A stretch of DNA of 63,998 nucleotides, filler included, from Stramenopiles sp. TOSAG23-3 (GCA_900128585.1; 5 parts of 5 records of this genome joined end to end with filler, not necessarily neighbours in it); one strand, 5' to 3'. Positions 1-63,998 are shown, counted from the first letter of the whole stretch. The notes: generated by a model not told the origin, from the letters alone. Program-made: numbers and translations.

Positions 1-287
1 TTTTCTTCTTCTTCTTCTTTTCTTCTTCTTCTTCGGTCGTTATTTTTGAAATAATAGACGACCGACGACCGACTACTAATAATAATTTTTTTAACATTCA
101 ATGGAACAAAGAAAAAGTTCTGACGATTAGACAGTATAAAATGGGAATTGAGAAAACATTCTTCCATCCAAAGGATATTCTTCCCGTAGATGAATCCCGC
201 GTGTATTGAAAGGCGGCAAGTAGGTTTTTTTTTAAAACGGCAAACCTTGTTTCTGTCTTGGGCTCCAACTTCCCTTCTGTGGCGAGC

Positions 288-3200
288 ATGGCGCAGCAAC
301 CAAAAAAGCGTTTGGTCGACTATTTTTCAGTATTTCACCGGACGTTCAAGGGAAAGGTGACTTGTTTTCCATCGCCGAAGGACCAACATGAAGATGCACC
401 TTTTCCAGGAGCGCATGTTGTTGGCATGTTCTGCTTTCCATTGCTCCACCCTTGCACAGAAAAGCAAAAGGTCAATTTTTTTACGCTGACTTCGGCGGAC
501 TATTCGCACACGTACGGTGTGGTGCTTCGTTTCCCAAAGCCCTCGACAGCGGGGGGGGAGGAAGGCGGGGGTGGCGATCGCGGCACAGACGGAAGCAAGT
601 TACCGCCCCCCCCGTCGAAAAGATTTTTAATAGACACACAAGACGATACGGGCGAGGAAGACAGCGTCGCGGAGCAAGCCATTTGCCTCTTATCTCATTT
701 TCCGTTCTTCAGATTGTTTGAACAACTGTTGGAGGAGATTTACACGATCTTCGTTGGGGGCAACTCCGACATGACCAACGTCCCTCCCTTGGAGCGATAC
801 CTGCAGTACATCACCAGTGAAGTTCCCGTTCCGGGACGTGGGGAATGCTTGCACTTGTGTTTGCGAGAGTCTGTGACTTTCAAGCAACACCGGTTTCCCA
901 TCAAAGACCTTCCTGAAGTGGACCAAGCCTCGTTTCATTTGTTGTTCAAAACGTTGAGCCATGAAAACATTGTCCAGATCATTGAAGCCATACTGATGGA
1001 GCAACGGATTGTGCTGATGTCGGAGCACATGGAGATTTTGGCCCCCATCGGGGAGGCGTTGATTGCGCTCATATTTCCGCTTCAGTGGCAACTAATTTAC
1101 ATCCCCATGCTGCCCAGTTACATGACCTTGAGCTTGAAAAGCCCCGTGAATTACATAGTCGGTGTTCACACTACGAGCGTATTGGAAAGCGAGGAGGACC
1201 TCGAACTCCCCGCGGCGCTGGTGGTGTACTTGGACAACGACAAGGTCATAAGCCCGGTCATGTGCGAGATAATGGTGGGGGACAACGACTTTGTAGATGC
1301 AATACCAAAGCTACCGGCGAATCTGCGACAAAATTTGCTGGATATGCTGGAGAAAGTTGGGGAGGCGGACCAGGAGAAAGCTGGAGACGATGCACTATGG
1401 CCTTTTCAAGTTCAAGCATGTTTTCTACGTGTGTTCCTCAAACTGTTGTCTTCCTACCGGCATTACCAAAAGGGGGGCAAGGCCGGCAATCTGAAAGGCT
1501 CGGGAAGCACACCACGTGCTGACTTTGATTTCCGCGGGTTTCTTCAATCACGGGTCTACTTGGCACGGCAGTTTTTGTCGGCTTTGGTTCGCACGCAGTC
1601 GTTTCACGAGTTTCTTCAGGCGGACGTCAGGGGGGACCCGGAAGTAAACGCGTTCGGCCGTTTTATGGCACTAGAGCGCGCAAACGTGCGGGCCGGAAAA
1701 ACGAAGGACGACATAGACCAGCAGCTGTTTTTGCCGATGATAAAGGGGTCCAAAACGGTTGTTCTAAAACCCGACCCAGTAGACGACACACCAGTGTTTG
1801 GGGACCCTCAGCTTTTGCAGAGGTGGCAAAAGCGGAGGGCCTCAGTTGCCGCTACGGGGCTCTTCCCTTCCCCCGACAGCGATTTTCTTCTCCCCCAACG
1901 CGACGACTTTTTTGTCACTCGGTTTGTCAATGGGGTAAAAATAGACGACAGCGCCATGCTTGACGAATCCCCAATGCTCCCGCCTACAAAATCGGCGCAC
2001 AAGAGGGGCCGGCATACTCGCGAGGTGTCTCACATGATTGTGCAGCGATCGCTGCGCAGGGTAGAGAGTTGCGATTCGGTCACTAGGGACTCCATCATCC
2101 TATCGCCAAGCACGTTTTCAAGCGGGCGAGATACCAGTGCAGACTGGGAACGGGACAGCAATGCGTCGGGTACGCCGTCGGGGGGCACTCGGAAAAAAAT
2201 GCTAAAGGCGAAAGGGCGCTCGAACAGTTTGTTTAAGCCACGCCACCGAAGAACATCGACAGCACCCGCGGGGTTTACGCCAGGGAGTTTGAAAGTCAAA
2301 GCATTGGGGCTTGGCGCAACGTCGCCCACCCTTGGCGTTGAACCCGAAGACGGCGACGCGGTGTCGATCCCCCTGAAACGGATGCATAGCGCAAGTGTCA
2401 ACTTCAACGGAAAGGGCACTGTGATAGCAAAAGAGAGCCCGGCGAACGGTGCGTTCGACCCGTTCGAGCGAGGTTTGTCCCCTATTATAGGCGCGGTCGG
2501 AAGTAAGCGTGACGATGGAATATTTTCGCATTTCGATGCCGTTAGAAAGGCGTTGGGGAAAAGCCGCGCCCGTGCCGACGCCGCCGAGGCAAAGGCAGAG
2601 CTTGCGAATGTGAAGCTGAAGGAGTTGCACATGCGAGTAGTAGAGTTACAGCGAGAGGCCATTCAAGGCCGAGAAGCGCGTTCGCCTGCCATGGACTCCA
2701 AGGATCATTGGCGTCTTGCCGCAGCGCTGGCAAAAGTAAAAAAATTGGAGAATACCGTCACTTCGCAGGAAAGGAAATTGTTGATGTACCAGGAAGAACT
2801 GAGGCAAAACGAAATGTACCAGTCTCATTTGCTGGCCAAGGTTAAGTTGAATATTACTAAGAAAGAGCTTACGGACAGTCGCAAAGCGTGGTTGAGTGGA
2901 ACAAAAAGCCGCGGAAGCCCTGCACAAAAGATCGAAGAAGGGATGCCCCGATCAAGTACGCCAGCAGCGTTGAAGTCTTCAGTCCCAAAAAGTGCTTTGA
3001 AGAATTACAAGGCCTCTCAAATGCAGTACCAAGCCAAGCCCAAATTGTTCAGCAGGAAGGACGCTGAGTTACGAGTGTTACAGGAAAAGGTAAAGGAGCT
3101 GCAGGCAAGGTTGGAGAGAATGCGAAGGTATTCAGAATCGAGGGGCCGGCGAAAGTTGGTAGTATCAGCACTGCGGAAAGCACAAACGGCTTCATCGGGG

Positions 3201-3698
3201 GACGGGCTGTACGGCCAACTTCGAGCAGTAAAAAAGGCCCTGAACGATGAGATGGTCCACACGGACAAGAGGTATACCGACCTTGATACCCTGCAGAAGA
3301 CGCTGAGGGAAGGGAATACCATGCGCGATATCGTATCGAATGCAATTGATTTGAAGCACGTGAAGGAAGACATGGACTTTCAACTAGAGACGTTGATACA
3401 ATTGAACAAAGGGCTCGAGATGATTGTGACTAAGCAGAAAGATGGCGTTCCAGCGGCGACCGCTCCCCAGAAGAAGCGACAGGCGGGCAATCAGCCGAAC
3501 AAACAAGCCGGTGCTCAAGTCTTACGAAGGACCAGGCCACCCCCGCGTAAAAACGCTGTCCCAAGACGAAAGTCTTCGTTTCAGCAGAATATCCTGAATC
3601 GAAAGAGGACACCGCAGCGAAGAAATCCTTCCGTTGCCCCCCCGGTCCCCAAAGCCTTGAGCAGAGGCAGGGTAATTAGCCCCAGGGCGGAAGCTTGA
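288..3698 (+). CDS. DENN-domain protein (putative Rab GEF) with C-terminal coiled coil
   Basis: Long ORF with uDENN/DENN/dDENN motifs: FCFP, FTLTSADYSHTYG, AICLLSHFPFF, LMEQRIVLMS, LIFPLQWQLIYIPMLP, FLSALVRTQSFHEF. First ATG is at 288. Confidence 0.85.
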   Translation: MAQQPKKRLVDYFSVFHRTFKGKVTCFPSPKDQHEDAPFPGAHVVGMFCFPLLHPCTEKQKVNFFTLTSADYSHTYGVVLRFPKPSTAGGEEGGGGDRGTDGSKLPPPPSKRFLIDTQDDTGEEDSVAEQAICLLSHFPFFRLFEQLLEEIYTIFVGGNSDMTNVPPLERYLQYITSEVPVPGRGECLHLCLRESVTFKQHRFPIKDLPEVDQASFHLLFKTLSHENIVQIIEAILMEQRIVLMSEHMEILAPIGEALIALIFPLQWQLIYIPMLPSYMTLSLKSPVNYIVGVHTTSVLESEEDLELPAALVVYLDNDKVISPVMCEIMVGDNDFVDAIPKLPANLRQNLLDMLEKVGEADQEKAGDDALWPFQVQACFLRVFLKLLSSYRHYQKGGKAGNLKGSGSTPRADFDFRGFLQSRVYLARQFLSALVRTQSFHEFLQADVRGDPEVNAFGRFMALERANVRAGKTKDDIDQQLFLPMIKGSKTVVLKPDPVDDTPVFGDPQLLQRWQKRRASVAATGLFPSPDSDFLLPQRDDFFVTRFVNGVKIDDSAMLDESPMLPPTKSAHKRGRHTREVSHMIVQRSLRRVESCDSVTRDSIILSPSTFSSGRDTSADWERDSNASGTPSGGTRKKMLKAKGRSNSLFKPRHRRTSTAPAGFTPGSLKVKALGLGATSPTLGVEPEDGDAVSIPLKRMHSASVNFNGKGTVIAKESPANGAFDPFERGLSPIIGAVGSKRDDGIFSHFDAVRKALGKSRARADAAEAKAELANVKLKELHMRVVELQREAIQGREARSPAMDSKDHWRLAAALAKVKKLENTVTSQERKLLMYQEELRQNEMYQSHLLAKVKLNITKKELTDSRKAWLSGTKSRGSPAQKIEEGMPRSSTPAALKSSVPKSALKNYKASQMQYQAKPKLFSRKDAELRVLQEKVKELQARLERMRRYSESRGRRKLVVSALRKAQTASSGDGLYGQLRAVKKALNDEMVHTDKRYTDLDTLQKTLREGNTMRDIVSNAIDLKHVKEDMDFQLETLIQLNKGLEMIVTKQKDGVPAATAPQKKRQAGNQPNKQAGAQVLRRTRPPPRKNAVPRRKSSFQQNILNRKRTPQRRNPSVAPPVPKALSRGRVISPRAEA

Positions 3699-4252
3699 TT
3701 GAGGAGGCCTATAAAATATTATCTGAAGACTAATTTGAAAATCGATCCCAATTCAATGATTTGGAGTTCGGAATCACCTCCTGATCAAATAAAAAAAAAC
3801 AAAATATATATGATATGATAGTATGTTATTAATTAAGAATAAACAAAATATATAGTAACTTATGTTTTAAGACTCTCATTTTAAATCAAATACTAATACG
3901 AAAATGTTGTCAAAGTTAATTATAAGTCGAATTAAAAACGAAAAATTTGGCTGTTACTTCAGTAAATTAAAATTAATCTTCTTCATAAACCGCAAAAGTG
4001 AATGTGCTCCTTTTGTCCATTAATTGTTTACGCTCCTTTTCACATACACTGCGAACTTATTTCTGCTCCTGAGATTTTACTTAATCAATATTACCCTTGT
4101 CACTTAGTCTTGCGTATCATTCTCGTGTGTACTCCGTGCATGATCCGAATCGGTATGTCTGTTTGCGTCGATGTCAAAAGACCCGTAGTCAACTTCCTCA
4201 TCAGATGCCTCACTCGTAAATGAATCGCTCCTACTTCCTACCAAATTAATTC

Positions 4253-5437
4253 TTACCTCATAGGTTTGCGGATGTCAAGCTCTTTCCTGAAGAGCCTCGT
4301 TAACGCTTCGAGCGCCGCAATAAAAGGAGTAGCGTCCGAGCGATCGCCGATCAGAAAGTCTACAAACTCATCCACCGATTGGAGCTCTTCGACCGGCGCG
4401 GCAGCCCCACCCCCCACTTTACGCTTTTTCGCTGCAGTTTTGGAAGCAATGTTTCGGATACTATCAAGCGCAACAATCCCAATGTCTTCCTGGGCCCTTG
4501 TCAGCTTCATCCTGGCGTCCTGTTCTTGGTCCCCATAGTACGTGACCAAGTTTCTGAGCTCGTCTGCCCTGTTTACCTTGGCCTTTACGTGGTCGGGAAC
4601 AGTGGACTGGATGGCCACATCTTTGATTTCATCGAGGTCCTCTTCCAGCACCCCAAAGTCCGGGGTTTCGGGGTACTCCCTCTTCTGCAAATGCCCGGGG
4701 AGTCGCCAGTTCAGGTCTTGGTCGATAATCAAGTAGCGCATTTGCCGTACGAGCTCTGTGTATTTAATGAGTTGATCCTTTCTCATCTCGTCTGGTTTTG
4801 GAATGGCTTCGATGAGAGCTTCCCCCACGATTGTATTAGACGTCGTTAGGCGGCGTAAATTCGTAAGTGTATACACCAGCGTGTCTTCAACCCGCTTGTC
4901 TTTGTAATGGCGACTGGACTCGCCCGATTCCTCGTTGCACATGTACGTCACTATCTCCCCAACAAACCTTTTCATCCTGGCATCTCTCCGGTTCGTATCG
5001 ATGAGCCTTTCCAAGTCCTTCAAGAAAAGTTTCTTTGAAAGCAAAAAGTGCCCATTAAGGAACGCGTAGTCCCGGGGCCTTTTCCCCGGGGTAATGTTGA
5101 CATGTTGGTAGTCTTGCTCCCCCGCAGAGTCCGTAATCTCGCGGTACTTGTCTACGACATCACTCCGCCAGCCTTTGCCCAGAAGCATGTTTACTAACTT
5201 TTCGTTCCCGTTTATTGCGGCTTCGTGCACCGCTGTCCTTCCCAACTCTGCCTCTACCCAGTCACGCTTGTACTGCCCCCGAGTGTTTGTATCTACGTCT
5301 GTAACTTTATATCCAGGGTGCTCGTCCAAGAACTCTAAATAAACGTCCCCCTCCAAAGCTTGCGTGCAGGCCTCCATACTATTGTACAGTGCCGCCCAAT
5401 ACAGGGCAAAATCAGAAGTCCCTCGACGGATCGCCAT
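4253..5437 (-). CDS. Ankyrin-repeat protein with helical C-terminus and NLS-like KKRKV
   Basis: GRTAVHEAAINGNEKLVNMLLGKG and GKRPRDYAFLNGH are ankyrin-like. First ATG is at 5437. Confidence 0.7.
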   Translation of the reverse strand: MAIRRGTSDFALYWAALYNSMEACTQALEGDVYLEFLDEHPGYKVTDVDTNTRGQYKRDWVEAELGRTAVHEAAINGNEKLVNMLLGKGWRSDVVDKYREITDSAGEQDYQHVNITPGKRPRDYAFLNGHFLLSKKLFLKDLERLIDTNRRDARMKRFVGEIVTYMCNEESGESSRHYKDKRVEDTLVYTLTNLRRLTTSNTIVGEALIEAIPKPDEMRKDQLIKYTELVRQMRYLIIDQDLNWRLPGHLQKREYPETPDFGVLEEDLDEIKDVAIQSTVPDHVKAKVNRADELRNLVTYYGDQEQDARMKLTRAQEDIGIVALDSIRNIASKTAAKKRKVGGGAAAPVEELQSVDEFVDFLIGDRSDATPFIAALEALTRLFRKELDIRKPMR

Positions 5438-5789
5438 TTGTGCGTGGGCGGACTGGACTGGCGTTGGCAAAAACCTACGACGAATAAGTGTTGGAACACG
5501 CTTGGCCTGTGAATGCACGTAAAATTGCGTAAAATATCAATGCAAACTGATTCTTGATTGTTTCCCTTTTTCTTCTCTTCCTTTTTTTGTTTCCTACACA
5601 AAGTTACTAAAAATATAAAATAATCACAGACACGCACAAAACCATTTTTATTATATATATAAATAATAATTAAGCAGAAGAAGAAGAAAGAAAAGAAAAA
5701 AGAAAAGAAGAAAAGAAGAGAACGAAGAAGAAGAAGACCTCTCCCTCGCGTCGTACACAAATACACAAACAACAAACAACAAAAACAAG

Positions 5790-5824
5790 AAATCCAAATC
5801 CAAATCCAAATCCAAATCCAAATC
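5790..5824 (+). repeat. (AAATCC)n hexamer microsatellite
   Basis: About six tandem units. Confidence 0.85.
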
Positions 5825-6461
5825 AATCATCCCAAAAACATAAAATTAATACCTTAAGTTATTATTAGGAATTATAGTATAAATAATATTAATAATTATA
5901 AAATACTATTTTATATATTTGTATTGATTAATAGTTATTATACGAAAGAAATAGATAACTTATATTAATACATGTACTCCTTATCATATAGTATAAATAA
6001 TATAAAGTACTCTTATTACTTAAAATACATTTCAAATAATAAATTTTAGAATTTTTTAAGAAGCTTTTTGGAAGCTTTTTGGTTTTATTGATGCTGTGTA
6101 TATGTTAAAACATAATAATTATTCAAAAGATGATGGTTTTGATTTTACTCTTAAAGTCTATACTGTGTAGTGTTATTTTTAAACTTTTTTAAAAAATCCA
6201 ATAAAATAAAAAACTAGAAGAAGACAATCTGAGTTGTTGTACTACTTGGTAGTTAATAAATAATATTGTATAAGATTGGTGAGGAGTATTTATAGAAAAG
6301 TAAGATGTTCTTGTACAGAGAAAAGGTAAAGTATGTTTTGAAATTATTTTTTACGTTGAAGATGTTCATCTATTAATTCTATTGAAATGAAATAGAAATT
6401 TAACTACAAATTCATTTGTCGAAACTTATCATTTGCACGCACATACCACAACTGTTGAAAT

Positions 6462-8120
6462 ATGACGACTCTTTTCCCTGGAGGACAGTTTCCAGGTAGC
6501 GGTGGATCCGGAGTGAACTCCGCAGCCCTCTCCCTGAAGTGGGGAAAATGCTTCGTTGTTGATTTGGACAGCGGGAAGAAGTTTAAAGTGACCGCCGACA
6601 AGAGAAAGGGGCAACTTTCGCTGTTTCGTAAAGGCATGGACGGAATGAATCATCTGAAATGGAAGGACCGCTCCACTGGGTCCGAAGAAGAAGACTTGTT
6701 CATTTTTCCCGGCGAACAGACCGTCGAACGGGTAGACACCGGCAGGCCCGACGACCGTGTTTGGCTGTTGCAGTTTAAGAACGGAAAGAGGCTATTTTTT
6801 TGGAGCCAAGAGTTCGACGAAGAGGCGGAGAAAGAAAAAGTAGAGGACCTAGGAAAGTTTTTGAAAGACCCATCAACGATACCCGCGGTCCAGGCGGCAG
6901 CAGCATCCGGCGGCCCGGCGGGCGCTGCCGCCGGAGGAGGCTCCCAGGCCGACCAGCTGCGCGCTTTTCTAGGAGGGGCGGCCGGCGGAGGCGCTGGCGG
7001 CGGCAACATCTCGGAAACGGATTTGAGGGCGATTTTGCAGAGCATGGGGGGCGGCGTGCCGGCCCCGGCAGCCCCGCAGGCCGCACAGCCAGGCCCCCCT
7101 CCAGCCCCCGCTGGGGACGCTGCCCCAGCTAGTATCGGTGAGTTTCAAGAGGACGAAATGCTTCGCATGGCCATTGAAGCCAGCATGAGGGAAGCTTCTG
7201 GGGCGCCGTCGTCTGGCGGCGACGCGGAAGGAAGCGAGGGGACAGAGGGCGAAGGAAAGAAGGATGGCGAAGATACTGGCGGCGACGGGAACGGAGACAG
7301 TGCATCGTCGTAAACAGCTCTCGAATGCTCTCGGTTATGTTGTATGTTAGTATCCACCAGACCCTGATTTTCATTCTCGCAGGCAGCCCCGCGCTGCCCT
7401 GCATTCCTTCGTCCCCCTCCCCCTCCCTCCCTCCCCTGATCTCTCTTTGAACGATTCTCAAGAACACGCCCCTAACATCGAACGATCAATATTTTTCTGT
7501 TTTGTTGTTGTTGTTGGCTCTCTCGCAAAATTGCAGAGGCAGATGTTCGTAGTGAAACCACGGTGGCGGAAGACCCGCCCGCGGCAATAGATGAAGAGGG
7601 TGACGGGGAGGACGAGGAGGAAGATGAGATGCTGGCCGCGGCGATTGCTGCCAGCATGGCCAGCTCGTCCCCGCCAGAGCCCGCACCAGCCGCGGCAACC
7701 GGGGGCGCTGGCCCCTTGTCCACGGATGCAATGACGAGCTTGTTGCAGGCTATGTTTCAGGCGCAGCAGCAAACGCGCCAGGCGCCGACAGTCGTGCCTT
7801 TGAACACCATCGTGACACCCGCCAGTGTTAGCCACCTGCTGGACGACCCGAAGGTTGTCGAAGAGCTGCTCCCGCTGCTTCCCGAAGGGCAGCGGACCGA
7901 GGAGGAGCTTCGGTTGACGATATCGTCGCCCCAGCTTCAGCAATCGCTGCGTAGTTTAACCAACGCCTTGTTGTCGAACAACTACAACGCGGTGCTGGCC
8001 AATTTTGGGTTGAATGCCGCCGCGGGCGCGGAAGCGATGGCGCAAGGGAACACCGTCCTAGCTTTCATCCAGGCACTGCAACAGCAAGCCGAGGAGGGCA
8101 AGAAAGACAATAACGAGTAG
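6462..8120 (+). CDS. RPN13: Proteasomal ubiquitin receptor Rpn13/ADRM1; exons 6462-7137 and 7537-8120
   Basis: Pru domain (VTADKRKGQL, HLKWKDR, EEDLFIFPGE, RLFFWSQE) in exon 1 and DEUBAD/UCH37-binding domain (LLPLLPEG, SSPQLQQSLRSLTNAL, LAFIQAL) in exon 2. A phase-1 GTGAGT...TTGCAG intron (7138-7536, CTAAC at 7472) joins them in frame. Confidence 0.85.
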
Positions 8121-8538
8121 GAAGGATCGGGGAGAGAGAGAACGTTGAGCGGGAGAGTTGCTTTTATACCTCCAGTTTTAAGAATCATATAGGGAGATTT
8201 TACAAAGAATTTCGTAAGATTACAGGATTACACATTTTAGTGAAATAAACAGGCGAACGAACGTTTTGCCCACCACGAGCTAAGAGTTACACCTGGACAA
8301 CACCCCTCCAACATTTCTTCTTGTTGTGCAATCTTATATCATTTAATGGTCATAAAATTTTAAAAATCAAAAGTGTAATTTTAAAATAAACGACCTTGCA
8401 ATTATCTACACACACACGTGTTGTTTGGAGCACTGCGCGGGCACATGCATCGCCTGTGCGATTCACGTGTGGACTATACTGTAAAAACAACGCACAACAA
8501 AAAACACGTACATGCTGGAAAAAAGAAGAAGGTGCGTC

Positions 8539-8841
8539 TCACTGGGCAGCCGCCCACGAGGCCTTGAACGCCTCCTGTTGAGCCCGGCACAGGTGAAATT
8601 TATTTTCGTTGTTCGCCATGCACTGTTTGTAAGCGTCGAATTCAGCTTTCGATGAACTGTTGATCTTTTTAAACACAGAGAGAACACACCCGGTAACCTG
8701 GTCCCCTACTTTTAGGCAATCGGATGGAGGCCCCTGCATGGACTTGCAAAGCAAAAAGGCGTGGTTTTCCTTCACGCAGTCGGTGCCTATAACCGAGCTT
8801 GCGGAAAGCAACTCACTAGACGTCACTTCTGTAAACGACAT
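8539..8841 (-). CDS. NDUFA8: NADH:ubiquinone oxidoreductase subunit A8 (CX9C protein)
   Basis: TSSELLSASSVIGTDC-x9-C...C-x9-C...CRAQQEAF pattern of NDUFA8/PGIV. ATG at 8841, with a possible upstream intron (GTTAGT...TTCCAG). Confidence 0.8.
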   Translation of the reverse strand: MSFTEVTSSELLSASSVIGTDCVKENHAFLLCKSMQGPPSDCLKVGDQVTGCVLSVFKKINSSSKAEFDAYKQCMANNENKFHLCRAQQEAFKASWAAAQ

Positions 8842-9346
8842 GGAAAGTATCTGGAAAGCGATAAATGTATTGAATAAACCGAAGAATAAAAACAAACAAG
8901 GGATTATTCACTAACTAACTGAATTCTTTGCACGCATTCTTCATTTTGAATATCATCTAAAAAAAAAAAGAATCAAATCCTTTCTTTCCTTTCCTTTCTT
9001 CAAAAAGAAAACAAACAAGATTATTTAATTATTTTAATAATAATGTGATGATGATGTTATTAGATGTGGTGGTGAAGATTATTTTCTGTTAATAATACAT
9101 CATTCATCAAAAGAAGAAGAAAGAAGGAAGAAGAAGAAGAAAGAAAGAAGAAGAAGAAAGAAGAAGAAATAATATTATTATTAAAATATTTAAAAAACAA
9201 TAATAATCATCTTCTTCTCGATGGACGGACGGACGGACGAAAAAATTGAGAATTGAAAAAACAATATTCCTATTTAAATATTATTAATATACTAATAATT
9301 ATACTTAAATATAATCTATTTTTTCAACTGTGCTGTAAATCGAGTA

Positions 9347-9690
9347 CTTTCTTCTTTCGTTCTTCTTTCTTTCTTCTTTCGTTCTTTCTTTCTTCTTTCT
9401 TTCTTCTTTCGTTCTTCTTTCTTTCTTCTTTCGTTCTTTCTTTCTTCTTTCTTTCTTCTTTCTTTCTTCTTTCTTTCTTCTTTCTTTCTTTCTTCTTTCT
9501 TCTTTCTTTCTTCTTTCGTTCTTCTTTCTTCTTTCGTTCTTCTTTCGTTCTTCTTTCTTTCTTCTTCTTTCGTTCTTCTTTCTTCTTTCGTTCTTCTTTC
9601 GTTCTTCTTTCTTTCTTCTTTCTTTCTTCTTTCGTTCTTCTTTCTTCTTTCTTTCTTCTTTCTTTTTTATTTCTTCTTTTTTTTTATTTT
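9347..9690. repeat. CTT/CTTT low-complexity microsatellite tract
   Basis: Direct reading. Similar tracts occur at 1-33, 9110-9170 and 24350-24452. Confidence 0.9.
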
Positions 9691-10208
9691 CAACTACTAC
9701 ACCACCACACTAAAACAAAAACGATTAATATTATTAGGAGGAGACAGGAAGAGGAGGAGGAGGAGGAGCAGGAGAGGAGGGTAAAAAAAAATAATAATAT
9801 ACTTATAGTATTAATATATTTATTATATTATAAAAAATGCACAGCGCATGCTGCAACACAAATGCCATTGAAAACGTCATTGAAATAAATAATTTTAAAT
9901 ATATCAAGCAGAAAGATAGAGAGATAGATAGACAAACTGAGAGGACAGAAAGTATTTCTTGTTCTTCCAAAGGAATTTCTTCACGCTCATTTCTCTCTCC
10001 GCCTGCCTACCCACGGACCCACGACGACGACGGTCGGTAGTGAGCAGTTCTGGTGAAGGGCCGCCGCGTTACGACAAATAACGTTTTTCCATCTTCGCCG
10101 TTGTTTCCCGAAAACGGGCGAATTTAGGGCATACATAGAGGCGTTGCTGTTCGGCAAGCATTCGGTTCCTTGCTGTAGAACCGCCCTGCTGCGCGTGGGT
10201 TCGCCAAG

Positions 10209-11603
10209 ATGATGCAAGCGATCGAGCTGCCGCCTTTAGGCCAGCCCAACGGGCCCAATAGAGATAGAATAAAGTGTTGGAACCGACGGACGCTTCGGGC
10301 AGTCTCGAAAGCGTTTGCCTTCTTGTACCTTGTCCTTCTGACCTATTTAGTCATTACCGTAGCAGATGGTGTCGGTGCCGAGAACGACGACATGCTTTTG
10401 TTTCTTGGTGTTCGGGTATGCGCGTACTGGGTCGTCGTAATTTTCCTATTTTTTGCGCTCAATTTTTCATTTTTCGGCATATCCTTGGGTGCGGCGCGGC
10501 AGTACTTAGGGGAACTGTACCGCAACATTCTTCCCTTTTGGGGGCGCCCGCAGGCGAGGAGCCTCCACGAGCTCCCGATATTATTCTCCTCCACGGTGAA
10601 CCCCGTTTTCCTGGAAGGCCAAGGTGTCCAGGTCGAGGCCCTCAAAATGACGCAGGCGATCCTTGCCACGGACAAATGGACGGAGGACTGCCAGGCGTGC
10701 CTGGAGGAGTTTTGTGTGTTGGAGATGCCGGTGACAATTTTGGTGCCCGAGCCGGCAGTCTTGGATAAGATCAAGGAGCGCTTCGTCCCGGAGAAGGACG
10801 ACCACGTGGTCGTCGCTTTGGACAAAGGGCTGGTCCGGACGAAGGAATGCGGGCAAGACATCGCGGTCGCGCTTGCGTCGAAAGCGAGGCTCCAGTGCAT
10901 GTGCTTTGGGCGGCACAAGCCGCTCCACGCGAGGGACGCCTCGTTCGGCGGGTATGCCCGGGTCTTCTTGCTCGATTCCAAGGCCCGGATCGCGTGGCAT
11001 GGGCACCCGAACCAACGGGTTGATGACATGTGCAAGTGGCACTCCCTGCCAGACGAAATACGTTACGGAAAGTACATCAATGCGAACACGGTGGACGAGA
11101 CGAAATGGGACTCCAAGTACATGAAGTGGGGCATCCTCGTCCTGGTGCTGGGCATCTTGTGGGTGGTCTTTCACGCCGTCTGGTCTTTCATAGGGATTTC
11201 TAGCCTGGTCGACATTTCGAGCTCTGAGGAAGCAAAGGTCGACCCAACTATCTGGACGGTCACGTACATCGACAGCGCGTCTGGCCTGTTGCTGACCATC
11301 ATCCCGTTCGTCGTGGTGGTGGTTCTGTTGGGATTTTCCGCGTTGTTCCTCACCGTCATGCTTGCCCTCGCCCTGTTCTTCAAACTGTTTTACTCCATCG
11401 TCCCGGAAATTGTAGAAGAAGAGATCGTGGAGGTGCACGGTGGAGACGATACACGGGGGTTGCTCGACGGGGAGGAAAGCGGGGGGGCTGGAGAGGGTGC
11501 CGGGCGGATGGAAGACGTGCTGGTTCAGGAGGGTGCGCGCGCGAGGGGGAAGCTGGAGCGCCAGAAGAGCGTTTGGTACGAGGCAAAGACCACCCGTTCG
11601 TGA
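10209..11603 (+). CDS. Multi-pass membrane protein with possible central thioredoxin-like domain
   Basis: 464-aa GC-rich ORF with hydrophobic segments at both ends. The centre has WTEDCQAC and VFLLDSKARIAWHGHP, resembling TlpA/redoxin motifs. Confidence 0.6.
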   Translation: MMQAIELPPLGQPNGPNRDRIKCWNRRTLRAVSKAFAFLYLVLLTYLVITVADGVGAENDDMLLFLGVRVCAYWVVVIFLFFALNFSFFGISLGAARQYLGELYRNILPFWGRPQARSLHELPILFSSTVNPVFLEGQGVQVEALKMTQAILATDKWTEDCQACLEEFCVLEMPVTILVPEPAVLDKIKERFVPEKDDHVVVALDKGLVRTKECGQDIAVALASKARLQCMCFGRHKPLHARDASFGGYARVFLLDSKARIAWHGHPNQRVDDMCKWHSLPDEIRYGKYINANTVDETKWDSKYMKWGILVLVLGILWVVFHAVWSFIGISSLVDISSSEEAKVDPTIWTVTYIDSASGLLLTIIPFVVVVVLLGFSALFLTVMLALALFFKLFYSIVPEIVEEEIVEVHGGDDTRGLLDGEESGGAGEGAGRMEDVLVQEGARARGKLERQKSVWYEAKTTRS

Positions 11604-11767
11604 AGTACGGGGGAGAGGGTGTTGCTGTTGTTGCATATATCTGTAAAACCAAAGTATTAGAAACAAAATACTGGCGGTTGTTAAGTATTTACTTTAAATC
11701 TCTCGTAGGATAGTAGTATTATGTACCGTGCGCAAACATATTCTCTCGCCTCTCATCTTCCTCTCAC

Positions 11768-12301
11768 TCATTCTTCCCCGGTTTTCTCATCGGCTTCTTC
11801 CTCGGCCTCGCCGCCTTTCTCTTCTACGACCTCTTCCTCTTCTGCGGCGTCTTCTTCCTCTTCTGCGGCGTCTTCTTCCTCTTCTGCGGCGTCTGCGTTC
11901 TTGCCCTCATCGTCTGCATTCTTCCCTTCGTCGGATGGCTGCTTCCCTTCATCTACTTCGTCCTCTTTGCTTTCTTCTGCATCCACTACCGTCTTACTAC
12001 CAGCCTCCTCCCCGCCTGCGTCCGACTTGACGGGGTTCACCGTCACGCTGGAGAGCTTCGACGGGGACTTCATTGGGCTGATTGGAGTTTCTTTCACTTG
12101 CTTTGCGTCATCTTCGTCCATGTCGCCACTTCTATCTCCTGCGCAGCACGCGAAACCAAAAATGTCCCACCAAGGTTTTGGCTCGCCTCCGTGGCCAAGG
12201 GTAGACCCTAGAAGGTTCGAGTCCGCCTCGTCGGCAGAGTCAAAGACCTTCTTCTTTTTCTTGTCCTTATTAAGAAGCCTCTGTGCGACAGGGCTTGCCA
12301 T
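11768..12301 (-). CDS. Acidic low-complexity protein with endosulfine-like FDSAD motif
   Basis: 177-aa ATG ORF containing RLLNKDKKKKKVFDSAD and FACCAG. DAAEEEE repeats arise from a 21-bp tandem unit near 11832-11894. Confidence 0.6.
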   Translation of the reverse strand: MASPVAQRLLNKDKKKKKVFDSADEADSNLLGSTLGHGGEPKPWWDIFGFACCAGDRSGDMDEDDAKQVKETPISPMKSPSKLSSVTVNPVKSDAGGEEAGSKTVVDAEESKEDEVDEGKQPSDEGKNADDEGKNADAAEEEEDAAEEEEDAAEEEEVVEEKGGEAEEEADEKTGEE

Positions 12302-13205
12302 CGTTATATATTACAGCTCTGGGTTGGAATGGAAAATCGAACGCCCAAACAAACAACCGCGCAATTCTATTGCAATTACCAAACGTTGTAGCGCACGTTG
12401 ATACCTAACACTGCTCTAACAATCAAGACCAGGGTCGTTCGTTCGCACACTCCTTCGTGTCCGTCCGCTCTCGTCGTCTGTCGACTTTGTAGATTTTACT
12501 CTTCCCGTGCGTTATCAAACCCGAAGCCTGAAGTGTCACAGTGAAACAATATTTACGCTTAACAAATTGATTACTTATTGCACATGAATACGATTTTCAA
12601 GTGGGAAATCCCCCCGTTCACTTCTAGTTTCTTTCATTGCTTCCTTGACTTCTTGCCTTGCCATTTGCATTAATTCTTCCTCCTTTCTATATTTTATTAT
12701 TATTATTATTATCTCTTTCCTCCTCCTTGTTTGTATCTTCTTCTTCTTCTTCTCTTCAAAAAAAACGATAATAAAAATTATTCATTCATTTAAGTAAGGT
12801 GAATAATTAAGGTAAATAGTTTCATTATTTACACGTATATATATAATTATCACTATGGTATTTATATAATTAATTCATGGATGCATATAAATTACAATAG
12901 GATTTTACATATCAAATATATACTTGTGTTAGTAGTAATATATCTAATTATATATGTACTTAATATAGATAGAAATGACGGCGCCCCCCCAGAATCTTCT
13001 CTCCAATTACTTAACTTATTTCAAGTGTACTTATAATTAAATATATCTATTCTCAACATCCTATTTAATGAAAAAGAAATTTCTTTCTTCAAATCGGTCC
13101 TAAAACGAAACGAACAAAAAAAGAACAAAAAAACAGGAAAGACAAAATAATCCACCTAAAATTAAGGATATGTTTCTATATGAATTATATATGATGTGTA
13201 TATGT

Positions 13206-13305
13206 NNNNNNNNNNNNNNNNNNNNNNNNNNNNNNNNNNNNNNNNNNNNTTAATTAATTAANNNNNNNNNNNNNNNNNNNNNNNNNNNNNNNNNNNNNNN
13301 NNNNN
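13206..13305. other. Artificial contig linker (N44-TTAATTAATTAA-N44)
   Basis: 100-bp N block with a central six-frame stop linker. Confidence 0.97.
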
Positions 13306-13710
13306 TTTTAAAGTGGAGTCCATGAACTATCCGGAGCGATATCTGAATTGGCAGTGCTTGCAGATGAACCGTAATCAACTTCCTATACTTATATGCAGTT
13401 CATGATGGAATGCAAACCTAGAATGTCTAAATCTAGATTTCAGTTCGCAGTACATTAATTTAAATTACTTAAATAACAGCCAATTTTCTTGTTTCTAAAA
13501 TTATACTTTAAAAATAACAGCCAATTTTTTGTTTTTAATTTTAAGACAGTAAAATTTGAAAAAAAACTTTTATCGTGTAAACTTACACCAAACTTTTGTA
13601 AATTGCAAAATGCTATTGAGTCGTTGAGCAACTTTACCGCTTTCGTTTTCGGTCCCCTACCTATTGAAACCTAATACATCCAAGGCGTTCAATTTCTTCT
13701 ACGCCGACCG

Positions 13711-16700
13711 TCAACGCCCTTCCTCTTGGCTTTGAAGTACTACTGTATGCAAACGAGAAAGTACGGCCGCAGTGGTAATTTCGGAACCAGAGGGGATTAT
13801 AAAATTGGAAATTTTGTACATCAACTTCCCCTTATTTTTGAACAGAACCTTCTTGCTCAGAGTGACGGCCTTACCCGACGTGGTTACGTTTATGTGAGTT
13901 ACATCCTTCAGTCGGATGGACCAGGTGATTTTCGGGGAGTTGTCCAGTCCGTCCAAAAACGCTTGGCAAGACCATAGGGCAACAAATTCCGTCGTGACCA
14001 ACAAGAGCTTTGCATATGGCAATCCAACGTGCGTCACGTAAAAATTAGGATGAAACCCTTTGCTCGCCTCAAATGGGCGATGAGATAGAACGCTCTCCAT
14101 CAATTCTTTGACGTAAGCTTCTTCTTCTTTGTACACTTTCAAAATTCTATCTCTAGAATACATCAGCCGCGGACGACGCAATCGGATCAATCTCGGTTTC
14201 AGCATTAACGCTGTAGCTGTTCCTGAAATTCCCTGTGTTAAGTTTGACGCTGAATCAAGCACACCGACGGTTGGTTTGATCGCGATACCGACAATGCCTT
14301 TTGCAACTCCTTTCAAAAAGCCATGGACACCAGCACTCTTCGCGCCCTCGTATGGCTGCACCACCAAACCTGTGACGCCCAAAAACAACCCCTTTCCAAG
14401 CGCCTTCGTACCGTAAATAACACCTTCAGCAATATCTTTCGGGGCCTCTTCGTGCTTCAATATCTTGCGCTTCTCTTTATAAGCAGAATCAAAGGAGAGT
14501 TGGGCAAGACCGGAGCCGACACCACCCGAGAGTTTGCTTGCTGTATTGAGTGCGCCTCCAACAATTCCGCTCACCAAACTGTAGGTTCCTCGTGCAAGAC
14601 CCAAACCAAACGCACCAGGAGAGCGTATCAGGCCTTGGGCAGGTTCGTAAAAGAAATCTGCCATGCCAGTCCCCAGGCCTCTAACCAAACCCGCTGGATT
14701 TCCAAGGACGTCGACAGCACCAATAATTCTGTAAAGATCTGCTTTTGCCTGCCCAATGTAATGTTGCTGTATCGACGTTCGCAGAGTATTTAAATCTACG
14801 AATACGTCGGTGTGTAGCATAGCGTTCATTCGAATAGGCGCATTGTCTATATCTACCAGGAGGGATAAAAGGGAAGGCGGTAGTATTGATTTGCCGTACA
14901 TTTCATCAGCAACACGCGGATATCGATGGTCTCTGGCATAGTCAAGGTTTCGCTGGGTCGTCGCTGCAAATTTCAGTCTCATTTTCAAGGGGTGCAAATG
15001 CATTAATTGTACATAAACCTGACGGTGGGGGTTGAAAATTCGATAATAGATCTCTGTTCTAATTTCTTCGTCGCTATTGACAGCTTTGAAAAGAGTATCA
15101 CTCAGGTTCAAATTTACAAGACCAACTTTGAATGGATCAAATTCTTCCTTTCCCGTTGTTTCTGTATCGGTCGAACGCACCCTGGTTGCTTCCAAAATAT
15201 CACCGATGGAGAAAACAAATTCTCCCAATATTTCCAACGAGTCCCTATCAATTGAAATCTGAAATTCTTGAACAAGAAGTGATACATACGAAAAGAATTC
15301 CACCTCGTCGTTGACATGTGGTTTTGCCACAGACATGTGAAAAAAAGGCAATTTGTTGTTCCTGTTAGGTATTGGAGTCAGAAGAACAGGAAAGATCGAC
15401 ATCGTAAGTTGATTGTCGATTTGCATATCTTTCAATAGAAATTCCAGGGTCTGGTCTTTCTGCGTCCATTTTCCATACACAACTACCATATCCATGAGAG
15501 ATATGAGGGCGACTTCTTGCGGATCAGCATTGATCAAGCATATTTTAGCATTGCTAAGTCCCACCGTAAATATCAATTTACATGTATTTCCACTCTTTCC
15601 ACTCTGCTCCACAGTCACGGGCCTGCCTACGGCACCGTCGGATGGACTACGCAGTCGTGCGCTTGTTTTCACTGAGGAAGGCGCGCTCGCCAAAGTACCA
15701 GCCCTTGCTTGCCTTGCCTTAGCACGACCATTGAATATCAATGCTTTGGTGGGACCATGGACTTCAGTGTATACATCGATTCGGGTTCTCCTCTTCCCGC
15801 TAGGTGCGCCTAAAATACTCTTTTTCATGCCAATTTCATCGAGGCGATATTCAGTCTGGCCAAGTCCACTTCGATTACTTAAAATAAGCAGTTTGTTTGG
15901 TTCACTGGGAAAATCCCATCCAAAAATCTTACTTTCACCAGGAAATATTCGTTCCACTACACCATTGTCTCCTGATATTGATTTTTGATGAAAATGGATG
16001 AGCTCGTCACTACGGTTTACAAACTTATACAGCGGAAATGAATCATTTTCGTCGGCAATTAGAATATACGACGTAGTATCCTCGCTTTTTATCTGAATTC
16101 GTATAACTACAATTTCACCCGTGATTCTGTTCCGTAGTTTTATGGCCATACCTCTGACGTTCGCTATGGAGAAACTGCCAGACCATAACCACCCATCCCC
16201 TTCTATTCGAACCACAATTTCAAAAGCCTCTGCCGAACTAACATCTGCCTTATACCAGTGAAATGGTTCACCTGTTCCCGGTTTCAAATTCAACATTTCG
16301 TTTTGATAAAGGGAAACATTGGCCATGTTTTGCTCTGCTACAAAATTGGTGGTTCGATGAATTTGAGCTTGGGTAACCTGCAAATTTTGTTTCATGCGAT
16401 TAATCACAAAATATTTTGGTGCAAATATTACCATTGTGGACCGACGAAAAACTCCGGGGGCGCTTCGAATCGACACCCCAATTTGATACAGTCTTCGAAT
16501 TATGTGACTCGATAAATGCTTTGTTATACCACCCTTCTGAGAAGCACTACTCAGAAGCCTGGATACAGCATTTCCTTTCCGCTCAACACACGAGACACAC
16601 CCATCTGTACCAGCAGTATTGATGGAAAAGTGTTCTGAAAAATCTGCTCCATCGACTGCTATGCTTAATCTATCTGAACTAGCGTACAGGATCGGGCGGG

Positions 16701-19700
16701 CGTTTCCATCGCTTTTCGACTTTCTTTCTGGTCTTTTTGGTTCAGGATCCTGAGCAGATTCTGCAGCATCAGGGGATGATTCTGCAGCATCAGTGGATGA
16801 TTCTTTGTGCTTCACTGGAGACAAAAACTCAGAAAACGAAAGTCGCTTTATCAGTTTTCGGGGCTTTGATTGAAACTCGTGGGTAGAAAATTCCACGGGG
16901 TTCTCGACTTTTGTTTCAACAGGATTGTCTCCTGCGTACGACAACGACAACATAGAACGATTAATCAACCAATATGGACAAAATAACACAACCTCTCGAC
17001 CGAAATCCTTAATCGAATTGTCGATACACAAACGCAGAGGCTTTACCTTGCGTAAACTCGTCGGCCATGGAACAGTTATGGAATTGTCTGGTGGAACTGC
17101 GACTTCCACTTCACGGTTTTTTCTCAGAAAAGCTTTTCGTTTTTCAATGCGCCTCCAATCTTCAATGTGGGCTTCTTTGCTCCACACTGAACCATTAAAG
17201 GAGAAAAATAATGTTAGATCATTTTCCTGCAGTGGCGAACAGTTGACTTCCGTCGAACATCCAGCTTGCAAAAGCCCGTTCCACAGTTGCACCTGACTTT
17301 TGTTGGACTTCATTCTGAGAAAAATAGGATAAGGCAATGCATTCACAAGCTTGACAGGAGAAAAAAGTATAAGCTCAAAGTAGTTTTGTTGGCTGTTTGT
17401 GGCTTTTATTTGAAAGCATTTTATGTAAGCTACCCAATCAGCTGTTTCACAATTTTCAGCTGAGCAAAGGACATTTTTCGTCACTGCGTCATCACTAACA
17501 CCAGAAAAGAGTGGAAACAGGTCGACACCTTCCCACCATAAATAATCCGTATAACTTTCCGCACCAACAGGACGCACAGTTAGTCGACCATGATGCATGA
17601 GGTGTATCGGCAAAGAATATGATTCCATCGGCCTTAAAATTTTAACAACAGCTGCCGCCGGACCACCACATAGTAAAACTTCTAGGGCTGTTGAGGTTTT
17701 GTTAACGACTCGGGTTAGTGATGCTAGTCGGACCATGAGACTGCCTCCTTGAAGAGAGACATCACAGAGGACTTTTGGAAGCGTCCATTCCTTTTTCAAA
17801 AACATCTTTTCAAGTTCAGAAGTTTCGTGCCCCAAATTACTTTCAATTGACTGCAAATCGTACACAAACCTTCCTATTTTCTGCACCTGTACTTTTTGCA
17901 ACTGCTTAACAGGTAAGTTTAAGTCCACTGATATGGCTGCGCCTTGTATATTTGTCCAAGGATTTTCATACCATTTCTCATGAATTAGTGTCTGTGGAAA
18001 CGAGAATGGGGCCACACCCCCTGGGACAACGTCAACTTTTTTTGTCATTCCATTATGATCAAACTGAAGGGGTAGGCCCGTGGCATTTTCCAGACTGTAC
18101 TCATAGTGCAGTGTAGATGAAGGTTCAATAATTTTTATATTGTCATCGTTAACTCCAATCAAAGAAAGTTCACTTTCCCACCACATATGGAACAGTGTTA
18201 CGAAAGCGTGCGACAAATTAAGACAAAAATCTTCGGACGAGCGTACATCAACACGAGAAGGCCTGTGACCGCTATCAAAAGTCTCCCCATCGTGGGGAAA
18301 ACAGCAATCTACTGAAAAAGCCCATGGTTCTAATAACGGTTCCCAAGTTACAACATTTGGATTATAAACGTAGACAGAGATACCTGTTCGAAGTTTTTTA
18401 TCAGAATGGGCTATAGAATTGCCTTTCATACTATCAAGGAACAAGATTTTAATTGCTTTGTCCTGTCCACTTGGAAGGGCAACTTTTGCACAAGCATTTG
18501 ATATTCGCATGCGGAGAATTGGCACAGTATTCCCCCGCTTGTATGAATCTGAAACAATAATTACCCTCATGTTTGAAGCATTCATTACCACATTTATGTC
18601 ACTTTCTCGGCCGACCTGTTCACTAATTCGTTGGATTTCCAGTACTGGTGCATTCAATCTTTCAGAGTAGCGCCCAAAACTTTCTGGAGAAATAATTGTC
18701 CAACGAGTCGTGTTCACCAGCGAGTGGTCTACAGCCGTAGGGCAAAAACTGGTGATACTGCGATCCTTCATTTCCTCCGTTCTATTGAAAAGATCTAGGA
18801 GACTTTGTGCAATTTTAAGAATGACTTGAATGTGGGGAATTCCAAGCGTGCAATTGAATTGTTCAACTTTAATTTCTAGTTGGTCGTAATACACAGGTTT
18901 TTTCGACACTGAGCGTTTGTTATCTATTTTAGCCTCTTCAGGAGCAAAAACATATTGGGAAAAGTTAAAAACGATTTCACAATCTTCTACTATAGGGTGT
19001 TCTGTCTCTAAATTGGCAAATTTTTGACAGATTTGAATCCCATTTAGGTCGACTTGCATCTTGCTGCTTGCCTTCCGGTCCCGTGCAGCCGTAACTTTAA
19101 AATCTCCAACAAATACAAGGGCAGGCCTTTCTTTGAAGGGAACTTTGGAAAGTTCTGTATCAACAACACTTATTTTTGCATTTGTGAACTTGACCAACAG
19201 TGAGGTTGATATTTTTCTGTTTACAAAACGATGGACCCGTTGATGAGATCGAATGAAAGACTTTGATAACCGGTGATAAAGTTTATCTGCTCCATTTGGG
19301 TCTGTACCGTTAAGCAAAATATTAAACGTGTAATCGTCGAAGCATTCAGAGATTATACCATGTCGTTCCCCTGCCGTTATTTTCTCTTCTGGTAGCCTGT
19401 AGAATACCTGGCACCCAGCATCACAACCACCTTCGTCGTAGTCGTGGGCACTGACAAAAAAGTTGACAAAAGTCAGTGCTGTCGGAAGATAAATTGTACT
19501 GCAAAAGTCGCGCAAGGTGACCTTTAAGTCTAGGTCAGCGGCAGGATATTTGGTTAAATTTATCTCGCATGGTATTTCTGAAACTCTATGAAAACTGAAC
19601 ACAATTTGGTCCGTCTCACTTTTTTTCTCAAGTTTATCTCTACTAAACTCTGCACCGAGATCACGAAGCGTACAGTCGTTTACAGTAGCCGAGATTTTCA

Positions 19701-22700
19701 TGACTCTTCCAATATAATGTCGCAGATTAATTTTGACCCCAAAAATGTCCATGCGAAATAGTACCTTTGGAGGACACGACGAAGACATCATATGCCTTCC
19801 CCAACCCCTCTGCATGAATAGGGACGAGGTCTCAACGTGTATCAAAAGTTTTACCACATTTGGTCGATTATCCATAACCAGATTGTACGCGTTTTGCTGA
19901 GCAGCATCCGCAAACAATGGAAGCTTGGGTGCAGCATGCTTAGCTTTACCTTGACGCCAATCTACACAATTCCAAGCGAAAAAGTTTTCTAGCATCGCAA
20001 ATTGCGATTGAGAAGCTACCATTTCAATGTTAGAAACTTCTACAAACACCGACACATTGTTCGACGGAATCTTGTGCGCAACACCGTCAACAAAAAAATT
20101 CGGAGACACATTTGCAGACGTCCAACCGTTAGGCTTAATTTCAACTTCAATAGATGTAGAAAAATTATCAACCATTTTAACGTCGTTCTTCCAGAACTGC
20201 CCTGTACCCTTAGCACTAGAGACCAAGGACGCATCGGAAATGAAAACTTTATATGCACCGACAGCCTTAGCTTCATTTTTAATAACCTTTAGTTTTCCCA
20301 TATCTATTTTGAACTTATCGTCTCGAACAGGGTCGTAAGAGTGACGCACGGCTGGCAATACAATAATGGGATGGTCCACAACAGCTTCGAGTGAAAGCTG
20401 GTTTAGAGGAGGGTGAATTTCTTCAAAAACGGCACGAGCCTCTCGTGCTACAAACGCCGCTACCACCCCGGTGATACCACTATCGACATACTCTACAATT
20501 CTGACGAAAAGAGTATGAAGGAATACTAGTTCCACCGAGCCCGCTTTTATTACGACTGTGTCACGAACTTGGGTATGCCTGTACTGAATGTCGAGAAAAG
20601 CGTCTTCATTTTTCTTCAACCCAAACATTCTTGGTGTAATTGTTTTCGAGCTGTTGCTGGGTGCATCTAAAATGTTTTCATTTAGATCGACTTTGGGCGG
20701 TATATGTCCCCCATGGTTACGCAACGATGTGTCATACATAGAGATACTCCCCACTTTAACGATCAAAGAAGAATCGCAGTTCTGCAGTACTTGGTAATCA
20801 AAATTGGATTTTGCCAGAGCAATCTTAGTTATGCTTCTGTTTGAGCATGATTCGTTTAAGTACAAGTCAACAAACATGACATTGCACGATATTAGCACAC
20901 TTCCACTGTGGTATTGTTCGTGCAACTTGTGCTTAATTTTCCCAGACTCTGATGACGCAGTTTCTTGCTGAAGGGGATTAGCAGTTGATTTTTTTCTGTC
21001 CGATGCCAAACTAATGAGCTTTGAAACTGTCTCGTGGTTCCAATTGATTTCCACTTTTCCCATTCCAATAGACAAATACGTTGTTAAACCTGAGAAGTTA
21101 GAGCTGACGGGATTGCAAGCGAACAACGTCAGTTTTGCTGCTCCTACGTCCTTATTGGCATCCTGAGCCTGTTCGTCTTTTACGGATATAGGCAGGAGTC
21201 TAAAAAATGTAGGGTTGACCGTCTCCTGGCAGTCTACAGCGTCAATTTTAGAAATATTGAGGGAAATAGACGAATCAAACGATCGCGACACCCTATTCAG
21301 TAAAACATCGAGTATGTTCAAATGAAACAATTCACCATTTCCTTCCAATGCATGGACAATTAAACTTAGCTTTTGAGAACAAATTCGATTGGTGTACAAA
21401 ATCTTACCAATCGGGGACCTTACATCACCATTAAATCCCTTCTTTACTTCGTTCGCATTCTTCCAATTTCCCTTAATTTCAATCGGGTTTTTTGGTAAAT
21501 AGTCCTCGACGGTACCAATAATAGACACATTGGCATGGGACAAGTGGTTGCAATAACTTTCGAACATTTCAACAAAAATTGAAAAGTGTCTCCTAGATAC
21601 TCCCAGCACTAGTTCTGGCAACTCGCAGTTTGTGCTCACCAATGGTATTCGGTCGTCCTCTGGGACCAACGATACATTGACCGCAGTAACTATATTTGAA
21701 AGATTCAATATCTCCAGTGTCCTATTCTGAATTTTTAGGTCATTGGCATTTTCAAAAACAAAAATCCCAAAGTCAATGATGAGAAGTTTGTAAAAATCAC
21801 ACACCTCGCTGTCGATTGCTTCAGCAACTTCAGGATACTCTGTTAGGTATTCACTGGCAGAGAGTCTGACGTTGTTTTCAGAAGCAAACAAAATCACGCC
21901 CATGTCCAGCACGAAGACAGGCATCGTATCGTCATTTAGATCAGCCGGGAAAATAATTTTTGGCGCTCCTATTGACACATTGACATCTACAGCAACTTTT
22001 GCTTCAATCGATGCACGGATCTGCTGTGCACTCACTTTGGTCAGGGACTCGGACGAAAATTGGAGGTTATCTTCAACGCAGAACAGAAATCGTTTAATTT
22101 CGGAAGAAAGTTCCGGGGTAAATACGATTTGGATTGGAGCTGCTTTTCCTCGAACGTCAACCTCATTTTTCGAAAACATATTGGACTTCTGCGTGATAGA
22201 GAAGGTAAACAAATCTTCATCGTCCTCTGAGGCAATGTCATACGTCATCAACGGCGGGAAGACACTTCCCGGATTGAAAATATCCGTAGCTTTCATTGAT
22301 CGACAGTTGAGCCGCATTGAGTAGCCCATCGATGCAACGCTTGCAAAATTAAGCGGGTCGTGAGACTGCGTGGTAATCTTGAACAAAATTGCTTCAAAGC
22401 CTATAGTCATGAAACCATCGTTTTTATTTCTAAACTTCTCTTCAGAGACAGTTGTTTCATTCAAAAAACTTATCGAGACTGTTTTCATACGCAACTCCAC
22501 GGATAAAATATTGTATGGAAAAATCTTTTTCAGATTGTTTCCAGGACGCAAGCCTGTAGCGACACCATTGCCAGTTCGGTTCATGGCATGTTCAGAATCC
22601 AGCATTTCTTCATACAGTTGCAGCCGCTGTTGATCACTTAGAAGATGCTTCGACTTATCTCGTGAACGCTTGATTTTTAGAACTTTTCTCATATTAGTCC

Positions 22701-24102
22701 CATGCTTTTTCGATTCGTAGGTTTTTTTTTCTACGTTTAATTCTGCAAATGCAAGTCTGCGGAAAAGTACAATTTGCTCGAACGTGAAATTTCTCTCTAG
22801 GGACTCCAGGCCCCCATTTTCCGTGAATTTCGCTAACCATGGAGCCCCGAGCTTCCTTTTTCGCAGCTGAATATAACGCCGTTGTTCCAAAATTAGCCTC
22901 ATTACACTACGCCACGACAGACGCCCTCGTCTGTAAACTAAATGAGGCAGACCCACGCGAGCAGGATCTAAGTGCACCTTAATGCAGTGGAAGGCATACT
23001 TCCACCATTTTCGTGGCGCTTGAAGAGGCGACATGTCTGGTCTGCGTCCTTGCAACTGCAGGCGCAGCGTGTAGACATCGCTAGTTTGGATCTTGCTTAA
23101 GACATAAAATATATCTTTGAGGTGACTATCTTTCATTCTCACATTAATCTGTTCAACAGATGCCTCCACAGTATATTTGAAACAACCACTCGAAGCTGCC
23201 TGACTGTCGCACTTGTACCTAGATTGCGAGTTGGTGACACTCACTCTTACTTCAACGGAAGCCGGATCTACAAGGAATACCCTGGATTCTTCTGGAAGAG
23301 AGGAGAAAATTTCTAGCCAGTTTTTTTTCGGGTTTCCCTGACCAGCTTTGAATGCTTCGATCTGTTTTAGAGTGTCAGTGTTTGCTGTGTAGCAGGAGAT
23401 TTTGTTCGCAAAGCCTAGTTTTCTTGTTAGCTCGTCAGCGTCCATGGTGGTCTGTTTCCGCTTGCTGCCGCTTTGTTCAGACGACACAGAGCAAGGTTGC
23501 CACCTCTCGTTAACCCTTTGCAACCCAATTTCCTTTACGTGAACCCCAAAGAGGATCGGCCTACCAAGACGCGTATTAACATCAAAAAAACTAACATTCA
23601 AATTAGTAATGGAAACGTGCAAGTTGTTGAAGAGGCGCTGCAGCATGCGGGTCCGAAACGTTCCGTCGGAATTGCCTGTATCCTTGCTCGTTTTTGAGGA
23701 TTTGGTCTCTTGGTTCCAAGTGCCTTCGTATATATGTTCTTCATAAATCTCAAAAGTTTTTAATTTTCTTTTCTTCACCCCCTGAATTCGTTCCACTGCA
23801 ACCGCTGGATCTTCTGCCCCAGGAAAAATTACACCAATATTTATATTTTCTATATTTACAAGCACCGGCTTTCCACCCGCCGACAAGTTTCTTAAATTCA
23901 AAAAATTGATTTCCAACTTCCCTATTCGTGAGCCTTTTGCAACTTTTAACGGCAAGCCCGTCCATTCTAGCAAATTTTCCTTTACAATAACATTGTTAAG
24001 AACTACCTTGCCCTTCCGGAGAGCCACATTCAAATCACCAGTGTCTTCAACTATCTCACTGAGGTACGCTTTCAACACTTTTGAAAGCACAGCAGCCCAC
24101 AT
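13711..24102 (-). CDS. VPS13: VPS13-family lipid transfer protein
   Basis: Uninterrupted ~3460-aa ORF. Chorein_N start (LKAYLSEIVE, KGKVVLNNV, LPLKV...IGKLEI), WWKYAF, WEPLLEPW, PYWLINRS, MQIDNQL, VLGNPAGLV, FFYEPAQG, GVTGLVVQPYEGAK, and RLRRPR followed by a PH-like end. Confidence 0.95.
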   Translation of the reverse strand: MWAAVLSKVLKAYLSEIVEDTGDLNVALRKGKVVLNNVIVKENLLEWTGLPLKVAKGSRIGKLEINFLNLRNLSAGGKPVLVNIENINIGVIFPGAEDPAVAVERIQGVKKRKLKTFEIYEEHIYEGTWNQETKSSKTSKDTGNSDGTFRTRMLQRLFNNLHVSITNLNVSFFDVNTRLGRPILFGVHVKEIGLQRVNERWQPCSVSSEQSGSKRKQTTMDADELTRKLGFANKISCYTANTDTLKQIEAFKAGQGNPKKNWLEIFSSLPEESRVFLVDPASVEVRVSVTNSQSRYKCDSQAASSGCFKYTVEASVEQINVRMKDSHLKDIFYVLSKIQTSDVYTLRLQLQGRRPDMSPLQAPRKWWKYAFHCIKVHLDPARVGLPHLVYRRGRLSWRSVMRLILEQRRYIQLRKRKLGAPWLAKFTENGGLESLERNFTFEQIVLFRRLAFAELNVEKKTYESKKHGTNMRKVLKIKRSRDKSKHLLSDQQRLQLYEEMLDSEHAMNRTGNGVATGLRPGNNLKKIFPYNILSVELRMKTVSISFLNETTVSEEKFRNKNDGFMTIGFEAILFKITTQSHDPLNFASVASMGYSMRLNCRSMKATDIFNPGSVFPPLMTYDIASEDDEDLFTFSITQKSNMFSKNEVDVRGKAAPIQIVFTPELSSEIKRFLFCVEDNLQFSSESLTKVSAQQIRASIEAKVAVDVNVSIGAPKIIFPADLNDDTMPVFVLDMGVILFASENNVRLSASEYLTEYPEVAEAIDSEVCDFYKLLIIDFGIFVFENANDLKIQNRTLEILNLSNIVTAVNVSLVPEDDRIPLVSTNCELPELVLGVSRRHFSIFVEMFESYCNHLSHANVSIIGTVEDYLPKNPIEIKGNWKNANEVKKGFNGDVRSPIGKILYTNRICSQKLSLIVHALEGNGELFHLNILDVLLNRVSRSFDSSISLNISKIDAVDCQETVNPTFFRLLPISVKDEQAQDANKDVGAAKLTLFACNPVSSNFSGLTTYLSIGMGKVEINWNHETVSKLISLASDRKKSTANPLQQETASSESGKIKHKLHEQYHSGSVLISCNVMFVDLYLNESCSNRSITKIALAKSNFDYQVLQNCDSSLIVKVGSISMYDTSLRNHGGHIPPKVDLNENILDAPSNSSKTITPRMFGLKKNEDAFLDIQYRHTQVRDTVVIKAGSVELVFLHTLFVRIVEYVDSGITGVVAAFVAREARAVFEEIHPPLNQLSLEAVVDHPIIVLPAVRHSYDPVRDDKFKIDMGKLKVIKNEAKAVGAYKVFISDASLVSSAKGTGQFWKNDVKMVDNFSTSIEVEIKPNGWTSANVSPNFFVDGVAHKIPSNNVSVFVEVSNIEMVASQSQFAMLENFFAWNCVDWRQGKAKHAAPKLPLFADAAQQNAYNLVMDNRPNVVKLLIHVETSSLFMQRGWGRHMMSSSCPPKVLFRMDIFGVKINLRHYIGRVMKISATVNDCTLRDLGAEFSRDKLEKKSETDQIVFSFHRVSEIPCEINLTKYPAADLDLKVTLRDFCSTIYLPTALTFVNFFVSAHDYDEGGCDAGCQVFYRLPEEKITAGERHGIISECFDDYTFNILLNGTDPNGADKLYHRLSKSFIRSHQRVHRFVNRKISTSLLVKFTNAKISVVDTELSKVPFKERPALVFVGDFKVTAARDRKASSKMQVDLNGIQICQKFANLETEHPIVEDCEIVFNFSQYVFAPEEAKIDNKRSVSKKPVYYDQLEIKVEQFNCTLGIPHIQVILKIAQSLLDLFNRTEEMKDRSITSFCPTAVDHSLVNTTRWTIISPESFGRYSERLNAPVLEIQRISEQVGRESDINVVMNASNMRVIIVSDSYKRGNTVPILRMRISNACAKVALPSGQDKAIKILFLDSMKGNSIAHSDKKLRTGISVYVYNPNVVTWEPLLEPWAFSVDCCFPHDGETFDSGHRPSRVDVRSSEDFCLNLSHAFVTLFHMWWESELSLIGVNDDNIKIIEPSSTLHYEYSLENATGLPLQFDHNGMTKKVDVVPGGVAPFSFPQTLIHEKWYENPWTNIQGAAISVDLNLPVKQLQKVQVQKIGRFVYDLQSIESNLGHETSELEKMFLKKEWTLPKVLCDVSLQGGSLMVRLASLTRVVNKTSTALEVLLCGGPAAAVVKILRPMESYSLPIHLMHHGRLTVRPVGAESYTDYLWWEGVDLFPLFSGVSDDAVTKNVLCSAENCETADWVAYIKCFQIKATNSQQNYFELILFSPVKLVNALPYPIFLRMKSNKSQVQLWNGLLQAGCSTEVNCSPLQENDLTLFFSFNGSVWSKEAHIEDWRRIEKRKAFLRKNREVEVAVPPDNSITVPWPTSLRKVKPLRLCIDNSIKDFGREVVLFCPYWLINRSMLSLSYAGDNPVETKVENPVEFSTHEFQSKPRKLIKRLSFSEFLSPVKHKESSTDAAESSPDAAESAQDPEPKRPERKSKSDGNARPILYASSDRLSIAVDGADFSEHFSINTAGTDGCVSCVERKGNAVSRLLSSASQKGGITKHLSSHIIRRLYQIGVSIRSAPGVFRRSTMVIFAPKYFVINRMKQNLQVTQAQIHRTTNFVAEQNMANVSLYQNEMLNLKPGTGEPFHWYKADVSSAEAFEIVVRIEGDGWLWSGSFSIANVRGMAIKLRNRITGEIVVIRIQIKSEDTTSYILIADENDSFPLYKFVNRSDELIHFHQKSISGDNGVVERIFPGESKIFGWDFPSEPNKLLILSNRSGLGQTEYRLDEIGMKKSILGAPSGKRRTRIDVYTEVHGPTKALIFNGRAKARQARAGTLASAPSSVKTSARLRSPSDGAVGRPVTVEQSGKSGNTCKLIFTVGLSNAKICLINADPQEVALISLMDMVVVYGKWTQKDQTLEFLLKDMQIDNQLTMSIFPVLLTPIPNRNNKLPFFHMSVAKPHVNDEVEFFSYVSLLVQEFQISIDRDSLEILGEFVFSIGDILEATRVRSTDTETTGKEEFDPFKVGLVNLNLSDTLFKAVNSDEEIRTEIYYRIFNPHRQVYVQLMHLHPLKMRLKFAATTQRNLDYARDHRYPRVADEMYGKSILPPSLLSLLVDIDNAPIRMNAMLHTDVFVDLNTLRTSIQQHYIGQAKADLYRIIGAVDVLGNPAGLVRGLGTGMADFFYEPAQGLIRSPGAFGLGLARGTYSLVSGIVGGALNTASKLSGGVGSGLAQLSFDSAYKEKRKILKHEEAPKDIAEGVIYGTKALGKGLFLGVTGLVVQPYEGAKSAGVHGFLKGVAKGIVGIAIKPTVGVLDSASNLTQGISGTATALMLKPRLIRLRRPRLMYSRDRILKVYKEEEAYVKELMESVLSHRPFEASKGFHPNFYVTHVGLPYAKLLLVTTEFVALWSCQAFLDGLDNSPKITWSIRLKDVTHINVTTSGKAVTLSKKVLFKNKGKLMYKISNFIIPSGSEITTAAVLSRLHTVVLQSQEEGR

Positions 24103-24361
24103 ACCATTCTCCTCTAACAATTACGTAGAGGCAAGGATAACAATCTGTTAGAATACAAAAGATAAAAAAATGACGTAGTTTGCAAAATCTAAATGCCACA
24201 AAAACAAATACTTTTTAAGAAATTCAACTTCTGTTCCGAAGCGGGGAAAGGATATCGTCCACTTTTTCTCTACAACGTGTCAAGCGTGCTTTTGTATTTT
24301 GTTTTCTTCAACACAAAATTATTATTATTATTATTAATTACTTTTTTTTTCTTCCTCTTCT

Positions 24362-24393
<32 letters not shown>

Positions 24394-24637
24394 TTCTTCT
24401 TCTTCTTCTTCTTCTTCTTCTTCTTCTTCTTCTTTTCTTCTTCTTCTTCTTCACAAGGACACAGTATTGGTAGTACATTAAAATAAATTTTGTGATTTGA
24501 AAATTTAAAATTATACTGTCGTATACTTCGTATTTTCTGAGTACAAATATGATAGGGTATTTAGTATCATTAGTATACAATGGGATAAGATGAGGGTCGG
24601 TCCATTATTATTAATAGTAAAATTTTTGTTGACTGTT

Positions 24638-25780
24638 TTACTCTTTCTTCTTTGAGCTTTGTTGTATGTTAAAATCATTCCCTGTACTCGTTACGATTTT
24701 TGGAAAAGTCTTCTGCCGGCTGCTTTTTCTCGCATTTCTCGTCCTTTTCATATCACTCAATTGACATATATACCACGTCGCGTCATTTAATGCGCCCCAA
24801 TCCACAACAGTGTCGTCGAAATGGACCGTGCGCGTTGGGTGCTGTTGATCAGTTTTTGAAAGCTTTGAGCAAACGTGTATTCCAAAATCTATCCCGTCGA
24901 CCGTGCCCTCTTCTACTTCAACCGCTACGATGTCTCCATCTGCAAAATGAGCCAATAACGTCATCCACAGTCTGCTGACAGACAACGTCTCGCCAGCACA
25001 CAAGACATTGGTCGCACATCCCGTCAATGCATAAACTATATTGGTAAATTCCAAAGATGGGAGGTTCTCATACCCGCCCGCAAAAGCTGCGATCCCCTTT
25101 TCTAGCAGCACCGGCCAGCATTCTCCTTCCGAAGAACCCCCCCAATCATCATTATTTCCAAATATTGGGACCACATCACTAATATTATACGACATAATCT
25201 TCCCCGCGTCGTACAGCCGAACATTGTACACTGAAGGTAGTCCCCCAATGGGTTTATTTCCACCAGGGAACGTGGCAGTATATCGTGTATCTTCAGCGCT
25301 TTCCACTCTTTCTTCAGCCGCGACTATGCAGTCCTTAATCGTAAACGATGAGTGTGACAGGACCCGAAATGCCGAGTACATGTTCAAAAATATTTCACTC
25401 CTCAATCCTTTTGAAATTCGGTGCATTTTACGGCCAGAGTAGAAAAGTACGGCGGGCTCACGCAAATATTCCGGGACGTTTTGGTCAACAACTACTCTAG
25501 GAGCCCTCTCCCAGGTTACAGGATAACCGCATAGTGCTTGAGGAAACTTGAACTCTTTGCGACTTTTGGAGATTTCCATCATAGTAAAACTAGCATTCTT
25601 TTCAGGCTCATCTGCAACTTTCAACGACCCTTTTTTATGTACAGATACAGCAACTTCGTCCGGCTCTATACATTCCGGCTCATGATGACTGGTCGAGCGA
25701 CCAGAGTGAACCGGCTGGGCTGGACGCTCCTGGACCCCACTACTTTTAGCGAAACAGCAAGAAAATATACTTTTCGGCAT
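24638..25780 (-). CDS. Calpain-like (CysPc) protein, probably catalytically inactive
   Basis: YNVRLYDAG, ECWPVLLEKGIAAFAGGYENL and ALTG match the calpain core. The QGxLGDCW and RNPWG motifs are absent. The N-terminus has SCCF. ATG at 25780; an alternative ATG lies at 25885. Confidence 0.7.
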   Translation of the reverse strand: MPKSIFSCCFAKSSGVQERPAQPVHSGRSTSHHEPECIEPDEVAVSVHKKGSLKVADEPEKNASFTMMEISKSRKEFKFPQALCGYPVTWERAPRVVVDQNVPEYLREPAVLFYSGRKMHRISKGLRSEIFLNMYSAFRVLSHSSFTIKDCIVAAEERVESAEDTRYTATFPGGNKPIGGLPSVYNVRLYDAGKIMSYNISDVVPIFGNNDDWGGSSEGECWPVLLEKGIAAFAGGYENLPSLEFTNIVYALTGCATNVLCAGETLSVSRLWMTLLAHFADGDIVAVEVEEGTVDGIDFGIHVCSKLSKTDQQHPTRTVHFDDTVVDWGALNDATWYICQLSDMKRTRNARKSSRQKTFPKIVTSTGNDFNIQQSSKKKE

Positions 25781-26352
25781 ATTGTCGTTGGTATCTTTCA
25801 GGCTTTTCGCGATGAAAGAAAACAGACGAAGCGGGTTAATTAAAAAAAAAAGGAAGAAAAAAAGAAGTGTAGACGATCCACTCATAGGTATTAATAATAC
25901 AGGTAGGTTCGGATTCGGAAGTCATCTAATTTGCATCCCTTCTTCGGTCTAAAATTATAACAACAACTATTCTTATTATTTTTTGTTGGTAGTAATAAGT
26001 ACGGGTACGGTGGAACGGGTATTACGGAACGGGTAGGGAATAACAATAGTAGTCTTTCTAATATTATATATACGGTATGATAGTAAAATAATAATAATAA
26101 TAATATTCTTCAACAAAAAACGCGATTGATTGAATGAAACGAATATTGAAATAGATTTTGAACGGGAAGTAGATTGAAGAAGTCACATGAATGAAATTAG
26201 CAACATCCAGGTTGTTGTATCTACAGCAAACTAATATTTTATAACAAGCATTTTGCACAAACCAAAGGTGCAGACAACTTCTTAGAATCTGTTTGAAGGA
26301 GTCTTATGTTCCTCAAAGGAAAGAGGCAGTAGAATTAACCGAGGTGTTAGCA

Positions 26353-26499
26353 ATGTTAGTTAAGATCCTGGCACTCTTCGTGTTGTTGGGCACGTCGGTG
26401 CGTGCGGTAAATCCTGTTTTAGGAAAAGATGAGGCAAAAAATGTTTTTCAAATTATTGATGCGAATGGGGACGGGAAAATTTCGCCTTTAGAGCTACGA
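26353..26499 (+). CDS. Secretory EF-hand protein, 3' truncated by contig end
   Basis: Signal peptide-like MLVKILALFVLLGTSVRA followed by a canonical EF-hand, FQIIDANGDGKISPLEL. Confidence 0.7.
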
Positions 26500-26599
26500 N
26501 NNNNNNNNNNNNNNNNNNNNNNNNNNNNNNNNNNNNNNNNNNNTTAATTAATTAANNNNNNNNNNNNNNNNNNNNNNNNNNNNNNNNNNNNNNNNNNNN
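26500..26599. other. Artificial contig linker
   Basis: N44-TTAATTAATTAA-N44. Confidence 0.97.
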
Positions 26600-27235
26600 T
26601 CCCTTTCGTTTTCTCTTTGAGGTCGCAACACCAGACCCTTCCCCTTCCTCCTGGCCATTCTCCGAAGAGGACGAAGAGCTCAGGTAGTCGCTTTCTTCCC
26701 CCTCTACACCGTACGCATCACCGAGTTCCATAATGTTTGAATCTGCATTGTCCTCCAGCGCATACATAATACTCAAACCCTCCAGCTGCTCGTTCCTGGC
26801 TCGTAATCGTTCCATTTCTTTCTTCACCCACTTTGCGTCCATGGGGCTGACTGGGGCTGGCTGTATCAGCGCTTGGGCTTCCATATCACTAATTGTTTTC
26901 TTTAATTGCTTGATCTGCTTGTCTTTGTCATTGATCTGCGCCATCTGTTGAGTAAGGATTCTGCGAGCGTCGGTAAAACGCTTCTTGTACTCATCGTTCG
27001 TTGCCCCCGTTTCCTTCAACCTGCCGTGGAGCATTAGGGCCCAGTCCAACAGTTGTTGGCTTATGCCGCTTACAAATGCGGAGTATACTACATTCTGTTG
27101 TTGCGTCGGCACGCCTTTCATCGCCCGCTCGCATATCAGGTCTAACCTATCGCCCTCATACAGTCTTAAATCAAACGGCCCCCTATTTTTATTGACCGTA
27201 ACCCTCACCGTCAAATGTTCTGGCACATTTGACAT
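26600..27235 (-). CDS. Hypothetical coiled-coil protein, 3' truncated
   Basis: ATG ORF of >210 aa with heptad-rich segments, running into the contig edge. Confidence 0.6.
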
Positions 27236-28070
27236 TCTACCTCTATGAAAACAAATTCAACGTTTCGTCCAAATGTCCCGAATCAGCGTACGCTTTCAAA
27301 CGTAACACGTTTTCTTTCTTTTGCCTCCACTGTTTATTATTCATTGCTGCAATAAAAAGAAAAAAGTTTAAAGAAGAAGAAAAGGTAAAGTTATTATATT
27401 GATCATGGGCGTGTAAAAGTCACCAAAGCAGGTTTCGTTGTTTTGATTGATGATGTCAATATAATAATTTTTTAGTAGTAATATATATAGTTTATGTTCG
27501 TAGTACACTGGGGGGTCCGGGATTATTATTAATACCTGATGTTGTCAGGTTCCGTACCTGGTAGGTACCTGGTACCGTAGTAGTATTGAAAATATGACAA
27601 CAATAATAGTAAAAAATATATGAGTATAACCGTTAAAAGAAAGAAGAAAATAAGAAAATCAAGAAGATCACATCACATCTCACATCGGCCTTCAAAATAC
27701 TATTTTTAATATTATTTAAAACCATCATGACTATATGAAAGAAAAGAAGATAGATTCATCACTCATCATCGCGACCATACATATTATATATTTCTTCTTT
27801 TTTTTCTAAAAAATATTAATAAAATAATAATAAAACAACCAACAACAACAACACAACAACAAACACAAACAACCCCAATTTTGTTTAATTCACATCATCC
27901 TATAAAAATGAATTATCCTCGTTTACCTTTATAGATTACAGGAAGAAATTTCTTACGTGTTATCAAGAACTCGTGGTTTATATATCTGTGTAAACTTTTG
28001 GGGAAGAAATTTGGAAAGTAGGCATGATCGATGGTCATCGGTCATTGGACATTGGACGTGCTTTTTTAAT

Positions 28071-29171
28071 ATGGATGTGAATCATTGGACGCGCATCACC
28101 ATTGCATTTTTTTTGGTTGCCGGGATTGGCGCAGCAGCGCCAATTGATAACATTTTTGTCCGGTTGAAATCACCGCGGGGTAAGCATAAAAGCGGCGACG
28201 GGAATTTGTTTGTCCAGCCGGAGGTTTTAAGGGGCACGGTCCCGGATGAAGCAACGTGGTGCGTAACGCTTCTCCCGTTCGCGGATGTGTACAAGGATAG
28301 GGAGGTTTTTGAAAACAGAGTGTGCCTGGATCGCACGGGACCGCTGCTGGATGAAATTGGACTTCGTTTGAATGACATTCCTTCCGGAGTTTACAGGTTG
28401 TACTTATCATTTTTGTTCCCGAATGGCTTTTTTATCTTAAGGTACCCAAAACATGTTCAAGCGGAGTACCCAGAGATCGAAATCCTGGACGAAGAGAAAG
28501 TGACCACCGATTACCACGTGTGGTACTCGGACAGAGCCGGCATGCCAGGTGCGTATCATCCGACGTTTCTGGGCGTTCCCGTGCAAAAGAGTTTGACCGA
28601 CTTATGGGTCTTTCAAGAAATTTTATGGGAGCTTAAACCGCGTTTAGTAATCGAATTTGGCACCCTTCATGGTGGTTCTGCGTTGTACCTATCGAATACT
28701 CTACGGAACGTGTTGGCAGCGCAAGTTGGGAACGCCCATTTCAAAGTACTGACGGTCGATTACGATTCGGATAACATTCATCCCCGCGCACGAGAAGATG
28801 AAAACATTCACATTATGACGAGTTCGTCAATCTCGGAGCGTTCCGAACGGGTGGTAAAAGAGTTGTTGAGCAATGCATCCAGGGTGTCTCCGGCCATCGT
28901 GTTTTTGGATTCCATGCACACAAAAGAACATGTTCTAAGAGAAATGGAAATGGTTTCCAAATACATGAAACGAGGGGATTATCTTGTTGTAGAAGACACG
29001 CACCACAATTACCACCCTATTGGTTACTCGGACAACTTTGGGGATGGCCCATTCGAAGCCGTCAATGAGTTTGATGAGAGGCACCCAGATATGTTTATTC
29101 ACGACAAAAAACGTGAAACTAAATTCGGCTTTAGTTGGAACGTAAATGGTTATCTAATAAAAGCTAATTGA
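28071..29171 (+). CDS. CmcI (cephalosporin hydroxylase / rhamnosyl O-methyltransferase family) SAM-dependent methyltransferase with N-terminal signal or anchor
   Basis: FLGVPVQKSLTDLWVFQEILWELKPRLVIEFGTLHGGSALY, VFLDSMHTKEHVLREM, GDYLVVEDT, GPFEAVNEF and NGYL motifs. Hydrophobic N-terminus. Confidence 0.85.
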   Translation: MDVNHWTRITIAFFLVAGIGAAAPIDNIFVRLKSPRGKHKSGDGNLFVQPEVLRGTVPDEATWCVTLLPFADVYKDREVFENRVCLDRTGPLLDEIGLRLNDIPSGVYRLYLSFLFPNGFFILRYPKHVQAEYPEIEILDEEKVTTDYHVWYSDRAGMPGAYHPTFLGVPVQKSLTDLWVFQEILWELKPRLVIEFGTLHGGSALYLSNTLRNVLAAQVGNAHFKVLTVDYDSDNIHPRAREDENIHIMTSSSISERSERVVKELLSNASRVSPAIVFLDSMHTKEHVLREMEMVSKYMKRGDYLVVEDTHHNYHPIGYSDNFGDGPFEAVNEFDERHPDMFIHDKKRETKFGFSWNVNGYLIKAN

Positions 29172-29288
29172 TGCCATCCTTTTGGTTGTTATTATTAGTA
29201 GGGTTTAAGATGATTTTTATATCTTTCTTTCTATCATCATATATTTTATATCATATTAAGAATATTGTATTTTAACCATTCACAACAA

Positions 29289-29590
29289 AGAAGAAGAAGA
29301 AAAGAAGAAGAAAGAAGAAGAAGAAGAAGAAGAAGAAGAAGAAGAAGAAGAAGAAGAAGAAGAAGAAGAAGAAGAAGANNNNNNNNNNNNNNNNNNNNNN
29401 NNNNNNNNNNNNNNNNNNNNNNNNNNNNNNNNNNNNNNNNNNNNNNNNNNNNNNNNNNNNNNNNNNNNNNNNNNNNNNNNNNNNNNNNNNNNNGAAGAAG
29501 AAGAAGAAGAAGAAGAAGAAGAAGAAGAAAGAAGAAAGAAGAAGAAGAAAGAAGAAAGAAGAAGAAGAAGAAGAAGAAGAAAAGAAGACG
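29289..29590. repeat. (GAA)n microsatellite spanning a scaffold gap (N 29379-29493)
   Basis: Direct reading of the sequence. Confidence 0.9.
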
Positions 29591-29825
29591 ATTATATAAT
29601 ATATAACTGAAGTAAATGTTTCCATTTGTTGATTGTAAAGTAAATGTTTATATAAAAAAACAAATCATATGAATATAAGAATTCTGAATCAATATCAAGT
29701 AAAATTTACATTTCTTTAATAGGAGGCGCACCATGCATTAATGTTTTGCCACGAACGGTGTATTCAATGATTGGTTGAAGATTAAGAATATTCGTGTGGC
29801 GTTGGTGATACTGGGTTTGTTCCGA

Positions 29826-30995
29826 ATGCTTGTGCTACTGCTGCTGATGTGCGGGGCGCTCGTGGTGGGCACACAGGGCGACAACCGACTCGCAACGTGC
29901 CAAGCCTCAACACATTTTGAGTGTGGGCGACAAATTGGTGAGCAACAAGCTCGTCGCATCGCCAGCACCCTGCGTACAAAGTACGCGGCAACTTTAGTCG
30001 AATTTGTCTCAACATCAAGAGGGAGTGAACTGTACCAAGTTTACCTTGGCTTGCATGCAGATGTCTATCCTCACCTGTTGGAGGAGATCAAGGGTACTGC
30101 TGCAGGCGCTAAAGTACCATTCCGGTCGTTGTTTGCGCTGAATATAGAGTTTGAGCTGATCTCCAAGAGCAACTTATCCACGGGCGGTTTTCGAAAAGGA
30201 TGCAGCGATTTTCACTTGTCGCAACCGACCATCAACGCATGGGGACACAACGAAGACGGCGACGCGGCAGACCGTGAGAATGGTTTTTACTTCGTGTCGA
30301 GTACCGTGCAAAATCGGTCGTATTTTGCGTTCGCGTATACGGGGCGACTACCAGGGTGGGCCTGGGGCTTCAACAATTTCATTGTTCAGACCGTGAATGG
30401 CTTGTACGTGCCACCGAATACGAAGCCTGGTTTAGGAATAAATTTCGTTGCCAGAGATTTGCTGTCGTCTTCTTCTCTCGAAGATGCGATAGACCGCGCG
30501 TCCAGCAATGAAATGGACGGTGGAAGCCACTTCAACCTAGGCAGCCTTCGGGGGGGTCGGGAACGTGTTTCCGTTGAAACTTCGTGGCAAGGCACTACGG
30601 TATCGCCCATTGAGCCACCATGGTACGCTCACTTCAACGCATATTTGCACACAGACAAACCCCCCCTAGGTGATTATATCTCTAGCATTTATCGATTGGC
30701 GCGTGTGTCCACGCTCGCCACGCGCACTGGTCCGCACGCAGTGACTTCGAACATGTACTCGATCTTAGATGTCCTGGGAGACAATGCAACGTTTCCATAC
30801 TGCGTCTTTCGTTGCAACACGAACGAAGATCCGTACGTTACCTTTTTGACATTACTCGTCGACCTGTCGGACAATGCATCGCTGCGCATTTACACTTCGC
30901 AAACATCTAGCGCAGCAAAGGACAAAACATGGGTTGAATTTAATTTGCAGACGGTTAACATCTCGCAAATTATGTTGCCTCCTTTTCCCTATTAA
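29826..30995 (+). CDS. Secreted peptidase C45 / Ntn-hydrolase (AAT/Tan family)
   Basis: Signal peptide, HFECGRQIG, YPHLLEEIKGTAAGA, autoproteolysis site G|CSD, WGHNED, and YTGRLPG...GFN. Confidence 0.85.
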   Translation: MLVLLLLMCGALVVGTQGDNRLATCQASTHFECGRQIGEQQARRIASTLRTKYAATLVEFVSTSRGSELYQVYLGLHADVYPHLLEEIKGTAAGAKVPFRSLFALNIEFELISKSNLSTGGFRKGCSDFHLSQPTINAWGHNEDGDAADRENGFYFVSSTVQNRSYFAFAYTGRLPGWAWGFNNFIVQTVNGLYVPPNTKPGLGINFVARDLLSSSSLEDAIDRASSNEMDGGSHFNLGSLRGGRERVSVETSWQGTTVSPIEPPWYAHFNAYLHTDKPPLGDYISSIYRLARVSTLATRTGPHAVTSNMYSILDVLGDNATFPYCVFRCNTNEDPYVTFLTLLVDLSDNASLRIYTSQTSSAAKDKTWVEFNLQTVNISQIMLPPFPY

Positions 30996-31253
30996 AGCAA
31001 AAATTGATTCGTTTTGCCACAAAATTTCTTAACCCGCGAGAGTTTATTTTAAAATTCTAAAACTTGATTTTGTAATTTTGTTTCGTTGGTTGTCAATCAC
31101 CGAGGAGATTATGAACTAAAAAAGTTATTTTTTAAAACAAAAAAATACATCACAATCTTGTTGAGATATGGGAGATTAATTTCCTCACAAGTACTACTTT
31201 TTACACTGTTAGAATTATAAACACGGGTGAACACTTCTCTACCTCTTTCCTTT

Positions 31254-32183
31254 TTATCGTATCCATTGCGAAGGGTCCAACAGAGCAACTGGGATGGAAC
31301 CGACAGGGAATGCGTTCTCGACCATTAACCTTTGGGCATCCGTGAACTTGGAGTCGTTGAAGATTCCCAAGTTTTGCACCAATTGCTCTTCATTGTCCAC
31401 CCCGCCAACAATTGCGTCCACAAACGGAAGGGACTGTACGAACAAATAGCACAGCTTTAAGCGCGAGCCTGCGCCGGTTTCGACGACTAACTTGTCCAAA
31501 ATTGCGCACATCTTCTCCACGTCCACAGACTCCTTCGTTTTCGGCCACTTTTCAGGGCCGCTGAGCAGAATTCCTTGCAGCACGCACGAACGGCAGTGCA
31601 CTGTCACGTCCGTTCGATCCCCAATGACCTGCATAAACTCTTTAGTCCTCCATCGCCAGTCCAGCAGGTTGAGGGGTATTTGGATGTGCTTAACGTCTTT
31701 GTTTTGAAGGGCGGTGACCGCTTCCTCTACGTTTTGGACGGACACGCCAAGCTTGCTGATAACCCCTTCCTCTCGCAGCTCCACTAGCCTGTCCCAGACG
31801 GGGGTGTTTATTTGAGACGCTCGATGAAGGCACAGCACGTCCAGCTTAGACGTTTGCAATTCTCGGCAGGATCGAAACACGCTGCTGTCTACTGCAGCGG
31901 AGACAACGTCGGGTCTGTTCATGTGTTCCGAAACCCAGTCCAGCGGGTGCAGTTTCGTCACAACCGACACCGAGGAACGTAGTTTTTCGTCATCGCACGA
32001 CAGAATTCTGCCGAGGCGCTCTTCTGCAAGCCCGTACGCCCTGGCCGTATCGAGGCACGTGACACCAAGACCAACGGCCTTCTTTATCAACCCATGAACG
32101 TCCTCCTCCGGAAGAAGTCCCGTCGAGTTCGTAATACCATACACTAGACCAAACTGTACTGTGCCGAGACAAAAACCACTCAT
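31254..32183 (-). CDS. Aldo/keto reductase, bacterial-type
   Basis: LGTVQFGLVYGITN, LDTARAYGLAEERLG, VVTKL, LDVLCLH, KLGVSV, IQIPLNLLDWR, LLDPSQW. A possible 75-nt in-frame intron (32199-32273) lies upstream of ATG 32183. Confidence 0.85.
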   Translation of the reverse strand: MSGFCLGTVQFGLVYGITNSTGLLPEEDVHGLIKKAVGLGVTCLDTARAYGLAEERLGRILSCDDEKLRSSVSVVTKLHPLDWVSEHMNRPDVVSAAVDSSVFRSCRELQTSKLDVLCLHRASQINTPVWDRLVELREEGVISKLGVSVQNVEEAVTALQNKDVKHIQIPLNLLDWRWRTKEFMQVIGDRTDVTVHCRSCVLQGILLSGPEKWPKTKESVDVEKMCAILDKLVVETGAGSRLKLCYLFVQSLPFVDAIVGGVDNEEQLVQNLGIFNDSKFTDAQRLMVENAFPVGSIPVALLDPSQWIR

Positions 32184-32817
32184 TGTTTGCAATAATCCCT
32201 GCGGGAGGGGAGAGGGGGGCAGATATAAATAAAAAAAAGAGTAAAGTGCACAATTCCTACCACACACGCGCACTTGTTTAATTGTGTAATATTGTTCCAA
32301 TGACAACCCGTTGTGAAAAGACATTATTTTTTATTACTACTATCAGACGGACTATATCGGACTTTCATTCGGATCGTAGTACACTATATTTTTTATAATA
32401 TTTATATAAAAAAATACTACACTTTTTATTATTATTACTTTTGGTATATTAAAATATCACATCGTCGTATTATGTATTAATAATATCAACCAACAACTTT
32501 TTAACACGACAGAAGACAGAAGAAGAAACGAACAACACGAGTCCACCACCACCAGGTTACTACAGGTACCAGGTATAAAATATTAATATATTATTAACAA
32601 CGAAACAAATATAACAGAACCAAGTAAGGATTAGAGTATGAGGACGCTAAATTTAATTACTTAAAATAATAACAACAGCCAATTTTCTTGTTTTTAATAT
32701 AACTAGTCGTCGTCTATCTATTATTAAATAATAGTCGTCGTCTAATAATAATAAACATAGTAAATTACTCCTCGTGATTGATATATGGTTAAAAATAATA
32801 TCCCTTCCTCCCTGTGT

Positions 32818-34842
32818 CTACCGGCTGCCACCGACCATATTTTGCAGAACATCAAACGCAGCGAGGGCTTTAGATTCTTTACTGCCCGTTTGGGGTGAGC
32901 CCGCGTCTGCTTTATTTCCCCCAGTGGCACTGACCCGTTGACGGTACAAGTCCAGACTCTTTATGACATGCTTCCTTGCATCGAACTCGGAGCCTTTCAT
33001 CCACTCGCTAACATACTCGACGACTGTCAAGTTTAACCTTTTGTACGGGTACTCGAGTTCTGCCGGGCACATCCCGATCAGCACGTGGAGTATCACGCTC
33101 GTGGGCAGGCTGGTCATTCCGAGCGAGGAGCTTGACTTCAGCAGCTTGCCGGTGTTCTGCAGCAAATCGATCATGTCCTGCAGCATGACAAGCTCTTCTG
33201 AACCATCTATGGCGGCGCTAAACTCTATTTCCAAGTTTTCCAGCGCTTCGAGGATGGCCGCGGGGCTGCCGGCGCCGCTGTTCACCGCAGCATGCCGTAA
33301 CGCCCTCCCAACGATTTCCTTCGTCGACTTGTTGATCCCCAGCTCCACCACTTTTTTCAGCCCTTCGTCGCGCGCCACGGCCCTGTTTTCACGGTTGATC
33401 GCCTGAATGAGAGACCGGGCGTTGTTCACGGTTGCAATTCCGTCCGGGACGTGAGACATCAAACGGGAGTGCGAGCGGGCCAGGTACACCTTCAAAAATG
33501 GGGAAAACGCCCCGAACAGTGCATCCTTCTGCCACGCTTCACGCCCAATTCCTTCGTTTCCCACTTGGCGTGCGCGGCTGTCCGTCGTGCGAAACATTCG
33601 TTCGAGCACGTCGTTTAAGGCAAGGCGCAGCCTTGGGTACTCCTGGGTCAGGACCCGCTTTACCAGGGCGTTTCCCTTGGCCGCCGCGGCAAACCGCTTC
33701 CCTACGATGGCGGTGGCTTTCATCCAAAAAGAATGAAACGGGCCCTCGTACTTCTTCTTCCCGGCGCTCCCGTCCTTCGCCCTGCTCTCTTTCTTTACGA
33801 CCGTCAAAAATACCACGTGGTTTACCGGGTCCCGCTTCTTCGCCAGCACGCGCTCCAGGTTCCAGGCTTGCAGCGAAGTCACGTGAAGCCGTTCCCAAAA
33901 GTCCTCCAGTTGTTGCCAGAGCTGTGCGCGGACCGCCGGGGCGCTCGCCGGGGGCGGCTTTGCGGGAACCTCCAGCACGGACGTCGCAACGTCCCCTATC
34001 GAATTGGCTATGAACAGGAGCACGTTGTTCACTTCCTGTGACAGCGTTCCCAAATTGTAAAACGCCTGAAGTGCGTTTCCCAAATCGCTCTGGTTCAGCG
34101 CTTGGACTGTCTTCTGCAGCGTATCGGTGGCCTCTCCACGGATTCGCCTGCCCGCCTGCCTCAAAAACGCCCGCTTCGTGTCGACGGCGGTCACTCCCAT
34201 CAAAACTTTCGGTTTGATGTTCTCTTCTGCTTCCTTCAGCGCAGCCGCCGCCCGTGCAACGTTGCGGGCAGGCGGCGCCTTCCCCTCGGACTCTGCGCTG
34301 TCAAAGCTCTCCAGGGACTTCTTCAACGCCTCGAGGGCGTTGACGCAGCGAAGGGTCCGCCGCAGCGCGTCGGTTGCGTCCTGCATGCGCTCGATTTTCT
34401 CGACCCTCGCCACCGCTTCCTTGTACGGGGACAGAACGGACGACTTCGTTTTCGACGTCGATTCCTTCAGCGCGTCGCACTGGGTCCGCACCAACTTCAT
34501 GGAAGACCGCAGCGTGCTCAGGTGGGAGATCCTAGACGTCAGGGACCCGTGGTGGTCCGTGACGTGCATGGCTATTCTATTGTCTATTCGCGCGGACTGC
34601 GTTTCCAACTGCTCCAGAAAACGCTCCGTTGCGCCTGCGTCCTTCTGGATCATTTCAGACACGAACGCAGACGCGTCAAAATCGTGGGCGAGAAACTTTT
34701 TAAACCGCTTGTCTCTTCGCAGATCTGCCAGCGGGACTGGGCGCGGTGCACTTACCGCCGGGCTGCCCGGCGTCCCCGGTGCGACCGACAACGCCCCCCC
34801 GGCGAAAGGCGCACCGGGCGCCGCGGCTGAGTGTAACGACAT
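32818..34842 (-). CDS. COG5: Conserved oligomeric Golgi complex subunit 5
   Basis: FLAHDFDASAF, LNQSDLGNALQAFYNLG, QAWNLERVLAKKRDPVNHVVFL and EYPRL are typical of COG5. Confidence 0.85.
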   Translation of the reverse strand: MSLHSAAAPGAPFAGGALSVAPGTPGSPAVSAPRPVPLADLRRDKRFKKFLAHDFDASAFVSEMIQKDAGATERFLEQLETQSARIDNRIAMHVTDHHGSLTSRISHLSTLRSSMKLVRTQCDALKESTSKTKSSVLSPYKEAVARVEKIERMQDATDALRRTLRCVNALEALKKSLESFDSAESEGKAPPARNVARAAAALKEAEENIKPKVLMGVTAVDTKRAFLRQAGRRIRGEATDTLQKTVQALNQSDLGNALQAFYNLGTLSQEVNNVLLFIANSIGDVATSVLEVPAKPPPASAPAVRAQLWQQLEDFWERLHVTSLQAWNLERVLAKKRDPVNHVVFLTVVKKESRAKDGSAGKKKYEGPFHSFWMKATAIVGKRFAAAAKGNALVKRVLTQEYPRLRLALNDVLERMFRTTDSRARQVGNEGIGREAWQKDALFGAFSPFLKVYLARSHSRLMSHVPDGIATVNNARSLIQAINRENRAVARDEGLKKVVELGINKSTKEIVGRALRHAAVNSGAGSPAAILEALENLEIEFSAAIDGSEELVMLQDMIDLLQNTGKLLKSSSSLGMTSLPTSVILHVLIGMCPAELEYPYKRLNLTVVEYVSEWMKGSEFDARKHVIKSLDLYRQRVSATGGNKADAGSPQTGSKESKALAAFDVLQNMVGGSR

Positions 34843-36131
34843 CCTTTTTCCTTCGCTAACAGTTGGTGGTGGGCATCAAATGGGAAGGAAAAGAAATAAT
34901 TGAAAGGAGTGAATAAGAAGAGCAGATTTTATTATGGACTGAGTGTGTTTCTTCTTTTAACCTTGCCCAACTGACATCAAGACTCGATATAGTTTAAGTA
35001 TTGATCGTGTATAATAATAATAATTTAAATATATATACCTGTGGTAGGTATTTTAATTAACTAAAATGTAAAAAAACGCTGCTGATTCATTCAATTTTTC
35101 GATCATAGAGACTAGACTAATTACACAACACAACATCATCTTCTTCTCATCATCAATTTCAATATAATATTAATTAATTATACCGGTATATAATGACAAT
35201 AATAAAATAATAATCAATCATCATATCTAATAGAACGACTACAACATCAAAATGTATTATTAAATACATCCGATTGCCACCGATGATGACTGACGACTGA
35301 TTCGATCTAAATGTACAATTAAGATCTTAATAAATAAGATGATGTTTTAGTGGATTTATTAGGGATAAGATAAGAGGCTAGGTTTACATATAATGTTATA
35401 ATTAGGGCTAATAAATAGAATTAGAACGACGTAAATGCTAAATGCTAGTAGAACGACTAAAAATGAGAACTGAACTTTTCAGAAAAGTTGGATCTTTTGT
35501 TTGATAGACAACTAAATATAAAGGATTACTATTGAAAAAATAACCCAAAGAATGGGTTATCTTTACGCAAATAACAAAGAAATAAGAAGAGAAGGACAAA
35601 ACAGTAAAAAAAATCACTAATAAGAACTGAAAATACTTCAACTTGTGTAATTTTAGGTAAAGTAGTCCAAGTAAAAAATCATGAATAAGTTTTTAGAACT
35701 TATTCACAGTCAAATATAATATTTTTCCAGAATGTATATTTCATATATTTACTTAAAATTATAAAAGAGTGAAACTGTTCTCTTTTTTTTGTTTTTTTCG
35801 GGGTCCTTCAGAGCCACCCATACCCAACCCAAACCATGCTTTGTTTCTTTCTTTAAATAGGAAGAAACAAAACAGAGTCATTGTATTTAGTTATATTATA
35901 GTAGCTTATTATTTTACCAAAGGGTAACTATGTAATTATACAATCAATCTTTGATCTTTGATGCACCAAAAGGTATTATTATTACATTATTATAATACGA
36001 GGAGGATGACTACAATATTATTACAGTATAATTAAACTACTATTATATAAACAATAAAAGCTCTGATGAATAAATAATAATAATAATAAAATAATAACAA
36101 CTTCTTCTGCTCTACTAGGATTCTTTATTCC

Positions 36132-36167
36132 TACATGTCCTTGTACATGTCCTTGTACATGTCCTTG
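36132..36167 (+). repeat. 3 x 12-bp tandem repeat TACATGTCCTTG upstream of IDH
   Basis: Direct reading; lies ~160 bp upstream of the IDH ATG. Confidence 0.85.
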
Positions 36168-36323
36168 TAATTGCATATGAATGAGGAAGAGGGTTCTTGT
36201 ATCCTTTTCTTAAAAAAGACAAGGGAAGTATTTGTCCAATCTAACCCAAGACATACAAACAACAAAACCCAAAATAATAAATAACATCCCAACTTTTTAA
36301 TTGTTTTTATACTTTTACCAAAT

Positions 36324-38567
36324 ATGATGCTCCGAACCACCGCGTCTCGCGCCATGGCAGCCGCGCCGAAGCGAATGGGTGCACAGGCAATGTCCACCGG
36401 CCCAAAGATTATTTACACCGACTGTGACGAAGCCCCCTACCTTGCCACATACGCACTTTTGCCCGTCATCAAACGGTTTGCAGACCCTGCCGGCATCGCC
36501 GTCGAAAAGTCGGACATCAGTGTGGGTGCCCGCATCCTTGCCCAGTTCGGCCTGCACGACGACAAGCTTGCGGAGCTTGGTGAGCTTGCCAAGACCCCAG
36601 AGGCAAACATTATCAAACTCCCGAATGTGAGTGCCTCCATCCCGCAGCTGACTGCCGCCATCGCAGAGCTGCAGAGCCAAGGGCATGACATCCCTGATTT
36701 CCCAGCGGAACCATCGAATGCTGCGGAGGAAGCCACCCATGCCAAGTACGCTAACGTTCTGGGCAGTGCCGTCAACCCAGTCCTTCGCGAAGGGAACAGT
36801 GACCGGAGGGTCGCGGCGCCCGTCAAGCAGTACGCCATGAACAACCCGCACAGGATGGGGCAGTACGAGGATGGCTGCAAAAGCCATGTGTCCCACATGG
36901 ACGACCATGACTTCTTCAGTTCCGAGCAGTCTCACATCATGGCCGAGGCGGGAAGCGTTCGAATCGAACACGTCGGCGCGGACGGCACCGTCACGGTCTT
37001 GAAAGAGTCCACGGAGTTGCAGAAGGGTGAAGTTATTGATTCCAGCCGCATGGACTGCGCCGCCTTGTGCGACTTCTTCGAGAAAGAGCTCCAGGAGGCA
37101 AAGTCCCAGAATCTTATGGTATCCCTTCACATGAAGGCGACCATGATGAAAATATCCGACCCCATCATCTTCGGCCACTGCGTCAAGGTGTACTACAAAG
37201 ACGTCTTCGAGAAGCACGCGGACACCTTCGCCGAGGTCGGGGCCAACGCAAACAATGGCATCGGCGACATTTACGAAAAAATCCAAGGTCACGCGAAGCA
37301 GGCGGAGATTGAAGCCGACCTCATGGCCGTGTATGACAGTCGCCCGGGCCTCGCTATGGTCGACAGCCACAAAGGAATCACCAACCTGCACGTTCCCAGT
37401 GACGTCATCATTGACGCGTCCATGCCCGTCGTTGTCCGAGACAGCGGGAAAATGTGGAACAAGGACGACGCTTTGGAGGACGTTAAGTGCATGATCCCAG
37501 ACCGCTCGTACGCCAGGTTCTACAAAGCCATCCTGGAGAACTGCAAAGAGCACGGGCAGTTCGACGTCGCAACAATGGGCAATGTGCCCAACGTAGGCCT
37601 GATGGCGCAAAAGGCCGAAGAGTACGGATCGCACGACAAGACTTTTGAGGTAGAGTCGAATGGGACCATCCGTGTCGTCGACGACAACGGAAACGAGATC
37701 TTCTCCCACTCCGTCAACCAAGGAGACATCTGGCGAATGTGCCAAACGAAGGATGCCCCCATTCGTGACTGGGTGCGCCTGGCCGTGTCCCGCGCCCGCG
37801 CCACCGGCGCAAAGGCAATATTCTGGCTCGACGAAAACCGCGCGCACGATGCTAATTTGATCGGCCTTGTAAACGAGTACTTGAAGGACCACGACACCAG
37901 TGGGTTGGATCTTTCCATCGCCGCCCCAGTGGATGCGGTCAATGAGTCAATGACGCGGGCCCGTGCAGGATTGGACACCATCTCGGTCTCTGGTAACGTA
38001 TTGCGTGACTATTTGACCGATATGTTTCCAATTTTGGAGCTAGGAACCTCGGCCAAAATGCTGAGTATTGTTCCCTTGCTTGCCGGCGGAGGTTTGTTCG
38101 AAACTGGCGCTGGCGGCAGTGCACCGAAGCACGTGCAACAGTTTGTCGCGGAGAACCACTTGCGCTGGGACTCTCTCGGGGAATATTTGGCCCTGGCGGT
38201 ATCGTTTGAAGACTTGGGGGAGAAGACGAACAACGATCGCGCGAAACTGCTCGGTCAAACCCTGACAGACGCGACTGGGCAACTCCTCGAGAACCGCAAA
38301 GCACCGTCCCGTAAGGTGAACGAGTTGGACAACCGTGGAAGTACCTTTTACATCGCGATGTACTGGGCCCAAGAAATGGCCAAACACGACGATGCCTTCA
38401 AGGGATTGGCCGAACAATTGACAGCAAACGAGTCCGTCATTGTGGACGATTTGATCAGTTGCCAAGGAAATCCTGTGGATATCGGTGGATACTTCAGGCC
38501 AGACCCTGCAAAGGTTGAGGCCGCGATGAGGCCCAGCAAGACCTTCAACGATATTCTTGGTATGTAA
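36324..38567 (+). CDS. icd: Monomeric NADP-dependent isocitrate dehydrogenase with mitochondrial targeting presequence
   Basis: [85 protein letters not shown]-terminal 23 aa are Arg/Ala-rich with no acidic residues. Confidence 0.95.
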
Positions 38568-39008
38568 ACGCGTCAAGGTGCGTTCCCCAAGAGCTTGCTT
38601 CTTTAGCGCGAAGTTGAGCGTTGAAAGCAGCAGCAGAAACCCAGTCCGGCACAAAAGAGTCCCATTGATGTTGTAACTTTAAAAAATCAGAGTGTCAAAT
38701 CTGTATTTTTTTTAAAGATACGAACTTCTCTACTTCGTATTAGATAATCACGAAGAGTATCTAAATTAAGTTTACGACAGTAATTAAAAACTGGCTGTTA
38801 TGATATTTATTAACGAGTAATTAACGTTAATTTTGATTTTAAAATTGTGAAAAAGTGTAGATTTCTAAAATCCTCCCTCATGACCCTAACGTGAAAACAA
38901 CTGAAAATTTTGGCCTCGCCGTAAAGGTGCTAAATGCCCTGTTGAACGCATCGTAAAACTTTCTTCCTCGGCCAGTGTTCCCTTTTCACCCCAACCCCAA
39001 CGCCGTTC

Positions 39009-39671
39009 TCACCATACGGGTTTGCCCTCGCCTGCCGTGAAAAATCGGGGAAACTTGTTTTTAAATTTGCGGTGCGAGTGCCCATAATAAGCGACGGTCC
39101 AATCGGCAGGCTCTTTTCCTTTTTTCGTAGACTCTGGGGTGGATACAATGTCTCCAAGTAACGGATGTTTGCGGCATTTTTTGCTGCAACAAGAGGACAA
39201 TAGGCACTGGCCATCGGTGCCTACCTGCCTCACGCTCCATTGGTACGATCCCATTCTATGTTGGAAGAGGCGGCGGCACACGCTGCAGTAATTCCATGGA
39301 ACAAAAGAAAGTATTGTGTTCAACACTATGAAAGGCGTCGTCACAGACACGGCCTTTTCAATTAAACCTGAAATGTACCTTGGGCCCACTGCAAAGCCCA
39401 TGCCCCCTTTCTGCATGTTGGGTCCATCCACAGGAAGCAACGGTGGGTTCCACAAGGAGTTTTCTTTATAATTTCGAAACAAAGCCCTTGTCGAAAACTG
39501 GGAATCGCGCAGTTTCCTGCACCCAAAAACGATTTCGGCCGGCAAATCATGTGGACCATAAGAAGTGTACATGTCCAGATTTTCCAGATCGTGGCACTGA
39601 CCTAGCTCGCGCGGCAACCGGCACACGTTGCTACTGTACATGGATAAACTTTTCAAGTGCTTCCAGTACAT
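39009..39671 (-). CDS. Leucine-rich repeat protein with C-terminal Cys cluster, probably 5' incomplete
   Basis: LKSLSMYSSNVCRLPRELGQCHDLENLDMYTSY LRR units, then CSVC...CCSKKC. The ORF starts mid-LRR next to the dispersed AT-rich motif and the contig end. Confidence 0.65.
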   Translation of the reverse strand: MYWKHLKSLSMYSSNVCRLPRELGQCHDLENLDMYTSYGPHDLPAEIVFGCRKLRDSQFSTRALFRNYKENSLWNPPLLPVDGPNMQKGGMGFAVGPRYISGLIEKAVSVTTPFIVLNTILSFVPWNYCSVCRRLFQHRMGSYQWSVRQVGTDGQCLLSSCCSKKCRKHPLLGDIVSTPESTKKGKEPADWTVAYYGHSHRKFKNKFPRFFTAGEGKPVW

Positions 39672-39784
39672 TAATTTTAATTACTTTAAATAACAGCCCA
39701 TTTTCTTGTTTTTAACAAATACGATATTCAATTCGAGTAACAATTTTACATGTTTGGACAAATCCCTTTTAACTTATTTTTCAT

Positions 39785-39884
39785 NNNNNNNNNNNNNNNN
39801 NNNNNNNNNNNNNNNNNNNNNNNNNNNNTTAATTAATTAANNNNNNNNNNNNNNNNNNNNNNNNNNNNNNNNNNNNNNNNNNNN
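39785..39884. other. Artificial contig linker
   Basis: N44-TTAATTAATTAA-N44. Confidence 0.97.
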
Positions 39885-40153
39885 AGGCGAACAGATTTAT
39901 CGAATTATCCTCAAGTTTACCTATCTAAAATATCGTATTAAATTTTCATACTTTATGGATCATTACTAAAATGTTAATACATAAAACCTTGCGCGAGAAG
40001 ATGAATATTAATACTTCGTAATAAATTACAAACTACGATTATTTCTTGATCCCCTTCTTTTTCACTGGGAATTAGATTTAATAAAGGAATTCCAAAGCAC
40101 TAGGAGATTAAATAAACGAATTCCACAGTTTTGGGAACACTGATTCGATCATA

Positions 40154-40500
40154 TCAATTCTTTCGTAGATGAACTTTAATCTTTCTGCACAGAACATATT
40201 GTTTGGAATATCTATCCGCGTACGTGACGGGCAGTCCCGGTACATAACCACTTCGAAGCTTCCACAAACTCGAGGTACGAGTGGCCTTCAAACCACTGAA
40301 AGATATCCATACGATCTCTTGGTCGGCACACTGATACCCGAAGTTTGCTGATACCAATCATTTTGATATAGAAGTTGCGGTCATAAAATATTTCTGGAGG
40401 GAAGAGTGTCTTTATGAGACTCAGCTTGAACCGACACTGCATAAAAGGCGGGGGTAAACGCTTCTTGTTCGACGTTTGTTACCGGTTGTGTTTGCGACAT
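40154..40500 (-). pseudogene. Possible frameshifted orphan gene fragment
   Basis: Overlapping short minus-strand ORFs (MSQTQPVTN..., MQCRFKLSL...) switch frame near a G-run at ~40450. Confidence 0.3.
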
Positions 40501-40565
40501 GGATTTTCGTTTGGTTGAAGTTTCTATCTCTTGAAAACATAGACGGCTAGTATGTATAAATGGAC

Positions 40566-40658
40566 GCAGAACGTCGCAACCGGTCCGAACCGATATGTAG
40601 AACTTCGCAACCGGTCCGGACCGATATGCAGAACGTCGCAACCGGTCCGGACCGATAT
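40566..40658 (+). repeat. 3 x 31-bp tandem repeat containing palindrome CGGTCCGGACCG
   Basis: Units start at 40566, 40597 and 40628; consensus GCAGAACGTCGCAACCGGTCCGGACCGATAT. Confidence 0.93.
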
Positions 40659-40792
40659 GTCGGGCCACAGAGTCGGGCCACTTTTAGCTTACACGGTTAA
40701 GGCGTCCCGGAAGGTATGGTACATACAAAAAAATGTCTTGGTATGAATTCTATTTCTAGAAAACTGAAGAAAAGAATATATCAATTATCACA

Positions 40793-43700
40793 ATGACACC
40801 AAACGAACTCGCAATATTGAATTCAACCTTGACGCAGAGCCAAAAGATAAAAGTATTACGTAACTGCACTGATGACCAATTAAAAACGATATTGTCGTTT
40901 AATGGCAATCTCAGAGATGATCAGGTCAGGGCGGTTTTACATGGAGAAGATCCCGTTGTGCGTGGGTTTGTGCGTGAGTCAGCCGATGGACACAACGAGC
41001 CAGCCAAAGGTCTACCCGACGAGCCAACCAAGGGTCTGTCCGATACAGCAGTGCCAAAACGGAAACGAAGTAAACTTGTTAACAGAAAAACAGTTTACCT
41101 TTCCAAGAAAACACTGCCTTATTCTATCGAAAAGAAAATGTTTATCTTAACCCCTGCCACCGGATTTAAAAAACATACACGCGAAAAGGATGCCTCGCCA
41201 GACGCCGTTTTGAAAATAAAGGAAATGGGAACCTCCAAAATTGCAATATACCATCAAGCCGGCCGTGTCTACATTACCGTAGATTACCTTGGACTTTCCA
41301 GTGATTTGAAAGATGCCATTTCAAAAGAATCGAATCGTAAAGAGAAAGGGAAGAGACTCTACAATATCGTAGATTCTTCCATTTCAAGGGAAATGCGAGA
41401 CCTACTATCCGAAGAGGTTATTATTCCTAGGAAGGCAACACGGATAAAAGTGCACAAACTGGAGGACTTTATCAAAATTATGGAGGTCTTGCAGAAACAG
41501 GCAATCACCGACAAGGATATGAATGAAGCCATCCGAAATTTCAAAGCGAAGAAGGATCGTAAGAAGTTCGTCTCTGTCCTGTCAAAGTATCCTCTGGGAA
41601 AACGAACTAAAATTTTAGAAGGGAAGAATGTACGTTCGTCCAGAAGATTACTTTCTGATGCAGCAAAGATTTGGATTCCAAAAGGTTTCAAGTTGTATTT
41701 GAAAAAAACGAAAAAAGAGTTCGACAAGGAAAATCACATCAGAGAACTGAGATCGAATGTTTGTACTACATGGTCGCATATATTTACAAACGAGAAAGTT
41801 ACAGCGGACCGAATTGAAAAGGCGATGACAGAGGGTCAAAACTACGGTATGCAACCCGGGGATAATGGAGACCCGCCCGCTGTGAAATGCAAAAATCTAG
41901 GTGAAATTCTACGAGCCTTATCGTATATATTCAATAAAAAAGACAACCACGGAATCATTTCAATGTTGGCGGAGGCAAATACCGCAATTCGTAGTAAAAA
42001 CTACGATACAAAGAAAACGGAGGGTAGGGATCTTGTACGGAAAGAAGATATGGAATTCCTCTCTACGTCCTCCGAGCAACAAGATATTAAAAAATGGAGT
42101 TTGTCGGTGATTGCATCAATTGATTCGTATGACAAATTCGAGAGAATGGCCCATGAGTGCGAAGATACCTTCTTTAAAGAAATACATAGAAAGTTGATTC
42201 ATGAAACAGGGCAATGCACCAATCGACGGGAATTGAAATCATTTTACAATATGATGTCTGAGCAAAAGTTTTACACTGAATTGCGTTTCCTATGGAAAAT
42301 CCGTGATTCCTTGGGTGTTTCAACATTGAATGAACTGGTTGAATTTATCTTTAGCGATCAATCGGCCAGAGAATGGATCCATGGGTGGGTATGCGCAATG
42401 GTATGTACTACACATTTCGGGGCAACCAAAAGGAAGGACGTTGACCCGTATTTGGTAGGTGATACAGCAGAAGTGTATTTGAGATGCACGTATCATGTCT
42501 ACAATCTCCTTCCGGAGGAATACAAAGCGCGTTTCATGCAATATATGTTGCCATCGTTCATATCGTATTGGTTTTCTGCGCGAAATACAAATTGCGAAAT
42601 GATCCATGTGATTTCAAAAGGGGATTTCGAAAAACGTATGCAAGACAGCAATTCGTTCCCAGATCTTGACAAGGGAATCTTTATTGTTGTTTTACGCAAT
42701 GATTATAACATCATCAAGAGGGAAAAGAAGGCATCAACAGATGATAGTGCGGATATGAAATTGAAACTAAGCGAGGTTTCTGATAAAGATTATCCTTTTC
42801 TCCGGACATTAATACCGGAAATTCACCGTCGATACGAAGATTTATTGGGTTGCAAAGTAACCGCGGAGTCAATCGAACAGAGGAATTATATTTCGCATGA
42901 AAATACTCTATACGAAGACGGAAATATTATCCTGCAAAACCACACATTCCCTATGGTAGAGCCCGCATTTGTTCATGGCAGTGTCAAATACATTGGTGTT
43001 AATGTTCCAATCCTTCGCGAAACCCAACGAGTGAATACAACACCTCTAAAACTGCGCGCTCAACTTGATTTTTCCGCAGGAAATTCTGAACCATCAAAGA
43101 AACAACGGGAGGTTATCAAGAGTTTATCTGGGCGTGTGAATGGTGTTGAAACAACTTTCTCTTTCATGAAATTTCCTAACAAAGATTTGAAATCGATGTA
43201 TGCACGGTTGCGAACGGAAACAAATAACACAGCCAGCATAGATCCGTGCATGGAGAAAATGCAACAGGTCGTCGAAAACGCGTTGAAAGGAAAAATCGAT
43301 TTTGATGGATACACTTCAGAGTGCGATGTCTCAAAGTATATGTCTGAGAAAGAAATCAATCACCTACGTGTCGCCACGCAGAAAGGGTGTGTTTACGAGT
43401 ACAAATTTCTTGGACGATACAACAGAGGCAATGTCATGGCGGCCTGTGTAGACGAATTAAAAGATATCAATGGTCAATTCGAAGAGTTTCTAAAGGAAAA
43501 AGAAAAAGAATTACGACGGAAAGAAAATCACTTAACCCGAAAGATTTTGAGAGATAACTACAAGGCGTTCAAATCCGAGCGGTTGTTACCCTTTACTCGA
43601 TTCGGTGGCACATATGGCGGAGAAAAAAGTATTATTGAACGTTTATCCTCACATCCCACCTTCCCGACATGGGATAATCGCCCGGATACCTTCGTATGGT

Positions 43701-44059
43701 ACGAAGATACCGGTGGTTTGTTGGAAGACCGGTGTGAATATTTTCGCCTCATGAATTGTAAAGAACAATCTGCCCAAATATTCTTCCTTCGCATGTGGTA
43801 CGAACTTCGTTCGTTCATTAATGAATTTATTGAGGAAAAATTTGTGAGCCAAGGCATTCCTGCCACCCCGTCTATTGGAATCGTTAGATATTTAAAAAAC
43901 ATGGAAAAGATAATGAAAGCAGCGCAAGAAAGACACGCGGTGAAATACCCTCGACCCTCTATATTGGCCAGAACTCTTTCTATGGTGGAAAAATGTCTAT
44001 CTCCTAAACGGAAGAGAGATGATGAAGGGGGACCGAGCAAGCGGTTTAAACCGGAGTAA
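40793..44059 (+). CDS. Large orphan protein (1088 aa) with C-terminal bipartite NLS-like motif
   Basis: Uninterrupted 3.3-kb ATG ORF ending PKRKRDDEGGPSKRFKPE. No family confidently recognised. Confidence 0.8.
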   Translation: MTPNELAILNSTLTQSQKIKVLRNCTDDQLKTILSFNGNLRDDQVRAVLHGEDPVVRGFVRESADGHNEPAKGLPDEPTKGLSDTAVPKRKRSKLVNRKTVYLSKKTLPYSIEKKMFILTPATGFKKHTREKDASPDAVLKIKEMGTSKIAIYHQAGRVYITVDYLGLSSDLKDAISKESNRKEKGKRLYNIVDSSISREMRDLLSEEVIIPRKATRIKVHKLEDFIKIMEVLQKQAITDKDMNEAIRNFKAKKDRKKFVSVLSKYPLGKRTKILEGKNVRSSRRLLSDAAKIWIPKGFKLYLKKTKKEFDKENHIRELRSNVCTTWSHIFTNEKVTADRIEKAMTEGQNYGMQPGDNGDPPAVKCKNLGEILRALSYIFNKKDNHGIISMLAEANTAIRSKNYDTKKTEGRDLVRKEDMEFLSTSSEQQDIKKWSLSVIASIDSYDKFERMAHECEDTFFKEIHRKLIHETGQCTNRRELKSFYNMMSEQKFYTELRFLWKIRDSLGVSTLNELVEFIFSDQSAREWIHGWVCAMVCTTHFGATKRKDVDPYLVGDTAEVYLRCTYHVYNLLPEEYKARFMQYMLPSFISYWFSARNTNCEMIHVISKGDFEKRMQDSNSFPDLDKGIFIVVLRNDYNIIKREKKASTDDSADMKLKLSEVSDKDYPFLRTLIPEIHRRYEDLLGCKVTAESIEQRNYISHENTLYEDGNIILQNHTFPMVEPAFVHGSVKYIGVNVPILRETQRVNTTPLKLRAQLDFSAGNSEPSKKQREVIKSLSGRVNGVETTFSFMKFPNKDLKSMYARLRTETNNTASIDPCMEKMQQVVENALKGKIDFDGYTSECDVSKYMSEKEINHLRVATQKGCVYEYKFLGRYNRGNVMAACVDELKDINGQFEEFLKEKEKELRRKENHLTRKILRDNYKAFKSERLLPFTRFGGTYGGEKSIIERLSSHPTFPTWDNRPDTFVWYEDTGGLLEDRCEYFRLMNCKEQSAQIFFLRMWYELRSFINEFIEEKFVSQGIPATPSIGIVRYLKNMEKIMKAAQERHAVKYPRPSILARTLSMVEKCLSPKRKRDDEGGPSKRFKPE

Positions 44060-44125
44060 ACTAAGTTTACATGTATATATTTTATGAAACGTGAGTTAAA
44101 TTTTATGTAAAATAGATTACGTAAA

Positions 44126-44908
44126 TCAGCTCAGTTTAAAGAAATCCGTAGGATCACCTTTGGATAACTGTCGTTGAAGTGGAGTGTGTTTCTTCAGCCG
44201 AAATTTGGGCGCAACGCGGGATACAGTCTTTTTCCCGGTATACTTCTCCAGCGTTTCTTCAAGGGCTTCTTTCTTTCTCGTAAGATCTTCGATCGCAGTT
44301 TTAATAGCATTCTGATTTGAATTTGCTGGTAAGGCCTTGAGGCTCTCCGAAACACCTTTTAATTCGGATTTAGTGTTCTGGACCGCTTGAGCCTTTAGCA
44401 CAGACATAGCTTCTTCCACGTACACATCGTCCCAATGGTCCGCGACGAGTCCCAGTGTTTGGCACAGTGAATCACGTATGGCTCTACCGTATTCAGAGGT
44501 ATGAATTTCGGATTTATCCAGCTGTGCTTTGATTAGCTTCAGAATTGGTTCCAACTCGAAGCCAACCGCTGCAAACTCGTTCTTGTCCACGTCGATATCG
44601 GTACCCAGCTTTGTTTCACGTCGTTCGATATTCGCACACGAATATTTGACGTTGAGTTTGGTATCTTCATATTCTTGGACAACCTCGTTTAAATCCAACG
44701 AGCCTTCTTCCTGCGCGGTAGCAAGGTATTCATGGATGTCCGCCGCGGTCTCGTTAAGAACTTTCTCAAAGCCTTGGGCTAAGACGGAGGTCCCGTCCTC
44801 GGTAGTAACCGCGGTAGACGGTATTTTACAGTTGCCACAGTGTTTGTTATCCTTTACACAGTCAGGGCTGCGTTGGCACTTTTTGCGTTTTTGATATCGT
44901 GTCGTCAT
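44126..44908 (-). CDS. Orphan protein with N-terminal Cys/His mini zinc finger and coiled coil
   Basis: CQRSPDCVKDNKHCGNC near the N-terminus and a helical acidic body. ATG at 44908. Confidence 0.65.
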   Translation of the reverse strand: MTTRYQKRKKCQRSPDCVKDNKHCGNCKIPSTAVTTEDGTSVLAQGFEKVLNETAADIHEYLATAQEEGSLDLNEVVQEYEDTKLNVKYSCANIERRETKLGTDIDVDKNEFAAVGFELEPILKLIKAQLDKSEIHTSEYGRAIRDSLCQTLGLVADHWDDVYVEEAMSVLKAQAVQNTKSELKGVSESLKALPANSNQNAIKTAIEDLTRKKEALEETLEKYTGKKTVSRVAPKFRLKKHTPLQRQLSKGDPTDFFKLS

Positions 44909-45050
44909 TTTTTTGCTGGTGTTAACTTTTGAAATCACAACTTTTGAAATAGAAACAGGTTAGACAATTGTGTCGAACATGGGAGTATGTCGCTTTTGGA
45001 TCCAAAATACTGAACCTCTTGCTAATCTGGATCCAAAATCCGGGCTGCGG

Positions 45051-45335
45051 GAGTCGTTTTAGATATTACATATAAGATAATTGTAAATTCGGCTCACAAA
45101 AATATTTTGTATTGAATACCATAGAGGGACACGCAGATGCTAATCCCCTACTGGCGATAATCCGAAACCGGAGACGATTCCTTTGCTGTCTCGATATCAA
45201 TATTGGAATAGCATATATAATCATGTATATGTTATTCGCTGTATACAGGTTACAGGGACATACGGTATATCATTGTTTGTATATTATCACCTGTATCAAG
45301 TTTCTTGTCCTCGTTAAAGCCCTGTGGCTCAAATC
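45051..45335 (+). repeat. ~285-bp direct repeat, copy 1
   Basis: Closely similar to 52771-53063 (GAGTCGTTTTAGATATTACA...GGCTCAAATC). Confidence 0.93.
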
Positions 45336-45808
45336 GAATCCCTGCCTGTCTCGCCGTACGAAAGACACAGATACCTACTGGCGAGAACCATTCAATATGG
45401 AAACAGGACGTATAATTTTTCCATGTTAAAACCCTGTTACAGGCCTCTTGTCAGTCCGGAGACAGATGTCAATGCTGTTCAATGTACTTGGAAAAAAAAA
45501 CCGGTAAAAAAGAAAATAACCGCCTCGTGGTGCCATAGCCGTAGCCGTAGCCGCGTCGGTAAACCGCAACCGCCTCGAGGCAATAATCCAGAGTGTTACA
45601 ATAACTTTGAAAGAATAATGGCTGTACGATAAAATGTGAAGGTAATGCCAATTACGCAGGATAAAAAGTTTGTTCGTGAATACAAGAAGGATGAATAAAG
45701 TATCCCCTTCCGTTGATACTGTGCGGCCGGTCGAGGCGGTTACGGCTACGGCGGCGAAGCCTCTGAAACAAAAAACCGTGTTCGAGCACGAAGATTGTGT
45801 CAACACCT

Positions 45809-46165
45809 AAGCCCTCGAAGAAACGCTGGAGAAGTATACCGGGAGGAAGACTGTATCCCGTATCGCTCAAATTTCGGCTGAAGAAACACACCCCACTTCA
45901 ACGACAGTTTGGTGCTACTTGTCTATAGGGAATTCTTGGCCACGGGGGCTGCTAAGAAAATGATTCCGGCGGGTGGGGGTGGGGGGATATGTTTCGTAAC
46001 AACTATACCAAAGCACTGCAATCGAAGAACTAAGCTTAAGAAAACGAAAGAAGCCCTCTACGAAATCCTTGAGAACTACACCGGGGAAACGGCTGTGCAA
46101 TTCCACGTCGCTGTGAAATTTCGGATAAAGAAACACGCCCTGCTTCAACGGTAGTTGTCCAAGGG
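45809..46165 (+). pseudogene. Two degenerate, inverted copies of the 3' end of the 44126-44908 gene
   Basis: 45809-45909 is near-identical to the reverse complement of 44166-44268. 46047-46165 encodes KEALYEILENYTG...KFRIKKHALLQR*LSKG versus KEALEETLEKYTG...KFRLKKHTPLQRQLSKG. Confidence 0.75.
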
Positions 46166-46306
46166 AAATCAAAAAGATTTCTTTAAACTTCATTGAGCTG
46201 ATGATCCTGTAGAAATCTAAATTTATAAATCACATCTTAAGATTCTTACTGTAAAACCTCACAGACCAAAAGCCATGCTAATGTTACTTTTACTTTGTAC
46301 ATTATG

Positions 46307-48139
46307 TTAGGAAGAAAATTTCCGATAAAAATGACTAGGTGCTTGCTCTTCATGATTCACAAATAGATTATGATGCTCGTTTGAAGACAATTCCAATAGT
46401 CGAGAAATATGGGGCATATTTTTGGGATTGAATATGGCTTTTACAACATCTTTTAGATTGCCATAACCCAAAATCTGCTTTGTTGATAAAGGGCATGTAT
46501 CCATTTTGCACAATATAATACTCTTCACCTTTAAAAACAACAAAGGTTTTATTTGCGGTCGCATCATTATTGACCCATCCATGAAATCAATCAGATTTTT
46601 TGTCCCACACGTCAAATTACATTTTATACAAGATGGAACCATGTTCCAGATTTCATCCTGAGCAGTATCACCGCACCCTTTTGCATTTGCGTCAATGTGG
46701 GCACATTGGAAGGAACCCTCCTTCTTGATATTGTTGATTTTGCATATTGGACATTTTGCGTTCGACTCTTCTCTAAGAATAATTTCCCAAACATCTTTTC
46801 GATCACGAGGTGTCAGTCTTGCCATTGTCTTTGCTTTCTTTGCTGGAGAGGCACTTCGTTTTGAACAAACCCCATCCGTTTTTCGAAGGCATAATACATG
46901 CGTCCAGTCTCCAGTTTCACAGGTCATCGCTTGATTTTTAGCAGCCCCCCCACAAATACGGCATCTTACGGTGCTTGGCGCATTGGCAGCGCACCGATTG
47001 CAATACCATTCTCCTTTCGGTATTTTTGATATTTTATAACATTCTTTGTGTACCTTCACGCCACAATCCTTTCCGTCACAGTAAACAATGGGGTTTTTTT
47101 TCGGTGATGACAGTTTCTGACAAATACTGCACTGATCCTCCTCACTTTCACCAGAAGATGATTCGCCACTTGGTTCGCTGTCGTTTTTTTGGGATTGTTT
47201 GCTGTAGAGACTTACGATCCTTGGGGGAAAATTATCTTCTTGTATCCAAAGGGATTTTTTTGATCCAAAGAATACAACTTCGAGTTCTTTTCCATTTTTT
47301 GTTTGTCTCTCATCAACGATCTTTTCAACAATATTGAACATCCCGTAAATGTCGCACAACTCTTCAGAGCCAATATCTTGATTCCTTATCAATCTCGCTA
47401 AATTGAGCGGCCGCGAGGGCTTGCTACCGGAAGATAAACGAAGAGGACAGCAATCACGACAGAAAACCACACGGAGGTGAGGATGAATTTTACCTTGTTG
47501 TAGGACGTTTTTGACCGATAAGAATGTCGCGTCATCTTTAAGTGCACAATTAAGATGATAAGTGTGTCTACACGAATTGTCCATGCAGCCTATAGCAGCG
47601 CCTTTGCGTTTACAAAGAGCGCACTTTAGAGATGCAGAACGTCGCAACGCTTTAAAAAGGTGAACGTTGAACTTTTTTGGTGCGGGGATAAAACTAGAGC
47701 ATTCGCTGTACTGTTGAAGGTCAGGGGCCCACTGTGCACAAAGTTCGTGGATGTATTTTGTTTGCGGGCTTCCAACCCGTGAGAATGGACCTACAGGTTG
47801 CTCCCATAATCCGCCCCCCCCATCTTTACAAAAGGCACAGTTCCCAGCGTTTTCACAGGTTACGCTTTCTTGAGAAGAAAGAAAAAACGAATCGTTCTCA
47901 TAGTCTGACAAATTTTGCAAACTCTCTTCTTCGTCCCGTTGAGGCGTAGATTGCTTTAAATGTCTTCTTTGATAGTCCAATTTTGGTCTTCCTCGTTTTC
48001 GTCCTCGCGTTTTTTTTTCTGGCTTTACTAACTCCTCTTCCTCGGAGCTTTCTTCCTCGAAGCGGGCGCTTCCCTCGGGATATTCGCCTCTGCCATAGTC
48101 TTCTTCTTTTTTCCAAAACAGTTGTTTGATAAAATTCAT
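46307..48139 (-). CDS. AT-hook / ePHD / chromo-like / PHD-Zn-knuckle / HNH endonuclease fusion protein
   Basis: KRGRP; CAFC...HELCAQWAP...CALCKRKGAAIGC...YHLNCA...FCRDC (ePHD); VEKIVDERQTKNGKELEVVFFG...WIQEDNF (chromo-like); CSIC...NPIVYCDGKDCGVKVHKECY...WYCNRC plus CRIC...WTHVLC (AF10/BRPF-type); RKDVW...CPIC...FQCAHI...NMVPSCIKCN (HNH). Confidence 0.85.
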   Translation of the reverse strand: MNFIKQLFWKKEEDYGRGEYPEGSARFEEESSEEEELVKPEKKTRGRKRGRPKLDYQRRHLKQSTPQRDEEESLQNLSDYENDSFFLSSQESVTCENAGNCAFCKDGGGGLWEQPVGPFSRVGSPQTKYIHELCAQWAPDLQQYSECSSFIPAPKKFNVHLFKALRRSASLKCALCKRKGAAIGCMDNSCRHTYHLNCALKDDATFLSVKNVLQQGKIHPHLRVVFCRDCCPLRLSSGSKPSRPLNLARLIRNQDIGSEELCDIYGMFNIVEKIVDERQTKNGKELEVVFFGSKKSLWIQEDNFPPRIVSLYSKQSQKNDSEPSGESSSGESEEDQCSICQKLSSPKKNPIVYCDGKDCGVKVHKECYKISKIPKGEWYCNRCAANAPSTVRCRICGGAAKNQAMTCETGDWTHVLCLRKTDGVCSKRSASPAKKAKTMARLTPRDRKDVWEIILREESNAKCPICKINNIKKEGSFQCAHIDANAKGCGDTAQDEIWNMVPSCIKCNLTCGTKNLIDFMDGSIMMRPQIKPLLFLKVKSIILCKMDTCPLSTKQILGYGNLKDVVKAIFNPKNMPHISRLLELSSNEHHNLFVNHEEQAPSHFYRKFSS

Positions 48140-48901
48140 GATAAACAAAGCAAGCAATTGACCCTCTTATTTTAATAGTTTCGCACAAATCCAACTGCTT
48201 GAGTTTGGACAAAAAAAAGAATTGTCAGCGTTTAGCAAATACGTCATGGATCCACTTGCAAAGCTATAGATATCTATGAGCAAATACTTGCTGATTGTGT
48301 CACATTGTACTTCAGTAGTAGTGATGTTCCATAAATAGGATAGCTTCAGATGGAAGCATCAGCAGGGGGTACCAAAGGATTGTTTTAGTACCTAATTATG
48401 TTGTCGATGAGCCGATCCCCCCCTCCGTTTTTTATGAGACATAAGATCAGATAATCCTTCCTTCTTTTTAGACAGTCCACAAAATGTAGACACAACTGAC
48501 CAACAAGTACAATTCTTCTACTTAGTCTATGACGAGTAAGTCTATCGCGAAATGAAGCGCAACGGAAACAGTCAAAACACCCGTGCTAAAGGCCGATTCG
48601 AGCAGGAACATTATGATTGTATAGACTCGGGTCGCAGTATTTAATACCGGCGCCGGTTATGGACGGACATGTTATCTGGTTCTTAACACGGATACACTGA
48701 AAACAGAGCACTGCGCGTATATTTCGACACTTCATTATTTAAAATTTACCATACTAATCGGCTGTTACAAAACCATTATTAATACCGCATACCGAAGCGG
48801 GCGGACAAAAAAACACCTAAGAACGTATCCTACTACACTACGGTACTAACCCTCATCTATACAAGGTAACAAGGTAACAACTTAAATCCCATTTTAAAAT
48901 A

Positions 48902-49574
48902 ATGAAAAACGGGCCTGTAATACTTCTGTTTTACCCAGAAGACTCAGAAGTATATCAGAAAATGCATACGGGCAGTTACTTTGGCTGCGAGACGTTATTT
49001 GAATAATGCAAAATGAAACGAGAGGTTCTTTTCGAAAAGCAATCATCTTGTTTGAACAATGTAAAAGAGGAAGTCTCGGTCGCACATTTCTATGCACTGG
49101 CATGATTAGCAATTATTGGTATAAAGAAAGTCTCGCCCAAATGTTTTTTGTGTTGTATTATAGTATACTCCCCACCCCGACACGGTACCATATGTTCCCC
49201 GTTCCGGTGATTCTTTTGGATAAAATGAATGAGAAACAGGCAACGTGTTATAATAAAATTTGTGAAGCCGTTTCCATAGATGTGCAACCAATACCTGTGG
49301 AAGCATAGAAGAACTGTATGCGCTTTTTTCAGAGTTCAATTCAAAAGGAAAATCCATAGTGGATGATAGTGTTCCTATCAAGAGATCCACCAAAAGATCT
49401 GAGAAAACATTAAGCGCTAAAGAAGTCGCCGACCGAAAAAGAGAGAGCGTTGCGGCTGAAAAAGGAAAACAATCGGCAATCGAAAGAGCAAAGCTGATTG
49501 CTGAAGACGCTGCTGATAAAGCAAGAGAAGAACTTGAAGAAATTGATGAGCCGGCTATTCAGAAGTCTTCTTAG
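48902..49574 (+). pseudogene. Probable frameshifted orphan gene
   Basis: Consecutive plus-strand ORF pieces (49006-49308, 49359-49574) in different frames; the latter is coiled-coil-like and its frame stays open upstream into the first piece. Confidence 0.35.
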
Positions 49575-50004
49575 AATTTATCTTATCATACATAGTATTA
49601 GTGTCACACTAACAACTAGCAATACCATACTTCCACTATCGCGATGGCGATTTCCTTAATTTATCTTCATTTAAGATTATACAGGGTAATTAAATCACTT
49701 TATGGACTGAATTACATTTTCCTGTTCTTTTTAAGGTAAATTTTTATTCATTCTCATTATTTTTTTGCGCCCCGCTAAAATCCCTCTACTTGTAAGATAT
49801 TGAAACAGGTGCACAGAATGATCTGCATCACAGCTCCGTGTATTAAAATATTTCAAATCTTGATCAGCGCAACAATTTGTTTCATACAAGCTGTTATTCA
49901 AGGACCCCTTAACTCTTTCAATGCGATCCAAAACCTTCGGAGACACACTTTCAAGTGATTGAATGCAGAGGAATTACCAAACTTGTAGAAGATTTATAAC
50001 CAAA

Positions 50005-50481
50005 ATGACTGACAACGCAGCAAATTCTCCTCCTGTAAAGTTATTGTACATCGGGGAGTTAAAAGACGGAAAATACCACGGGAAAGGAACGCTGTTCGGT
50101 AAAGCAGGAGTTCCGAAATATGAGGGTGGCTTTGAGAATAATGCTTGCCATGGTATAGGGAAGGTTTTTGACAACCATGGTGTACTAATGTATCATGGAG
50201 ATGTGCAACAAAATAAGTATCATGGCGAAGGAAAGTGCTTTGATGGAAAAGGTAACCTTCGGTACGAGGGGCAGTTGGAAAACAATTTATTTCACGGCCA
50301 TGGAACTCTATTCGACGCTAACGGCAAAGTTATATTTTCTGGGGTTTTCGAAAAACACCAAATGAAAGGACAAGGTCTGCGGCATGGGAAATTGCCACTA
50401 CCAAGACTTGTAAAGAGAGGCCGTCCACGGAGATTGGACTGCGACGATGAGGCTTCAAGTAAGAAAAGGAAAAAGAGCTGA
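50005..50481 (+). CDS. MORN-repeat protein with C-terminal AT-hook/NLS
   Basis: About five YxGxxxxxxxHGxGxxF units, then KRGRPRR and KKRKK. An alternative ATG lies at 49963. Confidence 0.85.
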   Translation: MTDNAANSPPVKLLYIGELKDGKYHGKGTLFGKAGVPKYEGGFENNACHGIGKVFDNHGVLMYHGDVQQNKYHGEGKCFDGKGNLRYEGQLENNLFHGHGTLFDANGKVIFSGVFEKHQMKGQGLRHGKLPLPRLVKRGRPRRLDCDDEASSKKRKKS

Positions 50482-50557
50482 TTGTTATCCTTCCAAGTAG
50501 GCAAAAGAAAAGGGCACAAGGATCCTCATTGCAACGCTAATATAATTCGTATTACAA

Positions 50558-50667
50558 AAAAATATTTACATTAAGAATTACTCGATTTAGATCGGTATTA
50601 TTTGCGTCAAAGTTTCCTAGATTTCGTGAAAAATATTTTCATTAAGAATTACTCGATTTAGATCGGT
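50558..50667 (+). repeat. Two ~38-bp direct repeats (core CATTAAGAATTACTCGATTTAGATCGGT) about 71 bp apart
   Basis: Direct reading of the sequence. Confidence 0.85.
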
Positions 50668-51128
50668 GGGGTATTATTCTCTCGGGTGTGTTGGGCATTT
50701 TTCCCCCGCTTCTCTGCCCATCGAAAGGCTCGAACCAAGGGCGCGTCGAACTTCTCTTGGGCCCTGCGCATGAGGGTTTCCATTTTTTCCAACTCTTTGT
50801 CTACACAAACATACCTGCTCTGGTATATTTTTTAATTCCTTGCACAACATGTAGAATTGCGGAATGCAATCATTTACTCTTCTAAAATTAGGAATCGCTC
50901 GTTGTACATTCTCCTATTCCGTGATTCGGTGCTCTCGATCGGCCCCCGAAAAAGTAGCGTAATTTAGTGTAAATTATAGGGTTGAAAAGTCCGTCATCCG
51001 TCATACCTGTTATAAAAATTCAAAATTAATATATTTCTTGCGCCCGTACAATTAATAATGCAAAAAGTAAAAAATCACGATGGAAAAAGTAAAAAGTAAA
51101 AAGTAAAGCGAAGTATTTTTAACGAAAG

Positions 51129-51737
51129 ATGGAAGAGTTAAGCTACGTTGGTCCGTACCTGATCGGGCACTTTACCGGGGACAGTGAGCTTGCCGTAGTT
51201 CTGTTGCTGGACCCGGAAACGCACTCGCCGCTGGTCAACAAGGAAGAATTACACGCTATAGAGACGTGCGTGGAGAAAGAGATGGCGGTGAAATCTAGAG
51301 TCGTGTATTATGATCTATTCGAAGCGCAGAACGACACAACACGAGAGATCTATGCAAGGGACGTGCATCCGCTGATCGAAGTAGCAAGACTCGCCCGGAA
51401 CAGTGTTATGGAAGCAGTTGTCCACGAGGATCTTTACGCCGGCGAATTTAGACACCTTCGTCTCTGTCACGGACTGGTAAGCAACACTTTGCTAGCGCCG
51501 TTCATGTACACGTATACGGCGACAGACCCGTACATTGTCGTAAAGGCGAAATCGTCAACCATAATATTCAAACAAACGAAAGAGAACATACTGGCATCTC
51601 TCGTTCCGGAGACCTTACTGGATACAAACTTGATTCACGTAGCTCACGAAGTAGACGAGGCTCAGCAGCTAGCCGAAGATCAGCTGGACGGCGAAGGAAA
51701 ACACGGTGGAGGAAGAGTGCATCAATTTGATATTTAG
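51129..51737 (+). CDS. Orphan 202-aa protein
   Basis: ATG ORF with coding-like GC between AT-rich flanks, preceded by an (AAAAGT)n run. Confidence 0.6.
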   Translation: MEELSYVGPYLIGHFTGDSELAVVLLLDPETHSPLVNKEELHAIETCVEKEMAVKSRVVYYDLFEAQNDTTREIYARDVHPLIEVARLARNSVMEAVVHEDLYAGEFRHLRLCHGLVSNTLLAPFMYTYTATDPYIVVKAKSSTIIFKQTKENILASLVPETLLDTNLIHVAHEVDEAQQLAEDQLDGEGKHGGGRVHQFDI

Positions 51738-52770
51738 GTATTTTATAATTAAAGGTCGAGCTTGTCTCGCTTCATAAACCGTTGTTCCTGATTAGCTATC
51801 CTCCGTTGATATTAATATAATTCACAATAATATTTTAATGCTAAAATATATGTGTTGGAACATCACCTGACTGCTGCTATTTTTACTTCGCCCTTTCTGT
51901 AGCTGTCGAACAGCGTCTTCCCTTCCAGCCTCGCCTGCCGGTGAAATTTTTGACCAGCCGTACCAATTTAGTTGATAACAATCTTCAATATTGTGGTTTA
52001 GTTTCGCTGTAGGAAAAATTATACACCCTTGTATATTTTATTAAATTAAAAACTTATTACGCATTTTGATTGTTTTATGTTAATCCTCGAATGCACTCGG
52101 GTGCACCCTTTCACAGGGAACCTGCATGCCGTTCTTAGTAAAGCCATTTTTTTCATACTGGACCTTATCTGGATAAACATCGTGTTTAATGCCTTTGATG
52201 AAGGTGTGGAAATACTTTAATTTTACTAAATTAAAGCTTTATTTTCACTTGGCTGCTTCAATCTTTTCAGTGCCCCGCTCCATTGTGGAAGGACAGTGCA
52301 AGACATCCTGCAAAGTGCGCAAATCGGATGGCGTTTGGTTTTCAAATTCTTAATCGGGGATACAACTGCATTTATGGTGATACTTTAGAGTGTCCCATTC
52401 TTCTCGGACGAACTCTACCCCTCCCGAAGTTACTAAACCGTCGCACCGCACACATATGAGCTGCGGTATGTCGGAGCACGGACTTGTGCGGTTACGAACC
52501 TCAAACCACCGAAGGAAATCTCGTATCTCTGTGTTTTCCACAGGCATTTTATTAGCGGAAGAAGCCAACCGACGGAGAGAGCTTAGAAAAGGCCGCAAAA
52601 CGAGTCGGTGATACAGACAAGTGGAGGTCTATCAAGAAACAATTGAAAGAATGGCTTTTGGAAGAGGAGGAGGAGTGTGTTTCGAAGCGAATGTTTGCCT
52701 CTGCCTGTTGTATCATTGGGTGCCGGGTAGAGAGAGATTCACACAAGGCTGGACAGTTTTTGATTTTCGT

Positions 52771-53063
52771 GAGTCGTTTTAGATATTACATATAAGATAA
52801 TTGTAAATCCAACACAAAATATTTTGTATTGAATACCATACAGGGACACGCAGATGCTAATTAGCTACTGGCGATAATCCGAACCGGAGACGATTCCTTT
52901 GCTGTCCCGATATTAATATGAAAATAGCATATATAATCATGTATATGATATTGGATGTATACAGGTTACAGGGACATACGCTACATCATTGTTTGTATAT
53001 TATCCCCTGTATCAAGTTTCTTGTCCTCGTTAAAGCCCTGTAGGGGATTTGGAGGCTCAAATC
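52771..53063 (+). repeat. ~285-bp direct repeat, copy 2 (runs to contig end)
   Basis: Matches 45051-45335 with scattered substitutions and small indels. Confidence 0.93.
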
Positions 53064-53163
53064 NNNNNNNNNNNNNNNNNNNNNNNNNNNNNNNNNNNNN
53101 NNNNNNNTTAATTAATTAANNNNNNNNNNNNNNNNNNNNNNNNNNNNNNNNNNNNNNNNNNNN
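53064..53163. other. Artificial contig linker
   Basis: N44-TTAATTAATTAA-N44. Confidence 0.97.
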
Positions 53164-53473
53164 AATGTTGTTGGTGGAAGAATTGTTCATAATATACTTA
53201 TATAACCAAAAAAAATCGAAAATGACACTTGCTCCCCCTTAATATTATATAGACTAGTCGTCTATACCGTACAGTAATAATAATTTTTAATTCCTTTGAT
53301 TTTGTGTTTGTAAATGTTCAGTTTGGGATGATGCAAAGCAAAAAAAGAAAAATTGTGCTTGATCAGCCAGGTAGACTAAAAATATACCAGGGGACAGAGA
53401 GTACACAGTTCTCTATTCTTTTGCCGTAATTCTTGTTTTCTGTTTTTTTGGTGTGGCTGTGTAAGTTTCTGCT

Positions 53474-56400
53474 ATGACCGAGTCATTTCCGAAAGGCGTG
53501 ACCGCCGAGAACAGGCGTCTAATTGGTGTGACTGCCCTGCCTCCGCTGGAAGAGATGGGGGAACAAATTTTGACGGTGTTGAAGGGTTCAGACATGCCAC
53601 TGCACTTTATAGCCGTTGATCCCAACTACTGTTTTCCTACGTCCAAGCGCAGGGACAATTACAGCGGGTACGAGCCCGAAGGTATTCTCAAGTGCAACTG
53701 GTTTGAAAAGCACGTCTTCCAACTCCCGTCCGTCTTGCTGGCAGTGTTGCCTTTCGAGCCAAGTCTGAGCGATAACGAGTGGAAGAAGAGGGAGGGCTCG
53801 CTCCAAAAGGACGTACAGAAAGTTTACGAACAGATCCAAGGCAATAAGATTAAACTGGTGGTCATTTTGTTGCAGGAAAGAGACTATTCGCAGTCTCAGG
53901 AGTCCAAAGAGCGCCTTCAGCTCGCTAAGGAAAGGATCCTCAGCTTGCGGCGACAAGTCGACCTAGACTCGAAGAGCGTGCACTTGCTGTACACTTCAGA
54001 CTTGAACTTGAAATCCGATAGCGTAAAGAAGATCCTGTCCAGTGCGAATTCCATGTCCATCGATTGCATAAAAGCGGACGGAAAGCAGGGAAAACACATG
54101 AGAACGTCCGTGAGTATAGGCGGGATGCCTAAGAAATCTCAGATAGTGCTGAAGATTCGTCAAAGTGTGAAGCTTGGCCAGTTCTACGACATGCGCCACG
54201 AGGAGACGAAAGCGAAAAAGGAGTACCTTCGAGCGTACGACGACTTGGTGGCGATATCGGCGGCACCACTGCCGTTTCCTATCACAATGAACGAAGTGAA
54301 GGCGGTTGCACAAATTTTATTTTTTAAATTGTGTCGACTACATTTTTCCCTTTCCCACCCGAACGACGCGACGAGGTGCTTCAGAGACCACCTGCGAACG
54401 TTTCGGGACCTTCCCCTGTCACGCACCCGATCGATGTCAATGGCGACCGACGAGGATCAGATCACTGCGATGGAAATAGACAATACATTGACGGAGATCA
54501 AAAAAATGTCCTGGGCCGGTCGGCAGTGCATTATTTTTGCAGACCTCCTGCGCGAGTCCAGAGGGGTAAGCGTCGACCAACGAAGGTCGTTTCAAGTCTT
54601 TCAGGAGAGCTATTATGTCTTTCAAGCCGTGACTTTCGAACGCAGACGCCGCATATTGGCACAAGAGTTGCCGGCGACTAAAGAGGTCGTGACAAACAAT
54701 TCCATCGTACAATCAAAGTACGTCGGGGGAAATTTTGAAGTCCCAAGCGACTCGAACACTTCCGAAACAGAATCGCAGCGGGTGCTGCGCAGTTTTCTTG
54801 TTGCCCGCGAACTAGGCGCGCGCCACAGCAACCGGGTAATTGCCTTGATAGACAGGTTTACCCAGGCTCGTGCGAGGGAATTTTACCCTGAGTTCGACCG
54901 TTTGGTAGTCACGACTAGGCTAATGATGATGGAGGAGTATGTCTTGCTTAAGCAGTACACGCGCGCACTTAGTTCGTGTGAAACGTGTGTGAACAAGTTC
55001 AAATCGGAAGGTTGGAACAGTTTTTTGACCCGCAGCCTTCGTGTAGGCGTCAAGTGTGCCCTCGAGTGCGGCGACAGGCAGCGTTTTGCGGAGTATAGTA
55101 TCTTTTTAATGTCCCCTGCGTCCAAAGCATTGCCCGAAGAAAAGGCTCGGGTTCAAGACAGTTTGCTGAAATGTTTGGGCAACCCCAAAGCCCTTGGGAC
55201 GCAACTGTTGGCGGCAGCGGAGAACAACAACGAGTGCCCTGACGTAATAGAACTCCTGATAGCTGGGAATGGCGCAGAGACACCGAAAGGCTCGCAACTG
55301 CTGGAATCGCAAGTGGTCTTTGCGAAAAACATGGAGCTGATGGGGAATTCGTATAAATGTACCGTTCGCCTTCAGTCCAATTTTCCTGGTCGGATTCATT
55401 TCAAAAGGGTAGAGATTGTGCTGCAGCGCATCTTTGGCGGCAAGACAGAGACATTTGATTGCACAGCTAGGGACAACACATCGGTGCAAGAGAGACTTGT
55501 TAACAATAGTATTATAGAACAGGGGAGCCACACTGACACTACCCCTTCACCCGAGAGGGAAGGAGTCGGCGCAGGCCTGTTTTCGAACCTGTGCTTTGAG
55601 CCCAACGAGGCGAAAACGTTCGAATTTGAGTTTTCAGAGACGGACAGCGACCAAAGAGACCTAGTCGTTTGTGCTGAGAGAATAAAGGTGTTCTTGGATT
55701 GCCAAGAAGCAACGGAAAACGGCGTGGCGGAGTTAACGAAATCGGTAATGTTTGTCATGGAAGCCCCAAATTCATTTGGGGAAAAGCTTGAGCGAATTCC
55801 TGACAGATTGACGTATCCTTTCCTGTTAGCCCAGCGCACTAATTTTATGCAAACTGGGGTTTATGGTCTATTGGGCCGAAACGGTGCTGTAGAAAAGAAA
55901 AGGGTCGAGAGCGTAGTCGAGGATATTGAAGTAGAAAGCTGCAGAATGATACGTCCAGAATTTTTGCTTGCCCCAAAGCTTCATGCCGACGGCCCCGCCC
56001 TGGCGGGAGAATGGCACAAAGCTAAAATTGTCTTTGAAATCTGTGGCTCAGTGGCAGCAAACGATATGCCCAAAGATGTTCAAGTAAACGTGGCGCTGCG
56101 ATGCGTTGGCGTGAAGGCCAGCCTTGCTTACCGCGCCACGCCCGGGGCCGAAAGCTTAACTTACTGCCCAGTTGATGGGGGCGATAAGAATTCTTTTGAA
56201 ATTGGTATTTCAAGCGAAGGGGAAATATCTGTCTGTTGCTTTCTCCACGTGAAGGCAAACTCTGGGGCGTGGGAAGAACCATCGTGTTCATTGATGGGCA
56301 CAGTGTCTTACTCTTCGGATCGCTGTGCCCGCATGTCAAACGACTTTAAGTTTGCCATTACCATCAAGCAGCCATTTGACGTTGCGTGGAACATTGTGTC

Positions 56401-57151
56401 TAGAAGACCCGAACTTCTTGTTCAAAGTTCGAATGGCACGGTGAACAGTGTCCCTGACACTGGTGGGAAGATTAATTTAACGATGAATTATGGGGCGACT
56501 GCGTTTTACAAGTTGGCATGCGATAGTTCACACGATCTTCGAATTGAAAATGTCGAATTTGTCCCTGTGGAGGGCGTATCGACCCCTTGCGAACCGCTGG
56601 TTATGGCAAACGCTGATGGTTTCGGGCAGATTCTAAAAGTTGGAGATTTGCACAGTAATTACTTTGGCCTGTCTCCCATTAGTTTTGGATCGCACGATAC
56701 CGTTGGGAAGCTGAAAATTACTTGGTCTCGCGCCTCTGCGGAGCGTGGGGAAAACAAGCCGGTGGAAACTTTAATTCCAATGCCGCCTGTTTATGTTCAC
56801 CCATTGAATGGTTTGACCGTGGAGGTTAAGTCGCCCCCATCGGCTGTACTGGGCGAAACGTTCGATGTGCGCGTGTACGTTGTGAACAGTACAGTGGCCT
56901 GCGAAGAAATTGAAATATCCCTCTTACCGAACGACAACTTTCTGTGCGCCGGTCGCACGAACACGAAGCTCGTTGTGCTTCCAATGTCTACCGTCGCTAC
57001 CAGCTTTTGCTTCATCGGGATCAAGATTGGACACTCGTTACAACCGGGCTTCAAAGTTCATAGAGCGAGTGATGGCACTGACCTAATCGACTCAATGCAC
57101 GAGCGGGTTGTCTTTGTTAAACCTTTATCAGGGGAAACAAAGCAGTCGTGA
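53474..57151 (+). CDS. TRAPPC11: Trafficking protein particle complex subunit 11
   Basis: PEGILKCNWFEKHVFQLPSV, IRQSVKLGQFYDMR, EVKAVAQILFFKLCRL, FKSEGWNSFL, and a Gryzun-like C-terminus (NDNFLCAG...G...P). 1225 aa. Confidence 0.88.
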   Translation: MTESFPKGVTAENRRLIGVTALPPLEEMGEQILTVLKGSDMPLHFIAVDPNYCFPTSKRRDNYSGYEPEGILKCNWFEKHVFQLPSVLLAVLPFEPSLSDNEWKKREGSLQKDVQKVYEQIQGNKIKLVVILLQERDYSQSQESKERLQLAKERILSLRRQVDLDSKSVHLLYTSDLNLKSDSVKKILSSANSMSIDCIKADGKQGKHMRTSVSIGGMPKKSQIVLKIRQSVKLGQFYDMRHEETKAKKEYLRAYDDLVAISAAPLPFPITMNEVKAVAQILFFKLCRLHFSLSHPNDATRCFRDHLRTFRDLPLSRTRSMSMATDEDQITAMEIDNTLTEIKKMSWAGRQCIIFADLLRESRGVSVDQRRSFQVFQESYYVFQAVTFERRRRILAQELPATKEVVTNNSIVQSKYVGGNFEVPSDSNTSETESQRVLRSFLVARELGARHSNRVIALIDRFTQARAREFYPEFDRLVVTTRLMMMEEYVLLKQYTRALSSCETCVNKFKSEGWNSFLTRSLRVGVKCALECGDRQRFAEYSIFLMSPASKALPEEKARVQDSLLKCLGNPKALGTQLLAAAENNNECPDVIELLIAGNGAETPKGSQLLESQVVFAKNMELMGNSYKCTVRLQSNFPGRIHFKRVEIVLQRIFGGKTETFDCTARDNTSVQERLVNNSIIEQGSHTDTTPSPEREGVGAGLFSNLCFEPNEAKTFEFEFSETDSDQRDLVVCAERIKVFLDCQEATENGVAELTKSVMFVMEAPNSFGEKLERIPDRLTYPFLLAQRTNFMQTGVYGLLGRNGAVEKKRVESVVEDIEVESCRMIRPEFLLAPKLHADGPALAGEWHKAKIVFEICGSVAANDMPKDVQVNVALRCVGVKASLAYRATPGAESLTYCPVDGGDKNSFEIGISSEGEISVCCFLHVKANSGAWEEPSCSLMGTVSYSSDRCARMSNDFKFAITIKQPFDVAWNIVSRRPELLVQSSNGTVNSVPDTGGKINLTMNYGATAFYKLACDSSHDLRIENVEFVPVEGVSTPCEPLVMANADGFGQILKVGDLHSNYFGLSPISFGSHDTVGKLKITWSRASAERGENKPVETLIPMPPVYVHPLNGLTVEVKSPPSAVLGETFDVRVYVVNSTVACEEIEISLLPNDNFLCAGRTNTKLVVLPMSTVATSFCFIGIKIGHSLQPGFKVHRASDGTDLIDSMHERVVFVKPLSGETKQS

Positions 57152-57849
57152 ATCTTTACCAGTAATGGACACCAAAAAATCGCCGCCACAATGCTGTCCT
57201 CGCACGAATTAGACGATACAGTACTTCGGACTAATTAAATTATACATAGGTAATTTTATTCATCTAGTTTACGCATTCATGTACTACGGTACGTTCTGCA
57301 CGAGGATTCATTTATTATACCCCCGATTTCTTTTTCGAGTCAGCAGCATTTTACAGTACAGACTTCTTCAACACAAAAAAAATAAAAAAAACAACAAGAA
57401 GAAAGCCGAAGTGTAAACAAAACACAGCATGAAAATGATGAACTTTTTTTATCTTCTTCGAACAAAAAAATAGAAAAGAGTCAAGTAATTTTCTGGTTAT
57501 TACTTGCTATGCCTATATTAAATTAAATGCCAACATCCATTTTTTAAAATTGTTGTTCCTTTCCTCCTCGAAAAAACAGATTGGATTAATTTAATATAGA
57601 CACAACAGCTGGTATGTTTAGGGATCGAAGAAAAGACGGATTTCTTTTTTTTTTTTGTGTTGTTGTTGTTGTTGTTGATTGAATGAATGGCGCCAATAAG
57701 GCAACCCATCTCTTTGTATAATAGACCATTATACATATACCATTTAGCCCACAGACAAATTCAAACACTAAGGGAAATAAATCAAATAAAGGCCAAACAA
57801 TCAACAACATTGATAGTAATTGCTTACAATAAAAATCGTCACAGTAACT

Positions 57850-58734
57850 ATGTTTCTAAAGAGTCTTCTACTTTGCACCCTCTTGGGTTTGGCGGCAGCC
57901 GCAAAAAGCCAAACGGGCACGGCCACCGCCGAGCAGTTCATTAAGATGAGGTGCGACACTGAAAAGGCCACCGACACCATCCTTGCATGGAGCGGTACGT
58001 CGTACAGTATTGAAGAACAAAAGCCACAAAAAGAATTGTTTGGCCTCTTTGGCATTAACTTGGCGCGGTGCTGGTACGACAAGCCTACTGGCTCCTGGAT
58101 GTTCACCAGTCGCGAGCTTCAGTATTACCTTGACCTGGACACGGGCCTTCCGATGTACAAATACAACAACCCATGGACTGGGGAGACCAACAACGTCGTT
58201 CACGTCGCCAACGACCCAGTGCAATTTGTTTACGGTAACGCCGACGCCCCGTACGTAGTCCAAGGTGGAAAGTTTGCTACTTTTACCAACACTGTGAACC
58301 TGTTCTACCCGAACCCTCTCTTCGCAAATTCAACCTTCAAGCCTTACAGTTGGCAAAAGGGCTACGAAGGCAGCGAGCTGTTCAAGTTTTTCGTTCCTTT
58401 GGACGAATTGCAAAATGCATCTGCAACGCATACGCCATCCATGCACTTTTCCTGGTCTAGGATATCCCAGTGGCTCCCTTTCATGAAAATGGATGGGAGG
58501 GAAGGATCGATGCTGTTTACTGCCGCCGGTAGCCGGGTAGAATTTGAAGAATTGCCTTCCTGGTTGCAGAAGGACATCACCACGCGGCTTCCCCTGTACC
58601 GCCACGCCCCTCGTTGCATGTTGGATTTGCCAGATTCTACTAGCTGGAGCTATTTTGGAGAGCATTTCTCTGCATACTTGAATGGCGACCAATTTCCTGC
58701 GCCAGTCTCTGCCCAACCACCGTGCAAGAAGTAG
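57850..58734 (+). CDS. DUF1838-like protein with signal peptide
   Basis: WSGTSYS, LFGLFGINLARC, SRELQYYLDLDTG, NPWTGE...VVHVANDPV, YPNPL, ELFKFF, SWSRISQWLPFMKM, SWSYF. Confidence 0.75.
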   Translation: MFLKSLLLCTLLGLAAAAKSQTGTATAEQFIKMRCDTEKATDTILAWSGTSYSIEEQKPQKELFGLFGINLARCWYDKPTGSWMFTSRELQYYLDLDTGLPMYKYNNPWTGETNNVVHVANDPVQFVYGNADAPYVVQGGKFATFTNTVNLFYPNPLFANSTFKPYSWQKGYEGSELFKFFVPLDELQNASATHTPSMHFSWSRISQWLPFMKMDGREGSMLFTAAGSRVEFEELPSWLQKDITTRLPLYRHAPRCMLDLPDSTSWSYFGEHFSAYLNGDQFPAPVSAQPPCKK

Positions 58735-58987
58735 CACTATTTTAAAAAATGTTAACGTGCGGGGGGAATAAATTTATTTTATTTTTCTCCAGGGTGCAAA
58801 CTTTTTAACAAACTTAATTAATTGGCTCTGGTATTTTTATTAAAATATACAACACAGTGCATCAGAGATTCGTAATAAAATGTTCTAAAAAATCTTTTTA
58901 AATTCTTTAAAAAAGAACTAAAAAGCGACATCCGTCCTCCCCTACCCCTACCCTGTGTAAAAGTGTCGATGCACCGTGTACTTTAGG

Positions 58988-60367
58988 TCAGTTTTCCGTT
59001 TCCTCTCCTATGTCTTTTGCCCCGTTCGCAACGGTAACGCTGTTAGGGCCGTCGAAAAAGCAGGCGCACATTTGTTTCGTTTGCAAAAATAATATCGAGG
59101 TCCCTTGTGGGTTCCACCGCAGCCCGCGGACGTCAAAATCATTGGACGGGATGTCCACCCATGACGCGCCAGACGGATTCCAGAAAAATACTTTGTTTAT
59201 CCCCGTGCAGACGGCCAGAGTCGGCTTGGTAGGGGACCAACTGAAGGACCGAACTACATTCCGGTGTATGAGGACAGCGTACAGCCTCAGTTTGTCTGCC
59301 GTCCAAATCCACACGGCGTGTGGCATGTTATCGTTTTTCGTGGCCAAAAACTTTCCATCGTAGCTCCACCCCATCGTGCTGATTCCTATTCTCGGGTTTG
59401 GCTTTGTGGGGTCCGGGTTGACGGATTTCAGACGAGACTGGGAGCTGGCCAGCTCGTACGCAGTCTGCACGTCCATGCCCTGGCCCTTGACAACTACCTC
59501 ACAGTACACGTGGGCGTGCCCTGGGGAAACGCAGACGGTATGCACCAACTCCGCGATTGGGTTCCACGACGCGTGCGTCATCAGCCTGGCGTTCTGGTCG
59601 TAGCTCCCGACAGCCAGCAGCGTGCCCGCCGGGTTCCACGCCACGCTCTTTACCCCCAAAGCGTTCTCGTACGCAGAGTAACGGGACAGCCGCTTCCCGT
59701 CCGGGGAGAAAATAATTATACTATAGTTCAGCTCCGTGTCGCTGACGCATATCACGCTGCCGTCGGGCGACCAGGAGAGATCGTCCATGTCGACGGTCCC
59801 GGTGGCGAACTCTGTCGCCTTGCCCCACGTGGACGTGGAATAAATGCCCACCGTATCCCGGCAGTCGATGCGGTGCGCCAAGGCCATGAACTGTCCGTCT
59901 GGCGAAAAGTCTAAACCGTTCTTTCGGTTTCTATTTGCAGTCCTAACTGGCCCGGCGTTCTTCGGGTTCTTTATTGCCACCGCCGAGCCGTCGGTCAGAT
60001 TCCACGCCGTTAAGTGAATTTGAAAATCTGCCGTGGTCAAGACCGAGCGGCTGTCCGGTGCCCAGCGCGCCGCGACCAGCCCCGCAAGCCCTTCGGTTAT
60101 CCGGCACGTCCAGTCCGGCTTCTCTATGCTCCAAACTTGCACGATACCACGCTGGTAAATCACGACAAACACGTACTGAGAATCCCCGGACCACTGGATC
60201 GAGTCAATCGTGTCCAAACATGTATATACGTGCACGATCTGCATGCTATTCGGGTCCCGTATCACCAGGCGGTGCTGCACGGCAACGGCCAATAGGTCCC
60301 CGGACGGTGCCCAAGACACTAGCCCAGAGGAGTGCTTGTATATTTCACTGAAGGTGACGTCGCTCAT
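58988..60367 (-). CDS. WRAP73: WD40 protein WRAP73/WDR8 (centriole/cilium)
   Basis: FSEIYK, RLVIRD, WTCRITEGLAGL...WAPDSR...TADFQIHLTAW, YENALGVKSVAW, LAVGSYD, ATKNDNMPHAVWIW. Confidence 0.9.
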   Translation of the reverse strand: MSDVTFSEIYKHSSGLVSWAPSGDLLAVAVQHRLVIRDPNSMQIVHVYTCLDTIDSIQWSGDSQYVFVVIYQRGIVQVWSIEKPDWTCRITEGLAGLVAARWAPDSRSVLTTADFQIHLTAWNLTDGSAVAIKNPKNAGPVRTANRNRKNGLDFSPDGQFMALAHRIDCRDTVGIYSTSTWGKATEFATGTVDMDDLSWSPDGSVICVSDTELNYSIIIFSPDGKRLSRYSAYENALGVKSVAWNPAGTLLAVGSYDQNARLMTHASWNPIAELVHTVCVSPGHAHVYCEVVVKGQGMDVQTAYELASSQSRLKSVNPDPTKPNPRIGISTMGWSYDGKFLATKNDNMPHAVWIWTADKLRLYAVLIHRNVVRSFSWSPTKPTLAVCTGINKVFFWNPSGASWVDIPSNDFDVRGLRWNPQGTSILFLQTKQMCACFFDGPNSVTVANGAKDIGEETEN

Positions 60368-61368
60368 TATAGATACGAGAAAACAAGAACAAAACCACTT
60401 CTATATTCTACGTTTTCTTCCCCGTTCTCTTTTCTGTATTTTTCTGTTCCCTTCTAAAATCTTATATACATAAATACTGTTTTAAAATCGATAACTTTTT
60501 TAAAAATTCTCGAATTCACTTTTTTTAAAATATTCTTCTTCTTCTACATATAATAATTAATAACAACAAACAAAAAAAAAACAAATAATTAAAAAAAAAA
60601 ATGTGTGATATTAATATTGGGGTATAACAACAAGAAGAAGAAAAAAGAAGAACAACAAGAAGAACAACAAGAAGAAAAATAAAAGAAAAATAAAAGAAGA
60701 AGAAGCAAAAATTATATAATAAAAGAAGCAGAAATAAAAGAAGTAATCTATTATAATACCTGTACCACCCAACCAAAAAAAAAAAAATTTAAGTAAAAGT
60801 AAGCGCTACGAGTAATAGAAGGGTTTTTATCTACTTAATTAATACCTGCTATTATTATTCTATACTAAATAATACTTGGCCTCGTCTTTATTTTTATTGT
60901 CTTTTCCCTCCATATTATTATTATTTTTTGATTTTTGATTTCCTCCTCCTCCCAGCTACTCCTCTGGCCTTATTTTCAAATTTTATAAAATAATATTAAT
61001 ATACCAATACACAACAAGAAGAAGAATAAGAAAAAAGAGACGATTAAAAAGAATTTTTAATATGATACATTTTTTTACTGTCCTCGTACACATATCTAAA
61101 TTGTCCTCGTAGTATTAAATAGTCGAATAAGTTCGAAGTATTTATTTTTTAGACTATGAGGACATCTGACCACCACAGTGTACGACCCAGAATGAAGAGG
61201 AAATTGTTTAAATCACCACCGACCTCGCACATTTTTTAAATTAGTAGTGTCTAAAACTTCCTGCTTAAGGAACGAACGAATGCGAAGACTATACAAGGGT
61301 AATTTACAACCTTTTCTTCAGTAAGCGCTGCCTTTTCATTGACTGATACAGCTTTTTCATCTTTAAAT

Positions 61369-62988
61369 TTAGTTTGTTCGTTGGTGCAGTTTCAATTCGA
61401 CAAGATATTTCATGCGTACTTGACCAACATCATACACATGATATTCGTTGAAATGCATATCTGTTGCTAAATCGTGTCGTTTATCAACCAATGGACCTGC
61501 AGAAATTTGAACAGGCTCCTCAAGGCATAGGGGAAATTCTGTGGATGGTGCGAGGCGCCCCAAACCTTTTACAGAGTGATTCGGGGGATTGGCGAAGGTC
61601 ATGAATTCTGCATTCTTCTTTTCTTGTGATAACCCACAAGCCACTTCACAGAGAAGAAAATGTACGCATGGATTTTTTGACAATATTTCGATATCGCTAA
61701 AATCGGAAATATGTAATGGCTGAGTTTCTATGTCACGAATGGCCCTCGCAATAGTATCATACAAAGCAATACTTTTGCCAAAACGCAAGCCATGTGTAGG
61801 CGCATCTGGCGAAATTGGTCGTACACCCTCGGATAATAGTCCACCAAGCGTGCATTTGGCAGGCACTGGATACCACAATAGCTTGCGATTTGGTAGCTTA
61901 CAGAAAGGGGAGAAACGAGCCCCCTCTCCTACACGGTCAACGGAGAAAACACTAGATACTTCGATGTGAATCCCCATTTTCCATTCCGAGCGTGTACTTT
62001 GAACTACACGTTCAATGCTTTCCCATTGAGAAGAACTGTTTTTCAAATTTTTTATGTGACAGTGCAAATTTTTATATTTTGTATTCAAATAATTCTGATT
62101 TGGGCTGTTAGAGAATGCTTTCTTTGCACGAACAAGGACACGGTTTGATGCCGAAATCATCGACACTGCACGGAGTTTATGGGCAAAGTACTCAACTTTC
62201 GCATGGGAGTCAATTATAAACCCACTTTCACTGCACTCTTTGAACTTTATTCCGTTTTTACAAAATTCCGCAGAAAGTTGCTTAATTTCCCCAAGCTTTT
62301 CATCGTCACCTAATGCCGAAGCTACTTTGATGATGTCTTCAATTTGTCTAAGGTAAGTATACGAAGTTTGGATCTGGGATCTCGTAATCCCTTTCAACTT
62401 TGTGGTACATTTCACCTGGGCTAAAGCCGCTTTCAGTGCCGTTTTAGAGCAAATGTCTTGCAATAAGCTATACTCGCATGCGCCTAGTAGTTTTGTTGCG
62501 GCTGTTCGTTCACTATAATCCTCTTCCACACTCATCATGCTATCGGATGATTCACTATCGGACAAACCTCCACTAGATTCACTGGTATCGCTGCTGAGAC
62601 TACTGTCACTACTGAGATCTTCTTCGACCGCCGACAAATTTGATCCAAGATTAGAGATATTTTCGGCCGATGGCAGGCTACAGTTTGGAGAAACTAGCTC
62701 CTGTAGTGTCCCGCCAGGAAGCGTTTTTTGTTCACTGTTCAACATTTCGGCTCGAGCTTCGCAGCATTTGCGTGCAATGGATTTTAATCGTTTTTTATCC
62801 ATTGCCGTTAGTGATTTTGTAGACAACCGTTTGTGCAACTTGTCCTGGAGATTATTCCATGTGAAAGTTACAAGATCAGAATCTTCACTCTGCGAAATGA
62901 TAGTCTCCAAAAAGTTTGAAGCTGTTTCGAAAGTGCTTGGGCTGAGGGGAACAGCGTTCGCTTGAAGTAAATGTGCACTGGATTTCAT
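61369..62988 (-). CDS. PARP1/2-type regulatory plus catalytic domain protein with degenerate active site
   Basis: ITRSQIQTSYTYLRQI (regulatory domain), YKNLHCHI, VFSVDRVGE, NRKLLWY, GLRFGKSI, LLCEVACG, HSVKGLG, FNEYHVYDVGQVRMKYLV. Confidence 0.8.
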   Translation of the reverse strand: MKSSAHLLQANAVPLSPSTFETASNFLETIISQSEDSDLVTFTWNNLQDKLHKRLSTKSLTAMDKKRLKSIARKCCEARAEMLNSEQKTLPGGTLQELVSPNCSLPSAENISNLGSNLSAVEEDLSSDSSLSSDTSESSGGLSDSESSDSMMSVEEDYSERTAATKLLGACEYSLLQDICSKTALKAALAQVKCTTKLKGITRSQIQTSYTYLRQIEDIIKVASALGDDEKLGEIKQLSAEFCKNGIKFKECSESGFIIDSHAKVEYFAHKLRAVSMISASNRVLVRAKKAFSNSPNQNYLNTKYKNLHCHIKNLKNSSSQWESIERVVQSTRSEWKMGIHIEVSSVFSVDRVGEGARFSPFCKLPNRKLLWYPVPAKCTLGGLLSEGVRPISPDAPTHGLRFGKSIALYDTIARAIRDIETQPLHISDFSDIEILSKNPCVHFLLCEVACGLSQEKKNAEFMTFANPPNHSVKGLGRLAPSTEFPLCLEEPVQISAGPLVDKRHDLATDMHFNEYHVYDVGQVRMKYLVELKLHQRTN

Positions 62989-63913
62989 TTTTAGATGTCT
63001 TTCAATGTGATGAGCAGTACTTGTGGATTCTTTCGTTCAAACGAAAATTGGAATGAAGTCGTTGTTTTCTTCCTGATGAATTTTGACTCAAGCCGTAAAA
63101 CGACTGGAGGGACGAAAACGTAGGAACTGAATTTTGTGAATGATTGATTGCGCGCGGCGAGAAAAAAAAGTGTTCGTTTTTGTTTTAAGGAGATAAAAAT
63201 CATAGTCTATTATTTATTGTTTTGTTTTAATTCAAAGATCCATGGCCTTCATATTTCTGGTTCTTCTATAATACTTGTTGTTCGTGAATATATAATCATA
63301 ATACATCCTTAAAATAAAATTCTGATTTTGAAAAAGGAGAAATGGACCGACAGCTAAATAAATGAAGAAGGCGAAGGAAGTGAAGTGAACACTGTACCTA
63401 CATTGTATTACTTGGTCCCGCCGTACCTTCCTGGTGGTATTTTATTAATTCCTGTATTAATGTACACTATATAGGCAGTGTCATTTTATAATACAGTTTA
63501 AATAAATACAAAATGAATTTGTTGTTGTTTTTCTTCTTACGTACTTCTTGCCTTCATGTTTTTGGCGCTTTATCTTAATTTTAACCCTATTTGTAACATT
63601 AATAAGAAGGTAGGTAGGGTAGATGCGAGTATTAGACTATTATCTAAAGTGTATTTAAGTACTTATTATTAAAATAAAGTATAAATTTATATAGGGTCGT
63701 ATTGAGGTGCTATGTGCTATAATATTATTTTATTATTATACCCTGGTATAATAGACTAATATAACAATGAACACAAACTACTTTTTTGTTTCTTTTTTTT
63801 TTTTGTATTATGTTGATGATTGAATTTTGAAAAAAGAAGAAGAAGTGTAGAGTGTAGAGCTGAAGAAGAAGAAGTGTATGTACTGTAATTCGTTCGAGGA
63901 TTATAGAGAGGGA

Positions 63914-63940
63914 GTGTGTGTGTGTGTGTGTGTGTGTGTG
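63914..63940 (+). repeat. (GT)n microsatellite
   Basis: Direct reading of the sequence. Confidence 0.85.
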
Positions 63941-63998
63941 AGTGGAACAAACATATATATATTTATGTATATAAATTAAATAATTGAAACGCAATGAT

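Follow-up and report, generated by a model that had tools for sequence, protein, structure and literature searches.

A predicted tyrosine-recombinase-fold protein and a PHD/HNH gene on an orphan-rich contig of an uncultured marine protist

Contig 4, 13 kb long and obtained from a marine protist that has not been cultured, has the appearance of host DNA and not of viral DNA, and its largest open reading frame, ORF A, probably encodes a new kind of tyrosine recombinase, as judged from structure predictions. Because of this probable assignment, contig 4 may be or may carry a mobile element. Tentatively, and at somewhat less than even chances, we favour the explanation that it resides in the host and contains, beside a conserved gene for a PHD/HNH nuclease, a tyrosine-recombinase element of Crypton-like type or else a derivative of one that is cellular and active. 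The window, i.e. the whole stretch of 63,998 nucleotides that was analysed, consists of five contigs joined by N/TTAATTAATTAA linkers, and contig 4 corresponds exactly to positions 39885-53063. Its features are as follows; L001 is a metagenome contig which covers the same stretch with 98% identity.

40157..40502, minus strand: three overlapping broken frames, upstream of and divergent from ORF A
40568..40660, no strand: tandem array of 3 x 31 bp (period 31, 3.0 copies, 91% matches)
40793..44059, plus strand: ORF A, 1088 aa, predicted tyrosine-recombinase/topoisomerase-IB-fold enzyme
44126..44908, minus strand: ORF B, 260 aa, orphan, convergent with ORF A, multi-copy sequence
45048..45335, plus strand: direct repeat copy A, 91-93% identical to copy B
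45470..45471, no strand: break point, to the left of which L001 has 333 bp unlike anything in the window
45809-45909 (91%) and 46015-46202 (72%), plus strand: inverted partial copies of the ORF B 3' end
46307..48139, minus strand: ORF C, 610 aa, extended PHD finger, PHD/PZP-type finger and HNH (His-Me finger) nuclease
48685..49559, no strand: segment swapped in L001 (875 bp replaced by 18 other bases), holding the frames 49006-49308 and 49266-49571
49963..50481, plus strand: ORF D, 172 aa, MORN-repeat protein
51129..51737, plus strand: ORF E, 202 aa, orphan
52768..53063, plus strand: direct repeat copy B, truncated at the contig end

Composition of contig 4 and its tie to host DNA

In Pfam searches, two of the five large ORFs of contig 4 showed matches (PHD-type fingers and MORN), and no housekeeping family was found among the five. 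Of the 12 large frames on the remaining contigs, 11 had matches to Pfam families, including DENN, VPS13, calpain, COG5, monomeric IDH, TRAPPC11-like, WD40 and PARP. GAA/CTT-type runs of at least four units were absent from contig 4 (0 vs 4-7 on each of the other contigs), and TRF gave the same result. The initial annotation, which had described contig 4 as free of housekeeping genes and of GAA/CTT microsatellites, was thus borne out. It had also noted the lack of a sharp GC contrast, and contig 4 is indeed flat (GC 0.412, sd 0.041 in 300-nt windows). In this respect it does not, however, differ from all four other contigs as had been stated, since contig 2, which carries VPS13, is equally flat (GC 0.419, sd 0.047); the standard deviations of contigs 1, 3 and 5 range from 0.095 to 0.118.

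The description of contig 4 as foreign-looking could not be upheld. Comparison of tetranucleotide profiles with the host contigs, which had been proposed as a check, revealed contig 2 as the closest match (r 0.92). GC3 values of the contig-4 genes (0.38-0.56) include those of VPS13 (0.41) and PARP (0.38), and the RSCU correlation with VPS13 was 0.51 for ORF A and 0.62 for ORF C, in comparison to 0.60 for PARP. The codon usage therefore fits the low-GC3 gene class of the host. Because tetranucleotides, GC flatness and codon usage match those of host genes, contig 4 is not compositionally foreign. That relatives occur in metagenomes only is no sign of foreignness either, because the host COG5 shows the same: its nearest relatives are unnamed metagenome sequences with 57% and 35% identity. 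The style of long, intron-free ORFs without joints is common to contig 4 and the other contigs. The coding density of contig 4 is about 53% (sum of the five ORFs). Rfam matches were not found on contig 4, ARAGORN detected no tRNA in the whole window, and no host gene on contig 4 provides a physical link. When assemblies are scanned, an orphan-rich contig with flat GC need not be taken as foreign, because the host's own VPS13 contig looks alike.

Words of the span 40793-48139 were present at 0.99-1.00 in four runs, which stem from three samples of a single coded organism; these runs are possibly the source of the assembly itself and are therefore not independent. The same span reached 0.45-0.81 of words in ten marine DNA runs of six other studies, and one run (X5) covered 30/30 bins of contig 4.

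Predicted fold and candidate active site of ORF A

The ORF A family comprises at least 44 sequence clusters in marine metagenomes (44 representatives, members of about 1050 aa), every one of which is hypothetical or unnamed. Full-length members share only 20-28% identity with each other. At 90% identity the clusters contain one or two sequences each, which fits single-copy host genes as well as low-copy transposons, and within the window hmmsearch against 373 frames matched only ORF A itself. Sequence profiles gave no link to a recombinase: Pfam showed no family for ORF A at E <= 0.01 and none for residues 545-1088 at E <= 10, Pfam recombinase models matched 23 family members only once (Phage_int_SAM_5, E 0.031), and PDB sequence profiles revealed nothing relevant for the family. 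In the ESM Atlas, no usable match was obtained for ORF A or ORF E.

Residues 545-1088 were modelled with a pLDDT of 83.6 and a pTM of 0.84. When this domain model was compared with the PDB by VIA-align, ranks 1-27 (Z 7.7-3.9) were taken without exception by tyrosine recombinases, type IB topoisomerases, protelomerases and Ndc10, and an unrelated entry first appeared at rank 28 (Z 3.8). The top scores were obtained for XerA (Z 7.7 with 188 aligned residues, short of the Z of 8 below which the tool itself advises caution), Cre (7.5) and IntI (7.4), followed by bacterial topoisomerase IB, Tn1549 integrase and variola topoisomerase (each 7.2) and human topoisomerase (6.6); Ndc10 reached 4.1 and 3.7. 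Isolated catalytic domains were covered to 86-96% (lambda 157/164, P2 157/167, HP1 147/170). An independent model of the whole protein led to the same fold families. Foldseek reported nothing at E <= 0.001, either in the PDB (domain and whole-protein models) or in BFVD (whole-protein model). It thus appears that the enzyme class of this family is visible by structure prediction only, and that sequence profiles are blind to it.

Five candidate active-site residues, assigned from order and spacing rather than from superposition, occur in the expected order and are conserved in the family: R597 (13/13), K646 (13/13), R875 (17/18), H913 (19/19) and Y923 (20/20), with an H-to-Y spacing of 10. In the domain model they sit at plausible secondary-structure positions. 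About 230 residues are inserted between K646 and R875. A Dachshund/Ski-like winged-helix-like domain was predicted near the N-terminus (residues about 114-236), and the C-terminus carries the nuclear localization signal SPKRKR, a type of C-terminus common across the family.

Coding constraint acts on both ORF A and ORF B. All five listed variants of ORF A lie at third codon positions and four of them are synonymous; for ORF B, 17 of the 23 listed variants are at third positions and 16 are synonymous. A further variant of ORF A (P0033, 1083 aa) shows an in-frame deletion of 15 nt. Contigs from RNA libraries of two studies on ORFs A, B and C are compatible with transcription, without proving it. 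The claim that contig 4 is partly decayed is overstated, considering the mostly third-position, synonymous variants of ORFs A and B and the well-conserved family of ORF C.

Beside the five ORFs, 41 of the 64 frames of at least 60 aa were scanned, the other 23 being located inside ORFs A and C. Pfam identified neither RT, RNase H, rve and DDE nor any other enzyme family in the five ORFs or the 41 further frames, so that the predicted recombinase of ORF A is the only mobile-element enzyme seen, as the definition of Cryptons requires. Of RT plus RNase H by the recombinase, the mark of DIRS, Ngaro and PAT elements, no Pfam family occurred on contig 4, and neither ORF A nor its family members matched DUF3435, the domain of the captain recombinases that mark the 5' end of the Starship cargo block, a block with defined ends. 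Capsid, packaging ATPase, polymerase, primase-helicase and protease genes were not found by Pfam and PHROGs in the visible 13 kb, although divergent capsids escape Pfam. Among the viral contigs of IMG/VR, searches with ORF C, ORF A and the ORF C alignment, as well as with P0002, P0061 and the P0002+P0063 alignment, found no relative, which counts as weak evidence only. The initial annotation had found no capsid, packaging ATPase, polymerase or DDE hallmark either; among transposases it had considered the DDE type only, and it missed the predicted recombinase fold of ORF A, which cannot be recognized in the sequence by itself. For its suggestion of an endogenous virus, no positive evidence was obtained.

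According to the available part of a survey by Kojima & Jurka (2011, PMC3212892), Cryptons possess a tyrosine recombinase as their only enzyme and sometimes a second ORF, lack TIRs and LTRs, have a very low copy number and are known in stramenopiles, with CryptonS in oomycetes and a diatom. As far as this part of the survey goes, contig 4 would resemble them as a eukaryotic element with a predicted tyrosine recombinase as its only enzyme and with nuclear action, which needs neither TIR nor LTR, has very low copy number and sometimes a second ORF (copies and termini on contig 4 being hypothetical), and which has a conserved C-terminal region beyond the catalytic core. Unlike Cryptons, ORF A shows no sequence-detectable similarity to Pfam recombinase or DUF3504 models, its candidate active site reads R-K-R-H-Y and not R-H-R-Y as in the Crypton tetrad of that source, and it has the insertion between K646 and R875 and the winged-helix N-terminus.

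Type IB topoisomerases of poxviruses, bacteria and nuclei are fold matches of equal rank, and the candidate pentad R-K-R-H-Y is of their kind. In poxvirus and human type IB topoisomerases the R-to-H spacing is roughly 42; between R875 and H913 it is a comparable 38. Unlike these enzymes, ORF A has no Pfam Topoisom_I match, it is three times as large as those of viruses and bacteria, and its family shows much more divergence than a core housekeeping topoisomerase would allow. Captains of fungal Starships are, in the part of the source at hand, likewise large (~1000 aa) eukaryotic proteins of tyrosine-recombinase type, encoded on one margin of a gene block whose members are unrelated and in part code for repeat proteins (PMC10104507), as is ORF A; the differences are the missing DUF3435 match and the neighbour genes, which are unlinked in eight related loci. 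Ndc10/Cbf2 and the DUF3504 genes (KCTD1, ZMYM2-4, QRICH1) belong to the same fold class as ORF A. They encode nuclear proteins derived from Cryptons which, as far as the available part of the survey describes them, have lost catalytic residues (PMC3212892), whereas the ORF A family keeps its candidate residues.

Taken as a Crypton-like recombinase, the ORF A protein, a member of an undescribed enzyme family that folds like tyrosine recombinases and type IB topoisomerases, would enter the nucleus by means of its conserved localization signal and might bind DNA with the winged-helix-like domain. Y923, helped by R597, K646, R875 and H913, would then cut and rejoin DNA via a covalent 3'-phosphotyrosine link. 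Its most likely role would be that of the recombinase of a low-copy DNA transposon, whose mobility is presumed, and which would be excised as a circle and then reintegrated. The unit of such an element may comprise approximately ORF A, ORF B and the adjacent repeat. The surrounding DNA would be nuclear and would occur in one protist together with the other contigs: gene-poor, repeat-bearing, variable between samples and filled with lineage-restricted genes for nuclear proteins. Here the proposal of a nucleus-acting, possibly mobile element remains plausible in view of the recombinase fold, the candidate catalytic residues, the localization signal and the structural variants, even if its decay was overstated.

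The chromatin-reader/HNH gene and its neighbours

ORF C matched four Pfam families above their cut-offs (bits, cut-off in parentheses): zf-HC5HC2H 40.1 (29.1), PHD_2 39.3 (28), zf-HC5HC2H_2 39.6 (27) and PHD 29.4 (24). PDB profiles matched the PZP domains of NTO1, AF10, JADE and BRPF1, and the order PHD-zinc knuckle-PHD is shared with PZP/ePHD readers (BRPF1, JADE1, AF10, NTO1, PHF6; 4e-23 to 1e-9). Unlike ORF C, none of these readers ends in an intact HNH nuclease domain. This domain was recognized by PHROGs families (6.5e-6, 3.7e-4 and 2.8e-3) and by Pfam HNH only with E 0.22. Its motif CxxC...H...N...CxxCN, as expected of a beta-beta-alpha metal finger, is invariant in 8/8 sequences (C463, C466, H481, N499, C504, C507, N508). 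From sequence, a Royal-family (chromo/PWWP-like) module is possible, the chromo and PWWP matches being sub-threshold, and an AT-hook-like RGRP occurs near the N-terminus. ORF C thus combines histone-tail readers with an intact HNH nuclease and is a candidate chromatin-targeted nuclease. Judged by titles, full-text searches brought up no paper with a fusion of PHD and HNH or with a matching element. As on contig 4, where the transposon is putative, a His-Me/HNH-type nuclease gene that goes with a eukaryotic DNA transposon is reported for KolobokP in the accessible part of that article (PMC9587614). KolobokP, by the same portion, has a DDD/E transposase and TIRs; on contig 4, neither a DDE domain nor a TIR was found, and the HNH domain is fused to chromatin readers.

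The relatives of ORF C are 47-56% identical and form a well-conserved family. At their loci, orphans and ankyrin-repeat genes are the neighbours; ankyrin was the sole significant Pfam family (nine frames of L004, two of L003), and the four frames of L005 gave none. Apart from L001, the eight ORF C loci have only ORF C in common with contig 4, so that conservation is shown neither for synteny nor for a set of genes. Since no relative of ORF A was found among 187 frames of these eight loci, ORFs A and C do not form a set that moves together. ORF C probably represents an independent gene that has been conserved vertically and would stand beside the element by chance, with ORFs D and E as neighbours.

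ORF D was assigned to MORN by Pfam (47.5 bits vs a cut-off of 22.5, E 1.1e-12), and its C-terminus contains an AT-hook-like RGRP and KKRKK. MORN and HNH genes had been named by the initial annotation and were recovered, and the localization-signal and AT-hook strings which it quoted are present in contig-4 translations. In run X1, an extra C was observed inside ORF C within a C7 homopolymer; in view of this homopolymer, reading ORF C as a pseudogene was dismissed.

Structural variation, repeats and competing explanations

The region is structurally polymorphic between samples. Beside the differences in L001, the contig of run X1 departs from the window at 51553, within ORF E, and run X5 bridges this position and branches at 51764. 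A 14.6-kb contig of run X1 begins 38 bp before ORF A with a depth of 33, and its flanking pieces have depths of 3.6-5.8, although depths of Logan contigs are not copy numbers and are unreliable in amplified or small assemblies. Chimeras of assembly or amplification may account for part of the break points, and those at 40755 and 45470 are suggestive only as ends of an element. Element termini, target-site repeats and an empty site were not found.

Direct and inverted repeats, which the initial annotation had mentioned, are present (45048-45335/52768-53063 and the copies of the ORF B 3' end at 45809-46202). Reading the direct repeat as LTRs was rejected, because no RT or integrase lies between the copies, copy B runs out at the contig end and the flanks show no alignment. 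ORF B itself, whose N-terminus is basic and rich in Cys and whose body is helical and acidic, belongs to no family found in Pfam or PHROGs; an ORF B-like copy in another context has loose ends at 44133/44136.

A less likely explanation than the Crypton-like element, though one to be taken seriously, is an ordinary host chromosomal region. ORF A would then be a fixed cellular gene, either for a topoisomerase/resolvase-like or chromatin enzyme specific to the lineage or for a recombinase that was domesticated, ORFs B-E would be fast-evolving lineage-specific genes, and repeats and variants would reflect normal intergenic turnover. This agrees with the host-like composition and codon usage, with the coding constraint in ORFs A and B, with the small clusters of the ORF A family and the single copy in the window, and with the relatives of ORF C being about as divergent as those of COG5. 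Domesticated recombinase folds are also known (Ndc10 and DUF3504 genes; available part of PMC3212892), and Ndc10 is among the fold matches. The domesticated derivatives of that source lost catalytic residues, however, whereas the ORF A family keeps R, K, R, H and Y nearly always and is more divergent than a housekeeping enzyme suggests. The lack of the ORF A side of the junction in L001 and the several partial and displaced copies of ORF B also argue against an ordinary host region.

It is improbable that contig 4 is a piece of a much larger mobile island, be it a Starship-like element whose cargo is mobilized by ORF A as its first gene, or a DNA virus, integrated or episomal, of the polinton-like, giant-virus or mirusvirus-like type, with its hallmark genes outside the 13 kb. 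Large DNA viruses frequently have genes of the MORN, ankyrin and HNH families. The absence of housekeeping genes over 13 kb, next to contigs dense with them, would suit such an island, as would the orphans and ankyrin-repeat genes around ORF C relatives, the direct repeat that runs off the contig end and the uneven depth in run X1, with the above reservation about depth; many integrated polinton-like viruses use tyrosine recombinases, as far as the source seen in part reports. Against it stand the lack of capsid, packaging ATPase, polymerase, primase-helicase and protease families in the five ORFs and 41 frames, a coding density that is low for a virus, the separation of ORF A and ORF C relatives in all eight loci, and a composition indistinguishable from that of low-GC3 host genes.

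Mis-binning from another cellular organism in the same samples is very improbable: the contig lacks a linked host gene and is the only one without GAA/CTT microsatellites, but its tetranucleotides and codon usage are closest to host contig 2, it is near-complete in the four runs of one organism (possibly the assembly's own source), and its ORF style is that of the other contigs.

Tyrosine-recombinase elements (Cryptons, DIRS, Starships) are among the eukaryotic mobile elements hardest to detect, because they have no clear ends and their enzymes have diverged beyond sequence recognition. If the ORF A family is active, it would add a recombinase lineage to marine protists and possibly a new site-specific DNA tool. 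A bolder proposal, which we consider improbable to the same degree as the larger island, is that ORF A founds a superfamily-level branch of eukaryotic tyrosine-recombinase/topoisomerase-IB enzymes that escapes all sequence profiles and powers DNA elements of a class so far overlooked in marine protists not yet cultured. One of these elements would include contig 4 and would have the recombinase gene at its edge, together with a nuclear cargo including the histone-reading HNH nuclease, which could steer cutting or integration to particular chromatin.

Intact orphan ORFs are mixed with fragments, as had been described, namely the frames at 40157-40502 and 49006-49571 and the pieces of ORF B. The frames at 40157-40502, which have no Pfam match, could be a decayed or spliced small gene. 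The frames 49006-49308 and 49266-49571, which overlap, have the appearance of a single small gene that is broken or spliced. The 31-bp array lies 130-230 bp upstream of ORF A, and each unit contains the 12-bp palindrome CGGTCCGGACCG (with one mismatch in unit 1). This motif was observed three times in the window vs an expectation of 0, and the palindromic units are candidate protein-binding sites.

Gene content of contig 4

Contig 4 (39885-53063) carries several repeats and five large open reading frames (ORFs); the five ORFs make up about 53% of its length.

Features of contig 4
40568-40660: tandem array of 3 x 31-bp units, which contain the palindrome CGGTCCGGACCG
40793-44059, plus strand: ORF A, 1088 aa, predicted recombinase
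44126-44908, minus strand: ORF B, 260 aa
45048-45335 and 52768-53063: direct repeat, 288 bp or longer, 91-93% identical, second copy truncated by the contig end
45809-45909 and 46015-46202: two inverted partial copies of the 3' end of ORF B
46307-48139, minus strand: ORF C, 610 aa, PHD/HNH protein
49963-50481, plus strand: ORF D, 172 aa, MORN protein
51129-51737, plus strand: ORF E, 202 aa

Among these ORFs, Pfam families were recognised only in ORF C (extended PHD and PHD fingers) and ORF D (MORN), and ORF C additionally matched HNH endonuclease families in PHROGs (6.5e-6). The initial annotation had described an absence of housekeeping genes, MORN and HNH genes, direct and inverted repeats, and basic and AT-hook strings; it was borne out in these points, the strings being found in the contig-4 translations. 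GAA/CTT-type microsatellite runs, also said to be absent, numbered 0 in contig 4 versus 4-7 in each other contig. The palindrome of the tandem array did not occur elsewhere in the window. Just 3' of the MORN gene, two 39-bp direct repeats (50558-50667, 97% identical) lie 71 bp apart. The description of contig 4 stands, and its interpretation as a foreign-looking, possibly viral or mobile, partly decayed island is supported in part.

The recombinase predicted from ORF A

ORF A belongs to a family which could be named by none of the sequence-based methods used (Pfam, PDB profiles, ESM Atlas). No Pfam family was found for the whole protein, residues 545-1088 gave no match even at E ≤ 10, and 23 family members yielded four scattered sub-threshold matches, including Phage_int_SAM_5 at 0.031; PDB sequence profiles returned nothing relevant for the family and the ESM Atlas no match for ORF A. 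Two relatives were found by a word-based search; HMMER, run exhaustively over 1.84 billion representatives, found 44 at E ≤ 0.001 (24 at ≤ 1e-10, 7 at ≤ 1e-30). Full-length members (896-1137 aa) are 20-28% identical, and the family has an SPKRKR-type nuclear localisation signal at the C-terminus in common. The ten relatives that were looked up all had metagenome-type origins, and their clusters comprised 1-2 sequences each; at 90% identity, the cluster of ORF A comprises 2 sequences, that of ORF C 29 and that of the host COG5 protein 7.

The model of the whole protein was mediocre (pLDDT 66). Exhaustive structural alignment placed its residues ~550-1000 onto XerA, Cre, variola topoisomerase, lambda integrase and their relatives (Z 5.9-4.3), and residues 114-236 onto Dachshund (Z 6.1, 93 of 99 residues) and Ski DNA-binding domains (Z 5.5). 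With 23 sequences as input, residues 545-1088 gave a confident model (pLDDT 83.6, pTM 0.84). Its best 27 matches among 48,161 PDB representatives were all tyrosine recombinases, type IB topoisomerases, protelomerases or Ndc10, led by XerA (Z 7.7), Cre (7.5) and an integron integrase (7.4), and followed by a bacterial topoisomerase IB, the Tn1549 integrase and variola topoisomerase (7.2 each); the first unrelated structure ranked 28th (Z 3.8). With this tool, Z values below 8, and thus also the best value of 7.7, can come from chance arrangement, and Foldseek gave no match for the ORF A models at E ≤ 0.001. The fold was assigned because the list is uniform and because isolated catalytic domains are covered (lambda 157/164, P2 157/167, HP1 147/170 residues), and not on the Z score alone.

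In the family alignment, R597 (13/13), K646 (13/13), R875 (17/18), H913 (19/19) and Y923 (20/20) occur in the order expected of an R-K-R-H-Y active site, with the histidine ten residues N-terminal to the tyrosine and with plausible placement on the predicted strands and helices. Because of this order and spacing, set against the residue numbers of known enzymes, they are regarded as candidate catalytic residues. The conserved set adds independent support to the reading of ORF A as a recombinase, and the modelled protein is a credible, previously unseen recombinase hallmark on contig 4.

From the sequencing runs X5 and X15, 40 of 56 variant positions were listed, and all 29 of these inside the five ORFs were scored. 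Among those listed, the ORF A variants were at third codon positions in 5/5 and synonymous in 4/5 cases, and those of ORF B in 17/23 and 16/23 cases; ORF A also possesses a 15-nt in-frame deletion variant, which agrees with the protein P0033 of 1083 aa. These variants suggest that the contig-4 genes are alive. Contigs from the RNA libraries of two studies, poly(A)-selected in one case, lie over ORFs A, B and C, and no splice joints were seen there; this cover is compatible with transcription, short of proof. The claim of partial decay consequently applies only to the fragments between the genes.

The most economical reading, which is also the most likely but is held tentatively, is that contig 4 would be host-resident DNA and that ORF A would encode a probably active enzyme of a new, sequence-invisible tyrosine-recombinase/topoisomerase-IB family. 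Its most likely home would be a Crypton-like transposon of low copy number, to which ORF B and the repeat next to it may also belong. Kojima & Jurka (2011, PMC3212892) describe Cryptons as encoding a tyrosine recombinase as their sole enzyme, some having a second ORF, as lacking terminal inverted repeats (TIRs) and long repeats, as having very low copy numbers and as occurring in stramenopiles. The Crypton-derived Ndc10 is among the best 27 structural matches of the 545-1088 model. It is rather unlikely that ORF A is a fixed cellular gene. According to the same paper, catalytic residues were lost in domesticated Crypton descendants; residues of catalytic type are kept in the ORF A family, which favours activity of the predicted enzyme over a role as a domesticated scaffold.

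ORF C, variation among samples and the viral reading

ORF C is predicted to be an unusual chromatin-reader nuclease. Its full-length relatives form eight clusters (47-56% identical, all from metagenome-type sources), and their best conserved section is the C-terminal HNH part, in which the CxxC...H...N...CxxCN motif is invariant. The family profile matched the PHD-zinc knuckle-PHD histone readers NTO1, AF10, JADE1 and BRPF1 (4e-23 to 1e-15), as well as the PHF6 extended PHD (1.5e-9); the module between the fingers gave sub-threshold matches to PWWP (0.09) and Chromo (0.19). Judged from these motifs, ORF C would combine a reader of chromatin tails with an intact nuclease in one protein, an architecture which was not found among the titles returned by a full-text literature search.

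Eight metagenome loci contain ORF C relatives. One (L001) is the same stretch at 98% identity, and the others have no gene besides ORF C in common with contig 4. Since the ORF A family profile matched none of the 187 frames of these loci, ORFs A and C do not travel together. In these loci the surrounding genes are orphans or encode ankyrin-repeat proteins; ankyrin was the one significant Pfam family in the frames scanned in L004 (9) and L003 (2), and the four scanned in L005 had none. The ankyrin-repeat proteins, of ~280 aa, lie near ORF C relatives of two different lineages (L003 3027-3854 and L004 5379-6227, both minus strand). The conserved part of ORF C has identical matches in L004 (9350-11768) and L005 (629-3073); the relative is a single 814-codon frame in L005 and two overlapping frames in L004, due to a frameshift or an assembly error. 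In a JGI contig it is likewise in pieces of 335 and 302 aa (P0019, P0020).

The L001 contig matches 45471-48684 and 49560-49993 at 98%, with 48685-49559 replaced by 18 other bases and, left of 45471, 333 bp unlike any part of the window. A single 14.6-kb contig from run X1 starts at 40755, 38 bp upstream of the ORF A start codon, and departs from the window at 51553, within ORF E; X5 spans this point and branches at 51764. Other X5 contigs match rightwards from 44133 or 44136 with differing sequence before, which indicates an ORF B-like copy in another context. Some of these differences may be assembly or amplification chimeras.

In the five ORFs and 41 of 64 other frames of at least 60 aa (the other 23 all lie inside ORFs A and C), no capsid, ATPase, polymerase, reverse transcriptase, integrase or DDE family was found, in agreement with the hallmarks initially reported as missing. 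Scans of the IMG/VR viral contigs likewise gave no relative of ORF A or ORF C. Contig 4 is thus not demonstrably viral, and nothing positive was found for the endogenous-virus suggestion; the predicted recombinase fold of ORF A makes the mobile-element suggestion plausible. A larger cargo element or virus reaching past the contig ends is conceivable because only 13 kb are visible, yet improbable.

Composition and the four other contigs

Contig 4 is not foreign by composition. Its flat GC profile (0.412, sd 0.041) was correctly noticed and is equalled by contig 2 (0.419, sd 0.047), which consists almost wholly of the host VPS13 gene. The tetranucleotide profile, proposed as a check, is also closest to contig 2 (r 0.92; other contigs 0.79-0.89). 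Host genes fall into a high (0.55-0.74) and a low GC3 class (about 0.38-0.49; VPS13 0.41, calpain 0.44, PARP 0.38, CmcI 0.49), and the contig-4 genes (0.38-0.56) are placed in the low one; RSCU correlations with VPS13 are 0.51 for ORF A, 0.62 for ORF C and 0.60 for PARP. Sampled words of 40793-48139 were found at 0.99-1.00 in four small runs (three samples, one coded organism), which may be the source of the assembly and are not independent, and at 0.45-0.81 in ten runs of marine DNA that belong to six further studies; of these ten runs, X5 gave contigs over all 30 bins of contig 4. Mis-binning from another organism is very improbable beside this host-like composition.

The five contigs are joined by N runs and the TTAATTAATTAA linker. 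The other four carry ordinary eukaryotic genes as long unbroken frames, which indicates an intron-poor protist, and 11 of 12 large frames had Pfam families (DENN, ankyrin, VPS13 of 3469 aa, calpain, CmcI-type methyltransferase, acyltransferase, COG5, monomeric IDH, TRAPPC11-like protein, WD40, PARP). The nearest relatives of the host COG5 are unnamed metagenome proteins (57% and 35% identity) and the nearest named ones show 24-26%; this lineage lacks a close reference genome.

Host features
9347-9679: 330-bp CTT-rich tandem array in contig 1, period 11 or 18
13711-24120, minus strand: unbroken VPS13 frame, 3469 aa, occupying most of contig 2 (13306-26499)
29379-29493: 115-N gap in contig 3
36285-38567: isocitrate dehydrogenase of the monomeric type (1194 bits against Pfam IDH)

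The VPS13 frame gives contig 2 its flat GC profile of roughly 42%, the same as in contig 4. The contig 3 gap lies within a long AAG/GAA microsatellite (flanks 29288-29588, ~30 units per side) and is probably a collapsed repeat. The isocitrate dehydrogenase gene, on a eukaryotic contig, is GC-rich (GC3 0.70) between AT-rich flanks. The contig 1 array is the largest among the purine/pyrimidine-strand repeats of the host.
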